From Macrostomum lignano (lineage: Eukaryota), in assembly GCA_002269645.1 (NCBI GenBank), contig NIVC01003635.1, positions 1 to 64,000 on the forward strand: a DNA stretch of 64,000 nt, given 5' to 3'. A program made the position numbers and the translations under genes. A model generated the notes under the pieces. It searched no databases. It was given only the letters and a program-made list of their open reading frames with translations, and was not told where the DNA came from. Shown in pieces: positions 1 through 64,000 of this stretch; position 1 is the stretch's first letter; every line of letters starts with the position of its first letter.

Positions 1-524
1 AAAAATGTCAGTATAAATAATGTGCATAATAAATATCAATGTGCATGGCATGCAATAAAAGAAAGTCTAGTTGTCAGTGTGCACAATTGCCTTGAAATCT
101 GCATTACAGTATGCATTTATATATAGTGTAGACTTATATATACATATTGGCTATATTGTTAGTTTAGTTTTATATTTTTAATTGAAAATTACATTACATA
201 GTAAAAAGAAAAACCATAAAGGTCCTTTATAGTTGCAATGCCTCATGGGCCCTACATGTAGAACATAACTATTGGCCATGCACTGCAAGCAACTTCTGTG
301 ACAGCTAAAAAAATGTTCCTGCATGTCTATAAGACTATGGGCCATTGCCTTAAATGACTATTCACTGTCCATAGTTCAGATGGGAATAGTACACCGGGAT
401 TTCTCTTTGGGTCTTACCCTTTTTAGCATATATTAAGATATATCCTAGCATTTATAACACAGTAGATACATTGTGTCAAATGACAATTGTTTTGAATTGG
501 CACAGAAACCTAGTATACAAACAA

Positions 525-870
525 ATACAATCCACTTTGGTAATAGCCACTTTGGTAACTGCCATTTTGGTAACAAAAAATAACCACTTTGGTAATAGCC
601 ACTTTGATAACAACCAGTTTAATAACAAGCAGATTTACAATTGTTTTTTGCATTAATCTAAATCTCTTAAAATGTGCAAGAATATAGGCCTATCTTAAGA
701 CTTAAATATTTTGTTGTTCCATTTTAAAAGTTCATTGGTAAATTCTTTTGGAGCATATTAATCAATACATATATGTAATATTTAGTATGAAGTGGCTATT
801 ACCAAAATGGCTATTACCAAAAATAGTATTTTTTGTTACTGACTGAAGTGGCTGTTATTAAAGGCCTAGA
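525..870. mobile_element. MITE-like element with inverted subterminal repeats
   Basis: CCACTTTGGTAATAGCCACTT-type repeats at 531-612 and their reverse complement AAGTGGCTATTACCAAAATGG at ~790-850. Termini and TSD not resolved. Confidence 0.45.
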
Positions 871-3800
871 CTATAACTACACAAACAAGGTCTTGTCACT
901 TTTTCTAGCATTAAACCTGGCATACACTAATACACAATCCAAACTAGGCCCTATGGCCCATTGTACTATTATCTTTTGAATTTAGTTTAAACTGTTTAGT
1001 TTGGATTTTATGGCTTGATGCTACCTACAATTGCAACTTGCAAGCAATTTAGAAATTTGCACTAGGCCTAAGGGCTAGGCCAAGGCCAAGGTCTAATTTC
1101 AGGGTGCAATTTTTTTGTGATACTCAGCTGTTATGATTTGTTGGCATCATTTAGGCTATGCCTATACTACATCATTGACATTTAAAATAAATGATTAAAA
1201 ACTAACAAAATATCAGCATGATTTAATTTAAATTTCATTATATCAGTACTCTACACACATTAGGAATTAAGATAAGCTACTTGTAACTAGGCTGGCTAGG
1301 CCTACTAGAGTGACGAGTCTAGCTAGGGCCTATACTATATTATACAATACTTTAGTATCTTAGTAAGTAGACTATAGTATAGTATAGAAAATAGAAAATT
1401 AAGAAAAAATCATAAGCATAAGCCCAAGCCTAAACATGCCTAACATACAAGTCTTTTTCCTATCCATTTACTAATATAGTAAGCGGGGTTGCGTTGGTTA
1501 GTGTGCCCAATTATTCATTGGGTAGGCCTAGTCTCGCGTATATATAGTTTAATTAGTCGCTTAGATTTAAAAACAAAATTTGGTTTTCGGAAGTCGAATT
1601 TCTAAGAATCAGAAACAGCTAAAACAAAAGTCTGCTAAAAAGTAAGTTTATGACGCGATAAACATGATGTAATAGTAAAAAAAATACTTTGAAGTTATTA
1701 TACTATGAAAGCTTTGATGTGGCACAGCTGCTCGTAGATGCAGCAGTAAATAATTAGAGCTATTATTGATTTCCCAGTCAGCTAACTTATTTCCAAGTAA
1801 GTAAATACTCTTACACATTGCATTAAAAGTCAGACAAGCAGTTTCGAAGAATCAATATTAAGCTGCAGTTATACAAATAACCCAGTATTTGGATACACGG
1901 ATTATGTTAAATGTCTCTGAACGAGCTTCGGAACTGAGACGAATCTTATATACAACAGATAACAGGGCTGGTTCACCGTCAGAAAGTTCGACATTAGGCC
2001 TAATGATTCAATGCGCACAACCAGTCTACCAGTATGTGCATTTCTTAAAAATACATTTATTCGTAGAGCTTTTGTCCGAAGCTCATGCAGGAAATGTTTC
2101 TAAATGTAGATGCAGTCGCTATACAAATAATTGTTAGCTACATGTAGCTACTTTTTAGCGGTGCACACCAGAAGCAGTATACGCACTTTTCTGAGTACGT
2201 ATCAAGGTTTTGCTTATTTTTTCCGCGCTCGAGCTGCTTAAGGCATGGGAAACTGGCCAATAGGAGTGTATCAGTGGAAAGCAGTCAGACCGACCGAAAG
2301 GTACAAGATGTGGGAAACTTTCACCAGCCAATCGTTGAGCAAATGCACCTTACTGAAACTTCTAATAATAATGTCATACCAAGACTAGAGACTGGTTCAG
2401 GTAATACAAAACACTTTCCGAGTTGGTTGGCAGTATCTAGCTAATTAGGAGCTAAAGAAGCTCCTAATTTATCAGGACGCTGATCTCTGTTAAGCAATGC
2501 ATAGGATTCGAACTGCAGCTACCAAATGAACTGCTATTTAGCTTTAATAACGCGACACAACAAGCCTAAACCAGGTGGAAAACGGGTTCTGCAGCCGATG
2601 GCTCTATGCGCATATCTCCAAACGTCGATTTTAATTTATCGATGTCATGTTGGGCAGCAACCAGCCTAGTAACCTGACTTTTGGGATAACATCTAACAAA
2701 GCTGCATGGCTATCTCGAGGAAAGTAGCTGAAGTTTTCGGCTCTGGAAACTGACAATAGCTAAATGACACCCGAGGAGAGCTGCAAATTGTAGTGACGCG
2801 TAAAATCTTTGATATGCATAATGGGATGAGTCACTACCGATTCACTAACCGATTAATTGGACTATCAAACGTCCAATAATAAGAATAACAAACATAACAA
2901 GTTGGCGAAACAAACTTTCTGATTTAAGCAAGGTAAGCAATGCTTTTAAGTGAAGCACTGTACTATTGACATTTAAATAAATAAAATAAAATAATAATTT
3001 TTATAACAGGCTATTTCTAATTAAAGAAAAGCACATTTCAAGTGTGACTTGTATGACTAGAGTTTAAAAAATGATTTGAAAGTACAATGAAAATTAAATT
3101 AAGCTGTATGGTTATAGTGCATGCGTTTGGTTAACGAAAATGAAAACTCATCCGTGTCTTTTCTGCTAACAGAATTTTATTAAACCAAATAAAAACTAAT
3201 ACTATTAAATTAGACATTTAAATACAATATACACTGCGACACTGTCGGTGCTTTGAACAATAAACTTTGATGATGATTCCTAACTGGGAGATCAAGTCTA
3301 TTTAACAAAATTTAACATAACTGTTTTTTATAAAAGGGAACAGAATGGCTAGAATTCATGTAAATTTATAGGTTTGTTTTAAATAAAGAATTTTCATGCT
3401 AAATAGCACCAAGCACATGTCAGCTATTTATATTATTTAACAGAAACCTAATCACAAAAGATAATATTTCCATACTTGGGGTATTATTAAAAACCTACTT
3501 TAATAACCTAATTAGAATCAAAATCCTTACCAATGATAATTACAGGTAGCTAGAAGAATACAGATTGCTGTCCGTAAAAAATGTATTAACGTGTGGCACA
3601 ACACAGGTAAGAATGCAAAACTACTTTTATTAAAGCACTAAACTTAATAAGTCTTCTAAATCTAAAGTGATTTACAAAGCAAAATACAAAAGACAAATGT
3701 AATACGAGTATAAGGGTGAAATGCAGCATATAATTTTATTCATTTAAGCTTTAAATTTTGCACCGATAAAAAAAGTTCTAATTAATCTAGCTAAGCGATT

Positions 3801-3922
3801 CTTTCTGCATGCAGGAAATACGGGCAAAATCACGTCATGCTACTTCAAAGTAGCCAAAACAGGATAAGTAGTGTATTTGTAAAGGATCATAAAAATTATT
3901 ATAATATTTTGCTACCATTAAT

Positions 3923-4075
3923 CCGAAAAGCGCTTTCCATCAAAAACCCGAAATATCATAACTCAAAACCAAAATACCATTAGACTAAAAATAGAATAAA
4001 ATACCGCTAGAACTTTCAGATTATGATATTTCAGGTTTATGATATTTCGAGTTTATGATGAAAAGCGCTTTTCGG
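3923..4075. repeat. Inverted repeat (~42-bp arms), MITE-like
   Basis: CCGAAAAGCGCTTTCCATCAAAAACCCGAAATATCATAA (3923-) pairs with TTATGATATTTCGAGTTTATGATGAAAAGCGCTTTTCGG (-4075). A related motif occurs at 58030-58050. Confidence 0.7.
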
Positions 4076-4579
4076 AGTTGTGATTTTTTGGTTTGTGATG
4101 CCCCCCCCCGTTTACAAAGCCACACATATATTTCATATCAAACTGTTCGAAAACAATTCGAATGAAAAATTCCACAGGGCATGCGCAATTAATTCTACTA
4201 ATAGTAGCAAAAATCCGTTAGAATCAAAATGTCAAAAAATCAACTGCTAGAGTGGGACTATGTCAAGTGTGTCGACTCCCGATATGTATAGTATGCAATT
4301 TTTAAGCACGTTGAAATCGGCTGAATTAAGAGTTCGCGCTAACTTTATTGCCGAATCATTATATAACTAGCTGATAATCAGCTGATAATCATCGTCATAC
4401 AATTTGGGTCTTCGTGTCATATAGCGTGTGTCATAACACAGCAAATTAAAATTTCGGGCATCCCTAATTTGAATCCCTGATGCCAAATTTGCTTCCAGTC
4501 TTTTTTCTAAGCTGGGTGTCGTTTAATTTGAGTTCCGTATTAAAATTGTTATATCAGTTCATAGGAGATAGGAGATCTG

Positions 4580-4947
4580 CGCGCTTGTCACTACCGTCAA
4601 AATTGTCTGCGCTCTTGTGTCACTACCGTCAAAATTGTCTGCGCTTATGTGTCACTACCGTCAAAACTGTCTGCGCTTATGTGTCACTACCGTCAAAATT
4701 GTCTGCACTTGTGTGTCACTACCGTCAAAATTGTCTGCGCTTATGTGTCACTACCGTCAAAACTGTCTGCGCTTATGTGTCACTACCGTCAAAATTGTCT
4801 GCGCTAATGTGTCACTACCGTCAAAATTGTCTGCGCTTATGTGTCACTACCGTCAAAATTGTCTGCGCTTATGTGTCACTACCGTCAAAATTGTCTGCGC
4901 TTATGTGTCACTACCGTCAAAACTGTCTGCGCTCTTGTGTCACTACT
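4580..4947. repeat. 32-bp minisatellite, ~11 copies, just 3' of FITM
   Basis: Unit GTGTCACTACCGTCAAAATTGTCTGCGCTTAT; ends ~47 nt past the FITM stop codon. Confidence 0.95.
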
Positions 4948-4993
4948 TATCGAGTCTCCACCATTGCAGCCTTTATATATAATACACAAACTG

Positions 4994-5624
4994 TCACGAT
5001 CCAGGAGCGCTAATGAACTTCAACTCCGACTGGCCAGGCGGGCAGACAAAGGCCAGATTCTGCTGACGCAGGACAAGACGGTACACCACCGCCCAGGAGG
5101 CCACTGAGCACAGTGCGGCAACTAATTTCGATGGCATACTATGAAAATAAGCCACAGTAATGCAAAGCATCAAATCCCACAGCAGGCTGAGGCAGCTCAA
5201 ACAGATGGCGCTGCACCGCACAGCGAACGTGTGCCGCTGGTAGAGGCGCCACATTCGATCGGCCAGCTCGGCCGTCAGTCGCCGGCCGCCGGTCTCCGTC
5301 TCCTCCCTGAGCAGGCCGCCCAGGCGGGTCCAATCCCGCAATAGGGCGACCTCCTCGCTAATAACCAGGTTGCACCAGGTGAGCAGGAACACGTGACCAG
5401 AAATGTCGAAACCGAGCCACACGCCGTTGTGCTGACGCTGGCAATCGCCCCGATCCGTGACGCCCTGGATGTGGACGGATTTCGGCGGCTGGCTCACGCA
5501 CCGGCCTGTGGCGTTCTCGACGGCGTGGAAAGCGTTGGTGCACACGTACCAGCCTGCGGTGCCTGCGGGGGGTAGGGTGGTGAAGGATGCAAGATTGATT
5601 ATAAAAACAGATCGATACTTAAAC

Positions 5625-5695
<71 letters not shown>

Positions 5696-5738
5696 CACAG
5701 ACAGACACACAGACAGACAGACAGACAGACAGACACTA

Positions 5739-5799
<61 letters not shown>

Positions 5800-7132
5800 G
5801 CTCGTAAACACTAGGAATCCTCGTAGGTTTTACAAGCTGCTCACCGAACAGCAGTCTGCTCAAATGCTTCCGCATCAGTGTCCTAGACTGTCCAGTGAGC
5901 ACAACCGACGTGAACAGAATGTAGAAAGACAGGCAGACAAAAGTCCAAGCCCAGCCCCATTTGATGAAGGCCAGATTCCAGAAGCTGCGTTTGTTGGCTA
6001 AGAAAATGCGCGGAATCGGCACCAAGTCGAAGACCACGCTGAGAGCAGCCACTGCGCAGAGGTAAACGCAGGCTCGAACCTGAGAATACATTTTAATAGA
6101 GTAGTAGTGAGTACAGATTGTTAATTTGGCTGTCGAATTGAGCTCAGTATAATAAAACTCTAATGAGCTACGGTCTACATGTAAGATGCTGACCCAGCAA
6201 CTGACACTCTGGGAGGCTGGCCTAGCAACTGACACTCTGGGAGTGTAGAAAAATAACTGAAGAAAACTACAGACTATTTAATTGGAGTTAAATTGAAGGA
6301 TCAGATAAGCCAGTAAGTGGGCGCAGGGCCCAAACAAGTATATTTATACCAGACATTAACTTAGGGGGTTTGAATTGCAGATAATAAAGAGAGGGGGTGG
6401 AGTGCGCGACTCAGGAAAGAGGCGAGAACGGAGAGCCAATCAGAACGCAGCAAGGGAGAGAGAGATAAGAATAACAAGATTGAGCTAGACAGAGAGAGAG
6501 AAAACGGAGTAAACAGAGACAATTGAAGGTGAACTAAGAAATGACTAGGAAAGTCGCGACAGGGAGGCTGGCCCTGCAACTGACACTCTGGGAGGCTGGC
6601 CCAGCAACTGACACTCTGGGAGGCTGGCCCAGCAACTGACACTCTGGGAGGCTGGCCCAGCAACTGACACTCTGGGAGGCTGGCCCAGCAACTGACACTC
6701 TGGGAGGCTGGCCCAGCAACTGACACTCTGGAAGGCTGGCCCAGCAACTGAGGATCTGGGAGGCTGGCCCTGCAACTGAGGATCTGGGAGGCTGGCCCAG
6801 CAACTGAGGATCTGGGAGGCTGGCACAGTAACTGACACTCTGGGAGGCTGGCACAGCAACTGAGGATCTTGGTGTACTTGGTGTGCAGAACTTGAATGCA
6901 GATTTCATTACAGACTGATACTACAATGGCACACCTCAGGCGGAACCAGAAGCGGCTTTTTCATCATCTGGTACAGGCAGATACCAAAGAAGCCCTGCAC
7001 AGACATCGGCTCGGGAATGGACTTCTTTGCCGACGCGCTGGAGGTTTGATCGGCGCCTCCGCTAGAAGAAGACATTGGCATGCGCTGCTTGCTGAATTTG
7101 TGCACAGCCGATCCTCCGGGGTCGCGGCGCAT
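4994..7132 (-). CDS. FITM2: Fat storage-inducing transmembrane protein (FIT family; acyl-CoA diphosphatase), 3 exons, ~333 aa
   Basis: Exons 7132-6935, 6079-5845 and 5562-4994 have GT/AG ends with matching phases (0, 1) and total 1002 nt. The translation has FIT motifs FIKWGWAWT, VENATGRC, GFDISGHVFLL and LWDLML..VAYFH, including both catalytic His positions. Intron 1 holds the 28-bp array and intron 2 holds (GACA)n. Confidence 0.92.
5627..5800. repeat. (GACA)n microsatellite in FITM intron 2
   Basis: Near-perfect AGAC tetramer run. Confidence 0.97.
6562..6869. repeat. 28-bp minisatellite family A, FITM intron 1 (~11 copies; ~2 more at 6190-6243)
   Basis: Unit GGGAGGCTGGCCCAGCAACTGACACTCT, with variant ...CTGAGGATCT. 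Confidence 0.95.
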
Positions 7133-7329
7133 CTCAGAGTCTGAGAATCAACTAATGCCTTCGATGAGAAACTGCTCAAGCTAGACTAATCAAGGTGAGT
7201 ATCTGCAACTGGAGAATATTAAGGATGGCAAGTAGGAGCATATTATTTCATGGCCTAAAATACATCAATAGTTTTAAAACCTTTTTAGAGCCTTAAAATT
7301 ATTTTGTTCCCCCTTTTAATCTACCCCTT

Positions 7330-8340
7330 GTTCTACATCTTTTACCTGTGCCATCTCTCTTCTCCATGTTCTATCTATCTTCTCTCTCCCTATCTCTCGT
7401 CTCTCTCTCCCATCTTTCTGCTCTCTCCCTCATCTCTCTCCTCCTGTCTTATCTCTCTTCTCCCTGTCTCATCTCTCTTCTCCCTGATCCATCTCTCTTC
7501 TCCCTGACCCATCTGTCTTCTCCCTGTCTCATCTCTCTTCTCCCTGTCTCATCTCTCTTCTCCCTGTCTCATCTCTCTTCTCCGTGACCCAACTCTCTTC
7601 TCCGTGACCCAACTCTCTTCTCCGTGACCCAACTCTCTTCTCCCTGACCCAACTCTCTTCTCCGTGACCCAACTCTCTTCTCCCTGTCTCATCTCTCTTC
7701 TCCCTGACCCATCTGTCTTCTCCCTGTCTCATCTCTCTTCTCCCTGTCTCATCTCTCTTCTCCCTGACCCATCTCTCTTCTCCCTGACCCATCTCTCTTC
7801 TCCCTGACCCATCTGTCTTCTCCCTGACCCATCTCTCTTCTCCCTGACCCATCTGTCTTCTCCCTGACCCATCTGTCTTCTCCCTGACCCATCTGTCTTC
7901 TCCCTGACCCATCTGTCTTCTCCCTGACCCATCTGTCTTCTCCCTGACCCATCTGTCTTCTCCCTGACCCATCTCTCTTCTCCGTGACCCATCTGTCTTC
8001 TCCCTGACCCATCTGTCTTCTCCCTGACCCATCTGTCTTCTCCCTGACCCATCTCTCTTCTCCCTGACCCAACTCTCTTCTCCGTGACCCAACTATCTTC
8101 TCCCTGTCTCATCTCTCTTCTCCCTGTCTCATCTCTCTTCTCCCTGTCTCATCTTTCTTCTCCCTGTCCCATCTCTCTTCTCCCTGTCTCATCTCTCTTC
8201 TCCCTGTCCCATCTTTTCTCCGTGTGTTATCTCTTCTCCCTGACCCATCTCTTTTTTCCCTGTCTGATCTCCCTTCTCCCTGACTCATCTGTCTTCTTGT
8301 CTCATCTCTCTTCTCCCTGTCCCATCTATTCCCACATCGT
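7330..8340. repeat. 20-bp pyrimidine-rich minisatellite between FAM241B and FITM
   Basis: Unit CTCTCTTCTCCCTGACCCAT and variants, with degenerate edges. Confidence 0.95.
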
Positions 8341-8854
8341 CTATATGATTTGCTATTCCATACAATGGTTAACAAAACAACTATAATCAAATTCTTAGAA
8401 ATAAAACAAACAGGAAACAATGATTGTTATTCCATTGGTTATACTGCTATATACGTGTACACTCGAGAATATCGATAATTAAATACAATAAATGTACAAT
8501 AACGATAACAATTTGTTGCATAACTATATATTCAAGCGCAATTGTAACTGGCTTGCAATCTGATAGACAGTCAAACGCATAGAAATCAATTCTGAATAAA
8601 CGAGAATTTATACTATTCATCATAAGAATCGCGGATAACAGTTAGCCTAAAATATGACAATAATTCTTACCAAATCTACCCAGCTAATAGAATAGGAATG
8701 AAATCTATTGATATTTTACTAGAAAAAGCTTTCTCGCACACGTTGTGGCACAAGTGTTAAATATTAATTTAAAAAATCGATACTCAAGCGAGAGAAAAAA
8801 CTGACACGCAAATGCAGTCCAGCAAATAATTAGAGCAGAAGCAACGACTGGCGA

Positions 8855-9388
8855 TCAGTGCCGACCCAACACCCTGCCGCTGCCAACACCTCGCCGCCCT
8901 GGACCGCCGCCGCCGCCGCCGCTAGCCCGACCAGATCGTCGCTCAGAAGCAGCCGCAGCGCCAGGCCCGCCGCCGCCGCTGCTGAAGTGCACAACAGCGA
9001 ACAGTACAGCGGCAAACAGCAGGCCTTTCAGGCCGAACATCAGCACGGCCAGCAGGCAGCCAACCAGAGCCAGCGGCTCCAGCACCGCGCCCTGCCACAG
9101 CGTCACCCGGGGCAGGCCTGCGTCTAGCAGGCGTTGATTCAACATCTGGAAGATGCTCACCCCGCCGCCGCCGCCGCCCTCGCCGCCACCTCCGCCACCG
9201 CCAAGAATTCCGGCGCCCATCGGCGAGTCCTGACGATCCTCGTCGCGAGTGACGCCGCCAATTGGACGACGAGGTTCGCCAGTCGCTGATGAACCACCAC
9301 TGCCGCCGCCGCCGCCGCCGCTGGCAAATCTACGAGCTCTAGGATCGTCGTCTTGAACTATTTCGCCGCTAGGCAGAATGCGAACCAT
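8855..9388 (-). CDS. FAM241B: FAM241/DUF4605 small membrane protein, single exon, 177 aa
   Basis: The N-terminus MVRILPSGEIVQDDDPRAR matches the FAM241B start (MVRILANGEIVQDDDPR). It is followed by FQMLNQRL..GLP and a hydrophobic hairpin EPLALVGCLLAVLMFGLKGLLFAAVLFAVVHF, with Gly-rich linkers. Confidence 0.9.
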   Translation of the reverse strand: MVRILPSGEIVQDDDPRARRFASGGGGGGSGGSSATGEPRRPIGGVTRDEDRQDSPMGAGILGGGGGGGEGGGGGGVSIFQMLNQRLLDAGLPRVTLWQGAVLEPLALVGCLLAVLMFGLKGLLFAAVLFAVVHFSSGGGGPGAAAASERRSGRASGGGGGGPGRRGVGSGRVLGRH

Positions 9389-9428
9389 GATTTCTGTTTA
9401 TGGTTGTCTGTAATTGCGCGGGTATGGG

Positions 9429-9555
9429 ATTTCAACATAAAATGACAGCATTTCAACATAAAATGACAGCATTTCAACATAAAATGACAGCATTTCAACA
9501 TAAAATGACAGCATTTCAACATAAAACGACAGCATTTCAACATAAAATGACAGCA
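9429..9555. repeat. 21-bp tandem repeat x6 just upstream of the FAM241B ATG
   Basis: Unit ATTTCAACATAAAATGACAGC. Confidence 0.95.
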
Positions 9556-9749
9556 TATAGTCAAGCGATGCTACTTACACTGCTAGCTAGCCAATAAAGT
9601 AAAATTGTGGTTCAACTTATTTTGAATACACATACCAACGTACACACATTGTGGTTATCCCGACCGATAATGTACATGAGTAAGCTAAACTTAAACCCTT
9701 TAGGGTGCGCGAGGATTGGGTAATTGCGTGGGGCGTAAAACAGTGGCTT

Positions 9750-10095
9750 AGTTAGGCGCATATAAAATTTAAATTGGTTAGCGAGGCCGCTAATGAACAT
9801 CCCAGCCGGTTTAATAAAACCCCTTCCTGGTTTGTGCGGTTGGGACATAAAATTAGCTCGGAAGGGGGGTAGAGAATTGTTAAGTCAGGCGGAGAAATGA
9901 TGTACATTGGTTAAGACTAGCCGCTAATGTACAACAAGCCACCCGGTTTAAAAAACCCTCCCAGGGCGAGGTGGGGCAATAAAATATGGTTCGGCAGGAG
10001 GTAGACAATGGCTAAGCCAGGCGCAGAAAGAATGTAAATTGGTTCGCGTGGCCAACTAATGTACAACATGCCAACCCGGTTTAAAAAACCCTCTC
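9750..10095 (-). promoter_or_regulatory. Three diverged ~132-bp modules, each with a CCAAT box, upstream of FAM241B
   Basis: ATTGG (CCAAT on minus) at 9773, 9906 and 10038. Each is followed by a ..CTAATG.ACA..CCGGTTTAA.AAAACCC block. The regulatory role is inferred. Confidence 0.45.
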
Positions 10096-10924
10096 TCTCC
10101 TAGCATTTTAATAGCTAATCTAATACACTAATTAATCATTAAAAAACAAAATTACAGTAAATAAATTATAAAAAGTCAAAATAAGTTTTTATTAGCAATT
10201 AAATATGTAATTGGTTCTTTTATTATGTATCAATAATATATATGCAATTGTTTTATACTTAAATCAAATTAGAAAGCATGTTCAAATACTATAAAATACA
10301 TTTTGAGCTTTAGGGAACACATTAAACGACACAATCCAAGGCGCTTACATTCGAATATATTTCTATACTATTACTTTAAGTAGCATGATTCAAAACATCA
10401 GTTATCGAAAGTGAATCAGGAATACGAGTAAAGCGGAATTTCTGTTCGATTTACGAGTACTGGATCCAGGTAGAAATTCACGAACTGGAAGTGATATGAA
10501 ATGTCACAACATTATAAATCGTGTAACAACAGAGCATAGTTTTACATATAATACACAGTTCACATGTACAAAAAATTAACAGACAACATAATAAATCTAT
10601 TCAACGCATTGCATTTCATTCCATTTAATTTTGGCACCAAATTTACTTCAATCAAATTTAATTTATGATATAAATAGTACGAATTTTCTTACGAATACTA
10701 CAATTTGAGTTTTTTAAAAGCTGTTTTATGATTGCTGATTAAACTGTAGTAATCAATAGACAAATCGCATTTATTAGTATATAGGACTATAAAAGCAATA
10801 AACAACAAAAGTACATTTTATATTGAATGTGCAAACAATTATTACCTGGTTAGGCATTTATGAAAGCACACACAGCCATTAAGACAACACAGCATGAAAT
10901 AAGCAGCATGAGTAAACATTTTAT

Positions 10925-11500
10925 GCATAAATCTTATATCAAAGATCAAAGACTAACCAAAGTAGTGGAAAGATCAAAGACTAACCATAGCGGTAGGATC
11001 AAAGACCAACCGTACCGGTAAGGCTAGATCAAAGACAAACCATAGCGGTAAGATCAAAGACCAACCGTAGCAGCAAGATCAAAGACCAACTATAGCGGTA
11101 AGATCAAAGACCAACCATCATAGCGGTTAGATCAAATACCAACCATAGCGGTTAGATCAAAGACCAACCATAGCGGTTAGATCAAAGACCAACCATAGCG
11201 GTTAGATCAAAGACTAACCATAGCGGTTAGATCAAAGACCAACCATAGCGGTTAGATCAAAGACCAACTGTAGCGGCAAGATCAAAGACCAACCATAGCG
11301 GTAAGATCAAAGACCAACCATAGCGGTAAGATCAAAGACCAACCATAGCGGTTAGATCAAAGACCAACCATAGCGGTAAGATCAAAGACCAACTGTAGCA
11401 GCAAGATCAAAGACCAACCATAGCGGTAAGATCAAAGACTATTCGTAGCTTCGTAACGGTAAGATCAAAGACTAACCATAGCGGTAAGATCAAAGTCGAA
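10925..11500. repeat. 25-bp minisatellite, ~22 copies, 3' of MTMR
   Basis: Unit AGATCAAAGACCAACCATAGCGGT(T/A). Confidence 0.95.
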
Positions 11501-11642
11501 ACGATAGCGTCAAGCACAACCAACAATCAAGCGGCAACTTCAAAGGCAAAACCTAGTGCAATAAAATGAAACAATATTCTTTAAACCAGCTACAAGCAGT
11601 GATCAAACGATTTAAACAAAAAAATTAAGTAACAAAAATAGT

Positions 11643-14600
11643 TCAGCTCATCAGATCAATTTGCACAGCCTCAATCGCTGCAGTCACGTGATCAGCGTCC
11701 AAAGAAGCAGCATCGTCAGCAACTTGCGCCAATCCGTCAGTCTCTGGCCAGCAGATGCGACAGACCATCGCTGATTGGCCGCGAGTCTGACCAATCAGCA
11801 ACGGGGGCAGCTGCCGCTGGCTCAATTGCACATCGCCATCAATAGCATCCGCAGCAGGGATATTGTCCGGCAATAACAGACGGAGACAAAGCGAACAGGC
11901 CAGCCTACCGCAGGCCAGACAGTTGGCCCGATGGGCAACCGCGTATCCGCACGGAGACAAGCACACGCCGCAGGCGTATCTATTAGCTGGCGTTTCGAAT
12001 TCCCACGCGTCGGTGCACAGTTGCAATAGACGACGCGAATCAGGGTCCTGCTGGTCCTGGGAGCCGGCGGAATTCGATCTGCAATAATAAAACATCAAAG
12101 AACTGCATAAAAACCAACTCTATAACCCTAACCTAAAACCATAAACTGGGACAAGAATAGCTGGTTTTTGTGGAAAAGCGTCAGCAGTGCTTATGTCATG
12201 GTTAAAGCTCTCATTGAACTGAACCCAGTTGCTTTGACGCAAAAGTTTAGGGGCAAAGTGCTTGAGCTGACCTCTCAGCAGCCGACTGTCTCTGCTGCAG
12301 CTTCAGCCAGCGCTCGTGATCCTCCAAGCAGGCGATGCGCTCAGCTGATTGAGCCAATCGACGCATCAGCGAGGCCTCGTCGTCGAGTTCATTGACTGCC
12401 AGGACTGTTGCAGAGGCCGGACTAGCTGCCGCCGGTTGCTGTTGTTCGTCGACATCAAGCACTATCAAGGATTCTGGCTGGCTCTGGTCGCTGTCAGGCG
12501 GGGCAGCGCGCAGCCAGGCGGGGCGCCGGCGCCACGGGTTCTGCAGCGCCAGCCAGGGTTTGATGAGGCAGCGGGGCATTGCGCCTAAGCGTAGGTAGGC
12601 AGCCGGCTCGGCGTCCCGGGTGTCGAACTCGCGACTTTCGGTTGACATTATAAATAGGGCAAGAATAGGACAAGAAGTCATGGGAAATTTTTTTACAAGG
12701 ACAAGGAGCCCCGGGAATCGTTTACAAGGACAACGAGTCACGGAGAATTGTTAACAAGGACAGGGAGTCACGGAGAATTGTTAACAAGGACAGGGAGTCG
12801 AGTCACGGAGAATTGTTAACAAGGACAGGGAGTCACGGAGAATTGTTAACAAGGACAGGGAGTCACGGGGAATTATTTGATAGGACAAGGAGTCACAGGG
12901 AATTGTTGAATAGGACAAGGAGTCACGGGGAATTGTTTACAAGGAGAGAGTCACAGGGAATTTTTTACAAGGACAAAGAGTCACGGGAAATTGTTTTCAA
13001 GGCCAGAGTCACGGTCACGGGGTATTGTTTACAAGGACAAGGAGTCAGAGGGAATTTTTTGCAAGGACAAGGAGTCAGAGGGAATTTTTTGCAAGGACAA
13101 AGAGTCACATTGAATTGTTTACAAGGACAAAGAGTGACAGGGAATTGCTTACAAGGACAAAGAGTGACAGGGAATTGCTTACAAGAACAAAGAGTGACAG
13201 GGAATTGCTTACAAGGACAAAGGGTCACGGGGAATCGTTTACAAAAGAGCCACTGTAGGTAAGCCAAGGCGCTTGAAAGGACATTTGAAGGTCATTAGAC
13301 AGTCCCCTCAGGCCCAACAACTCAAGCTACTTGAACTCACCAGTACATGGGATCGATAAACTGCGACCGCCTCTCCAAAGCCCGAGTCCAGAAGCAAGGC
13401 ATTGCCGGCCACTTATCGGCAAGTTCGCCAGCAACCTTCAATCGTTCCCGTTCGCAATTGCCTAGAAAAGTGCCATACCGATGGCAGCTGTAGGCGGCCT
13501 CAGCCAGCTCCAATAAATAGGCGTCGTTAAACTCAAATCGACTGGGAAATAATCGACGCAGCTGGTGAACGCAGTCAAGGAACTGAGTGAACACTGGCGA
13601 TGATTCGTCCGACCAGCCGTAGTGAGCGCATCTGTCAGCGAATTTGTGACCGAAACTAAGCCACTCCTTCTCTACTAGATCCTGCGGGTTGGAAGTTTGA
13701 GAATCCTTATTGAGTTGTATTTTTCCCAGAATCCTGATTCACAGAATTTCGAATCACAGAATCCTGATTCACAGAATCCTGACTCACAGAATCCTGATTT
13801 ACAGAATCCTGATTTACAGAATCCTGATTCACAGAATTTCGAATCACAGAATCCTGATTCACAGAATCCTGATTCACAAAGTCCTGATTCACAAAGTCCT
13901 GATTCACAGAATCCTGATTCACACAATACTGATTCACAGAATCCTGATTCACACAATACTGATTCACAGAATCCTGATTCACACAATACTGATTCACAGA
14001 ATCCTGATTCACACAATACTGATTCACAGAATCCTGATTCACATAATACTGATTCACAGAATCCTGATTCACGGAATCCCAATTTACAGTACCCTATTCA
14101 CGAAATACTGATTCACGGAATTCTATTTTACAAAATCCTGATTCACATAATCTTGATTTACAGAATCCTGATTCACAGAATCCCGATACACGGAATCCTG
14201 ATTCACAGAATCCTGATTCACGGAATCCCAATTCACAGTACCCTATTCACGAAATCCTGATTCACGGAATTCTATTTTACAGAATCCTGATTCACAGAAT
14301 CCTGATTCACAAAATCCCAATTCACAGTACCCTATTCACGAAATCCTGATTCACGGAATTCTATTTTACAGAATCCTGATTCACAGAATCCTGATTCACA
14401 GAATCCTGATTCACAGAATTTCGAATCACAGAATCCTGATTCACAGAATCCCGATTCACAGAATCCCGATTCACAGAATCCTGATTCACAGAATTCTGAT
14501 TTACAGAATCCTGATTCACAGAATCCTGATTCACAGAATCCTGATTCACACAATACTGATTCACAGAATCCTGATTCACAGAATCCTGATTCACAGAATC

Positions 14601-17600
14601 CTGATTCACAGAATCCTGATTCACAGAATCCTGATTCACAGAATCCTGATTCACAGAATCCTGATTCACAGAATCCTGATTCACAGAATCCTGATTCACA
14701 GAACCCTGATTCACAGAATTCTGATTCACAGAATCCTGATTCACAGAATTTCGAATCACAGAATCCTGATTCACAGAATCCCGATTCACAGAATCCTGAT
14801 TCACAGAATCCTGATTCACAGAATCCTGATTCACAGAATTCAGAATCCTGATTCACATAATACTGATTCACAGAGTCCAATTCACACAGAATACTGAATT
14901 GAAAAATTCCCTATTCACAATCAAACCTGAAATCCGTGCAGGGTTCGATAATGCGGATCGATGAGTAGCTGCGCCAGAGCAGCAGTTTGAGCAGTTCGAT
15001 CCCAACCGTCGGAGCAGTGAACCAGCACAGAGGCGCCTTCAATGAGCAGCTTGTCGGCAATGAACTGAGCAGCCAGCAGGATGGCCTGCAGATGCTTTGG
15101 CCAGCCAGATTTATTCAGCCGACTGGTCCAGGCGTGGGCGGTAACGCCTGAACTGTCGCCCTCCTGACAGGCCTGGGCCAGATGGCGCTGCGAGTCTCGC
15201 ATCACGTGGATGTTCTCGATTTGGCAGAACTTCACCTGTGGGATCGAAAGGGAGGGTGGGGGAAGATTTGCAAGTATAGCTTGACGCACGAAAGTTAGGG
15301 ATTAACTTCCAATTATAGCTGGGTGATCCGGGAGGCTGGCCCAGCAGCTGACGATCTGGGAGGCTGGCCCAGCAACTGAGGATTTGGGAGGCTGGCCCTG
15401 CAATTGAGGATCTGGGAGGCTGGCCCTGCAATTGAGGATCTGGGAGGCTGACACAGCAACTGACACTCTGGGAGGCTGGCCCAGCAACTGACACTCTGGG
15501 AGGCTGGCCCAGCAACTGACACTCTGGGAGGCTGGCCCAGCAACTGACACTCTGGGAGGCTGGCCCAGCAACTGACACTCTGGGAGGCTGGCCCAGCAAC
15601 TGGGGATCTAGGAGGCTGGCCCAGCAACTGGGGATCTGGGAGGCTGGCCCAGCAACTGACACTCTGACACTCTGGGAGGCTGGCCCAGCAACTGAGGACC
15701 TGGGAGGCTGGCCCAGCAACTGAGGACCTGGGAGGCTGGCCCAGCAACTGAGGATCTGGGAGGCTGGCCCAGCAACTGAGGACCTGGGAGGCTGGCCCAG
15801 CAACTGAGGATCTGGGAGGCTGGCCCAGCGACTGGCACTCTGGGAGGCTGTCCCAGCAACTTTAGGACCTAGAATTTTGATGCTGGCAGACGCAGGTTAT
15901 ATTTAGAAGCATAAACTTAAAAAGATAAGCAGAAAAAACCACCCACCTCAACATTCTTATAGTTGTCGGCCAGTTCGTATCCCTTGCCCATAGCCCGGTT
16001 GCCAATCGCATTGGCCATGGGCCGCGTGTCCACAATATAGAGGCGCTTAGCGTTGGCATTCGGGTTGGCATCGGATATGGCTTGGACCACGTGCTCATCG
16101 GACGAACTGCGAGCATTCAACCCGACCAGAGGCTGGCTGCACCTGCACAGTGCGGATTGGCGGGTCTCGTACAGGTAGGTGAGCACGGGTAGGCGACCGC
16201 GGCTGCGAAACTTGGCGCATTCCAGTAGCACCTGGAAGTGTGGGAGAAGCGTTTTCTTTGAAACTGCACTCTTATCAACTGTTTCTTAGTACTGTGTTAT
16301 TATGCTGTTTGAGGTGCTTTAAAGTAGTTTGGAAGTCTGAGTACAGTATTTGGGTAGAATGTTTGATATTATAGCTGAGTAGTCCAACAGTTGCTGAGTA
16401 GTGTTTTGGTAGGGCGGTTGGGTAGCTACTATAGTAGGCTGGGTAGTACTTGGGTAGAGTGGTTGAGTAGTGATTGGGTAGGGCCGTCGTCGGTTGAGTA
16501 GAGCATTTGAGTAGAGTGGTTGGGTAGAGTGGTTGGGTAGAGTGGTTGGGTAGTGCGGTTGGGTAGAGTGGTTGGGTAGATCGGTTGGGTAGAGCGGTTG
16601 GGTAGAGTGGTTTGGGTAGTGGTTAAGTAGAGCATTTGAGTAGACCGGTTGGGTAGAGTGGTTGGGTAGAACGGTTGGGTAGAGTGGTTGGGTAGAACGG
16701 TTGGGTAGATTGGTTGGGTAGAGCAGTTGGGTAGAGTGGTTGGGTAGAGCGGTTGGGTAGATTGGTTGAATAGAGTGGTTGGGTAGAGCATTTGAGTAGA
16801 GCGGTTGGGTAGATTGGTTGGGTAGATTGGTTGGGTAGTGGTTGAGTAGAGCGGTTGGGTAGATTGGTTGAATAGAGTGGTTGGGTAGAGCATTTGAGTA
16901 GAGCGGTTGGGTAGAGCATTTGAGTAGAGCGGTTGGGTAGATTGGTTGGGTAGAGTGGTTGGGTAGATTGGTTGAGTAGTGGTTGAGTATAGCGGTTGGG
17001 TAGATTGGTTGGGTAGATTGGTTGGGTAGAGCAGTTGGGTAGAGTGGTTTGGGTAGTGGTTAAGTAGAGCATTTGAGTAGAGCGGTTGGGTAGAGCGGCT
17101 GGGTAGATTGGTTGAATAGAGTGGTTGGGTAGAGCATTTGAGTAGAGCGGTTGGGTAGATTGGTTGGGTAGATTGGTTGAGTAGAGCGGTTGGGTAGATT
17201 GGTTGAATAGAGTGGTTGGGTAGAGCATTTGAGTAGAGTGGTTGGGTAGAGCATTTGAGTAGAGCGGTTGGGTAGAGCATTTGAGTAGAGCGGTTGGGTA
17301 GATTGGTTGGGTAGAGTGGTTGGGTAGATTGGTTGAGTAGTGGTTGAGTATAGCGGTTGGGTAGATTGATTGGGTAGATTGGCTGAATAGAGTGGTTGAA
17401 TAGAGCATTTGAGTAGAGCGGTTGGGTAGAGTGTTTGGGTAGATTGTTTGCGTAGAATGGGTGGGTAGATTGGTTGGGTAGAGTGGTCTGGGTAGAGTTG
17501 TTAAGTAAGAGCCGTTGGTTCGAGCGGATTGAGTAGAGAATTGGTAAGAGTCGCTAGATAGAATGGCGATTGTAAAGAAACTGCAGAAGCAAAGACTTAG

Positions 17601-18807
17601 TTAAGTATAATGACACAGTTAGCTCGCACAGTTTGGGCAGAGCCAGGCCGTACAAACCTGATCGGGTACCACAGCGGGCACATATAGCAGCCTGGGATAG
17701 GTGTCGCACACTGCATAATCTTCATTAGCGGTCCACAGGCGCCAATTGGGATTGTTAACAGCGCCTTGGCGAATGAATTCGGCCTCTAAACTGAATTTGT
17801 AGAGCAGGCCGCTGGGAGACGGTCCTTGAGTTGGAGCTTGAGTAGGAAAATTGTCTAGCAACTGTTGCAGACTGCCTGGCAGCAGGCGTTTCCGTTCGGA
17901 GGCAATCAACGCTGTGAGCTGGGCAGCCTGAATAAAAACAATAAAAGAAACAGACTAATTTGACACACTATTGAGTAGGTTAGAAGTGGATAAAGAGTTT
18001 GGCAGATTTATGAGAATGGATGTGAGATAGGGCATGAAGAGGGAGATGGGAAGAGTGGATGGGTGAGATGAAGAGGGAGATGGGAGAGTGGATGAAGAGG
18101 GAGATAGGAAAGTGGATGGTTGAGATGAAGAGGGAGATGGGAGAGTGGATGGTTGAGATGAAGGGGGAGATGGGATGGTTGAGATGAAGAGGGAGATGGG
18201 AGAGTGGATGGTTGAGATGAAGAGGGAGATGGGAGAGTGGATGGGTGAGATGAAGAGGGAGATGAGAGAATGGATGGTTGAGATGAAGAGGGAGATGGAA
18301 GACTAGATGGTTGAGATGAGGAAGGAGAGATGAGAGTTTATGTAAAGAGACGAGAACCTGACTCACCTGCTCAGCGCAGCGACCTCCCGGTACATCAAAG
18401 GCGAACACAGACTGCGACAGTTTCAATCGAACAGACAGTCCCACTCGAGCCTGCAGATTTCCTGCGGCGCCTGAGTTAGTCGTTGATGAAGCGGACGACA
18501 TCGAAGACGGGGATGGCGAGCCGACAACTGCGGCGGCGGCAGCGGAGGCCAGGGAAGTGGAACTAATAGACGATCCGGAGCCAACAGATCTGGCCAGTAA
18601 GTCAACTTCAAGCACCAATTGCAATGGGAAGGCCAAAAATTCTCCGGAGCCAGTGAAAACTAAGCGCATATCCGACTGGTTATAGAATAGCTGGCCATTG
18701 ACTGGGGGCTGGCCAGCTGGCAGGTAGTTGGCATCTTCAATTAGACAAGCTGCCGACTGCAGGCTGTGTTGTTTATTAGCTAACATTGATTGTTGTCTGG
18801 GCATCAT
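11643..18807 (-). CDS. MTMR6: Myotubularin-related phosphoinositide 3-phosphatase, MTMR6/7/8 group, with coiled coil and C-terminal FYVE-like finger; 7 exons, ~814 aa
   Basis: Exons 18807-18367, 17927-17658, 16231-15947, 15235-14927, 13681-13341, 12634-12272 and 12078-11643 are all GT-AG and in frame (2445 nt). Motifs: CDTYP, FRSRGRLPVLTYL, LYIVDTRP..NA..NRAMGKGYE, intact active site VLVHCSDGWDRTAQ, EKEWLSFGHKF, FPSRFEFN..YL and YGTFLGNCERER. The exon 6 acceptor (GAAAG) is the weakest junction. Confidence 0.9.
12665..13250. repeat. 30-bp minisatellite in MTMR intron 5
   Basis: Unit ACAAGGACAGGGAGTCACGGAGAATTGTTA and variants. Confidence 0.93.
13725..14890. repeat. 15-bp minisatellite filling MTMR intron 4
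   Basis: Unit GATTCACAGAATCCT, with higher-order variants. Confidence 0.95.
15330..15860. repeat. 28-bp minisatellite family A in MTMR intron 3 (~19 copies)
   Basis: Same unit and orientation as at 6562-6869. Confidence 0.95.
16400..17500. repeat. G-rich ~12-bp repeat array in MTMR intron 2
   Basis: GGTTGGGTAGA(GT/GC/TT) units interspersed with GAGCATTTGAGTA. Confidence 0.93.
18015..18330. repeat. 33-bp GA-rich minisatellite in MTMR intron 1
   Basis: Unit GAGTGGATGGTTGAGATGAAGAGGGAGATGGGA. Confidence 0.9.
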
Positions 18808-19452
18808 TTATTGACTGCAATGCGAAGTTTATCAAGTTCAAATCTATGTCCTTTTTAACAAAAGAAAATCAAAATCAATTTCTCCTATCTACTAACCTAA
18901 ACCCAAACCCAAATAGACATGTCATTGATCTACTCTATTGCTAAATTAATCATACAAGCATTATTTTTAATATCAGCAGTAGCAAGGGTTTTTACTCAGT
19001 TGGAATACTTTTGTTTTTTTTAGTTCTATTGTAGCTCTAGCTCTGGATATGGCTTGGTATTTATTGGATATATGGAGTTTTTGGCCACAATATACAGATA
19101 CAGAATACACTGTATGGTTAATGAGAATGTATATTAGCCACAATCAAGTAAATATTGGCCACTCAATAACTGAGACCTAAAAAGACTTTTTTGAAACTAT
19201 TGGAACCCTTGATTTCATGGGTGAGGGTGAAACAGTGGAAATGAATGAATTTTGCCTATTAAAAAACCCTTTGCAAAATAATAATAACATATATTATATA
19301 GTAATATATTTGATTGCACTTTGCCCTAATGGACTGATATGCAACCATCAGCTTAGCTGCAGCTAATATATGGCACATCTGAAGGCTGCATATATAGTTA
19401 TTAAATGCAAGGTCTGGGGGGTTGCTATTGCCCTTAATTACCTAAGCTAACA

Positions 19453-19511
19453 CTGGCACCCATTTTGTACCTGGATAAACTGAAGCAATGTAAAGTTAAG
19501 TGTCTTGCTCA
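19453..19511 (+). mobile_element. Possible SINE core fragment (Deu/Nin-domain-like)
   Basis: CTGGCACCCATTT..ACCTGG..AAGCAATGTAAAGTTAAGTGTCTTGCTCA resembles, from memory, the conserved central core of widespread metazoan SINEs. Not searched. Confidence 0.4.
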
Positions 19512-19822
19512 CCATTTTTGTTAAAGAAAGAAACACTTTAGTTCTTGGAGTTGAAGATTCAATTAATATAGATCTTTAATGCTATATGCACAATGTATAG
19601 CTGGGATAATGAGGGCTAATGTTAAGTTTAATATCAATGCAATCCAACCCATTCTTCTATCTTATCTTATTTCATAAATTATTATTTATTTCATAATCAA
19701 TGTTTACCTATACTAGTATAAGGCTTTTATAAGGCAAATAATTACTTTGGTGATAAGTTCCTCATATGACAAATAAAATTCAATAAATAACCATTTTAAT
19801 GATAGGACACATTTGATGATTT

Positions 19823-20668
19823 CAGTGTTGGGCACCAGTCCATTAATAAGCATAAATAAGCATTAATAAGTGTTAAGATTTTTCATTAATGTTAATGGAC
19901 TGCCATTAAGATTTTTTTGAACTAACAAATTAATGAATTCGCGGTAATAATTTTGTGAGTTAATGACTAATTCATTGTTAATGTTAATGACAATGTCAAT
20001 GACCAAAGATGCAAAGAATGAACAATAATATAAGTCTAAAGAGAAGTTACAATATTATAGATATATTTGAATTTACCTAAATACCTAATTAATCTCTTTG
20101 TTAATGATGATGATCATGCAAATGTAACAACTTCTTACTAATGAACTTTAATAATGAATTAAAATTGTGAACTGTATTGCATGAGCATCGATTGCTTTGA
20201 TTCATGTCTTTCCTAATATTTTGTAACTTTCTACTACAAGTATACCTGCTAATTCTAATGAAACAACCTTCCGATTTGTATTTTATTATTTAACTAATTA
20301 GCTTTCAAGTTTCAAATAAATAAGTTACTTCTTTTACCATATGTTTACTTTTAATAGTATTATATATACAAGTTTTTTAAATTATTATTTATTACTTTTT
20401 TAGCTTGTAAATTGCTTAGATTACCTGTGTTTTGCTCAAAAAAATGGAAAAGCAAAGACAGTATATTATGAAGTCTGTTTTGAAAAAAGTACAAGATTTC
20501 TGTATTTTCTATTTTAACTTTAATGGATTAATGCTTATTAATATCTATCAGTTAACTTTTAGTTGCCTTAACAAAATTAAGAGTTAAAAAGTTAAGATTT
20601 CTTGTTTTAATGCTAATGCTTTTGCCATTAATGGAAGTTAAGATTTTCATTAATGGTGCCCAACACTG
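19823..20668. mobile_element. Non-autonomous hAT-like MITE, 846 bp
   Basis: Perfect 15-bp TIR CAGTGTTGGGCACCA / TGGTGCCCAACACTG. The flanks GATGATTT / GATATTTT match at 6 of 8 positions (decayed 8-bp TSD). Subterminal CATTAAT repeats. Confidence 0.8.
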
Positions 20669-22385
20669 GATATTTTTTTTATTACTTTATTAACTAGGCC
20701 CTATTACGTTTCATAATATAATATTGAATGAAAAAAAATATTTAGGTAGCACCAATATTTTAGCCTGTAGGGGTTCCAGTGAGGTTTTTGAAGTTTTATT
20801 TTTTATAGTTTTTTTTACATTGTTGGATTGATCTTTGTGACCAAAATCCAAAATGGCCTCACATTTTAGATTTGGCAAAGGAGTAAACAAGTTATGCCAC
20901 ATTTACTATATATTTTTTTTGCAATTTCCTATTGAACTTTTGTATTACAATTTGTGACCTTTTTTTCAAAAAAATATATAATTTTTGCATTCTTTTGCCT
21001 ATTATTCTTTTTTCCCTAGACTAATTTCTAAAAGCTTGGTGTCATTTTTTTGCTTTCTTTTCATACTTATAGTTGAAAAGAAAGCAAAAGCTTTCTATTC
21101 ATACTTCATAGTTGGCGTCGCTGACCAGGCAAATGCCAGGGGTCGCTTGTTGGGATCATCTTGTGCTAGGGTCAAAAAAATCCAGCAACTTTCCAATGGA
21201 AGCCTCCATTGTTGACCCCCATACAACATAAATGAAGAATTTGCATCCACAACTGCATTGCCATCATCACATCTCAAAAATGTGAGCAGAAAGTTAGAAT
21301 TTTTTGTTTCTCATCTGAAAAATAGTTGCTAAATTCCATTCGTCTACTATAAGTAGACACAAATATATGTGCTAGGCGTGTTTCCTGTGCACTGAGAATC
21401 CCACTAAATGCCACCAAAAGCTGTCCCATGGCTCTTAATTATTGTTTTGCTAGCCGTACTAGCTGCCACCACAGTTGTTACAGGGGGGGGGGGTTCTTCC
21501 TTCTGAATAATCTCTCACTGCTGTTACCAAAGTTGTAATAAAGCTATTTCTTCTTAACAATTCTACTGGTTATTAATTGTCTTTCTACTGGTAGCGCATG
21601 TACTTCTATTGGTAGCATATGTACTTCTATTGTACTTTCTGGCCTGAGCGGTCTAATAGCACTGTCTATTCTATTCCTATACTCCTCTAAAGATATTCTT
21701 CTCTTAGTCCTGGGCATTCCCTGGATTAGAGGATCACAGCTTATGCTCCTTCTCTGCCCTGAGGCAATCTTCTCTCGTTATGAGGTGGTTCTCCTGCCCT
21801 GAGGCGAATTTACAATTTACTGCCCTGAGGCAGTTTCTCGCTTGTAGCAGTTTCTGATACTCCCAATTGGGGTTCTTATACTCTAAGAAATGATTAAGTC
21901 TTTAAGCGATTTCAATATTTAGAATGAACTAAGTTTGCTTATTAAAAGCCAACAGGCAGCAAATGAACACGACGAACGATTTATTTTTCCTGGCCCAATC
22001 TGGGCTCCTATTTATACTATAAATTGGTGTAATCTTAACAAAATAATGATTCCCAAAAATATTTTTACCGATCACAACATTTAAACAAAATATTTAGTTT
22101 TTGTGCAAATTTGAACAGAAGCTTTTCTAAGAAATACAGTATTCGTGCATAAAAATAGTTAGAACTTCTTAGGCACTATATCATATACCACAACAAAATA
22201 TAATTCTTTGACCTTGCAGAAAGCTTTTCTTGAAAGTGTCTCTCTTCCAGTCATTTAGAATCACATGATGTATACAAAAAAGCTATAAAATCCTTGTAGC
22301 TGCATCATTCCTTTGACTGCGGCAGATTTTTCATTTGGCAATGACAATTTATATGTATTGATGGAAAATTTATATCTTCCTTGCA

Positions 22386-22849
22386 GCCATAGTCGGGAAG
22401 GTGGCACAGTGTGCGCCGGAACTATTTTGATGGCTTTTGAGCACTGTGCGCCATGCACCATGAAGAAAAGATTTTGTGCGCCGCAGCGCGCCATGATAAG
22501 GTAAGTCTAAGGTAAGGTAAGGTAAGGTAAGGTATTTATTCTACCGTAAGGAATTTATGGTAGACAAATTTGAATGTCAATTTACGTAGTTTATATTGTG
22601 ATTTACGTAATTTACGTAATTTATGTAATTTACGTAATTTTATTTTACGAATTATAGAATTAGGCCTGACACTATATATTTTGCAAAGTAAAACGAAGTG
22701 TAACTATATATTTTTTCAGCGCCATGCGCCATGCGCGCCGCCAGAGCATTTCCAATTTTTCCTTGTACGCTGTGTGCGCCGTGTGTGCCAAAAAAGGGCC
22801 AATTTGCGCCGGAAAATTCACCAAAAACTGCCACCTTCCCAGCTATGGC
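22386..22849. mobile_element. MITE with ~21-bp TIRs, internal GCGCC motifs and (GGTAA)n
   Basis: GCCATAGTCGGGAAGGTGGCA at the left end pairs with TGCCACCTTCCCAGCTATGGC at the right end. TSD unclear. Confidence 0.7.
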
Positions 22850-24499
22850 CTTGTAGAAGGTGCTAAGGAGATACGGTTTTTTGCTTTTGGTAATTTGAAG
22901 CCCCTTATGAAATCCAACAGCTTTTCTAGGTAGCTCTTATAATAACGCAATGAAAGGAAAGAATAAAATTTTACATTGTCTATATAGGGGCATTAAGAAA
23001 AAAAATTCATCCTGATTTCCCCAAAATTCATCTTTTAGATCATTTTCTGTGTACAGTCAATGGCCATTTTGTTATATTCATTCATTTAAAAGCTCAAATT
23101 TCAATTTGTATTTCATACCTCCATTTTTCACGAAGGACACATTTCTGTTTTTTTTGTTTTTTTGCTTCAACTTTTGGTGCCTATAACTTCTATTGTAGGG
23201 CATATTACACATCATTTCAATACTCATAGGAAAGTATATTTTGTATACTTTCAGACATATATTTTGGATTTACTTACTTATATCATTTAGTGCCTCTTTG
23301 ATCCAATTTGCATAACACACATTTGTACATTTTTTTATTTTTGGGACACATTGTACAAAGCTCATTGGAACCCGCTATTTTAGGCCTACTTGTATCAAAA
23401 AAATCAAATTAACTATAATATGCCAAAATTACATTCCTTTCCTTATGTTCTAGGCAGTGCTCAAAAAGTCACAATCCTAAAAAAATACATTACCAAGAAT
23501 TGATTTAGTAGCCCTACTTCATTGTATCTGATATTTTAAAAGAAATTTAGGCCTAGTCCATAATTCATAGGCCCTAAAACATAAATTTGAATAGTATAGT
23601 GACCAAGGACAGTCATTAATAATAATAATAATAATAATAAACTTAGAATAAAAGTATAGGCCCTAAATTTTCCAAAAACTAGCATCTTTGTCCTAGACTT
23701 ATTATTTTCACTTAAGAGATAGGCCTATGCCTAAAAGCTTAAATTTAACAATTATTTTCCTTAATTCATGTTTCAAATGATTCAATTAAAATAAGAGCCT
23801 AGAGAATAAAACACAATTATTTTCTAAACAAACCATATAGTAGGTCCCCGTAGTGTTTAGTGAAAGTTTACTTTATACATGACAAATGAGTTTTCTGCCC
23901 CCACCTACCAAACACGGCTTACAGTCTACAATTATAACTTGGTGGCATAAATGAGGCTAGGCCTATTTAAATTCAAGAAAAAAATGTGTGCACTAGGCCT
24001 ACAACTTGGTCGCAGCAGAGGGATTGCAACAGGAACCACTGTCAAAGAAGGTAAAACAGTCAAAGAACTAAAATTCGTTTTTCTTGGAATTCGGATGTTC
24101 AAATTTTTAGTAGTTTACCGCGCCGGATTTAAATTGAAAATTAGGCTTTTCATATTTAGCCTACCAATTCCAAAACCATAATCGGTTTAGAGCTATTCAT
24201 ATTGCCTGTTTCGTTTTCTTTTTTGGGGAACAACTTATGGACCATAATCTAAAAGATTTTTCTGCAGCCGCATCTAGTCAAGACGCGACTAGCGACAAGG
24301 CAGTGTTCCAGAAGTCAGAACCGTGTTCTGGTTCTGGAATTTGGATTGAGAAATTCTCTCGATCTGTTGTCATGTTTCCATTGTAGCAGTAAAATATATT
24401 GGAAAATGTGAATTATTTATTTATTAATATTATCAGAGTCTTTTGTTATTTCCCGGAGGAAACAAAGTCAAAAGAAAAACCAGTTTACAAAGACTGACA

Positions 24500-26016
24500 A
24501 AAATTAAAACAGATTCGATGCTTTTCAGCCACAGCCACAAAACAGTCAGTCAACGTCACAGTTCGCCCAAGGCCATGCCGCTTCCGCTCCGTCCGCTGGT
24601 GCAGCAGGACCAGCGCCAACGGGACTTGGTCGCCGCGGCCGGAGTGGCCCAACAGCATCTGGCGGCGCCGGCGCAGGATAACGCTCAGGTCTGGAACGCC
24701 GGCGCCGGGCCATCAGGTCTCTGAAGGGCAACTTCGGGATAGTGCACGCCCAGGGCGTAGCGCAGCAGAGACCTGTGAAGCACTCCAGGGCTAGCTCTCG
24801 TGTGTCGGTCATCGGCACCCTTCCATGCCGTACAGGATTCCATGCCGTACAGCATTCCATGCCGTACAGGAGGACCGGCTCCACGGCCGCGTGGAAGAGG
24901 CGCACCTTCAGGCCGTCCCTCGCAGCTGAGTTGAAGACATTCCTAAGCAGGTGCGTTGCGCGCCAGGGCCTGGTTCCGATTTCCCGTCGGAGACAATGGA
25001 GTCCGGACTCGTTGCTAGCGATCTGAGGTACCGGAAGTCCTCGCACATGGCGAGATGGCGTCTCCGTCGGGTAGCGAAAGTGCCGGGGCGGTGTCAGTGC
25101 CCATCGTGCATCACCTGTCTTGCGCGCGTTGACCACCAGTCCCACCCGGGCGCCCTCATCACAGAGCCGGGAAAGAGTGCGTTGGGCAGCAGCTGGCCGC
25201 GGTCGCAACAGAGGAGCGCGGTATCATCGGCATACGCGAGAGCAGGCAGCGGAACAGCAGGATATCGGTAGCTTCGTCGTGGGACCAGCATATGTAGCAG
25301 TCATCTTCTTGATGGGAGCGACGCAGCAAATAATCCACGACTATGATGAAAAGCAGGGGAGCCAGCGTGTCGCCCTGCACGACGCCGGAGGTTGTGCCGA
25401 AAACCTCAGTGGGTCCGTCGCTCGTCTGAACAAACGCCCTGGAATCACTGTACAGCAGGTCCATCACTCCAGCTACCATGCAGTGCAGGGGGAACGCCGT
25501 AGTAGGACAGCAACTACGCGATCGCGAGCCTGAGCACCGAGTCAAACGCCTTACGGAAGTCCATGAAGACGATCGACACTGCATGCATGCTCGTTGGCGG
25601 GTCTTGCAGGCCTCGATGACGGTGAACCTGCTCTGTGGTGGACCTGCCCGGGCGGAAGCCGCTCTGAAGACTCAGCAGCATCTGTTTGAGGCCAGGCAGA
25701 AGGCGGTTGCGGAGCACTGCATTCAGCAGCTTCGCCATGGTGTACTCCAGCGCGATGCCGCGATGATTGTCCAGGCTTTTAGAGGCCCCCTTCTTTGGGA
25801 TCGAAACGATCTTCCAGATGCGTCATTGTGGTGGGGCACATGCAGCCACGTCGCCTCCAACTCTGCTTGGGCAGCTTCAGGACCACCCTGGCGGGAATGG
25901 AATCGACCCCAGAGGCGGCATCAGCGCGCATGGTCTTTAAGGCCCGGCCAACTTCCTCGGAAGAGATATTGGGTATCGACAACAGTAGAGCAGTAGCGTT
26001 GAGCACATCGCTCTAG
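24500..26016 (-). mobile_element. Degenerate 5'-truncated non-LTR retrotransposon (RTE-like RT)
   Basis: Frameshifted RT motifs: EEVGRALKTMRADAASGVDSIP, QSGFRPGRST, FMDFRKAFDSV, GVVQGDTLAPLLFIIVVD, LAYADDTALL and KVRLFHAAVEPVLLYG. The 3' boundary is approximate. Confidence 0.9.
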
Positions 26017-26039
26017 TGTGAGACCAGCTGGGCTTACTC

Positions 26040-26570
26040 TCAGGGATCTCACACACCTGAGAAAGATCCTCTCAGGTATCTCACACTTGGATATATCCTT
26101 TCAGGGATCTCACACCTGAGATAGATCCTATCAGGGATCTCACACACCTGAGATAGATCTTCTCAGGGATCTCACACACCTGAGATAGATCTTCTCGGGG
26201 ATCTCACACCTGAGATTGATCCTCTCAAGATGATCTCACACCTGAGATAGATCCTCTCAGGGATCTCACACCTGTGATAGATCCTCTCAGTGATCTCACA
26301 CACCTGAGATAGATCTTCTCGGGGATCTCACACCTGAGATTGATCCTCTCAAGATGATCTCACACCTGAGATAGATCCTCTCAGGGATCTCACACCTGTG
26401 ATAGATCCTCTCAGTGATCTCACACACCTGAGATAGATCTTCTCAGGGATCTCACACACCTGAGATAGATCTTCTCGGGATCGCACACCTGAGATTGATC
26501 CTCTCAATATGATCTCACACCTGAGATAGATCCTCTCAAGCGGATCTCACACCTGAGATAGATCCATTCA
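26040..26570. repeat. ~30-bp minisatellite family B, copy in duplication unit 1
   Basis: GATCTCACACCTGAGATAGATCCTCTCAGG with length variants. Confidence 0.92.
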
Positions 26571-27346
26571 CCTACTCTGGACCTCTCATCCAAGATAAAT
26601 ATTTTCAGAATCTCACGCTTCGAAGGCCATTGTAAGAGATGAACTCATTTAGAATAGCCGTAACATCTTGGAATCTGACGCTCATATGGCGTCATTTAAT
26701 TCCATTTAGCAGCGTGAGATGGGGGTGGGGTGGCCAGACCTGCAAATGGCGCCACCTTTTTGGTAGACAATGCGCAGTTTTTAGTGCTTGCCGTTGATTT
26801 ACTAAATAAGAGGACGAGCTAAATAAATAAGATAATTTTCGCGTCTTACTTCAGCAAAAAATCATGCAATGAGCAGTCGATTATGATTCTGTTAACTAGC
26901 TACTATAGATGTGAACAGGAAATCTTGGACAAAGTTTAGTATTTTAAAAACTCAAGAAGATAGAGACGTAGCTCATAATTGAGGCTTCATACATTTATTG
27001 GTACCGAGAAAACATACTTGAATACTCTGGTTGTGCACGAGATTTGAACTAGCTTAACGAGATTCAATAGCTATTTGTGTTTTTTTCTTTCAAATATCAG
27101 AAAAAGCAAGAGCCTCGCTGATAATAATATTAACAAACAAAATTACTTGAAAAATTGAAAATCTAACTGTTAGAAATCAAAAAAGTATTGTGAAAACAAT
27201 TTGTTAGAGTAATATTTTTTTTCAAATCTTTGGCAAATCTTTAACGATAAATTGATGAAAGCAGATTTTGAATAAAATTGTTGATACTATGCAATAAAAA
27301 AGGTAAAAACTTAAAAGTCTTCTTTTATAATATTTTAGCTTTTAAA

Positions 27347-28252
27347 TCAAGAAGTACTGAAGTAGTTTAGTTCAGTTGTCCATACTACAACTGTGGGCTC
27401 TTCCTCATCAGCTGAGCACCTGCAGCAACAGGCACAAAAACAGCAGATAGCGACGAAAGCTAAGCCGCCTCCACCTCCGGCGCCAATAATGACAATAATC
27501 GAGGTTCCCCCACCACTCTTCTTAGCAGTGCGACTTTCCAGTTCATTGCCAGACTTCAGAACCAGCAGCTCTGGCATTGTTGGCGTGGTTGGAACTTCAG
27601 CTGCCGCAGTTGGCTTGGCTGGAACTTCAACTGCCGTAGTTGACTTGGCTGGAACTTCAGCTGCCGCAGTTGGCTTGGCTGGAACTTCAACTGCCGCAGT
27701 TGACTTGGCTGGAACTTCAACTGCCGAAGTTGGCTTGGCTGGAACTTCAACTGCCGCAGTTGACTTGGCTGGAACTTCAACTGCCGCAGTTGGCTTGGCT
27801 GGAACTTCAGCTGCCGCAGTTGACTTGGCTGGAACTTCAGCTGCCGCAGTTGGTTTGGCTGGAACTTCAACTGCCGTAGTTGACTTGGCTGGAACTTCAG
27901 CTGCCGCAGTTGGTTTGGCTGGAACTTCAACTGCCGTAGTTGACTTGGCTGGAACTTCAACTGCCGCAGTTGACTTGGCTGGAACTTCAACTGCCGCAGT
28001 TGGTTTGGCTGGAACTTCAGCTGCCGAAGTTGGCTTGGCTGGAACTTCAACTGCCGCAGTTGGCTTGGCTGGAACTTCAACTGCCGCAGTTGACTTGGCT
28101 GGAACTTCAACTGCCGCAGTTGACTTGGCTGGAACTTCAACTGCCGCAGTTGACTTGGCTGGAACTTCAACTGCCGCAGTTGGCTTGGCTGGAACTTCAG
28201 CTGCCAGAAGCAGCAGTAAGGCAATTGGCAAAAGGCACTGTCTAGCAATCAT
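27347..28252 (-). CDS. Unknown type-I membrane protein, paralog 1: signal peptide, 21 x 10-aa repeat, TM, Cys-rich tail (~301 aa)
   Basis: ATG at 28252. MIARQCLLPIALLLLLA is signal-like. The stalk is (A/T/S)A(V/A)EVPAK(P/S)T x21, followed by SIIVIIGAGGGGGLAFVAICCFCACCCRC. A TATA box lies ~120 nt upstream. A further 3' exon cannot be excluded. Confidence 0.7.
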   Translation of the reverse strand: MIARQCLLPIALLLLLAAEVPAKPTAAVEVPAKSTAAVEVPAKSTAAVEVPAKSTAAVEVPAKPTAAVEVPAKPTSAAEVPAKPTAAVEVPAKSTAAVEVPAKSTTAVEVPAKPTAAAEVPAKSTTAVEVPAKPTAAAEVPAKSTAAAEVPAKPTAAVEVPAKSTAAVEVPAKPTSAVEVPAKSTAAVEVPAKPTAAAEVPAKSTTAVEVPAKPTAAAEVPTTPTMPELLVLKSGNELESRTAKKSGGGTSIIVIIGAGGGGGLAFVAICCFCACCCRCSADEEEPTVVVWTTELNYFSTS

Positions 28253-28371
28253 CTTCAAGGGTTTAGTCTAGTTGGCTATTATAACAATAGCAAGCAACAA
28301 TTACTGTGGTGGACGACTGTTTCCGAGCGTTTAAAAACTTCGGTTAGCATATTTCGTCAGATGCATATAGA

Positions 28372-28404
28372 CTTATATAGAAATTTAGTAACAAGGTACT
28401 TCTT
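28372..28404 (-). promoter_or_regulatory. TATA box block of paralog 1 (also 30005-30035 and 38827-38851)
   Basis: Minus strand reads CCTTGTT(A/G)CTAAATTTCTATATAAG. It is conserved ~120-125 nt upstream of all three ATGs. Confidence 0.7.
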
Positions 28405-28717
28405 GAGAAAAAAACTGAATTTTTGAGCCAACTCTTGCCTAAGTAGAGTAAAGTATCCTACGAGCTAAGTAGAAAAACGTGTGATGTTTTTTGCTCGCAA
28501 CTTCTTTTAATTCTCGTGTCAGAGATAAAATTAAACCAATTAATACGACTCGAATCCTGGATTTCAAGGCCGACTTATAGTAAACACGAAATGCGCTCAA
28601 TTGCATTCGTCTCTTGACCGAATATGTTGTCTAGCAAGCGATGCCTAAAATACATCTAAATACGATTCCTTCATTTCTAATCTATGAAATCTCGTTAATG
28701 AATAAGAATCTCACAAA

Positions 28718-29030
28718 CCTGAGTTGGATCCTCTCAAGGATTTCACACCTGGGATAGATCCTCTCAAGGATTTCACACCTGGGATAGATCCTCTCAAGGA
28801 TTTCACACCTGGGATAGATCCTCTCAAGGATTTCACACCTGGCATAGATCCTCTCAAGGATTTCACACCTGGGATAGATCCTCTCAAGGATTTCACACCT
28901 GGGATAGATCCTCTCAAGGATTTCACACCTGGGATAGATCCTCTCAAGGATCTCACACCTGGGATAGATCCTCTCAAGGATCTCACACCTGAGATGGATC
29001 CTCTCAAGGATCTCACACCTGAGATGGATC
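28718..29030. repeat. 30-bp minisatellite family B, unit 2 (~10 copies)
   Basis: Unit GGATTTCACACCTGGGATAGATCCTCTCAA. Confidence 0.95.
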
Positions 29031-29490
29031 CATTCAGCTACACTGAATCTCATACCTAACGCACGTCGTAAATCTTTTCAGAATCTCGCACTTCGAACGC
29101 CAGTAAGGTGTAAAAGATGAACTCAATTAGAATAAGTCGCAACATCTGGGAGCTAGACTCGACGCCCATATGGCGTCATGTATTTCTATTTTAGCGGCGT
29201 GAGATAGGGGTGGGGTGACCAAACCTTGCACGATGGCGCCACTTTTTATCGTACGAGCTTGTAGACAATGCGCAGCTTTTAGTGCTTCACGTTGATCTAG
29301 CTCGCACATACCAAGAAGAGAAGTAAACAAGATAACTGTGAATTGAATTTTTACATTTTTGCCACTCTTTTTGCGCACGAGATTTTAACTCCTCCATGTG
29401 AAAAAATGTCTAATATCAATTTGCCTCAGTTAACATCCGGAAAAAAATTGAGAATCTCGAGTACTTATTGAACAATAGTACAAGTAATAA

Positions 29491-29880
29491 TTAAAAAATT
29501 GTCGACAAATTGAACATCGAACATCGAACGACGAACACTGTGCCGCCTCCGCCTCCGGCGCCAATAATAACAATAATTGAGGTTCCCCCACCACTCTTCA
29601 TAGCAGTGCGACTTTCCAGTTCATTGCCAGACTTCAGAACCAGCAGCTCTGGCATAGTTGGCGTGGTTGGAACATCAGCTGCCGTAGTTGAGTTGGCTGG
29701 AACTTCAACTGCCGCAGTTGGTTTGGCTGGAACTTCAACTGCCGCAGTTGACTTGGCTGGAACTTCAACTGCCGCAGTTGGCTTGGCTGGAACTTCAACT
29801 GCCGCAGTTGGCTTGGCTGGAACTTCAGCTGCCAGAAGCAGCAGTGAAGCAATTGACAAAAAGCACTGTCTAGCAATCAT
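29491..29880 (-). CDS. Paralog 2 of the repeat-stalk protein: 6 repeats, TM/tail diverged or truncated (~129 aa)
   Basis: ATG at 29880, MIARQCFLSIASLLLLA. Near-identical to paralog 1 through MPELLVLKSGNELESRTA.KSGGGTSIIVIIGAGGGGG, then diverges (TVFVVRCSMFNLSTIF*) with no Cys tail. May be a pseudogene or spliced. Confidence 0.6.
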   Translation of the reverse strand: MIARQCFLSIASLLLLAAEVPAKPTAAVEVPAKPTAAVEVPAKSTAAVEVPAKPTAAVEVPANSTTAADVPTTPTMPELLVLKSGNELESRTAMKSGGGTSIIVIIGAGGGGGTVFVVRCSMFNLSTIF

Positions 29881-30369
29881 CTTCAGGGTTTCTTTAGTCT
29901 CCAGTTTGTGATTTAACAATAGCAAACAACACAAGGTTAGGTTATAACTGACTGTTTACGAGCGGTTTAATTAAAATTCGCTAGCATTTCGGCAAAAGCA
30001 TTTACTTATATATATAGAAATTTAGTAACAAGGTACTTCGATCTTTTTTGAGAAGAAAGCTGAATTCGTGAGCCACTCTTGCCCCTCCATCTGCAAGCTC
30101 AAAGCAGCATTACCTACTTTATGTATACGTACAATTGTACGGTCACGGAAGCTTTTTGTGCAAAGCAAAGATTGAGAAATTCCAATCTCGCTACTTCTAC
30201 TCTTAGTAGTGAGTTCGCGATATTATAATCATAGATAGCTTTTTAAAGATTAGAAATTTTTTATTAAATATTCCAAGACTGGTAGACTAACTTTCAGGCT
30301 GAACAGTGGCTAATCTCATCCAGTCTCGGTCTCTCAATCTTAATTACTGACCTCAGAACATCTTTAGCA

Positions 30370-30903
30370 TGCGTCGCGGCGGCAGCAGCGTCTGAGCGGC
30401 CTTCCGTTCGATCCGAGCCGTCCTCCAGTCCGAAGCGCTGCCCGACCGCCAGAGGGCTCGGCTGTGGCAGGCGGTGGTCGAAACCGTCCTGCTATACAAC
30501 GCCGAGACGTGGACGCTGACGGCTACGCTAGAGCGGCAGCTGGACTAGGCGCACTCAGGGCTGCTCCGTGCGGCCTTTCGAGCTGACGAGAGCGTCGGGA
30601 CCGAGGCCCTGTACGATCGGGCCAAGCTGCAGCGCCCGTCCACCATCCTGCGCCGGCGGCGACCTCAACTGGCGGGCCACGCGATCCGGGCCGAGGGCTA
30701 CTGCCCCCAACCTGTTCAGGACGTCCTGCTTCTCACCTTGCAGGGCCGTTCACGCGGGGTCACGCCCGAAACCGTCGATACGTGGACTGCCTGCCGTGCG
30801 ATGCCGGGGGCGCCCGACACTGCCAACGGGGCAGACTTGGTCGCACCCTGCACTGTGATCTTGCATTCTGGGGCTGCGTATTTTGTTGTTGTTGCTGTTG
30901 TTA
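30370..30903 (+). mobile_element. 5'-truncated RTE-like LINE 3' end with (TTG)n tail and TSD
   Basis: Encodes LWQAVVETVLLYNAETWTLTATLERQLD*AHSGLLRAAF...LQLAGH. The tail is TTGTTGTTGTTGCTGTTG, and TTAGCA is duplicated at 30364-30369 and 30904-30909. Confidence 0.85.
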
Positions 30904-31714
30904 TTAGCAACACATCACTTCATCTTCACCTGGGGAGCCAACAAAGAATGGAATACAATTTTTTTGAATAAAGCGACGTCGCTTCTTCTGACCTCAGCCT
31001 AAAGTCTCTTAGCCATTCCCCGTAAGCCTTGACATCTCAGTAATTTTCCCCAAGTGCCACAGCATTATAGCAGTTCCTAAATGAATCTTTCATGTTTTAC
31101 ATAACGCTTTCTCATAACGAAGCCTGGAAGATTATTTTGAAGCTCCAAGGCAGCAACAGCTAGGTTTTTAAACTCTGCGTAGCACAGGCACACCATCTTG
31201 CTGAAGTCAAATCTGCCAAACATGCAATTCCAAAAGCATTGTGAAGGTTAGCATCCTTTTTTGTCCAAAAAGCCTTCATTTCCATATTATCTAAAACTAA
31301 TCTAAGCTTCTCACCAATGTTTTGGGCTTTAGGCTTCCACCACTGCAGTACTTCTCTCCTCAAGGGTAGCGCCGGTAGTTGCTGTCACCAGTCCCTGAGG
31401 GTCCTAGTCTTCGGTGAGGTGAGGGTCTCGTCGGAACAAAAATAAACAAGACCAGCGGGCAGATTCACGACTCCAACGACCGCAGGTTAGCAGATCCTGC
31501 AAGGCTCAGTGAGGCGACTGGGTCAGAGCAGACTCAGTTGTCTGGGTTTAGGATGAGAACTGATTCACAGAACACGGGCACTGGAATTCGAACACAATAA
31601 TATAATGGAAATCGGGATTGTGAAAAAGACTTAAATCTGCTGGAATCTGGTCCGTATTTATAGCCGGGGGAACCCCATTGGCCAAGCGAGATATGACGTG
31701 AGAAACTCACGTGG

Positions 31715-32710
31715 CGCAACCTAACACTAACCCTAAGCAAACCCTATCATAAAGCCTTAATTCATCATCTAAATCAAAGGCAAATACTCGTAATTTTGTT
31801 CTTTCTCCACAAAGCTATAGTTCAAGGGAATCCAAAAAGAAAGGGAATTCAAAACGTCCAGGAATGAGAATCCTGAGGGAATACCAATTAGTTGAGGAAA
31901 GGGAATCCTGAGGGAATACCAATTAGTTGAGGAAAGAGAATCCTGAGGGAATACCAATTAGTTGAGGAAAGAGAATCCTGAGGGAATACCAATTAGTTGA
32001 GGAAATGGAATCCAGAGGGAATACCAATTAGTTGAGGAAAGAGAATCCCGAGGGAATACCAATTAGTTGAGGAAAGAGAATCCTGAGGGAATACCAATTA
32101 GTTGAGGAAAGAGAATCCTGAGGGAATACCAATTAGTTGAGGAAAGAGAATCCTGAGGGAATACCAATTAGTTGAGGAAAGAGAATCCTGAGGGAATACC
32201 AATTAGTTGAGGAAAGAGAATCCTGAGGGAATACCAATCAGTTGAGGAAAAAGAATCCAGAGGGAATACCAATTAGTTGAGGAAATGGAATCCAGAGGGA
32301 ATACCAATTAGTTGAGGAAAGAGAATCCAGAGGGAATACCAATTAGTTGAGGAAAGAGAATCCTGAGGGAATACCAATTAGTTGAGGAAAGAGAATCCCG
32401 AGGGAATACCAATTAGTTGAGGAAAGAGAATCCCGAGGGAATACCAATTAGTTGAGGAAAGAGAATCCTGAGGGAATACCAATTAGTTGAGGAAAGAGAA
32501 TCCTGAGGGAATACCAATTAGTTGAGGAAAGAGAATCCAGAGGGAATTCCAATTAGTTGAGGAAAGAGAATCCAGAGGCAATACCAAATCCTGGCATAAA
32601 GTGAATCCCAAGGGAATTCCCAGAGGCAACAAATTTCAAGAACATCTCCAATTGTTCTCACCCGAGTCAAACGATTCTCAGCGAGCGTATTTCCGAGATA
32701 CGACTGCAAC
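31715..32710 (-). pseudogene. Relic duplicate of RAD54L2 exon 6 3' end plus intron 6
   Basis: 32657-32708 CTCACCCGAGTCAAACGATTCTCAGCGAGC.. aligns to 43819-43880 CTCACCTGAGTCAAACGACTCTCAGC..GCGAGC (AENRLTR|GTGAG vs AESRLTQ|GTGAG). The 25-bp GTTCTTTCTCCACAAAGCTATAGTT is identical at 31798 and 43695, and the ACCCTATCATAAAG block is shared. Confidence 0.75.
31865..32585. repeat. 35-bp minisatellite, ~20 copies, inside the intron relic
   Basis: Unit GAGAATCCTGAGGGAATACCAATTAGTTGAGGAAA. Confidence 0.95.
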
Positions 32711-33134
32711 CCCGTCCCGTATAACAGATGAAATCTTTTATGCCGCAGGTTAAAATATCAAGAAGAGCACCAGAAGCTTCTGCCCAACCTAAAACAAACT
32801 ACATGCTATACTACTATCAGCGAAATTTAGGTAAGTAGTAGGATACGTCTGTGCTGTCTATTTAGAGTTTCAATTAATTAAAAAATTTTTTTTAACTTAG
32901 TTAAAACAAGGTTTTTTATTTTTTATGCAGAATGATAGCGCCGACAGTCACTCCGATCTCTGATCAAGATTGAACCAAATTACTGAAGTGTTGGCAGCAG
33001 AATTAGTTAAAATGCTTTTTGGGAGCAGGATACGAGCTTAAATCGACATGGTCCTAAATTATGAAGCTCTGAAAATCGATGCTAAAACTTTGTTCTTAAC
33101 TCTTTCGTCAGTTCGCTAGCTTCCTTAGCTTAAT

Positions 33135-33615
33135 TGGATCTCACACCTGAGATGGAGTGTCAGTATCTCACACCTGAGATAGATCCTGTCAGTATCTCAC
33201 ACCTGAGATAGATCCTGTCAGTATCTCACACCTGAGATAGATCCTGTCAGTATCTCACACCTGAGATAGATCCTGTCAGTATCTCACACCTGAGATAGAT
33301 CCTGTCAGTATCTCACACCTGAGATAGATCCTGTCAGTATCTCACACCTGAGATAGATCCTGTCAGTATCTCACACCTGAGATAGCTCCTGTCAGTATCT
33401 CACACCTGAGATAGATCCTGTCAGTATCTCACACCTGAGATAGCTCCTGTCAGTATCTCACACCTGAGATAGATCCTGTCAGTATCTCACACCTGAGATA
33501 GATCCTGTCAGTATCTCACACCTGAGATAGATCCTGTCAGTATCTCACACCTGAGATAGATCCTGTCAGTATCTCACACCTGAGATAGATCCTGTCAGTA
33601 TCTCAGTATCTCACA
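33135..33615. repeat. 29-bp minisatellite family B, unit 3 (~16 copies)
   Basis: Unit CAGTATCTCACACCTGAGATAGATCCTGT. Confidence 0.95.
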
Positions 33616-33652
33616 GTTTGTACGCGAACTTTTGTAACACCTACCTTTGTAG

Positions 33653-33932
33653 TACCGGAGCAACTACCGGATCTGCTCGCTGCATTTTTCGGAAAGGTTC
33701 TTTGTAACCAACTCTCAGGACTCCAACTCCAGCCGCAAGCGCTCCTCATTTGCAGATGCAGATGGACAAGCAAAGAAGCTGAAAAATCGACGGTTGGTTA
33801 ACTTCTGATGCCGTACCCAGCATCCTTCCAAACGCGCCATCCTACTTCATCGAAACTGTTCCTGAGAAACGACCTACCACAATGACATCTGCTCAGACTC
33901 GGCGAGAGTGGCATGCGTCGCTGCGAGGATGA
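33653..33932 (+). pseudogene. THAP-domain fragment (P-element/THAP transposase-type), frameshifted
   Basis: YRSNYRICSLHFSERFF...KLKNRRL, then after a frameshift SDAVPSILPNAPSYF. These are the C-terminal C..H and AVP(S/T)I motifs of THAP. The N-terminal CxxC was not found. Confidence 0.65.
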
Positions 33933-34439
33933 GGCACAAACATTTTGAAGTCAAAACTGTCTGAGAAATGAGCTATAGCTCTGATGTATACTCGTAGTAG
34001 ACTTTGCTTTTGTTTTATAGAGTCATACAAAGTATTTTTATACAGCTTGCCCCAGCAATTTTCTGCTCTGTAGGTAAGCTAATTTCACTCTCTTTTGCTT
34101 GATTATCACCTAAGGGTAACCATTTCATTTTTTATTTCATATGTTTGCATAGCCTGAAGGGTTGTAAAGTATTTTTCTCGCACTAACAAAACGGAAGTTT
34201 TTTGAATAATACAAATTAACCTTGGAGACCTAAAGTTCTGAATGTTTTGCGTTGAATAGTGCAAACCGCATCTTTCTATGACTTTTAGTTAAAAAGTTAT
34301 CAATCATAGAAATGAAAAAACGTTGCATTTTCCTATTCATTCACTGCTTTCCAATTGGGGTTTTACCCCTAAACTTGTTATGCTGCCTAAACTAGTGTCC
34401 CTTCCTGGGGAGTGCAGCAACCATACTAGAGGCTTCTCT

Positions 34440-35749
34440 GGTTGTGTCATAAATCCGCTGACAAACATCTCTAGTTTCTTTCCTACTTCTTTTTTTGAGT
34501 TGATATTTTAGTGTAGGGCTCTAGGGCTCATGACAGTTATGTCTATAAAAAATATTTTTTGTAGCTTTAATATAAGACAGAAAATCCTGTATCTTTCATA
34601 CCACCATGGAGAAAAGTGAATTTTCAAAGCGTACTATCATTTGGTCACTGTGGAAACAACAAAAGAAGCAGTTCCGACATCTTGCGCGAAATGCAACAAA
34701 TATTCGGCGAAGATGCACCTTCCAAACAAACTGTGTCAAAGTGGGTCCAGCGCTTCGAGGCTGGCTGGGAGACTGTAGATGATGCTCCTCGCTCAGGTGC
34801 TCCACGAACGTCTACCACTGATGAAAACATCCAGCGGGTGCTGCACGCCCTGAATGATGATCGTCGCGTGGGCGTGACCCTTCGGCAACTTGAAGACTCT
34901 CTGGAGATACACATGAAGAGCATTCATTGCATCATTGCTGATCATCTCAACATGACACGAGTTGTTGCTCGATGGGTCCCCAAACTCTTGACACCGGCCC
35001 AGCTGCAGGAGAGGGTCCGTATCTGCAACCAACTTATGAATGCTTATCGAAACGAGCCGGACTTTCTTGGTCACCTATAGTGACTGGTGATGAATCATGG
35101 TTTCACACTACTACGAACCAGAGACCAAGCAGCAGAGTAGCGTATGGAAGGCACATGATGAAGCCCCACCTGTCGAGGCCAAGACTGTACAGTCTGCTGG
35201 GAAGCGCATGGCAACAGTCTTTTGGGACAGAGAAGGCATCTTGCTAATTGAATGACTACCGGAAGGAAGAACCATCAACGCTCAGTATTACTGTGAAATC
35301 ATGGAGCAGCTGCATGAAAAGATCAAGATTGAGCACCGTGGAATGATCACTAGGGGCATATTGCTGCAGCATGACAATGCCAGGCCACATACCTGCAATG
35401 CAACTCTGGACACGATCAAGAGACTAGACTTTGAGCTTCTGCCGTACCCTGCCTATTCTCCTGACCTGGCCCCCAGTGACTACTGGTTGTTTTCTAAAAT
35501 GAAAGAGCCACTTCGTGGTCACTGCTATGGAAGCCTTTCTGCTCTTGGCTCTGCGATCAACCAGTGGTTGCGAAGTGTCCCCAGAGAATTCTTCGCTCAG
35601 GGCATCAGCAAGCTGCCAGAAAGATGGCACAAATGTGTTCAGCTCCGGGGTGACTATGTTGAGAAGTGTGACATTGATTATTAAGAGTTCCTGTTTTTAC
35701 TTGTTTAATAGTTAAAATTTGTCAGCAAACTTATGAGACAACCCTCGTA
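34440..35749 (+). mobile_element. Mariner (DD34D) transposon, transposase frameshifted (34606-35684)
   Basis: Motifs: HTH SKQTVSKWVQRF, PRSGAP, RWVPKLLT, IVTGDESW, LLQHDNARPH and YSPDLAPSDYWLF, with 34 residues between the 2nd and 3rd Asp. The right TIR (35718-35749) ends CCCTCGTA. The left TIR core (34440-34465) matches at 22/26 but its outer end is disrupted. Confidence 0.93.
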
Positions 35750-36529
35750 AATTTAAAAAACCTTACTACAGAAGGTAATAAAGTATTTTATAATACCTAA
35801 TGACTGAAGAAGAGAATGCTGTCTGTTTGCGCAGGAAATTTTAACTTCGATCATTAATATAAAAATATTTTTATTCAGTAGCTTTTCGTTTTAGTTTGAG
35901 GACGTATAATCAATGTGTTAAAAATAAGTATAAAAAACAAAAACATTGTCAAAGCGAAAATTGACCTGTTGATGAGGACGCACTTTTTCCCAAATCCCGC
36001 GCTAGCACATGGGCTCTAAACTTACTTGCCTACTAACAGTGGGCAAAGGGCATTTTTATCCCTTTTCTGCGAATTTCATAGAATCTATACTAGATATAAT
36101 GTCTGGCCATACTAGTAGTCATAATAACATAGGCGCAGCTTTTTGGGTCATAAATCATCGCTTTCAAAGTTGGTCTGACAGCCACCTGCGCCTCACTCAG
36201 TGTTGAAGCGGGCGCCAGATGGTCTGAGAGGATGCGGGCGGTAGCTTTTTTCTCATCATTTTGACAGGCCATCAAGATTTATGAGGTCAGAGCCTATTGT
36301 TCGTGTTCACTCAAGCGTGTGACAGCTTTGACAGCTATGCGTTTTACCCCTAAAAGTACCTTGGGATTAGCGATTAGCAATTTCTCTTCATTATCTTCAC
36401 TTTCTATTTAATAAGAGCTTTCTAATGTATATTTTTTCATTAATTTCTGTCAATCCTACGCGAAAGGTCATAAATCATTTTGTTGCGATTTTGAGTGATT
36501 TATGGCCGCACCTGTCATCTTTTTACGAC

Positions 36530-37640
36530 CCTGTAGGAACTGATAGGATCTCTCGGTCACGTGATTCTGGGTAGCAACAAGCTTAGCCAATCAGAAAATT
36601 CGGCGCTCATTTTAACAAAGCGGCTCAGCCAATCAGAATCGACGTGTTCCATTATAACAAACTGCGGTCCAGTTGGCGGCTATTTAAACCGGAGTTTTTG
36701 GCCCGCTCGGACTCAACTTTGGCTCGGGCCCAGCGCGCAACTTCTGGTTCCCAGAGCACGACCGTCGTTTCTTGATCCCCGGATTGCGACTTCCCCCATC
36801 ATCATCAAGGACGAGTCCCCCGGTCGACAGCAGCGAACATCCAGTTAAGAGCATCACCTGCTAGCTAACAGCGAAGATTGTGACAGCATCATTCCGAGTC
36901 TACAGCTGCAGAGCATCGAGCCGATTCGGTCACTGTGGATTACCTGGTCTCCGGCTGTTGAGTTTCTGATTGGTTGGGTGAGAGGCTACCTGGACTTGCT
37001 TGATTGGGTGATCCCTTATCTGTCCCCTGTTTCAGTAGCTGGATTAGGCGCACACTTTTGCTCTTTTGTTCAGTAGTGCTGTTGCTGAGGCAGGAATCAT
37101 TCAATAATACTGCTAGTAGTCTAAGACTCCAATTCAGTCTAAAGTGTGAAGTGAACTAAGGAGAAGGTTAAATCTAACAGTTATTTTTATCGGTTTTATT
37201 TCTTTGTTCGCCGATGGCTCAGATGAGTAGCTAAGCTAGTAGGCGCCGGTCACAGTGGACCAATGGCAAGGCAGTTCTCAGTCGACCAATCTATCAAATC
37301 AGTGAGCAAAACTGCCAGAAGTGCAGAATCGGCGCCAGAGATGTACTTTGTGCACTCTAGGGTAGCCAAGCGGCTCGGGTAAATGAATCATGCGGTCTCT
37401 GAAGTTCGAGTTAGTCTATCATCAGCGCTATGAGAGGCTAGCTGGCGCGTTGAAGGCTAAAAGTACATATCTTCGTATTTAGCAATGTAATAGTACATGT
37501 AGCTACCCCATAGACTCGCCACCGCAAGAATCCCCTGCACAAGTCCCCTCTGTACCTGCATGGCCAACGCGATCTAGTCCCAGCAGTGTCCCTTATCATC
37601 GGCTATGACTTCGAGATTGACAGCAAAAAGACACTAGTTG
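36530..37640 (+). mobile_element. LTR-like promoter segment followed by a possible aspartic-protease relic
   Basis: CACGTG at 36558, AGCCAATCAG at 36585 and 36627, TATTTAAA at 36681. Downstream fragments ESAPEMYFVHSRVAKRLG* and VPLIIGYDF weakly resemble a retroviral protease. No LTR pair or TSD found. Confidence 0.35.
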
Positions 37641-38218
37641 GCAGGTAAGTGCAAAGCCCCTTCTAGTCGGAAGCCCGATTTCGAGAGTCCCGGTGTGGTG
37701 AGCCAGGGCGCACGGGCTGGTGGCAGCAAGTTAGTTGATCTGCGGATTAGCTAATTTCTACTTTCAAAATTCTCCCTGCTCGTCTCTCGCTGTCCCTCTC
37801 TTAGCTATAGGACCTAGACTGCTCGCCACACGATCAAGCTACCATGGGGCTGACCATCTGACAGGAGTGGGGGGCCAGGTCTCTAATTGATTTATTTCTG
37901 AGCCTGAGGCCCGAAGGCTTCCCTAACAAGGAGCCCGAAGGTCGAAACCCATCACTGTTAGAAATATATATTTTCCAATCTATAACATTGTTAAACAAAT
38001 TTACCAATCTAATAATTGATAAGCACAAATTTTAATTAGCATCATAAATAATAAAAAACTACCAACTACAAAAATTAACAGCCACATTTCTAGAGGGCGT
38101 CTCTATAGAGTTTTTAATCTCTGTAAGTCGCATTATCTTCTGAATAAACAAATTTAATTGTTATTATGGAATAAATATAGGCAACGATTTTCACCTTCGA
38201 GTTTTTAGTTATCAAAAA

Positions 38219-38704
38219 TCACTTGCATAGGCAGCAGTACAGTAAAATAAGGCAGGCCACAAGGACCAAAAAGCCACCGCCACCTCCGGCGACTCCAATA
38301 ATGATACTCATGCTTCCGGTAGAACTTTGAGGGCCAACGGTGCTTCTGGCATAACCATAACCGTAATTGCCGCTAGCATTGCGACTGTCCAGCTTCTTGA
38401 GCGGCCTTACAACCAGGCGACCTGCCGCAGTTGGCTTGGCTGGAACCTCAGCTGCCGCAGTTGGCTTGGCTGGAACTTCAGCTGCCGCAGTTGGCTTGGC
38501 TGGAACCTCAGCTGCCGCAGTTAGCTTGGCTGGAACCTCAGCTGCCGCAGTTGGCTTGGCTGGAACTTCAGCTGCCGCAGTTGGCTTGGCTGGAACCTCA
38601 GCTGCCGCAGTTGGCTTGGCTGGAACCTCAGCTGCCAGAAGCAGTTGAAGCAACAGCATTAGGCCGATTGGCAACCAACGATTGCGATGCTGTCTAGCGA
38701 CCAT
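38219..38704 (-). CDS. Paralog 3 of the repeat-stalk membrane protein: 7 repeats (~161 aa)
   Basis: ATG at 38704, MVARQHRNRWLPIGLMLLLQLLLA signal. AAAEVPAKPT x7, a diverged juxtamembrane segment, then MSIIIGVAGGGGGFLVLVACLILLYCCLCK*. Same TATA block upstream. Confidence 0.7.
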   Translation of the reverse strand: MVARQHRNRWLPIGLMLLLQLLLAAEVPAKPTAAAEVPAKPTAAAEVPAKPTAAAEVPAKLTAAAEVPAKPTAAAEVPAKPTAAAEVPAKPTAAGRLVVRPLKKLDSRNASGNYGYGYARSTVGPQSSTGSMSIIIGVAGGGGGFLVLVACLILLYCCLCK

Positions 38705-39165
38705 CTTCAAGGAATTCCCTAGTCTAGCTATAGCTGGTTACAACAATAGCAAGCAACAGAAGGTTCGGCTGACGCTTTCCAAGCGGTTTTATTAAAATTC
38801 ATAAAACATTTCGTTTGAAGCATCGACTTATATAGAAATTTAGCAACAAGGACGTTTTGAGAAGAATTTTTTAACCACTCTTGTCTCTTGCCTCCATCAG
38901 CAAGCCAACAACAGAATATTGTACGGTCAATTGTACAATTGTACTGTCAGGGAAGATTTTCGTGCAAAGCAAACAGAAATGCTTTGCAACCAAGTACATA
39001 CTTTGCTACTTCTTTTCAGTAGTGAGCTCGAGACATTATATTCATACTAGTTTCACAAAATTGGAAAATCCTAACATGTTTCAAGACTAGTACAGAAATG
39101 TTGAGGCTGAACAATGGCTGATCTCATTCAGTCTCAGTCTCTCAATCTCAATTACTGACTTCAGG

Positions 39166-40655
39166 GCATCCTTAGCAACCCAGCACTGCAGGACATCCTT
39201 AGCAACACAGCACTGCAGGACATCCTTAGCAACCCAGCACTGCAGGACATCCTTAGCAACACAGCACTACAGGACATCCTTAGCAACCATGAACTTCAGG
39301 ACACCCTTAGCAATACAGCACTGCAGGACATCCTTGGCAACCATGAACTTCAGGACACCCTTAGCAACACAGCAGGACATCCTTAGCAACACAGCGCTGC
39401 AGGACATCCTTAGCAACACAGCACTGCAGGACATCCTTAGCAATCCAGCACTGCAGGTCATCCTTAGCAACCCAGCACTGCAGGACATCCTTAGCAACCC
39501 AGCACTGCAGGACATCCTTAGCAACCATGAACTTCAGGACACCCTTAGCAACACAGCACTGCAGGACATCCTTAGCAACACAGCACAGCAGGATATCCTT
39601 AGCAACCCAGCATAGCAGGACATCCTTAGCAACACAGCATTGCAGGAAATCCTTAGCAGCACAGCGCTGCAGGACATCCTTAGCAACCCAGCACTGCAGG
39701 ACATCCTTAGCAACCATGAACTTCAGGACACCCTTAGCAACACAGCAGGACATCCTTAGCAACACAGCACTGCAGGACATCCTTAGCAACACAGCACTGC
39801 AGGACATCCTTAGCAGCACAGCACTGCAGGACATCCTTAGCAATCCAGCACTGCAGGTCATCCTTAGCAACCCAGCACTGCAGGACATCCTTAGCAACAC
39901 AGCGCTGCAGGACATCCTTAGCAACACAGCACTGCAGGACATCCGTAGCAACACAGCACTGCAGGACATCCTTAGCAACACAGCACAGCAGGACATCCTT
40001 AGCAACCCAGCACAGCAGGACATCCTTAGCAACACAGCATTGCAGGAAATCCTTAGCAGCACAGCGCTGCAGGACATCCTTAGCAACCCAGCACTGCAGG
40101 ACATCCTTAGCAACACAGCACTGCAGGTCATCCTTAGCAACCCAGCACTGCAGGACATCCTTAGCAAAGCAGGACATCCTTAGCAACACAGCACTGCAGG
40201 ACATCCTTAGCAACCATGAACTTCAGGACACCCTTAGCAACACAGCAGGACATCCTTAGCAACACAGCACTGCAGGACATCCTTAGCAACCCAGCGCTGC
40301 AGGACATTCTTAGCAACACAGCATTGCAGGACATCCTTCCTTAGCAACGCAGCACTGCAGGACATCCTTAGCAACCCAGCACTGCAGGACATCCTTCCTT
40401 AGCAACCCAGCACTGCAGGACATCCTTAGCAACCCAGCACTGCAGGACATCCGTAGCAACACAGCACTGCAGGACATCCTTAGCAACACAGCACTGCAGG
40501 ACATCCGTAGCAACACAGCACTGCAGGACATCCTTAGCAACACAGCACAGCAGGACATCCTTAGCAACCCAGCACAGCAGGACATCCTTAGCAACACAGC
40601 GCTGCAGGACATCCTTAGCAACACAGCACTGCAGGACATCCTTAGCAACACAGCA
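39166..40655. repeat. 27-bp minisatellite, ~55 copies
   Basis: Unit GCACTGCAGGACATCCTTAGCAACACA and variants. Confidence 0.96.
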
Positions 40656-41782
40656 TTTGCTACTGGCAGATCCTTAGAGACTTTTAACACGATGTAATAA
40701 AATTATTTTTGCAACACAAAACAAAATATGTGTCGAATGCCTGAATATCCTCTAGCTGAACCCGAAGGCAGAATGTCTACTTTATACAAAGCAAATAATT
40801 AAACAACTAACCAATAGTTTCAATTTGCTTACAAACCATTTTTGAGATAGAAAAAATCACTGTGCAGTAAATGTACAGCAACACTGATATATAATGATAG
40901 AAGTAGTATAACACGCACGTATATTTATAATTTGTTTATTTACATAGACAAGGATAAGTGGACGCCTCTCTAACGCAATTATGCACGCACAGAAACATTT
41001 AGCGAGAGTAAAAAAAGTTATGACAACACAAAAGTACAAACAGAGTTAGCTAGAATATTTAGTTAGCAGATTAAAGCAGAGTTTGACAAGCTAAACATTA
41101 TGATATAAAAAAGCTCAAATTGTTGTTCAAAGAATTCAGAAAACAATGCGGATTAAACCGAGAGAGCTCTAATAAATAGATTTACATTATTCCCACTAAG
41201 TAAGAAAGTTCATTATTATATATTCCCTTCATAAAAAAAGTGAGCAGAGCACTGCTCAGACGAGGAAACGACAACCAGCTGCCTCAGCCGCAATAATACT
41301 CTCGATTTATTTTAGGTCACAACTTTTTTGTGGAATGAAATTTCCCGACGAGATGACACAAAATATATAGTTAGATTTGCTTTAACACGACGCACACAGA
41401 TATACACAGACTATTGGCAAATTGAATTTTAATTAAATTTTATTCATATTTTATAACAGAATAAAATTGTACTCTACAAAAGCAGCATTGAGGCTTTGCA
41501 GATGAGGAACAAAGACAACTGTTAGCGAATGACAGAACCTGCAGTGTTACAAAATAGTATGCACAGTTAAGTGAGGCGACATGATAATCAAAATGCTCAT
41601 ACTCTATCTTAATGAATAATAAATATTTCAACCTTATTTAGACTGACCAACAAGCCCGATTGGTTGACTTCTTAACTGGGATAGATATGCATAATTATAC
41701 TTAGATTTATAAAAAACGTTTGGATTTGGTTTTGAGGTCTAAACTCGACTCGGTTTGTGTACACTTTGTAGCTGATAGATAA

Positions 41783-41811
41783 CAGACAGACAGGCAAACA
41801 GACAGACAGAC

Positions 41812-41862
<51 letters not shown>

Positions 41863-41911
41863 CAGACAGACAGACGGACAGACAGACAGACAGGCAGGCA
41901 GACAGGCAGGC

Positions 41912-41996
<85 letters not shown>

Positions 41997-42095
41997 CAGA
42001 CAAACGGACAGACAGACAGACAGACAGACAGACCGACAGACAGACACACAGACAGACAGACGGACAGACAGACAGACACAGACAGAAAGACAGAC

Positions 42096-42136
<41 letters not shown>

Positions 42137-42147
42137 GACAGATAGAC
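41783..42147. repeat. (GACA)n microsatellite 3' of RAD54L2
   Basis: Imperfect AGAC run ending ~145 nt past the stop codon. Confidence 0.96.
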
Positions 42148-42291
42148 AACAGAATAAAAATTTACATAGCACATTAAAATACACGACAAACAAGCAACAC
42201 TGATTTGAATTAAACAAAACTCTAAAAATAACCTTAAGTCTCTACTGTCGGTAGGTCTCATTAGCACAGCAAAGTTAGTAGTATTGTGTTT

Positions 42292-44040
42292 TCAAATCGG
42301 TTTTCCAAAAGTGGAACCGAATGATGGCAGGCCGGAGTCGCCGCCGCCGATGCCCCAGTCGGCGTCAAGCGCCGACAAAGACTCCAAGATGTCGTCTGGC
42401 AGGTCCTGCTGATCAACGCCTGCTGACTGTTGCTGCTGATTGGATGAGAACTGATCGGCAGCTACGGCTGGTTGATAGTAGCCAGGCTGCATCTGAGGCT
42501 GATGGTTAATCTGAGCACCGCTTTGAGCACTCGGATAGGCTGTTGAATAATCAGCCGAGGATTGATGCTGGACATATTGCGGCTGATGAGGCGGAGGCTG
42601 CGACTGCCAGTTCATTTGCTGATGATGCTGCTGCTGATGCTGTTGCCACGGTTCCGGTTGAAACTGATGCATTGGCATCGGCTGCTGCTGATGGTAGGTT
42701 TGCTGATTGTAAGCTGGCTGATGAGGATGCTGATGATGCTGATGAGGCTGATGAGGCATCATTGGCGATGGCATTGGCGACATAAAAGACTGCTGCTGCT
42801 GCTGAGGTGTTTGGGTGCTCGGCATAGGCTGCATTGAGTAGCTTTGCTGCTGCTGCTGCTGCTGCTGCTGGGGATAAGGCTGATGTTGATGAAGCTGAAG
42901 CTGCTGATGCTGCTGAACAAACTGATGCTGAGGCGTCGGATGCTGCGCCACCAGCTGTGTTTGAGCGGGAGACCCGACAGTTGCTGGCGCCGGTGCCGCT
43001 GGCGAGACTGGTTGCTTTTTCTTGTGCGACTTTTTCTTAGCAGCAGCCCCTGCTGCCGCGGCTCCGGCGGCTGATTTTGAATTTCTTCGCTGCTGCTGCT
43101 GCGGCTGAGGCGTTGAAGGCGACGGCGCCGCCGACGGCTTGCCAGCTGTTGACGATGACGAGGACCAGCGGCCGTTGCCGCTGCTGCTGAGTGCCTGGAT
43201 TAGACAGAGGGTGGTTACACTGTAGTATGGCCTTGGATGGGACTCTTGGCTTTGGAATTCCCATGGAAAAACCGTCACTGTACTCAGTCCAATGCGCAAT
43301 GCCATTTCTGGCAAAAAAATTTTTCGGATAATCAGTAACGATATCTGTTAAAGGGATTCTAAAATCCAAGACGGAGGGAGGGTTCAAGAGGGAGCAATAG
43401 ATGCAATGGAATCGAAGGGAATGCCAAAAACGGGGTTTACAAAAATTCACTGGCGCATTTCCACTGCCAGGATCAACTGCCAAACCTAACTCTAACCCTA
43501 ACTATAAAATCTAACCTAACCCTATCCTTAACCTAAATCTAATATAACCTTAACCTAACCTTAAACTAAATCTAACCTTAACCTAAACCTAACCTTAAAC
43601 TAAATCTAACCTTAACCTAAACCTAACTTAACCCTAACCTAAACCCTATCATAAAGATTTAATTCCTAATCTAAATCGACGTCAGTCAATTTTCGTTCTT
43701 TCTCCACAAAGCTATAGTTAAATGGAATCCAAACGGATTGGGAATCCAGAGGAAATTAAACTGAATCCAAAGGGAATTCTGAAAAATGCACATCGTACTT
43801 AAAGAACAATTCCTAATACTCACCTGAGTCAAACGACTCTCAGCCTCTGGCGAGCCCATTTCGGAAATACTGCGCACAAAATTGTCAATAAAATTATCAA
43901 CAGAATCGCCGGAATTTGTTACTACCGAGGAAGGAGTAGCCGCTGTTGGAACTTGCTGAGCAGTTGCAGACAATTGAGAAGATAAGAACGTTTGAGACGG
44001 CTGAATAGGTTGAGGCTGCTGCTGCTGTTGTTGATGTTGC

Positions 44041-44077
<37 letters not shown>

Positions 44078-47000
44078 GCAGCTGTTGCTGTTGTTGCAGC
44101 TGTTGTTGTTGCAGCTGTTGCTGTTGTTGTTGCTGTTGCTGCTGCTGTTGTTGTTGTTGTTGCAGCTGCTGTTGCAGTTGTTGCTGTTTCTGCTGCTGTT
44201 GTTGTTGTGGCTGTTGCTGCTGCTGCACCGGCCGCATTGTAACACCCAACGTCGACGGCCTATTACGGCCAGCAGCTGCGGCCATCTTCGCCGCGAACTC
44301 TTCCACCCTAGCGTTAGTAGCCGCAATGGCTTGAATATCGGAGGTGGATAATTGACGGGCTGGCAAACCGGCCCCAGTTGATGCTGTTGTCGATGTTGTT
44401 GCTGTTAAAGCAGCAGCAGAAGACTGCGACAGTTGCCTAGCTGGCAGCATCTGAGCGGAAGAATTGGCTCGCATCCCAGCCTGAGTAGTGATAGCCGGAT
44501 TAACAGATTGAGCATCGGCAACAGTTGACGCAACGGCAGTGACGGCGGAATTTGTCGTGGCAGTAATACTACTACTATTAGTACTAGTAGTAGCAGTAGC
44601 AGAAGATTTCGGTCTAACAGCGTACATTTTGCCATTAGGCAATTGCATATAGGAAGCTGTACGACTTTTCAGCATAGTAACCGGGGTGCCTGCCGGAATG
44701 CGGGATTGAATAGGCTTGCCATCCATAGTGTTCACGCCAGGCGGCGGCTTGCTGCACACAGTGATATCAGTGGTGACTACAATGTGCTCAATATTGAAGC
44801 CCTGCTGTTGCATAGAACGAAGAAAGGCGGCGCGTTTCTCGTATTGCATCTGCTGCTGCTGCTGCTGTTGTTGTTGAGCAGAGCTGAGCAACCGGTGCTG
44901 ATGGAACTGCTGCTGACCCGGAGGTCCGCTGTTAATGAACCGACTCAGGTAGCTGCCACTGCCTCCGCTGCCATAGAAACCGGATTTAGTGAGCCCAGAG
45001 CTAGGAAAAGCTCTGGTGTCGATAATTGGGCCGTTGGTTGAGCCGCCGCTGGGCACATAGTGAGTAGAATAAGACTCTCGATAGGTCTGCCTACTAGACA
45101 GACCGCAGTGCATCTTGTCGCGTTCGTAAAATTCTCTGGCTTTACGCTTCTCGGCCCGGGTTAACTTAGCCTCCTGACGATCCAACAGCAGAGACTCGTG
45201 GGTGAAGGGCGCGTTAGTGAGCACCGCGCGGATACCGGATGTAGAGGAAGCTTCTTGAACGGCGGCGACTCCTGCGGCTTGGTCATCCTCGGCATCAGCG
45301 GAGCCGAGTAAAATTCGTTCGAGCATAAAGTCTGGCGACTCTTTGATAGCAGCCTGGAGAATATAGAGTTTGCATGTGGGTACATTAGCAAGCTGAAGGC
45401 ATTGAGTCTGAAATTGTATCGGTGACCCACTAAAGGACCCACACGGATAAATCAGTGACCCACTAAAGACACCACAGGGATAAATCAGTGACCCACTAAA
45501 GACACCACACGGATAAATCAGTGACCCACTATAGACACCACAGGGATAAATCAGTGACCCACTAAAGACACCACAGGGATAAATCAGTGACCCACTAAAG
45601 ACACCACAGGGATAAATCAGTGACCCACTAAAGACACCACAGGGATAAATCAGTGACCCACTAAAGACACCACACGGATAAATCAGTGACCCACTAAAGG
45701 ACCCACAGGGATAAATCAGTGACCCACTAAAGGACCCACAGGGATAAATCAGTGACCCACTAAAGGACCCACAGGGATAAATCAGTGACCCACTAAAGGA
45801 CCCACAGGGATAAATCAGTGACCCACTAAAGACACCACAGGGATAAATCAGTGACCCACTAAAGACACCACAGGGATAAATCAGTGACCCACTAAAGACA
45901 CCACACGGATAAATCAGTGACCCACTAAAGGACCCACAGGGATAAATCAGTGACCCACTAAAGGACCCACAGGGATAAATCAGTGACCCACTAAAGACAC
46001 CACAGGGATAAATCAGTGACCCACTAAAGACACGACACGGATAAATCAGTGACCCACTAAAGACACCACAGGGATAAATCAGTGACCCACTAAAGACACG
46101 ACACGAATAAATCAGTGGCCCACATGGATAAATCAGTGACCCACACGGATAAATCAGTGACCCACACGGATAAATCAGTGACCCACACGGATAAATCAGT
46201 GACCCACACGGATAAATCAGTGACCCACTAAAGACACGACACGAATAAATCAGTGGCCCACATGGATAAATCAGTGACCCACACGGATAAATCAGTGACC
46301 CACACGGATAAATCAGTGACACACACTAAAGACACCACAGGGATAAATCAGTGACCCACTAAAGACACCACAGGGATAATCAGGGACCCACTAAAGACAC
46401 CACCGAGATCCATCAGTAACCCAGTGAAGAACTCAGAGGAAAAGTCACAAAAAATACATGAAAAGAACATTACCTGAACAGCTTCTTGAGTTGGCGGCTT
46501 TAACTCAGCATCGCTAGGCCGATAGTCCATCAGCAGCATGACCTGTTGCCGGGTGAACTGACAATTCGGATTCATCTCGTCAACAATTCGATCAGCAACG
46601 CTCTGCTTGGATACTTGCCGATCGTAAATCTTTCTTTCCATAGTGTTGTCAGTGATTAGCCGGTAGATATAGCACGGCTTAACCTGGCCGTATCTATACA
46701 CTCGGCACACGGCCTGACAATCGTGACAAGGATTCCAAGAAGCGTCCATGACAACTACGCGATTAGCGCCAATCAGATTGATGCCCAAACAGCCGGCCCT
46801 GGTGCTGAGCAGGAAGAGTTTGGCTGAGCTGTCCGCTGAATTAAACGAATTAATCATCTTCTCGCGATCGCTGGCGGCTGTAGAACCGTCCAACCGAAAA
46901 TAGGACACACCTTTGCACCATTTGATACCATCCTGCGATTCTGGATCTACTGGCCAGGTGCGCAAGAACTGCTCCAATAAGTCTAGAGTGAACAGCGACT

Positions 47001-50000
47001 GACTAAACACCAATAGTTTATCGTCGCGACTAACTGATTCGTTTAATATGCGCTGGAATGCGAGTATTTTAGCTCCATTCTCTAGCAAATTTGGCTTGTA
47101 ATTCTTCATGATTTCTTCAGCCCAATCTAGCGACAACACGGCATTGTCATTGTTAGTCAGACTGCCGACATTGTTAAACAAATCGCTATTGTCGCTTTTC
47201 TGCACTGTGCTACGACGGCCGCGACTTTTCTTGGCCGGCGCAGCGGCCGAAGTTGAAGAGGTTGAAGCGACGGACTCGGCTAGCGAGGCGCCGCTCTGAA
47301 CAGGAGTCAAACCGGCGGAGTCCTTGGCGCTGCCGGTCCCATCGACATCGCAGGTGTAATCAATATCCAGATCGTCAGCAGCGGCAGCCAGATTCGATGC
47401 TTTCGCTTGCAACAAGTGATAGAGAATGTCCGGATGATTCCAGATTTTGCAACCGACAGCGAATGCTTTCAAAGGATTTGCGGCCGCCCAGCCTGACAGG
47501 CCATCGGATTGCAGACTCTGCATGAACCTGGAGTACAGGGCCTCCTGAATCGGACTCATTCTCAACAGTAGGACAAATTCAGTCTTCGGCGGCAACGATT
47601 TCTGCAGCACCGAATGCGACCGACGTTGGACGAAACCGGACAAGAGTTCGTGCAAGACGTGCGCCCTGTAGCGCATGAGTTTCCGATCGGACAGAGTGGA
47701 ATCGACACACTGACCGTTGCTAATTGGCCGCTCGAACATATTTGAGAACTGCTGTTTGGTACCAAGAAAATTTGGCCTAACAAAATCTACCATGCACCAG
47801 TACTCTAGCAGGTTGTTCTGCAGCGGATAGCCGGTCATTACCACGCGTCTTCGTGTTTTTAAATTTTTCAACGCTTTACTAATTCCGGCTGCCGAATTCT
47901 TAATCCGATGACCCTCGTCGCAGATGACCACCTGGGGTCCCGGATCTACTAGGGCTGAGCGGACCTGCTCCCAAATGGTCAGGGCTTCGTCTTCTTTGTC
48001 CACGTCAATCACAATGGGATCTGGTTCCGGTTTCGGCTGGGATTGGGATTGACTGCCGCTTTGAGTCTGCAGGCTGGCCGAGCTGCCGGATCTGCGACTC
48101 AACGAGCGAGACGAGTTGCTGCCGCCGCCGCCGCCAGTCTTGTAGCGCTTCTGCAACAGCAGGCGGAACATCTCGTAGCCTAGCAACAGGACGCCGCCAG
48201 CCTCCTGCCATTGGCTGATTACTCTGTGCCTGCAATGTTGGGCAGTGAGTGATTTATTGAGACTTTCAAGTGGGAGATAAATGCACTGATTAAATTAGTT
48301 ATTAAGTGAGTGAATGATTGGGTAAATAATTAAGTAAATGAATGAGTGAACGATCTAGTAAATGAGTGAATTATTGAGTAAATGAGTGAATGATTGAGTA
48401 AATGAGTGAATGATTGAGTGAATGGTCGAGTAAATGAGTGAATGATTGAGTAAATGAGTGAATTATTGAGTAAATGAGTGAATGATTGAGTAAATGAGTG
48501 CATGATCGAGTAAATGAGTAAATGATTGAGTAAATGAATGAGTGAGCGATCTAGTAAATGAGTGAATGATTGAGTGAATGAGTGAATGATTGAGTGAATG
48601 AGTGAATGAGTGAATGATTGAGTGAATGATTGAATGAATGAGTGAATGATTGAGTGAATGAGTGAATGATTGAGTGAATGAGTGAATGATTGAATGAGTG
48701 AATGATTGAGTGAATGAGTGAATGATTGAGTGAATGAGTGAATGAGTGAATGATTGAGTGAATGATTGAATGAATGAGTGAATGATTGAGTGAATGAGTG
48801 AATGATTGAGTGAATGAGTGAATGATTGAATGAGTGAATGATTGAGTGAATGAGTGAATGATTGAGTGAATGATTGAGTGAATGAGTGAATGATTGAGTG
48901 AATGAGTGAATGATTGAGTGAATGAGTGAATGATTGAGTGAATGAGTGAATGAGTGAATGATTGAGTGAATGATTGAGTGAATGAGTGAATGATTGAGTG
49001 AATGAGTGAATGAGTGAATGATTGAGTGAATGATTGAATGAATGAGTGAATGATTGAGTGAATGAGTGAATGATTGAGTGAATGAGTGAATGATTGAGTG
49101 AATGAGTGAATGATTGAGTGAATGAGTGAATGATTGAGTGAGTGAGTGAATGATTGAGTGAATGGTTGAGTAAATGAGTGAATGATCGAGTAAATGAGTG
49201 AATTATTAAGTAAGTGAGTGAATGGTTGAGTAAATTATTGAATAGTCGAGTAAATTATTGAATGGTCGAGTAAATGAGTGAATTATTAAGTAAGTGAGTG
49301 AATGGTCGACTAAATGAGTGAATGAATGATCAAGTGAATTAATGATTGAATGCGTGAGTGAGTGAGCGAGCGACTTACCTGGCGGTCATAGTCTTGCAGG
49401 AGTCGCTAATAACGTGCAGTGCAAATTTGCGCTTATCAGCCTCATCCGGACAGGCGGCCTCATCAACCGGCAGCCAGTGATTGAACTCCGCCACCCAATT
49501 CTGAATGGTGTTGATTGGCACAATGATAAGCACCGATTTCACGCCTACTCCGCTAAATAAAGCGTGGCAGAAGGCGCACACCTGAAATTATGCGAGAAAT
49601 AAGATCTCTTCACGTTTTTTTTAGAAAATTAAATTCAGAGAGAATTTTAATAAAGTTAAACACAGGTTGTCAAAGCTGTAAATCTCTTTGTTCAATGGGC
49701 ATGCCAGTTGTCTAATAGAGTCCGAACTCTAATCTAACAGGCTTAAAGACCTTACCTAACAGTTATAGAGCCATTATCTAACAGGCAAAAAGACCTTATC
49801 TAACAGTTACGGAGCCATTATCTAACAGGCATAAATACCTTATCTAACAGTTAGAGAGCCCTTATCCAACAGGTGTAAAGGCCTTATCCAACAGTTACAG
49901 AGTCATTATCCAACAGTTACAGAGCATTTATGTAATAGGCATAAATACCTTATGTAACAGTTAGAGAGTCCTTATCCAAAAGTTACAGAGCCCTTATCTA

Positions 50001-53000
50001 AAAGTTACAGAGCCCTTACCAACAGTTACAGAGTCCCTATCCAACAGTTACAGAGCCCTTATCTAAAAGTTACAGAGCCCTTACCAACAGTTACAGAGTC
50101 CCTTACCAACAGTTACAGAGTCCCTATCCAACAGTTACAGAGCCCTTATCTAACAGGCATAAATACCTTATGTAACAGTTAGAGAGCCCTTATCCAATAG
50201 GTGTAAAGACCTTATCTAACAGTTACAGAGTCCTTATCCAAAAGTTACAAAGCCCTTATTTAAAAGTTAAAGAGCCCTTATCTAACAGTTAAAGAGCCCT
50301 TATCTAACAGGCATAAATACCTTATCTAACAGTTACAGAGTCCTTATCTAAAAGTTACAGAGACCTTACCAACAGTTACAGAGCCCTTATCTAACAGGCA
50401 TAAATACCTTATCCAACAGTTACAGAGCCCTTATCTAACAGGTGCAAAGACCTTATCTAAAAGTTACTGAGGCCTTATCTAACAGTTACAGAGCCTTTAT
50501 CTAGCAGATGCAAAGCAAAGCCAAATATAAAAAGCAACAAAAGTGTCCATCGCACACCAACCTGCAGAGTCTTGCCCAGTCCCATACTGTGCGCCAGTAT
50601 ACAACCAAATCCTGGCGTACTATTAAACAATTGCAAATTCTCCACAACATTATCGTATAGGAAACGAACTCCGCCAATTTGATGCGGCCTAATAGCCTTG
50701 GCTATCCGGCTTGGCAAATAGATGTCGCTATCGTCCTGCGGATGACTGACATTCACCAGTACGCGACCAGATACATCTGGCACATTGTGCTCATCTTTAG
50801 CATGCTTGCCGTCAACATCAACGCCATCGTCTTCGTCTTCTTTATCGGCGGCGGCGTCGGAGTCTTCATTGCCGGCATCCTCATTATCGTCGCTGTCAAT
50901 CACGATAGTCTCCTGTTGCTGCTGCAGCGGCGAAGACACGCCTCGGCCAGTGAGCAGCTGATTTAAACTGCTGTACTGCGGCACCCGATTGAGCAGGTTG
51001 CGACCGACAGAGAAATTCGACGAAGAATAATAGCCAGAAGACGATGAGGGAGCGGATGGTATTAAGAATTTGGCTGACGCGGACGTTGGCGAAGATGTCT
51101 TGGATCGTTTCGCTGGAGGCGGTTCCACGATGCAACAGGCGTCGTCGTCTTCTTCGTCATCACGATCCTCATCCTCATCATTCGTCTTATCGGCTTTCGA
51201 GCCTGTAGTAGAAGTTTCAGCGGCTGCTGCTGCTTTTGCTGCTAAGCGATCTTCTTTAGTTTCAAGCAGAGTTTCTAAGGTGGACGCCTTGGCGGCTGCG
51301 GCGGAGGCGGAGGCCTGCTGCTGCTTCTCTTGGATTCGCTTTCTACGCTCCATCTCGGCTTTTTGAGCTTCGAGTGTCGCTTTGTCAACTTTTGTGTCGC
51401 GTATTCGACGAATATTGCGACGCTCGAATAGAGTCTTGGATCGCTTGGTGGGACTGTCTTCGGATGTCGGGGCAGCCGCCGCCGAAGATGCCGGGGTCTG
51501 CTGGCGCTGGCGTCTGCGATGGCGGGTGGGTGACAGGTGCGGCATGGAGCTTGCTGGGGATCTGGGAGAGGTAAAGAGTCATGGGGATCTGGGAGAGGTG
51601 AAGAGTCATGGGGATCTGGGAGAGGTGAAGAGTCATGGGGATCTGGGAGTGTAGCGCCATGGGGATCTGGGAGAGGTGAAGAGTCATGGGGATCTGGGAG
51701 AGGTGAAGAGTCATGGGGATCTGGGAGAGGTGAAGAGTCATGGGAATCTGGGTGTGTAGCGCCATGGGATCTGGGAGAGGTGGAGTCATGGGGATCTGGG
51801 AGAGGTGAAGAGTCATGGGGATCTGGGAAGAGTCATGGGGATCTGGGAGACGTGAGAAATGTGAGATGTGAGAAATCGACTATTTTGTGCAACCAGCATT
51901 TTGTATTTCATCACTTACTTTGCCTCTTTTGCTGCAGCTTTGATCAATTCGTTCTGATCCACACCTGGCGGCAGCAGATCCTCGGCCGATTTACCTGCAT
52001 TGTCATCCTCATCACAGTCTTCTTCTGTAGAATCTTCGTCGTCGTCGTCGTCGTTGAAATCTTCGTCGAATTCTGCAGTTCCATGTTCAGCCGGACTGTC
52101 TTCGACTCCGGCTTCAGAGAAGAAGAAATCGGTGGGGTCGCACTCGTCCGATACGAGGCAGTCCAGGCCCATGATTTCCGCCACGGCCGCTTCGGCAGCT
52201 GCTTCCACAGCGTCACCGTTTGCGGCGGACTGCGCTTGATCTAATTGATAAAGAAAGATAATAGTAGCAACAGCATGGGGATGGGAGAGTGGAGACGGCG
52301 CAGCAACTGAGGATCTGTGAGGCTGGCCCAGCAACTGACACTCTGGGAGGCTGGCCCAGCAACTGAGGATCTGGGAGGCTGGTCCAGCAACTGAGGATTT
52401 AGGAAGCTGGCCCAGCAACTGAGGATCTGGGAGGCTGGCACAGCAACTGAGGATCTGGGAGGCTGGCCCAGCAACTGACACTCTGGGAGGCTGGCCTAGC
52501 AACTGACACTCTGGGAGGCTAGCCCAGTAACTAAGGATCTGGGAGGCTGGGCCAGCAACTGAGGATTTAGGAGGCTGGCCCAGCAATTGACACTCTAGGA
52601 GAGGCTAGCACAGCAACTGACACTCTGGGAGGCTGGCCCAGCATCTGACACTCTGGGAGGCTGGCCCAGCAACTGAGGATCTGGGAGGCTGGCCCTGCAA
52701 CTGGGGATCTGGGAGGCTGGCCCTGCAACTGGGGATCTGGGAGGCTGGCCCAGCAACTGACACTCTGGGAGGCTGGCCCAGCAACTGACACTCTGGGAGG
52801 CTGGCCCAGCAACTGACACTCTGGGAGGCTGGTCCAGCAACTGACACTCTGGGAGGCTGGCCCTGCAACTGACACTCTGGGAGGCTGGCCCAGCAACTGA
52901 CACTCTGGGAGGCTGGCCCAGCAACTGCGGATCTTGAAGCGTCTGAGGATCTGGAGCAAATAAAGTTAAAGACCCAAATTTCATAGTCTAAACCAAGTGC

Positions 53001-53303
53001 ACGTTCGCAGGGGCATTGCAAAAAAGTTTTATATTGCTTACTAACTGCAGCAGAGTTTTGAACGCTTGAAAGCGCATCATTTTCTTCTAAAACCGACATC
53101 GGTTTAGCAGTGTCACGCACTGAAGCAGACTCTCCACTACCGTTGATGCCAACTGTAGTCAAGTCCTGCTTCTGCTGAAGATCTTGCTTCATCAGCAATT
53201 TCTGTTGTTGTTCCTCCTCTTCTTGCTGTTGCCCATTAAATGATTCAAGAGAATTATTGAAGCCGAATACCTGGGAATCGCGGTGCACAATAGCTTTGCT
53301 CAT
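42292..53303 (-). CDS. RAD54L2: Helicase ARIP4 / RAD54-like 2 (SNF2 family, ATRX-like subgroup); 7 exons, ~1975 aa
   Basis: Exons 53303-53042, 52240-51919, 51513-50562, 49581-49379, 48229-46474, 45353-43824 and 43194-42292 are GT-AG and in frame (5928 nt). Motifs: PHQIGGVRFLYDNVVE..GFGCILAHSMGLGKTLQV, VICDEGHRIKN, TGYPLQNNLLEYWCMVDFVRPNFLG, FRLDGST, LLSTRAGCLGINLIGANRVV, QAVCRVYRYGQ and PFTHESLLL..EAKLTRAEK. The true start and the exon 6 acceptor (45353 vs 45407) are less certain. Confidence 0.92.
43485..43650. repeat. Degenerate (CCTAA/ACCTTA) telomere-like array in RAD54L2 intron 6
   Basis: AACCTAACCCTA..., related to but not pure TTAGGG. Confidence 0.8.
45422..46400. repeat. 33-bp minisatellite in RAD54L2 intron 5
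   Basis: Unit CCACAGGGATAAATCAGTGACCCACTAAAGACA, with some 21-bp truncated units. Confidence 0.95.
48300..49370. repeat. GAGTGAAT/TGAT compound repeat in RAD54L2 intron 4
   Basis: (GAGTGAAT)(GATT) units with degenerate edges. Confidence 0.95.
49735..50505. repeat. ~21-bp degenerate minisatellite in RAD54L2 intron 3
   Basis: CTTATC(T/C)AACAGTTACAGAGC(C) alternating with ..AACAGGCATAAATAC variants. Confidence 0.9.
51550..51850. repeat. 27-bp minisatellite in RAD54L2 intron 2
   Basis: Unit GAGTCATGGGGATCTGGGAGAGGTGAA. Confidence 0.93.
52301..52934. repeat. 28-bp minisatellite family A in RAD54L2 intron 1 (~22 copies)
   Basis: Same unit and orientation as the FITM and MTMR arrays. Confidence 0.95.
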
Positions 53304-53669
53304 GCTTGCTAGACTGCCACCAGATTAGAGCATTCTCTTGGCTTGCAGCAAGCATATGAATTTTTGTAATTCTTCTTTGTTATGTAGCCAAAAATCATGA
53401 AATTATTAACAATGTTTATATTGCTCAATAACAATGCCAGGAATGTTTTTTAAATAAGGATTGATTGTAGCCAAGAAAAATAATCTTATACTGTTTTTTT
53501 CAGTATTGAACAAATCAGGATTGATTGTAGCCAAGAAAAATAATCTTATACTGTTTTTTTCAGTATACACAGCACTAAGTCATCGCTAGTGGTCGAACTA
53601 GTCGCCAGAGAACATTTGTTGCAGAGTTTTGCTGAGTTGATGATTGTTCATTGTCTTATTGTCTTAAAA

Positions 53670-54420
53670 AAGCAAGTTTGTCCTTCAGATTAGTCAAAAA
53701 CTTATCACAATGTCATATTTTTTCCATCAGAATTTACAACATATTGTAGGAGTCCTTCTATATTCTGGCATTGTTGCATTGAAGTCAGCCATACCTAATA
53801 GACAGTATAGAAAATTTCGTCTGTTGAGTACATCTATTACAGTTCTTTGCAACCCTAAAAGTTCACAAGAACTAATCAGCTATGCTTATAAAATTTGTGT
53901 CAACTAGTGTTGCATGGTATAGAAGAATTTTTCTTTCTTATAATATTCATTGTCTTATTAGTTTAGCAAATGAAATTGAGAACCATGGTCTACTTGACCC
54001 TTTTTTCTGCTTTCAAGTTTGAAAATCATATAAAAATTATTAAAGAAATGATTTGTTTTAAGAATATACCAATGATTGTTAATAGACTTCAAGAATTAGA
54101 ACATAGTAAATTGTTTTAGATAATAGTTAAAAAGTGAAGTCAGTCAAGTTTACAACTTTAACATGTCCTAGGATCTATTCTGGGGTATTTAAAATGTGAT
54201 TCTATTGATCAGTTCTATTCATGGCATAATGAAGATAATTTTCTTTCTTTATCTCCAAGTGATTTTAATGTTTTAAATAATACAGGTATTTTCTATGATG
54301 ACTAATGTCATGTATAACAAAATCCCCTCATGGTTTGCCAAAGATACAAATACAAAAAGTCCTTTTTGACTATCCTATAGATTTATATAATAAAAATATT
54401 TTTGTAGAATATGATTGAAT
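53670..54420 (+). mobile_element. CACTA/EnSpm-like transposase relic (C-terminal region)
   Basis: Frameshifted translation: ISQKLITMSYF/FPSEF, VLLYSGIVALKSAIPNRQYRKFRLLSTSITVLC..ISYA, YNIHCLISLANEIENHGLLD, SAFKFENH..IIKEMI..IVNRL. This matches the YNxHxLxHL..GPL..SAF.FEN pattern of animal CACTA-type transposases. Confidence 0.7.
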
Positions 54421-55699
54421 TATAATCTTACATGTTTACATTCAAGGACAATTTTAAAGAAGTTATATTGTCTTCTAATAGATTTTAGAGTGCTATTTGT
54501 CCTTATGCTTTGTTAGACAAAAATTCTCCGCTGTACCACAATTTCCTATATCTTTTTATATTATTCTTTTTCTTGAAAGGAGTATGGAGTATGTGAGTGA
54601 AAAGTGGCTTGTTAGAAGAATATAGTTCAAATGGACAAAATATGGATATGTAGAAATCAAGCACCTGCAAAATCATCAAGCTGCACCATCTAATGATTAG
54701 TAGTTATATTGTGTAAATTGCTTTCTTGCACACTTGATGAAACCATTGCAAAGCAAAGTTTGCTACAAGCTTTTGAGGGTACTAATGACCTAACTTCTAA
54801 TTTGCAGATCTCTACAATCTTATGAGTTGTTTCTACCCAAAAAATTTGCCATAGGAGCTTTTTTCTATAATGAAGATTTGAGAAATTGATCATCATGCTT
54901 CTAAAATGGCAAGCTTTAATAAGAAGTCAGATGATTCCAACAGAGAACTATTGAGCTTTTTGTTATAGTCATTTCTAGTCTAGTATGTTTCTTTATTTCT
55001 AAATATAATACATTTTATTTCAACATGTTACTATAGCCTTAATAGTTGCCAATACAGTAGACAAGGTGACTCCTAGTCAAAGTACATCTTTTGCAGCATA
55101 GAGAGGTGCTAATATAGCCAACAAGGCAATTCCTAGTCAAAGTGCATTGTTTATAGTACTAATAGGTGCCATTATAGGTACAAACCTTTTATTTATTCTT
55201 GCTATAGCATCACCATCACTATTCAGCTTCTATGAAAAAATACAGAAAAAGCATTTAGCACAACAGGTCTAGCCTTGTCTGCTTTGTGCAGCCAAACTGT
55301 CAGTTAAGAAAAATAACAATGTTGAAAAATTCCATTGAACTTATGCCCAATTAAAAAAGTAGATTGCATCCTTAATTTGACTTTAGAAAGTCAAAACAAA
55401 CATGAAAGTATAAATTTCATTTGTTAATAAAGGAGTTGAATGTATAAAAAGTTAAAACAATTCTAATTTTGCTTTGCTAAATCTACTATTTAGTACCTTT
55501 CAAGGTATTGGTTTTATACAGAATGAGATCAAGTCCTTGGTTGGTAGAATAAGGGGATAGAACTCCCATTGCCAAAATTTTATTCTGTGAAATCTATTAG
55601 CTAAATCCCATGACCCAAACCTTATCCTATTCTCCAAATGCTATATAGAATATCTTTAAAATGGCATATCTTATATATTTTCCTTATTTGCGAAAATTG

Positions 55700-56270
55700 A
55701 CTGCTATCATCCCATCTGAGACTCTCCTATCTTTTGTCTCCTCTTTGCTATCTTTTGTCTCCTCTTTGCTCTCTTATCTCTCATCTTTTCTTTATCATCT
55801 TGTTTTTCTCTCCTTTCCTTTAATCTCTAATCACTTATCTTTTCTCTCTTATCTTTTTGGCTCTACTCCCTCTTATAACTTCTCTTCTCTTCTCTCTTTT
55901 TTTCTTTTCTCCCCTCTATTTTTTTCTTCCTATTTCTTTTTGTCTTTTTTCTCTGTTCTATTCTCTTTTATTTCTATTTTTCTTCTCTTATCTGATTTCT
56001 CTAGTCTTTTATCTATTCTCTATTCTATCTTGTCTTTGCTCTTTTTTTCTCTCTTTTTGTTCTCATGTCTCAAGTTTATATTTTCTTTACCTTTTCTTTT
56101 CATCTTTCTTTTCTTCTCTTTACTGTTTTTTGTCTTCTTTTTTCTTTTTTGTTCTTTTTCTCTCATTATTTTTGCCTTATTCCCCTTTTTCTTGTTTCTA
56201 TTATCTTTAATCTATTCTCTCATATCTACTTTCTTTTCTATTATTTCTCCTTTTGTCTTTCTATTTTTAT
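55700..56270. repeat. TC-rich low-complexity tract
   Basis: More than 85% pyrimidine by eye; no clear period. Confidence 0.85.
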
Positions 56271-57499
56271 AGGCCTATCTGACTGACTAAAGATCTTAAT
56301 AATAAAACCAATTGAAATTTATCACCTGCCTTTTCTATTACTAAAATTAGGCTTACTTAAATGATAGCTGGCTTGAATGTGTGTAGTATATACATAGGCC
56401 TATGCAGAAATGTTCCAAAAGTGAATTTTGTATCAAAATCAAAATTGAAATCAAAATTTGCTACTTTCCAAAATTGAAATTGAAATTTTTCAAAATCAAA
56501 ATTAAAAAAAAACAAAGTTTAGCATGACTAATACTCACTTTTTACAAATTTAATGCTCATGCAAAACAAAATGCATATATGTATACTATAGCAGAAGTTA
56601 GTTTATTTTCAACCACTGAATAGGGGGCCTAAATAGAAGTGCAAATTCAAAGTCAAATACAAATGTCAAAAAAACTTTTTATATATTTCATGTTATCTAT
56701 GTATACCCCTTGCTTTTAGGTTGTGTGTAGGCCTACATATAATGTAATTGATGCCTTCTTATTCAATGAGTGCAGAAGTCAACTATTATAAATTTCAATA
56801 TAGTTTAAGCAACTAGCCTATATGGTATAGGTACTGTTATTTTTGTGGGTATAACTTTTGTTTTCTAGTATTGATTTTTTAAATAAAAAAATCAGTCTAG
56901 TAGAAGAGATTTGCCGCTATCAGTTTATAAAATTTTAAATCACAGGAAGCTATAGAATAAGAGCTACAATTAAAATTAATACTATTTGTCTTTTGAGACA
57001 CTCTTCCCTCATAGTCTAACTTGTAACTGGGATGTTAAAATTTAGAATGCCAAAATTAAAGGGCCTAGGCCTAATGATTTTTTAGTAATGTATCAGGGCA
57101 GAAACTCACACAAGAAAAACCTAGACTAGCCCTAGGCCTAGGTCTATGCCTGGTTATTAAACAACTTATTATAAGGGCATCTTGTTAAATTTATGGATTT
57201 TAACAGACTAACAGTAACATCTTGTAATGGAAATATTGACTATGTCTATGTATAATTCATGGTTGAAGTAGTCAGGACCTAGGAATAAAAAAGTGACAGA
57301 CTTAGGCCCCTACTAATGAAACTTTCGCAAAAATTAGTTTAATATGAATATTCATTTTACTTTTATAATTATAAAAATAGTTATTTGCCAAGATTTAAAT
57401 TTTAACGTCCTTTCTTGTGTCTAAACAGTGGCTTAGCCGTCAGATGTAAATAATACTGGCTTCTTATTACAGAAGATCACCAAAATTAGTGCAAGGACT

Positions 57500-57786
57500 C
57501 AGTGGCGGATCTAGAGTTTCATTTTGGGGGGGGGCGGTCCAAGTTTGGGGCGCCAACACGAGTGTAAGGGGCGCCAATTTTTAAGCTAGGGGGCGTAAAA
57601 AATGCATGTAGGGGGCGAAAAATCAAGCTTAGGGGCGCAAAAAAGGCGTTTGGGGGCAAAGAATCAAGTTTAGGGGACGCAAATTTAGGTTTTGGGGGGC
57701 GCAATATGTTCGGTCAAGCTATTTTTTTTTTTGGGGGGGGGCGGTCGCGTCCTCTAAATCCGGTTGTCCCCCTAAATCCGCCCCTG
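57500..57786. mobile_element. hAT-type MITE, 287 bp, perfect 8-bp TSD
   Basis: TIRs CAGTGGCGGATCTAG / CTAAATCCGCCCCTG. CAAGGACT is duplicated at 57492-57499 and 57787-57794. Internal GGGGCGC repeats. Confidence 0.92.
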
Positions 57787-58399
57787 CAAGGACTACCTAA
57801 TTAGAGAGTACTACTACAACTAGATCAGTGTTGTTACTAAAGAAAAAATAATATTTTTTAAAAACTACTTTAAATTTTGACAAGAAGTGAAACAAATTTA
57901 TCAAAAGAATCTAAAGTATAAAATGTCTTTTTTATTATGTTTAGTTAGTATGACTTAAAATTATTGTGCCTAATAGTCTTTTACCTTTCCAGTGCAATTA
58001 AACGTTGTAAAACTTTAGGTTTTTGACATTTCGGGTTTATGATATTTTGGGAACCGATCAAAAGGGCGACAGTTAAAGGGAAACCGTCAATATATTTATT
58101 GGAATTTCGAGTTCAGAATTAGACTTGTATTTGTTAATGTACATGTACATGTATGAGTGGCGGTCAGGCCGGTGCACGACTGAGAGCGGGGCCCGCCTGT
58201 ACACCCAGGCCCCCTGCAGCTGTTGCAGGGGAGTTTTTCCACAGCCAACCAGTTTAATCTGACTCAAACCCTCCTTCTCGTTAAGTATAAATAACTATGG
58301 TTAACAATAATTATACACAAGGTCTCTTTGCTCGCTTGCTACACTACATGTAGCTGCCACTCGCAAGCCGCTATACATTGTGAGCCCTATACGCAGCCA

Positions 58400-61300
58400 T
58401 TTCGTGCAAAGGCCCCACAAACCGACTCTGCTGTGTCCCAGCTGAAACTGCCCACGTTTTGGGCGGTCCAGCCTCGAGCATGGTTCACCCAGGCCGAAGA
58501 TCAGTTCACCCTGAGAGACAGCACTCAGGACGAAACAAAGGTACGCCCATCCAGTCGCAGCTCTTGACCAGCAGACAGCAGAGCGTCTGCTCGATGTGCT
58601 CGAGGCTCCTCCGGAGGCGAACAAGGTGCGCTAAGCTAAAGGAGCGCCGCAACAGCACTTTCGATTCAACTCCTCAGCAGCGAGCCAGCCTCCTGCTCAG
58701 CATGTCCGGCCTATGCGACCGGCGGCCTTCCGAGCTGATGGACGAGATGCTCGCCCTGCTCGAGAACGACCGCCCCTGCCTGCTGTTCGAGGAGCTGTTC
58801 CGCCAGGCGCCAGCAGCTGCCACCGGAGGTACGCATGGCCATGACAACCGGCAGTTTTGCGGACCCCCGGGGCAGCAGCGCAGCAGGCGGACAAGATCTG
58901 GGCCAGCCAGCCGAAGCTGGTCGCGGCCTCCGTCCAGCAGCCGGCGGCAGACCCAGCCCAGCAAGCCCAGCCGGCGGTCTCTGCGGCCAGCAAGGGCGCC
59001 AGACAGAGACGGCTCCAGCAACACCGCCCGGACGGCAGCCTCACGGTGCCAGGACTTCGGCATCCGGCGCTGCTCCTGGCCGTTTAATCTGGCCGAGGTC
59101 TCCGCCCGCTGATCGGCGACGACTTTCTTACGGCACCAAGGCCTGCTGGTGGACCTGTCGCACCAGCGCCTCCTGGACGCCCGCTCGCTCGCCAGCGTGC
59201 ACCTGCTGGACGGCGCGGGGCCCAGACTGCAGCTCGCCGCAGCCGCCGCTGCGGACCCGTACAGCCAGCTGCTTGCCGAGTTCCCCGCCCTCACCGAGCC
59301 CAGTTTCCAGCGGGCTGATCCAGCCAACGACGACATGGGGTGGAGCATCACATCCCGACGCAGGGCCCGCCGGTCCACGCCCGCCCTCGCCGCCTGCCGC
59401 TGCAGCTGGCGGTGGCCAAGGAGGAGTGCCGGCTCCTGGAGCAGCTCGGCATCGAGCGCCGGTCCAACAGCCCTTGGTCCTCGCCGTTGCACATGGTTGC
59501 ATCCGGCGGCTGGCGGCCCTGCGGCGATTTCAGGCGGCTCATCGACGCCACGGTGCCCCGCTACTCGCGGTGCCGCACATCCAGGACTTCTCAGCGCGCC
59601 TGGCCGGCTGCTTGGACTTCTCCAAGATCGATTTCGTGCGTGGCTACCACCAGGTGCCTGTGGCCGTAGTTGACGTGCCCAAGACCGCTGTCACCACCTC
59701 GTTCGGCCTCCTCGAGGTCCTGCGAATGCCGTTCGGCCTTAAAAACGTCAACCAGGCCTTCCAGACTTCGTTTTCGCCTACATCAACGACTTCTTGGTCG
59801 CTAGCCGCAGCCCGCAGCAGCACATGGTCCTCGCCGTCACATGGTGCACCTGCGGACGCTGTTCCAGCGCCTGGCCGAGAACGGCCTTATCGTCAACCCG
59901 GCCAAGTGCGAGTTCGGCCGCAGCGAGATCGACTTCCTCGGCCACCGGATCAGCGCCCAGGGGGCCGTGCCGCTGCCCGCCAAAGTCGACGCCATCGCCA
60001 TGTTCGCACCACCAGCCACCGTCAAGAGCCGCCGGCATGGTGAATTTCTACCACCGCTTCGTGCCGCGCGCCGCCCAGCTGCTGCGCCCCATCCATGCGG
60101 CCATGGCCGGCAAAGAGAAGTTCGTCCGGTGGACGCCCAAGCTGACCGCCGCTTTCGACGGAGCGAAGCGGGCGCTGGCCTCCGCCGCCATGCTGGCGCA
60201 CCCGCGGCCATACGACGCCTCCGATACCGCAGTCGGCGCGGCGCTCGAGCAGCGGGTTGGTAGCCTTGTTCGCCCTGTACCTGGCGGTCCGGCACTTTCA
60301 CTATTTTCTCGAGGGCCGCGCGTTTACCGCTTTCACGGACCACAAGCCGCTGGTCGCCGCTATGTCCAAGACGTCTGACCCGTTGTCCGCCAGACAGCAG
60401 CGCCACCTGGCCTACGTGTCCGAGTTCACCACGGACATCCAGCACGTGGCGGGCAAGGATAACTCGGTCGCAGACGCGCTGTCCCGCTGCACGGTCTCTT
60501 CGGTGCAGCCCCGGCTGCTCCCCGGCGTGGATTTCGGGGCAATGGCGCAGGCGCAGGCCAGTCAGGCCGACGCCAGCCTCCAACTTGAGCCGCTGCAGCT
60601 CAGCCCCGGTGTCGCCCTGCGTTGCGACATCTCCACGGGCCGGCCGCGCCCGTTGGTGCCGCCGAATTTCCGACGCTCCGTTTTTGACGCTTCCACGGTC
60701 TCGCCCACCTGTCCGTCCGCAGCACGAGGCGCCTCGTGGCCGCCAAGTTCGTGTGGGCCGGCATGAGCAAGGACGTCAGCCGTTTGGCTCGGTCCAGTGT
60801 CGCCTCCGCTGGCCAAGGTGCACCGGCACGTCGCCGCCCCGGTTGGCAACATCCGCGTTCCGGACCAGCGCTTCGCCCATGTGCACGTCGACCTGGTGGG
60901 GCTGCTGTCACCTTCGCAAGGCTTCACGCACCTGCTGACCATCGTGGACCGTTTCACCTGGTGGCCGGAGGCTATCCCGATGACCGACACCTCCGCGGCC
61001 GCGTGCGCCTCCGCCTTCATCGCCGATTGGATCGCCAGGTTCGGCGTGCCGAGCGATATCACATCGGATCGCGGCTCGCAGTTCACGTCGCAGCTGTGGT
61101 CCAACGTCTTACGACTCCTCGAAATGCAGCTCCACCGGACAACGGCTTTCCATCCGCAGGCGAACAGGCTGATCGAACGATTCCACCGGCAGCTGAAGGC
61201 CTCCCTCATGGCGCGACTGGCCGCATCAGCCTGGGTCAGCGAGCTGCCCTGGGTGCTGCTCGGCATCCGGACGGCCCCCAAGGAGAACCTGCCGGCATCG

Positions 61301-61700
61301 TCGGCCGAGATGGTCTACGGTGCGCCCCTCTGCGTGCCCGGCGAGTGCCTGCAGCCCAGCCCGCCGCCCGTCGACCACGACCAGTTTCTCGCCCGGCTCC
61401 GCGGTGCCGTCCAGGCATTCCGGCCAACGCCGACGTCCCGTCACAGCAGCCGCCCCACCTCCTGGTCCGCCGCCCTCGACGCCTGCCAGTTCATCTTCAT
61501 CCGGCGCGATGGCCGCCGCCCCCCGCTGCAGCGACCTTACGACGGCCCGTTCAAGGTCCTCGAGCGGGACACCAAAGCTTTAATTCCTGCTGGATTTGGG
61601 CACTCGCCGCGACTGGGTGTCAGTGGAGAGGCTGAAGCCAGCCGTCATCGACGCGAACGACCCTGTCCCGACGCCGGCTCTGCGACCGAGAGTATTGGGA
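58400..61700 (+). mobile_element. Degenerate Ty3/Gypsy LTR retrotransposon internal region (gag-pro-RT-RNaseH-IN)
   Basis: gag LKLPTFWAVQPRAWFTQAEDQF; RT KIDFVRGYHQVPV..KTAVTTSFGLLEVLRMPFGLKN, with the active site mutated to YIND (59779-59790); RNaseH FTAFTDHKPLV..RHLAYVSEF; integrase HVDLVG..LTIVDRFT..ITSDRGSQF..HPQANRLIERFHRQLK. Many frameshifts; no LTR pair visible. Confidence 0.93.
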
Positions 61701-64000
61701 AAATATAGTGTATTTTTGTGTATTGATTATTATTTAATTACTAGTTGGAATAAACTTAGGTATGTATTTTTACAATTGATTATTACTTTTCTACCGTATG
61801 ATTCCAGGAATTCGTTTCGTATTTAAACCGCGGGTAGAATTCAATTTTGTACTTCTTTTTTCCCGTCGTTTCGCGCCGCCTCCTGATTGGTCCAAGTCGT
61901 ATTTCTATTAGTCAGTCATAATATTTATTCCTTTAGTTCAACCAATTTAGATATATAGAATATCAAAGTATCAAATCGTTAAATAAAAATAAATATACTC
62001 GTAAATAATTGGCCGTCTGAACGTGAACTAATAAACCGCTACACCAAAGCTTTTTGCATATATGGTAGACTTGTGCAGTGTATGGTTTTGTAGGTAGACA
62101 AAGATAAATTTTTCACGAGTGGCGAAGCCACGAGAGTGACTGAAATTAATCATTGACAAAACCATATATCCACAAGCACATTGTCTCATGAATGTATTTT
62201 TAGTGGCTTTGAATAACATATGGTTTTGAAACGTTGAATATGAGCGTACAGTATACTACACATGTATGTATTTTTTCAAAGACCTATAATTTCACATCAT
62301 ACATATACTTCTCAGCTAGCTAACCACAGATACTATAAACACTAGATAGGCCACTCAGGCTAATTTTCTGGGCAAGTTTTTTATTCTACTTTCTGCTTAG
62401 TAGCAATGAAAGGAAGCAACAGTATTATTTGCTAAATTAGACAAATCAAGTGACTGTTTTTGAGACATCGTTTTGCTAACGCCATAAACAACTAACTTGT
62501 TTTGTGCAGTAATGGTGTACATTAAGACGCGACAGACAGTGTACAATGCCGCTATCTTTCAAAGTGGAGGAAGGGGGGTAGTCTGGAATAGGGTTAATAT
62601 CAGTTTCGTATAAGGAAGGGTGAGTGGATCGATAATTTAGGCCCACTGGTGGTGGGATAGAAAATAAAGGACTGCAAATAGCTAGCCTGGGTTAGGGGTG
62701 GGGGTTTAGAGGTTGTGGGTTAGAAAATTTGGGGTGGCGAATCGTGCTTAAATACAAGCTTATATATAGATGAACAGGACAAGATTCAGAGTTAAAGAAA
62801 GTTCGAGTGCATACTAGCTTTTCTATCTAATCTCGTACTCGAGAAATGTTTTGATTCGAACCACTGCTGTGCTCCCACTTGCACGAGCTCTGTACTAGTG
62901 CTATTAACATCCGAGAAAGAAAATCCGTTGCGAATGCATAAATTACCAAAAGATGACACTGGCAAAGCGCTGGCAGCAGCTACTGCAGGAGCGTGGATAT
63001 TGACCTTTATAAACAATTAAATCACGGGGCCTACGTGTGTTCAGCTTGCACTTTATGGACGAGGCCTACTGCTGCCTTACAAAGTGCCACGGATGTGCAA
63101 GACGTCTGTTTTCGCTGGGACGCAATCCCACACCAAGAGTTGATGCTGCCTCGGCTCGTTCAAATAGACCAGCTACCAGCTCTGTGCAAAGGACTGATAA
63201 ACGACGAAGAGGCAGACGACATGTACCCTCCAGTGCTGGGGCCTATTAGCAATCTATTTGCAGCCGAGCCTGCGACTTGCCTGCTGCCAGTGCTGTGGCA
63301 GAGCAACCTTCGGCTACCAGATTCTGCGCCGAGAACAGCTGTTGCGGCTGAAAGCTCTCACCTCTGCAGCCGATTCGCGGGTTCCAAGCGCTAGAGGCAA
63401 CGATCAAGCGGCTGCAGCAACGATCCCGAAAGCGACAGGCAAATCAAGCGGCTGCAGCAGCAACTCTCGATGGTCAAGGCAAGTGCAGCGCAGTCGTGCA
63501 TCCATGGACTGTGGAGGCGTGGCTAGCGCAGCTTCCAGCGGTCGACTGGGCGGCAGGGCGCTCGCAGTCAGGGGTGCTCTGGTCAAAGGATGTCATCTCA
63601 TCAGCAGCTCATTGCAGCTGCACCACAAAAGTCCTGCTGCTTATCGGCTGCCTGTTACGAAACCACTGAGGATTGGCTCTCCATAGGATACATCCCTGGA
63701 CTTAGAAGAGGCGCATTCGCCAGTTTTTTTAATCTGTTGGGCCGTGCTGAATGCTGCCTCTGAACAAGGGCGACTGGCGACCCCCTGTTCTTCGACAGCA
63801 CGCTGCGAGTTTCATAAACAGATGAGCTGATTAAGATGAGAAATCTTTCTATTTTGCTACACGAATATGGATTATGGAGTATATGATATAGCTCGTATTT
63901 GCTAAATATACAATAGTTGACTGCAATAATATAGCCTTCAATGCAATCTAAAGCATTCACAACGTTGCTTTGAATTGTAGAAAGTATAATTATAAGTTTC

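Follow-up and report, generated by a model that had tools for sequence, protein, structure and literature searches.

Organization of the locus

The window, that is, the whole stretch of 64,000 nucleotides that was analysed, contains three ORFs, all located on the minus strand according to the ORF list and its translation: g1 (27347–28252), g2 (29491–29880) and g3 (38219–38704). These are the positions and the orientation given in the earlier note. All three have a common layout: the hydrophobic N-terminus leads into an in-frame 30-bp repeat encoding AEVPAKPTAA, which is followed by a short linker of unique sequence and then by a hydrophobic segment that begins with IIG..GGGGG. TRF and the unit lists confirmed the previously claimed 21, 6 and 7 units for g1, g2 and g3, respectively; the last unit is degenerate in g1 and g2 (A(E/D)VPTTPTMP). 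The claimed copy-number variation of the ectodomains is shown among the paralogs only.

The longest copy, g1, is apparently intact (301 aa and a stop codon). Its hydrophobic leader MIARQCLLPIALLLLLA (aa 1–17; position 28202–28252; Kyte–Doolittle peak 1.9) is a putative signal peptide. The stalk (position 27572–28201) consists of 21 units of 30 bp, or 10 aa, with the pattern [AV]EVPAK[PS]T[ATS]A and a degenerate last unit (TRF: 20.9 copies, 92% match). It is followed by the unique linker ELLVLKSGNELESRTAKKSGGGTS (position 27500–27571), which is near-identical in g2, by the predicted membrane segment IIVIIGAGGGGGLAFVAICCFCACCC with a Gly run and a Cys cluster (position 27422–27499; 26 residues; hydropathy peak 2.26) and by a short acidic tail RCSADEEEPTVVVWTTELNYFSTS (position 27350–27421). 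No canonical AATAAA was found near the g1 stop codon, the closest one being at +348. The g2 ORF (129 aa and a stop codon) encodes a leader, 6 units, a g1-type linker and then IIVIIGAGGGGGTVFVV followed by Arg. A divergent intact copy, g3 (161 aa and a stop codon), has a stalk of 7 nearly identical AEVPAKPTAA units (position 38423–38632; TRF: 7.2 copies, 96% match) and the predicted membrane segment IIIGVAGGGGGFLVLVACLILLYCCLC (position 38225–38305), in which the Cys residues are in register with those of g1. All these elements lie on the minus strand.

The TATA element that had been proposed was found as a 23-nt block, CCTTGTTRCTAAATTTCTATATA, which contains TATATAA. The window has exactly three copies of this block, one ahead of each ORF on the minus strand (28374–28396 for g1, 30011–30033 for g2 and 38829–38851 for g3); shuffled sequences are expected to contain none. 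The distance from the TATA block to the ATG is −127 in g1, −136 in g2 and −130 in g3, and the start context GAAGATG is conserved in all three. The nucleotide homology between the copies spans the upstream region, leader, repeats and linker up to GGGGG. Most indels in the upstream region have a length that is not divisible by 3. A further minisatellite, designated B, is located downstream of g1 (26037–26565), and related B arrays lie downstream of g2 (28727–29031) and g3 (33138–33605); these arrays are outside the genes and mark the duplication unit. Since the copies have the same orientation and a related B minisatellite follows each of them, the locus is best described as a tandem segmental duplication, in agreement with the earlier view of tandem paralogs with a common TATA-containing upstream block.

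The earlier note had named a transposon-borne minisatellite, i.e., a mobile element with an internal array copied by transposition, as an alternative, and we consider it very improbable. Other minisatellites in the window are indeed dispersed (a 28-bp family at 6.2–6.9, 15.3–15.9 and 52.3–52.9 kb), and transposon remains lie nearby, namely a mariner at 34.6–35.7 kb and reverse-transcriptase fragments. However, there are only three copies, clustered within 11.5 kb in one orientation, and the duplication boundaries take in the adjoining B minisatellite, as expected when a segment is duplicated in tandem. Within the window, the array is accompanied by neither terminal repeats nor transposon genes and has no dispersed copies: no terminal inverted repeats flank the units, the flanks and the promoter block have no further copies, the 30-mer shows no relationship to the unit of any other array, and no transposon domain was found in the ORFs using Pfam.

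The family was compared with Pfam, with 5.8 billion protein clusters (word-indexed search), with 1.84 billion representatives (exhaustive HMMER search) and with the PDB. No homologue, orthologue, transcript or protein match was found in any database searched, and a scan of viral contigs did not reveal a relative either. The absence of a recognised family, noted before these searches, is consistent with this result.

Evidence for and against coding

The coding status of g1–g3 is supported, though not proven, by the features of their sequences. The opposite explanation is that they are not genes: segmental duplication would have copied a non-coding minisatellite together with its flanks, in a genome saturated with minisatellites, and the open frames, the "leader" and the "membrane segment" would have arisen by chance. 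Tandem repeats make up 26% of the window, where 27 arrays reach 150 bp or more, so a minisatellite alone is no sign of a gene. Several frames also stay open through a 30-bp unit, and the antisense frame has no stop codon across the whole of g1 and g2; it is broken in g3, and the sense frame is the only one without an internal stop codon in the three copies together. In all three, the same frame runs from an ATG in a conserved context, 16–23 codons upstream of the array, to 54–77 codons beyond it. In contrast, for most other period-3n arrays in the window the frame closes 0–20 codons from the array, and the clearest exceptions abut real exons.

Shuffling of the non-repeat parts gave an open frame in only 1–1.6% of trials. 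A simulation of neutral substitution at the observed divergence of 23% left the ORF open in only 16–18% of cases; the non-coding explanation can also draw on this share, as the one that drift alone would yield. The spacing of homologous anchors varies between the copies by 21 and 42 nt, and both differences preserve the frame. A combination by hand of frame preservation with the neutral chance of an open ORF gave roughly p = 0.01, which speaks against the non-coding explanation. In addition, all four Cys residues of g3 match Cys positions of g1 (+7, +13, +14 and +16 after GGGGG; p = 0.019), in a region where the nucleotide sequences are no longer alignable. Kyte–Doolittle analysis placed the hydropathy maxima exactly at both termini of the ORFs, and the conserved TATA block keeps a fixed spacing to the ATG; both count against the non-coding explanation.

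Between g1 and g2, 4 synonymous and 2 non-synonymous changes were found over 46 codons comprising the last degenerate unit, the linker and the start of the membrane segment (omega 0.18, in favour of coding), and 5 of each kind overall, counts that are too small for significance. Between g1 and g3, dN/dS was 0.76 overall and 0.83 in the C-terminal part, which nearly reaches the value close to 1 that the earlier note had named as evidence against the family. The identity of the non-repeat coding parts (74–82%) is no higher than that of the flanking non-coding DNA (77–79%). These two results indicate that the amino acid sequence is barely constrained, and they favour the non-coding explanation, as does the lack of homologues in the protein searches. 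Weighing both sides, we regard it as rather unlikely that g1–g3 are not genes.

Predicted products and their anchoring

The N-terminal leaders have a positive n-region (R4), a hydrophobic core with Kyte–Doolittle values of 1.7–1.9 and the sequence LAA|EV at the end. Judging by hydropathy, they are putative signal peptides. The membrane-segment motifs described earlier are present, namely IIGAGGGGG in g1 and g2 and IIGVAGGGGG in g3, as are the Cys tails CCFCACCCRC (g1) and YCCLCK (g3). A transmembrane segment had been claimed for each paralog; taking as the mark of a type I protein one hydrophobic span of about 20 residues or more near the C-terminus with a cytoplasmic stop-transfer, this is supported for g1 (26 residues, Kyte–Doolittle 2.26) and g3 (27 residues, Kyte–Doolittle 2.52), whereas in g2 the C-terminal hydrophobic stretch IIVIIGAGGGGGTVFVV comprises only 17 residues and is followed by Arg. 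The claimed layout is supported for g1 and g3: a leader, a disordered ectodomain made only of repeats, and a membrane segment rich in Gly that ends in a Cys cluster. Note that the charges on either side of the membrane segment of g1 (KK on the outside, one R and then DEEE on the inside) depart from the positive-inside pattern.

Modeling of g3 using AlphaFold2 predicted helices at residues 3–26 and 143–160, the latter within the membrane segment. The pLDDT was mostly below 50 over the repeat stalk (about residues 32–96) and about 46–57 over the linker. Low confidence in both regions fits the earlier suggestion that there is no folded ectodomain.

The homology between g1 and g2 ends directly after GGGGG, and the Cys cluster is absent from g2, so that g2 probably derives from a g1-like copy by a 3' deletion. 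The duplication would be recent, and the deletion would have removed the Cys cluster together with the distal half of the membrane segment and the proximal 3' region. This copy is probably decaying, which would leave g1 and g3 as the intact members.

The g3 protein terminates one residue (K) past its membrane segment, and the genes could be real and yet encode a different type of product. The C-terminal segment of g3 (and of g2) would then be a GPI-attachment signal or be removed in some other way, and the mature product would be a GPI-anchored or secreted repeat peptide instead of a palmitoylated transmembrane protein; a true transmembrane protein would be left in g1 alone, which has a hydrophilic tail of 24 residues. 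In favour of this possibility, small residues precede the segment (SSTGS in g3, GGG in g1 and g2), and other lineages commonly have surface coats of repeat-rich GPI-anchored proteins. However, a hydrophobic stretch of 27 residues is long for a GPI signal, and g3 shares its Cys positions with the clearly tailed g1; such conservation would be unexpected if the g3 segment were cleaved off. We therefore consider this alternative improbable.

The best explanation, which we hold to be probable with some reserve, is that g1–g3 constitute a lineage-restricted family which arose by tandem duplication and encodes small type I membrane proteins whose repeat stalk is disordered. Each copy would be an intronless coding unit transcribed from a conserved TATA-containing promoter block, and its product is predicted to be short, to span the membrane once in type I orientation and to have a cleavable hydrophobic leader. 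The stalk, made of the decamer AEVPAKPTAA only and rich in Ala, Pro, Val, Glu and Lys, would be extended and intrinsically disordered, and the one to three Ser/Thr residues of each unit may bear O-glycans. After the short unique linker, the membrane segment would open with the Gly run (IIG..GGGGG) and end in the Cys cluster, a likely S-acylation site that would tether the helix end to the inner leaflet, with a minimal cytoplasmic tail or none. The stalk length (21, 6 or 7 units) would be set by slippage or unequal exchange in the 30-bp in-frame minisatellite. The most likely role of such a protein is that of a passive surface spacer or coat component and not of a receptor with a folded binding domain. 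The sequence itself shows how the genes are built, that they are paralogs and that the databases searched contain no relatives, whereas transcription, leader cleavage, topology, glycosylation, acylation and role are inferred. The glycocalyx or gamete-recognition roles suggested earlier are conjectural, as is a VNTR polymorphism in populations.

Stalk composition and comparison with known systems

The stalk had been described as consisting only of Pro, Thr, Ser and Ala, which is incorrect: the unit is composed of Ala, Pro, Val, Glu, Lys and Thr, and Glu, Val and Lys together make up 30–36% of the stalk. The share of Pro, Glu, Val and Lys is 49–52%. Ser and Thr account for 18.1% (g1), 18.3% (g2) and 10.0% (g3) of the stalks and for 16.9%, 17.8% and 9.9% of the whole proteins, respectively, so all three remain below the Thr and Ser richness of more than 20% used for mucins (PMC9417175). 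Tandem repeats confined to one coding domain, another attribute of the mucin class, are present in each (21, 6 and 7 in-frame 30-bp units). Dense O-glycosylation is a further attribute, understood as more than 4% predicted sites or a biochemical demonstration; every repeat unit here contains one Thr directly after Pro or Ser. The Pfam Mucin profile (PF01456) gave 14.7 bits for g2, far below the gathering threshold of 34.7, and no match for g1 and g3. With 10–18% Ser and Thr, a Pfam score of this kind and a unit that is about half Pro, Glu, Val and Lys, the term "mucin stalk" is an overstatement.

The g3 unit is a uniform AEVPAKPTAA, whereas the g1 and g2 arrays carry Ser/Thr-enriched variants (P>S, A>T and A>S) that raise the Ser and Thr content from 10% (g3) to 18%. 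A continuing Ser/Thr gain in newer arrays ("mucinization") would fit a young, possibly de novo gene family built around the minisatellite, in which an in-frame 30-bp array with hydrophobic-coding flanks gained a TATA promoter, in a genome whose DNA is about one quarter tandem repeat; near-neutral unique parts, with selection only on the frame, hydrophobicity and Cys residues, would fit it as well. Such a family may now be in transition to a surface coat protein. We regard this origin as improbable. If it were true, the five-glycine membrane segment with the Cys cluster would represent a type of minimal anchor that has not been described before.

If the preferred family of type I membrane proteins is expressed, it would be a lineage-specific component of the cell-surface coat in a poorly sampled animal lineage. 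It would also be a compact case of an in-frame minisatellite that determines how long a surface stalk is and that has diverged from one tandem paralog to another. The main practical value lies in annotation, as gene finders overlook short, intronless, repeat-dominated ORFs, which repeat masking usually hides.

A limited similarity was found between g3 and the Orthoreovirus p10 FAST protein (PF07204). Residues 130–161 of g3 aligned with profile positions 36–67 of 98 only, at 13.6 bits against a cut-off of 21.4 (E = 0.068), and g1 and g2 gave no match. Both g3 and p10 have a Gly-containing membrane segment followed by juxtamembrane Cys residues, which are palmitoylated in p10; the p10 ectodomain is absent from g3. 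In view of the score and the E-value, homology was rejected and the match was attributed to composition.

Among membrane-tethered mucin-like glycoproteins, such as vertebrate PSGL-1 (SELPLG, with a decamer VNTR), CD43, endomucin, podoplanin and glycophorins, PSGL-1 has a variable number of 10-residue repeats and a coding region in a single exon. Proteins of this type resemble g1–g3 in having a signal peptide (putative in g1–g3), a Pro-containing repeat ectodomain without a folded domain, one span and a short tail. They show no sequence similarity to g1–g3, however, and true mucin domains contain more than 20–40% Ser and Thr, compared with 10–18% here. The three proteins are without sulfotyrosine or lectin-ligand features, and to our knowledge a Gly run in the membrane segment and a dense Cys cluster are not features of PSGL-1-type glycoproteins. 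Extended spacers rich in Pro, Glu, Val and Lys or in Ala and Pro, namely the titin PEVK region, the EP repeats of trypanosome procyclin and bacterial TonB-type spacers, are similar in composition to the stalk, which is likewise predicted to be disordered and extended. This likeness is compositional only, since unit lengths, cellular location and ancestry differ and the searches gave no match.

Parasite surface VNTR mucins, such as Schistosoma SmPoMuc and Trypanosoma cruzi TcMUC (Pfam Mucin PF01456), are also tandem gene families with a signal peptide and short repeats in variable number, and form fast-evolving, lineage-restricted surface coats. In contrast to g1–g3, they are GPI-anchored or secreted and Thr-rich, and in SmPoMuc every repeat is a separate exon. 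The g1–g3 genes have no known relatives and probably represent an ordinary kind of lineage-specific surface protein and leave existing concepts unchallenged.

Mucins have been described as a class defined by function and not by evolution, in which lineage-specific "orphan" mucins arise as proline-rich secreted proteins gain exonic repeats and the Pro-rich precursors gain Thr and Ser (Pajic et al. 2022; PMC9417175). Orphan mucins share with g1–g3 a signal peptide, which is putative here, and in-frame exonic repeats with changes in copy number. The three proteins differ from them in falling short of 20% Thr and Ser, in being predicted to be membrane-anchored and not secreted, and in belonging to an unrelated animal lineage. 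The contrast between the g3 unit and those of g1 and g2 agrees with the published view that Pro-rich secreted proteins have repeatedly acquired mucin-like function through repeat expansion.

Structure of the three ORFs and predicted proteins

Three minus-strand ORFs, namely g1 (27347–28252, 301 aa, 21 repeat units), g2 (29491–29880, 129 aa, 6 units) and g3 (38219–38704, 161 aa, 7 units), probably form a lineage-restricted tandem family encoding small type I membrane proteins whose disordered stalk consists only of repeats. Coordinates, translations and a tBLASTn search of the window with the non-repeat parts, which gave matches at these three loci only, indicated that the ORFs claimed in the earlier note are real, and the unit counts given there agreed with the tandem-repeat and unit lists. 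That observation was thus essentially right, with corrections concerning the composition, g2 and the meaning of "variable", since the differences in copy number observed are those between paralogs.

The start codon of each ORF is embedded in the conserved sequence GAAGATG, and an N-terminal hydrophobic leader of 17–24 residues is encoded first. Next to the leader is the 30-bp array encoding [AV]EVPAK[PS]T[ATS]A, the final unit of which is degenerate in g1 and g2. A unique linker of 24–39 residues separates the array from a hydrophobic segment opening with IIGAGGGGG in g1 and g2 and with IIGVAGGGGG in g3. After the Gly run, g1 continues with LAFVAICCFCACCCRC and an acidic tail of 22 residues, while TVFVVRCSMFNLSTIF in g2 and FLVLVACLILLYCCLCK in g3 are directly followed by a stop codon.

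Hydropathy analysis revealed two peaks in each protein, one per terminus. Modeling of g3 using AlphaFold2 led to helices at residues 3–26 and 143–160, a repeat stalk with pLDDT mostly below 50 and a linker without a confident fold, which fits the suggestion that there is no folded ectodomain. The stalks contain Ala (27–40%), Pro (16–19%), Val (10–17%), Glu (~8–10%) and Lys (~7–10%). With P+E+V+K at ~50%, the stalk resembles in composition extended spacers of the PEVK-like or Ala/Pro-rich kind more closely. Ser and Thr together make up 18% in g1 and g2 and 10% in g3, below the richness of >20% TS by which new mucins were defined (PMC9417175). The stalk is thus not a classical mucin domain. The interpretation proposed previously is partly supported, the tandem family of repeat-stalk membrane proteins being retained as probable. 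The g3 units are uniform (AEVPAKPTAA), and the g1 and g2 arrays have almost twice the content of hydroxy-amino acids of g3 owing to P>S, A>T and A>S variants. This gain is consistent with the "mucinization" route described in PMC9417175, although no more than a hint.

The membrane segment comprises 26–27 residues in g1 and g3; its outer half contains a run of five Gly, and its inner end is marked by a Cys cluster. In general, runs of small residues favour helix–helix packing, and S-acylation typically occurs at Cys clusters of this juxtamembrane kind. The charges flanking the g1 segment are distributed atypically. A live alternative for g3 is that its hydrophobic C-terminus serves as a GPI-type processing signal, because the protein ends directly after the hydrophobic stretch; the conserved Cys residues argue against this. 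The family members may be O-glycosylated as mucins and palmitoylated, and may act in the glycocalyx or in gamete recognition.

Reading frame and coding potential

Since frames stay open trivially in a 30-bp unit, the family was compared with other arrays having a period that is a multiple of 3. In these control arrays, most open frames ended within 0–20 codons of the repeats, and the clearest exceptions adjoined genuine exons. The sense frame of g1, g2 and g3 runs 54–77 codons past the array, and its ATG lies 16–23 codons before the array in all three copies. With the non-repeat parts shuffled, the frame was open in only 1–1.6% of trials; moreover, it is the sole one of the six frames free of internal stops in every copy. 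Several controls thus show that the pattern is more than chance. The antisense strand also carries one long open frame across the whole of g1 (27393–28271, plus strand, 292 aa) and of g2 (29510–29911, plus strand, 133 aa), encoding ...GLAGTSTAAV... repeats and interrupted in g3.

The paralogs g1 and g3 are old, and their whole frame has been kept despite ~23% nucleotide divergence of the unique parts. The stretches separating homologous anchors are unequal in length by 21 and 42 nt, each of which preserves the frame, and the upstream gaps are mostly of 1, 2, 4 or 7 nt. In a simulation of neutral substitution, the ORF was still open in only 16–18% of runs, and combining this result by hand with the preservation of frame gave a chance of ~1 in 100. 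The four Cys residues of g3 are located at +7, +13, +14 and +16 past the Gly run, and each of them coincides with a Cys of g1 (hypergeometric p = 0.019), where the alignment of the underlying DNA is no longer better than that of shuffles.

In favour of coding, g1 and g2 differ by four synonymous and two non-synonymous changes (omega 0.18) over the stretch that comprises the last degenerate unit, the linker and the start of the membrane segment, numbers too small to test. The g1–g3 dN/dS values of 0.76 overall and 0.83 for the C-terminal part are near-neutral and count against coding, and the searched protein, PDB, literature and contig collections yielded no external evidence for it. Together with the identity of the unique coding parts (74–82%), which is no better than that of the non-coding flanks (77–79%), these values keep alive the explanation that the loci are non-coding. 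We regard it as unlikely in view of the retained frame, the in-frame length differences and the Cys residues kept in register where the DNA cannot be aligned. On balance, g1 and g3 are reasonably likely to be genuine protein-coding genes. Constraint on the family appears to act only on the frame, hydrophobicity, the Gly run and the Cys residues, as is common among low-complexity surface proteins.

The 64 kb hold exactly three occurrences of a 23-nt block with TATATAA in it, one located 127–136 nt before each ATG; shuffled sequences contain none. Conservation in excess of the coding parts, as for a promoter under selection, was not found upstream, the identities being similar (77–84% vs 74–82%). 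A short upstream ATG (CGAAATG) is likewise conserved ~30 nt past the TATA of each copy. Just 5' of each start codon, a conserved pyrimidine-rich block, TGTTGCTTGCTATTGTT, was found on the minus strand (28253–28290, 29881–29925 and 38705–38750), with an AG 6–15 nt after it and 15–35 nt ahead of the ATG. This arrangement could be a cis- or trans-splice acceptor rather than a plain 5'UTR.

Duplication history and genomic neighbourhood

Nucleotide homology among the copies extends from the upstream region (to ~-190 for g1 and ~-490 for g2 and g3) across the leader, the array and the linker as far as the Gly run, beyond which it is lost. All three copies have the same orientation, and downstream of each lies a minisatellite of a second family (26037–26565, period 32 bp, for g1; 28727–29031, 30 bp, for g2; 33138–33605, 29 bp, for g3), the units of which are ~83% alike and unrelated to the 30-bp stalk array. 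The flank of the first two of these minisatellites was duplicated as well (26565–26835 matches 29037–29335). Taken together, these features are characteristic of tandem segmental duplication rather than of transposition. The period of the downstream minisatellites has drifted between copies.

A transposon-borne minisatellite, a possible refutation of the family, was also considered and was not supported: terminal inverted repeats, additional copies in the window and transposon domains in the ORFs were absent, and none of the other array units in the window is related to the 30-mer.

With a dS of ~0.10, g1 and g2 are recent duplicates, and g3 (dS ~0.5–0.6) is an older copy. Because no similarity of g2 to g1 was found beyond GGGGG and an alignment over the presumed deletion was only marginally better than shuffles (22 vs a maximum of 20), g2 is a probable deletion derivative of a g1-like copy. 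The lost stretch, of ~290 nt, would have comprised the distal part of the membrane segment with the Cys cluster, the stop codon and the proximal 3' region. Thus, g2 is probably truncated and decaying.

The window is eukaryotic, animal DNA. It contains other genes on the minus strand, namely a piece of a gene of the FIT (fat storage-inducing transmembrane) family (4994–6235), a DUF4605 (FAM241-like) gene (8855–9388) and an ARIP4/RAD54L2-type SNF2 helicase gene with poly-Gln tracts (42292–53303). The FIT ORF passes through a probably intronic (AGAC)n microsatellite (5627–5800), which it translates into SVCL repeats. An interstitial tract resembling degenerate telomere repeats, with mixed TTAGG- and TTAGGG-type units (43475–43648), is located just downstream of the last large piece of the helicase ORF. 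Between g2 and g3, a Mos1-type mariner transposase relic with HTH_48/HTH_32 and DDE_3 matches was found on the plus strand in at least three reading-frame pieces (34616–35715). A retroelement pol region with reverse transcriptase and integrase matches (58400–61700, plus strand, ~62% G+C) adjoins DNA of ~30% G+C at 54–58 kb, a striking compositional jump, and a second reverse-transcriptase fragment (~54% G+C) lies at 24.5–26.0 kb. Scanning of the window for Rfam families and tRNAs gave no hits. Tandem arrays account for 26% of its bases (48 merged arrays, 27 of at least 150 bp, periods mostly 13–35 bp), many of them minisatellites packed into the helicase introns; some of the unit families are dispersed, such as the one with a 28-bp unit, GGCCCAGCAACTGACACTCTGGGAGGCT, which occurs at 6188–6863, 15325–15861 and 52297–52927.

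Database searches and comparison with known systems

A Pfam search with the three proteins (E up to 1) gave only sub-threshold, composition-driven matches, namely Mucin (PF01456, 14.7 vs 34.7 bits) and reovirus p10 (PF07204, 13.6 vs 21.4 bits). When 5.8 billion protein clusters were searched by word index with repeat-collapsed g1, 229 candidates were returned, none significant and none a self-match; therefore, the proteins of the host genome are absent from that collection. Among 1.84 billion representatives searched exhaustively using HMMER, a profile of the three paralogs yielded 133 matches, the best stretches of which were mainly in the repeat part. The 14 matches inspected, including four extending beyond approximately profile position 100, were all unrelated repeat proteins, some bacterial-looking with an acidic repeat and a membrane segment. 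One of those inspected, a 132-aa secreted-looking database protein (P0141), has a signal peptide and the decamer repeat EVPVEPIATV and lacks a membrane segment. It shares E-V-P-x-x-P-x-A with AEVPAKPTAA; the likeness is confined to the repeat and is probably convergent.

PDB sequence searches with the family proteins and a full-text literature search for their peptide strings gave no match. Two scans of metagenome contigs (with the DNA unit and with degenerate peptide patterns) and one of viral contigs gave pattern matches and no relative. Hence, the statement that no family is recognised held for Pfam, both protein collections, PDB and the contig scans. The best matches of the helicase core, at 48–66% identity, were scattered over flatworms, cnidarians, chordates and arthropods, and its less conserved C-terminal region had no match in the protein database search, which points to an animal lineage poorly sampled in the protein collections. 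For this reason, the lack of homologues is weak evidence and says little about the age or spread of the family.

Homologous membership in any of the groups compared here is not supported. The family belongs to a kind that is already known and functionally defined. Its closest functional analogues are membrane-tethered mucin-like proteins with VNTR decamers, for example PSGL-1, and lineage-specific repeat-born mucins, whereas in composition the stalk is closest to PEVK-type spacers.
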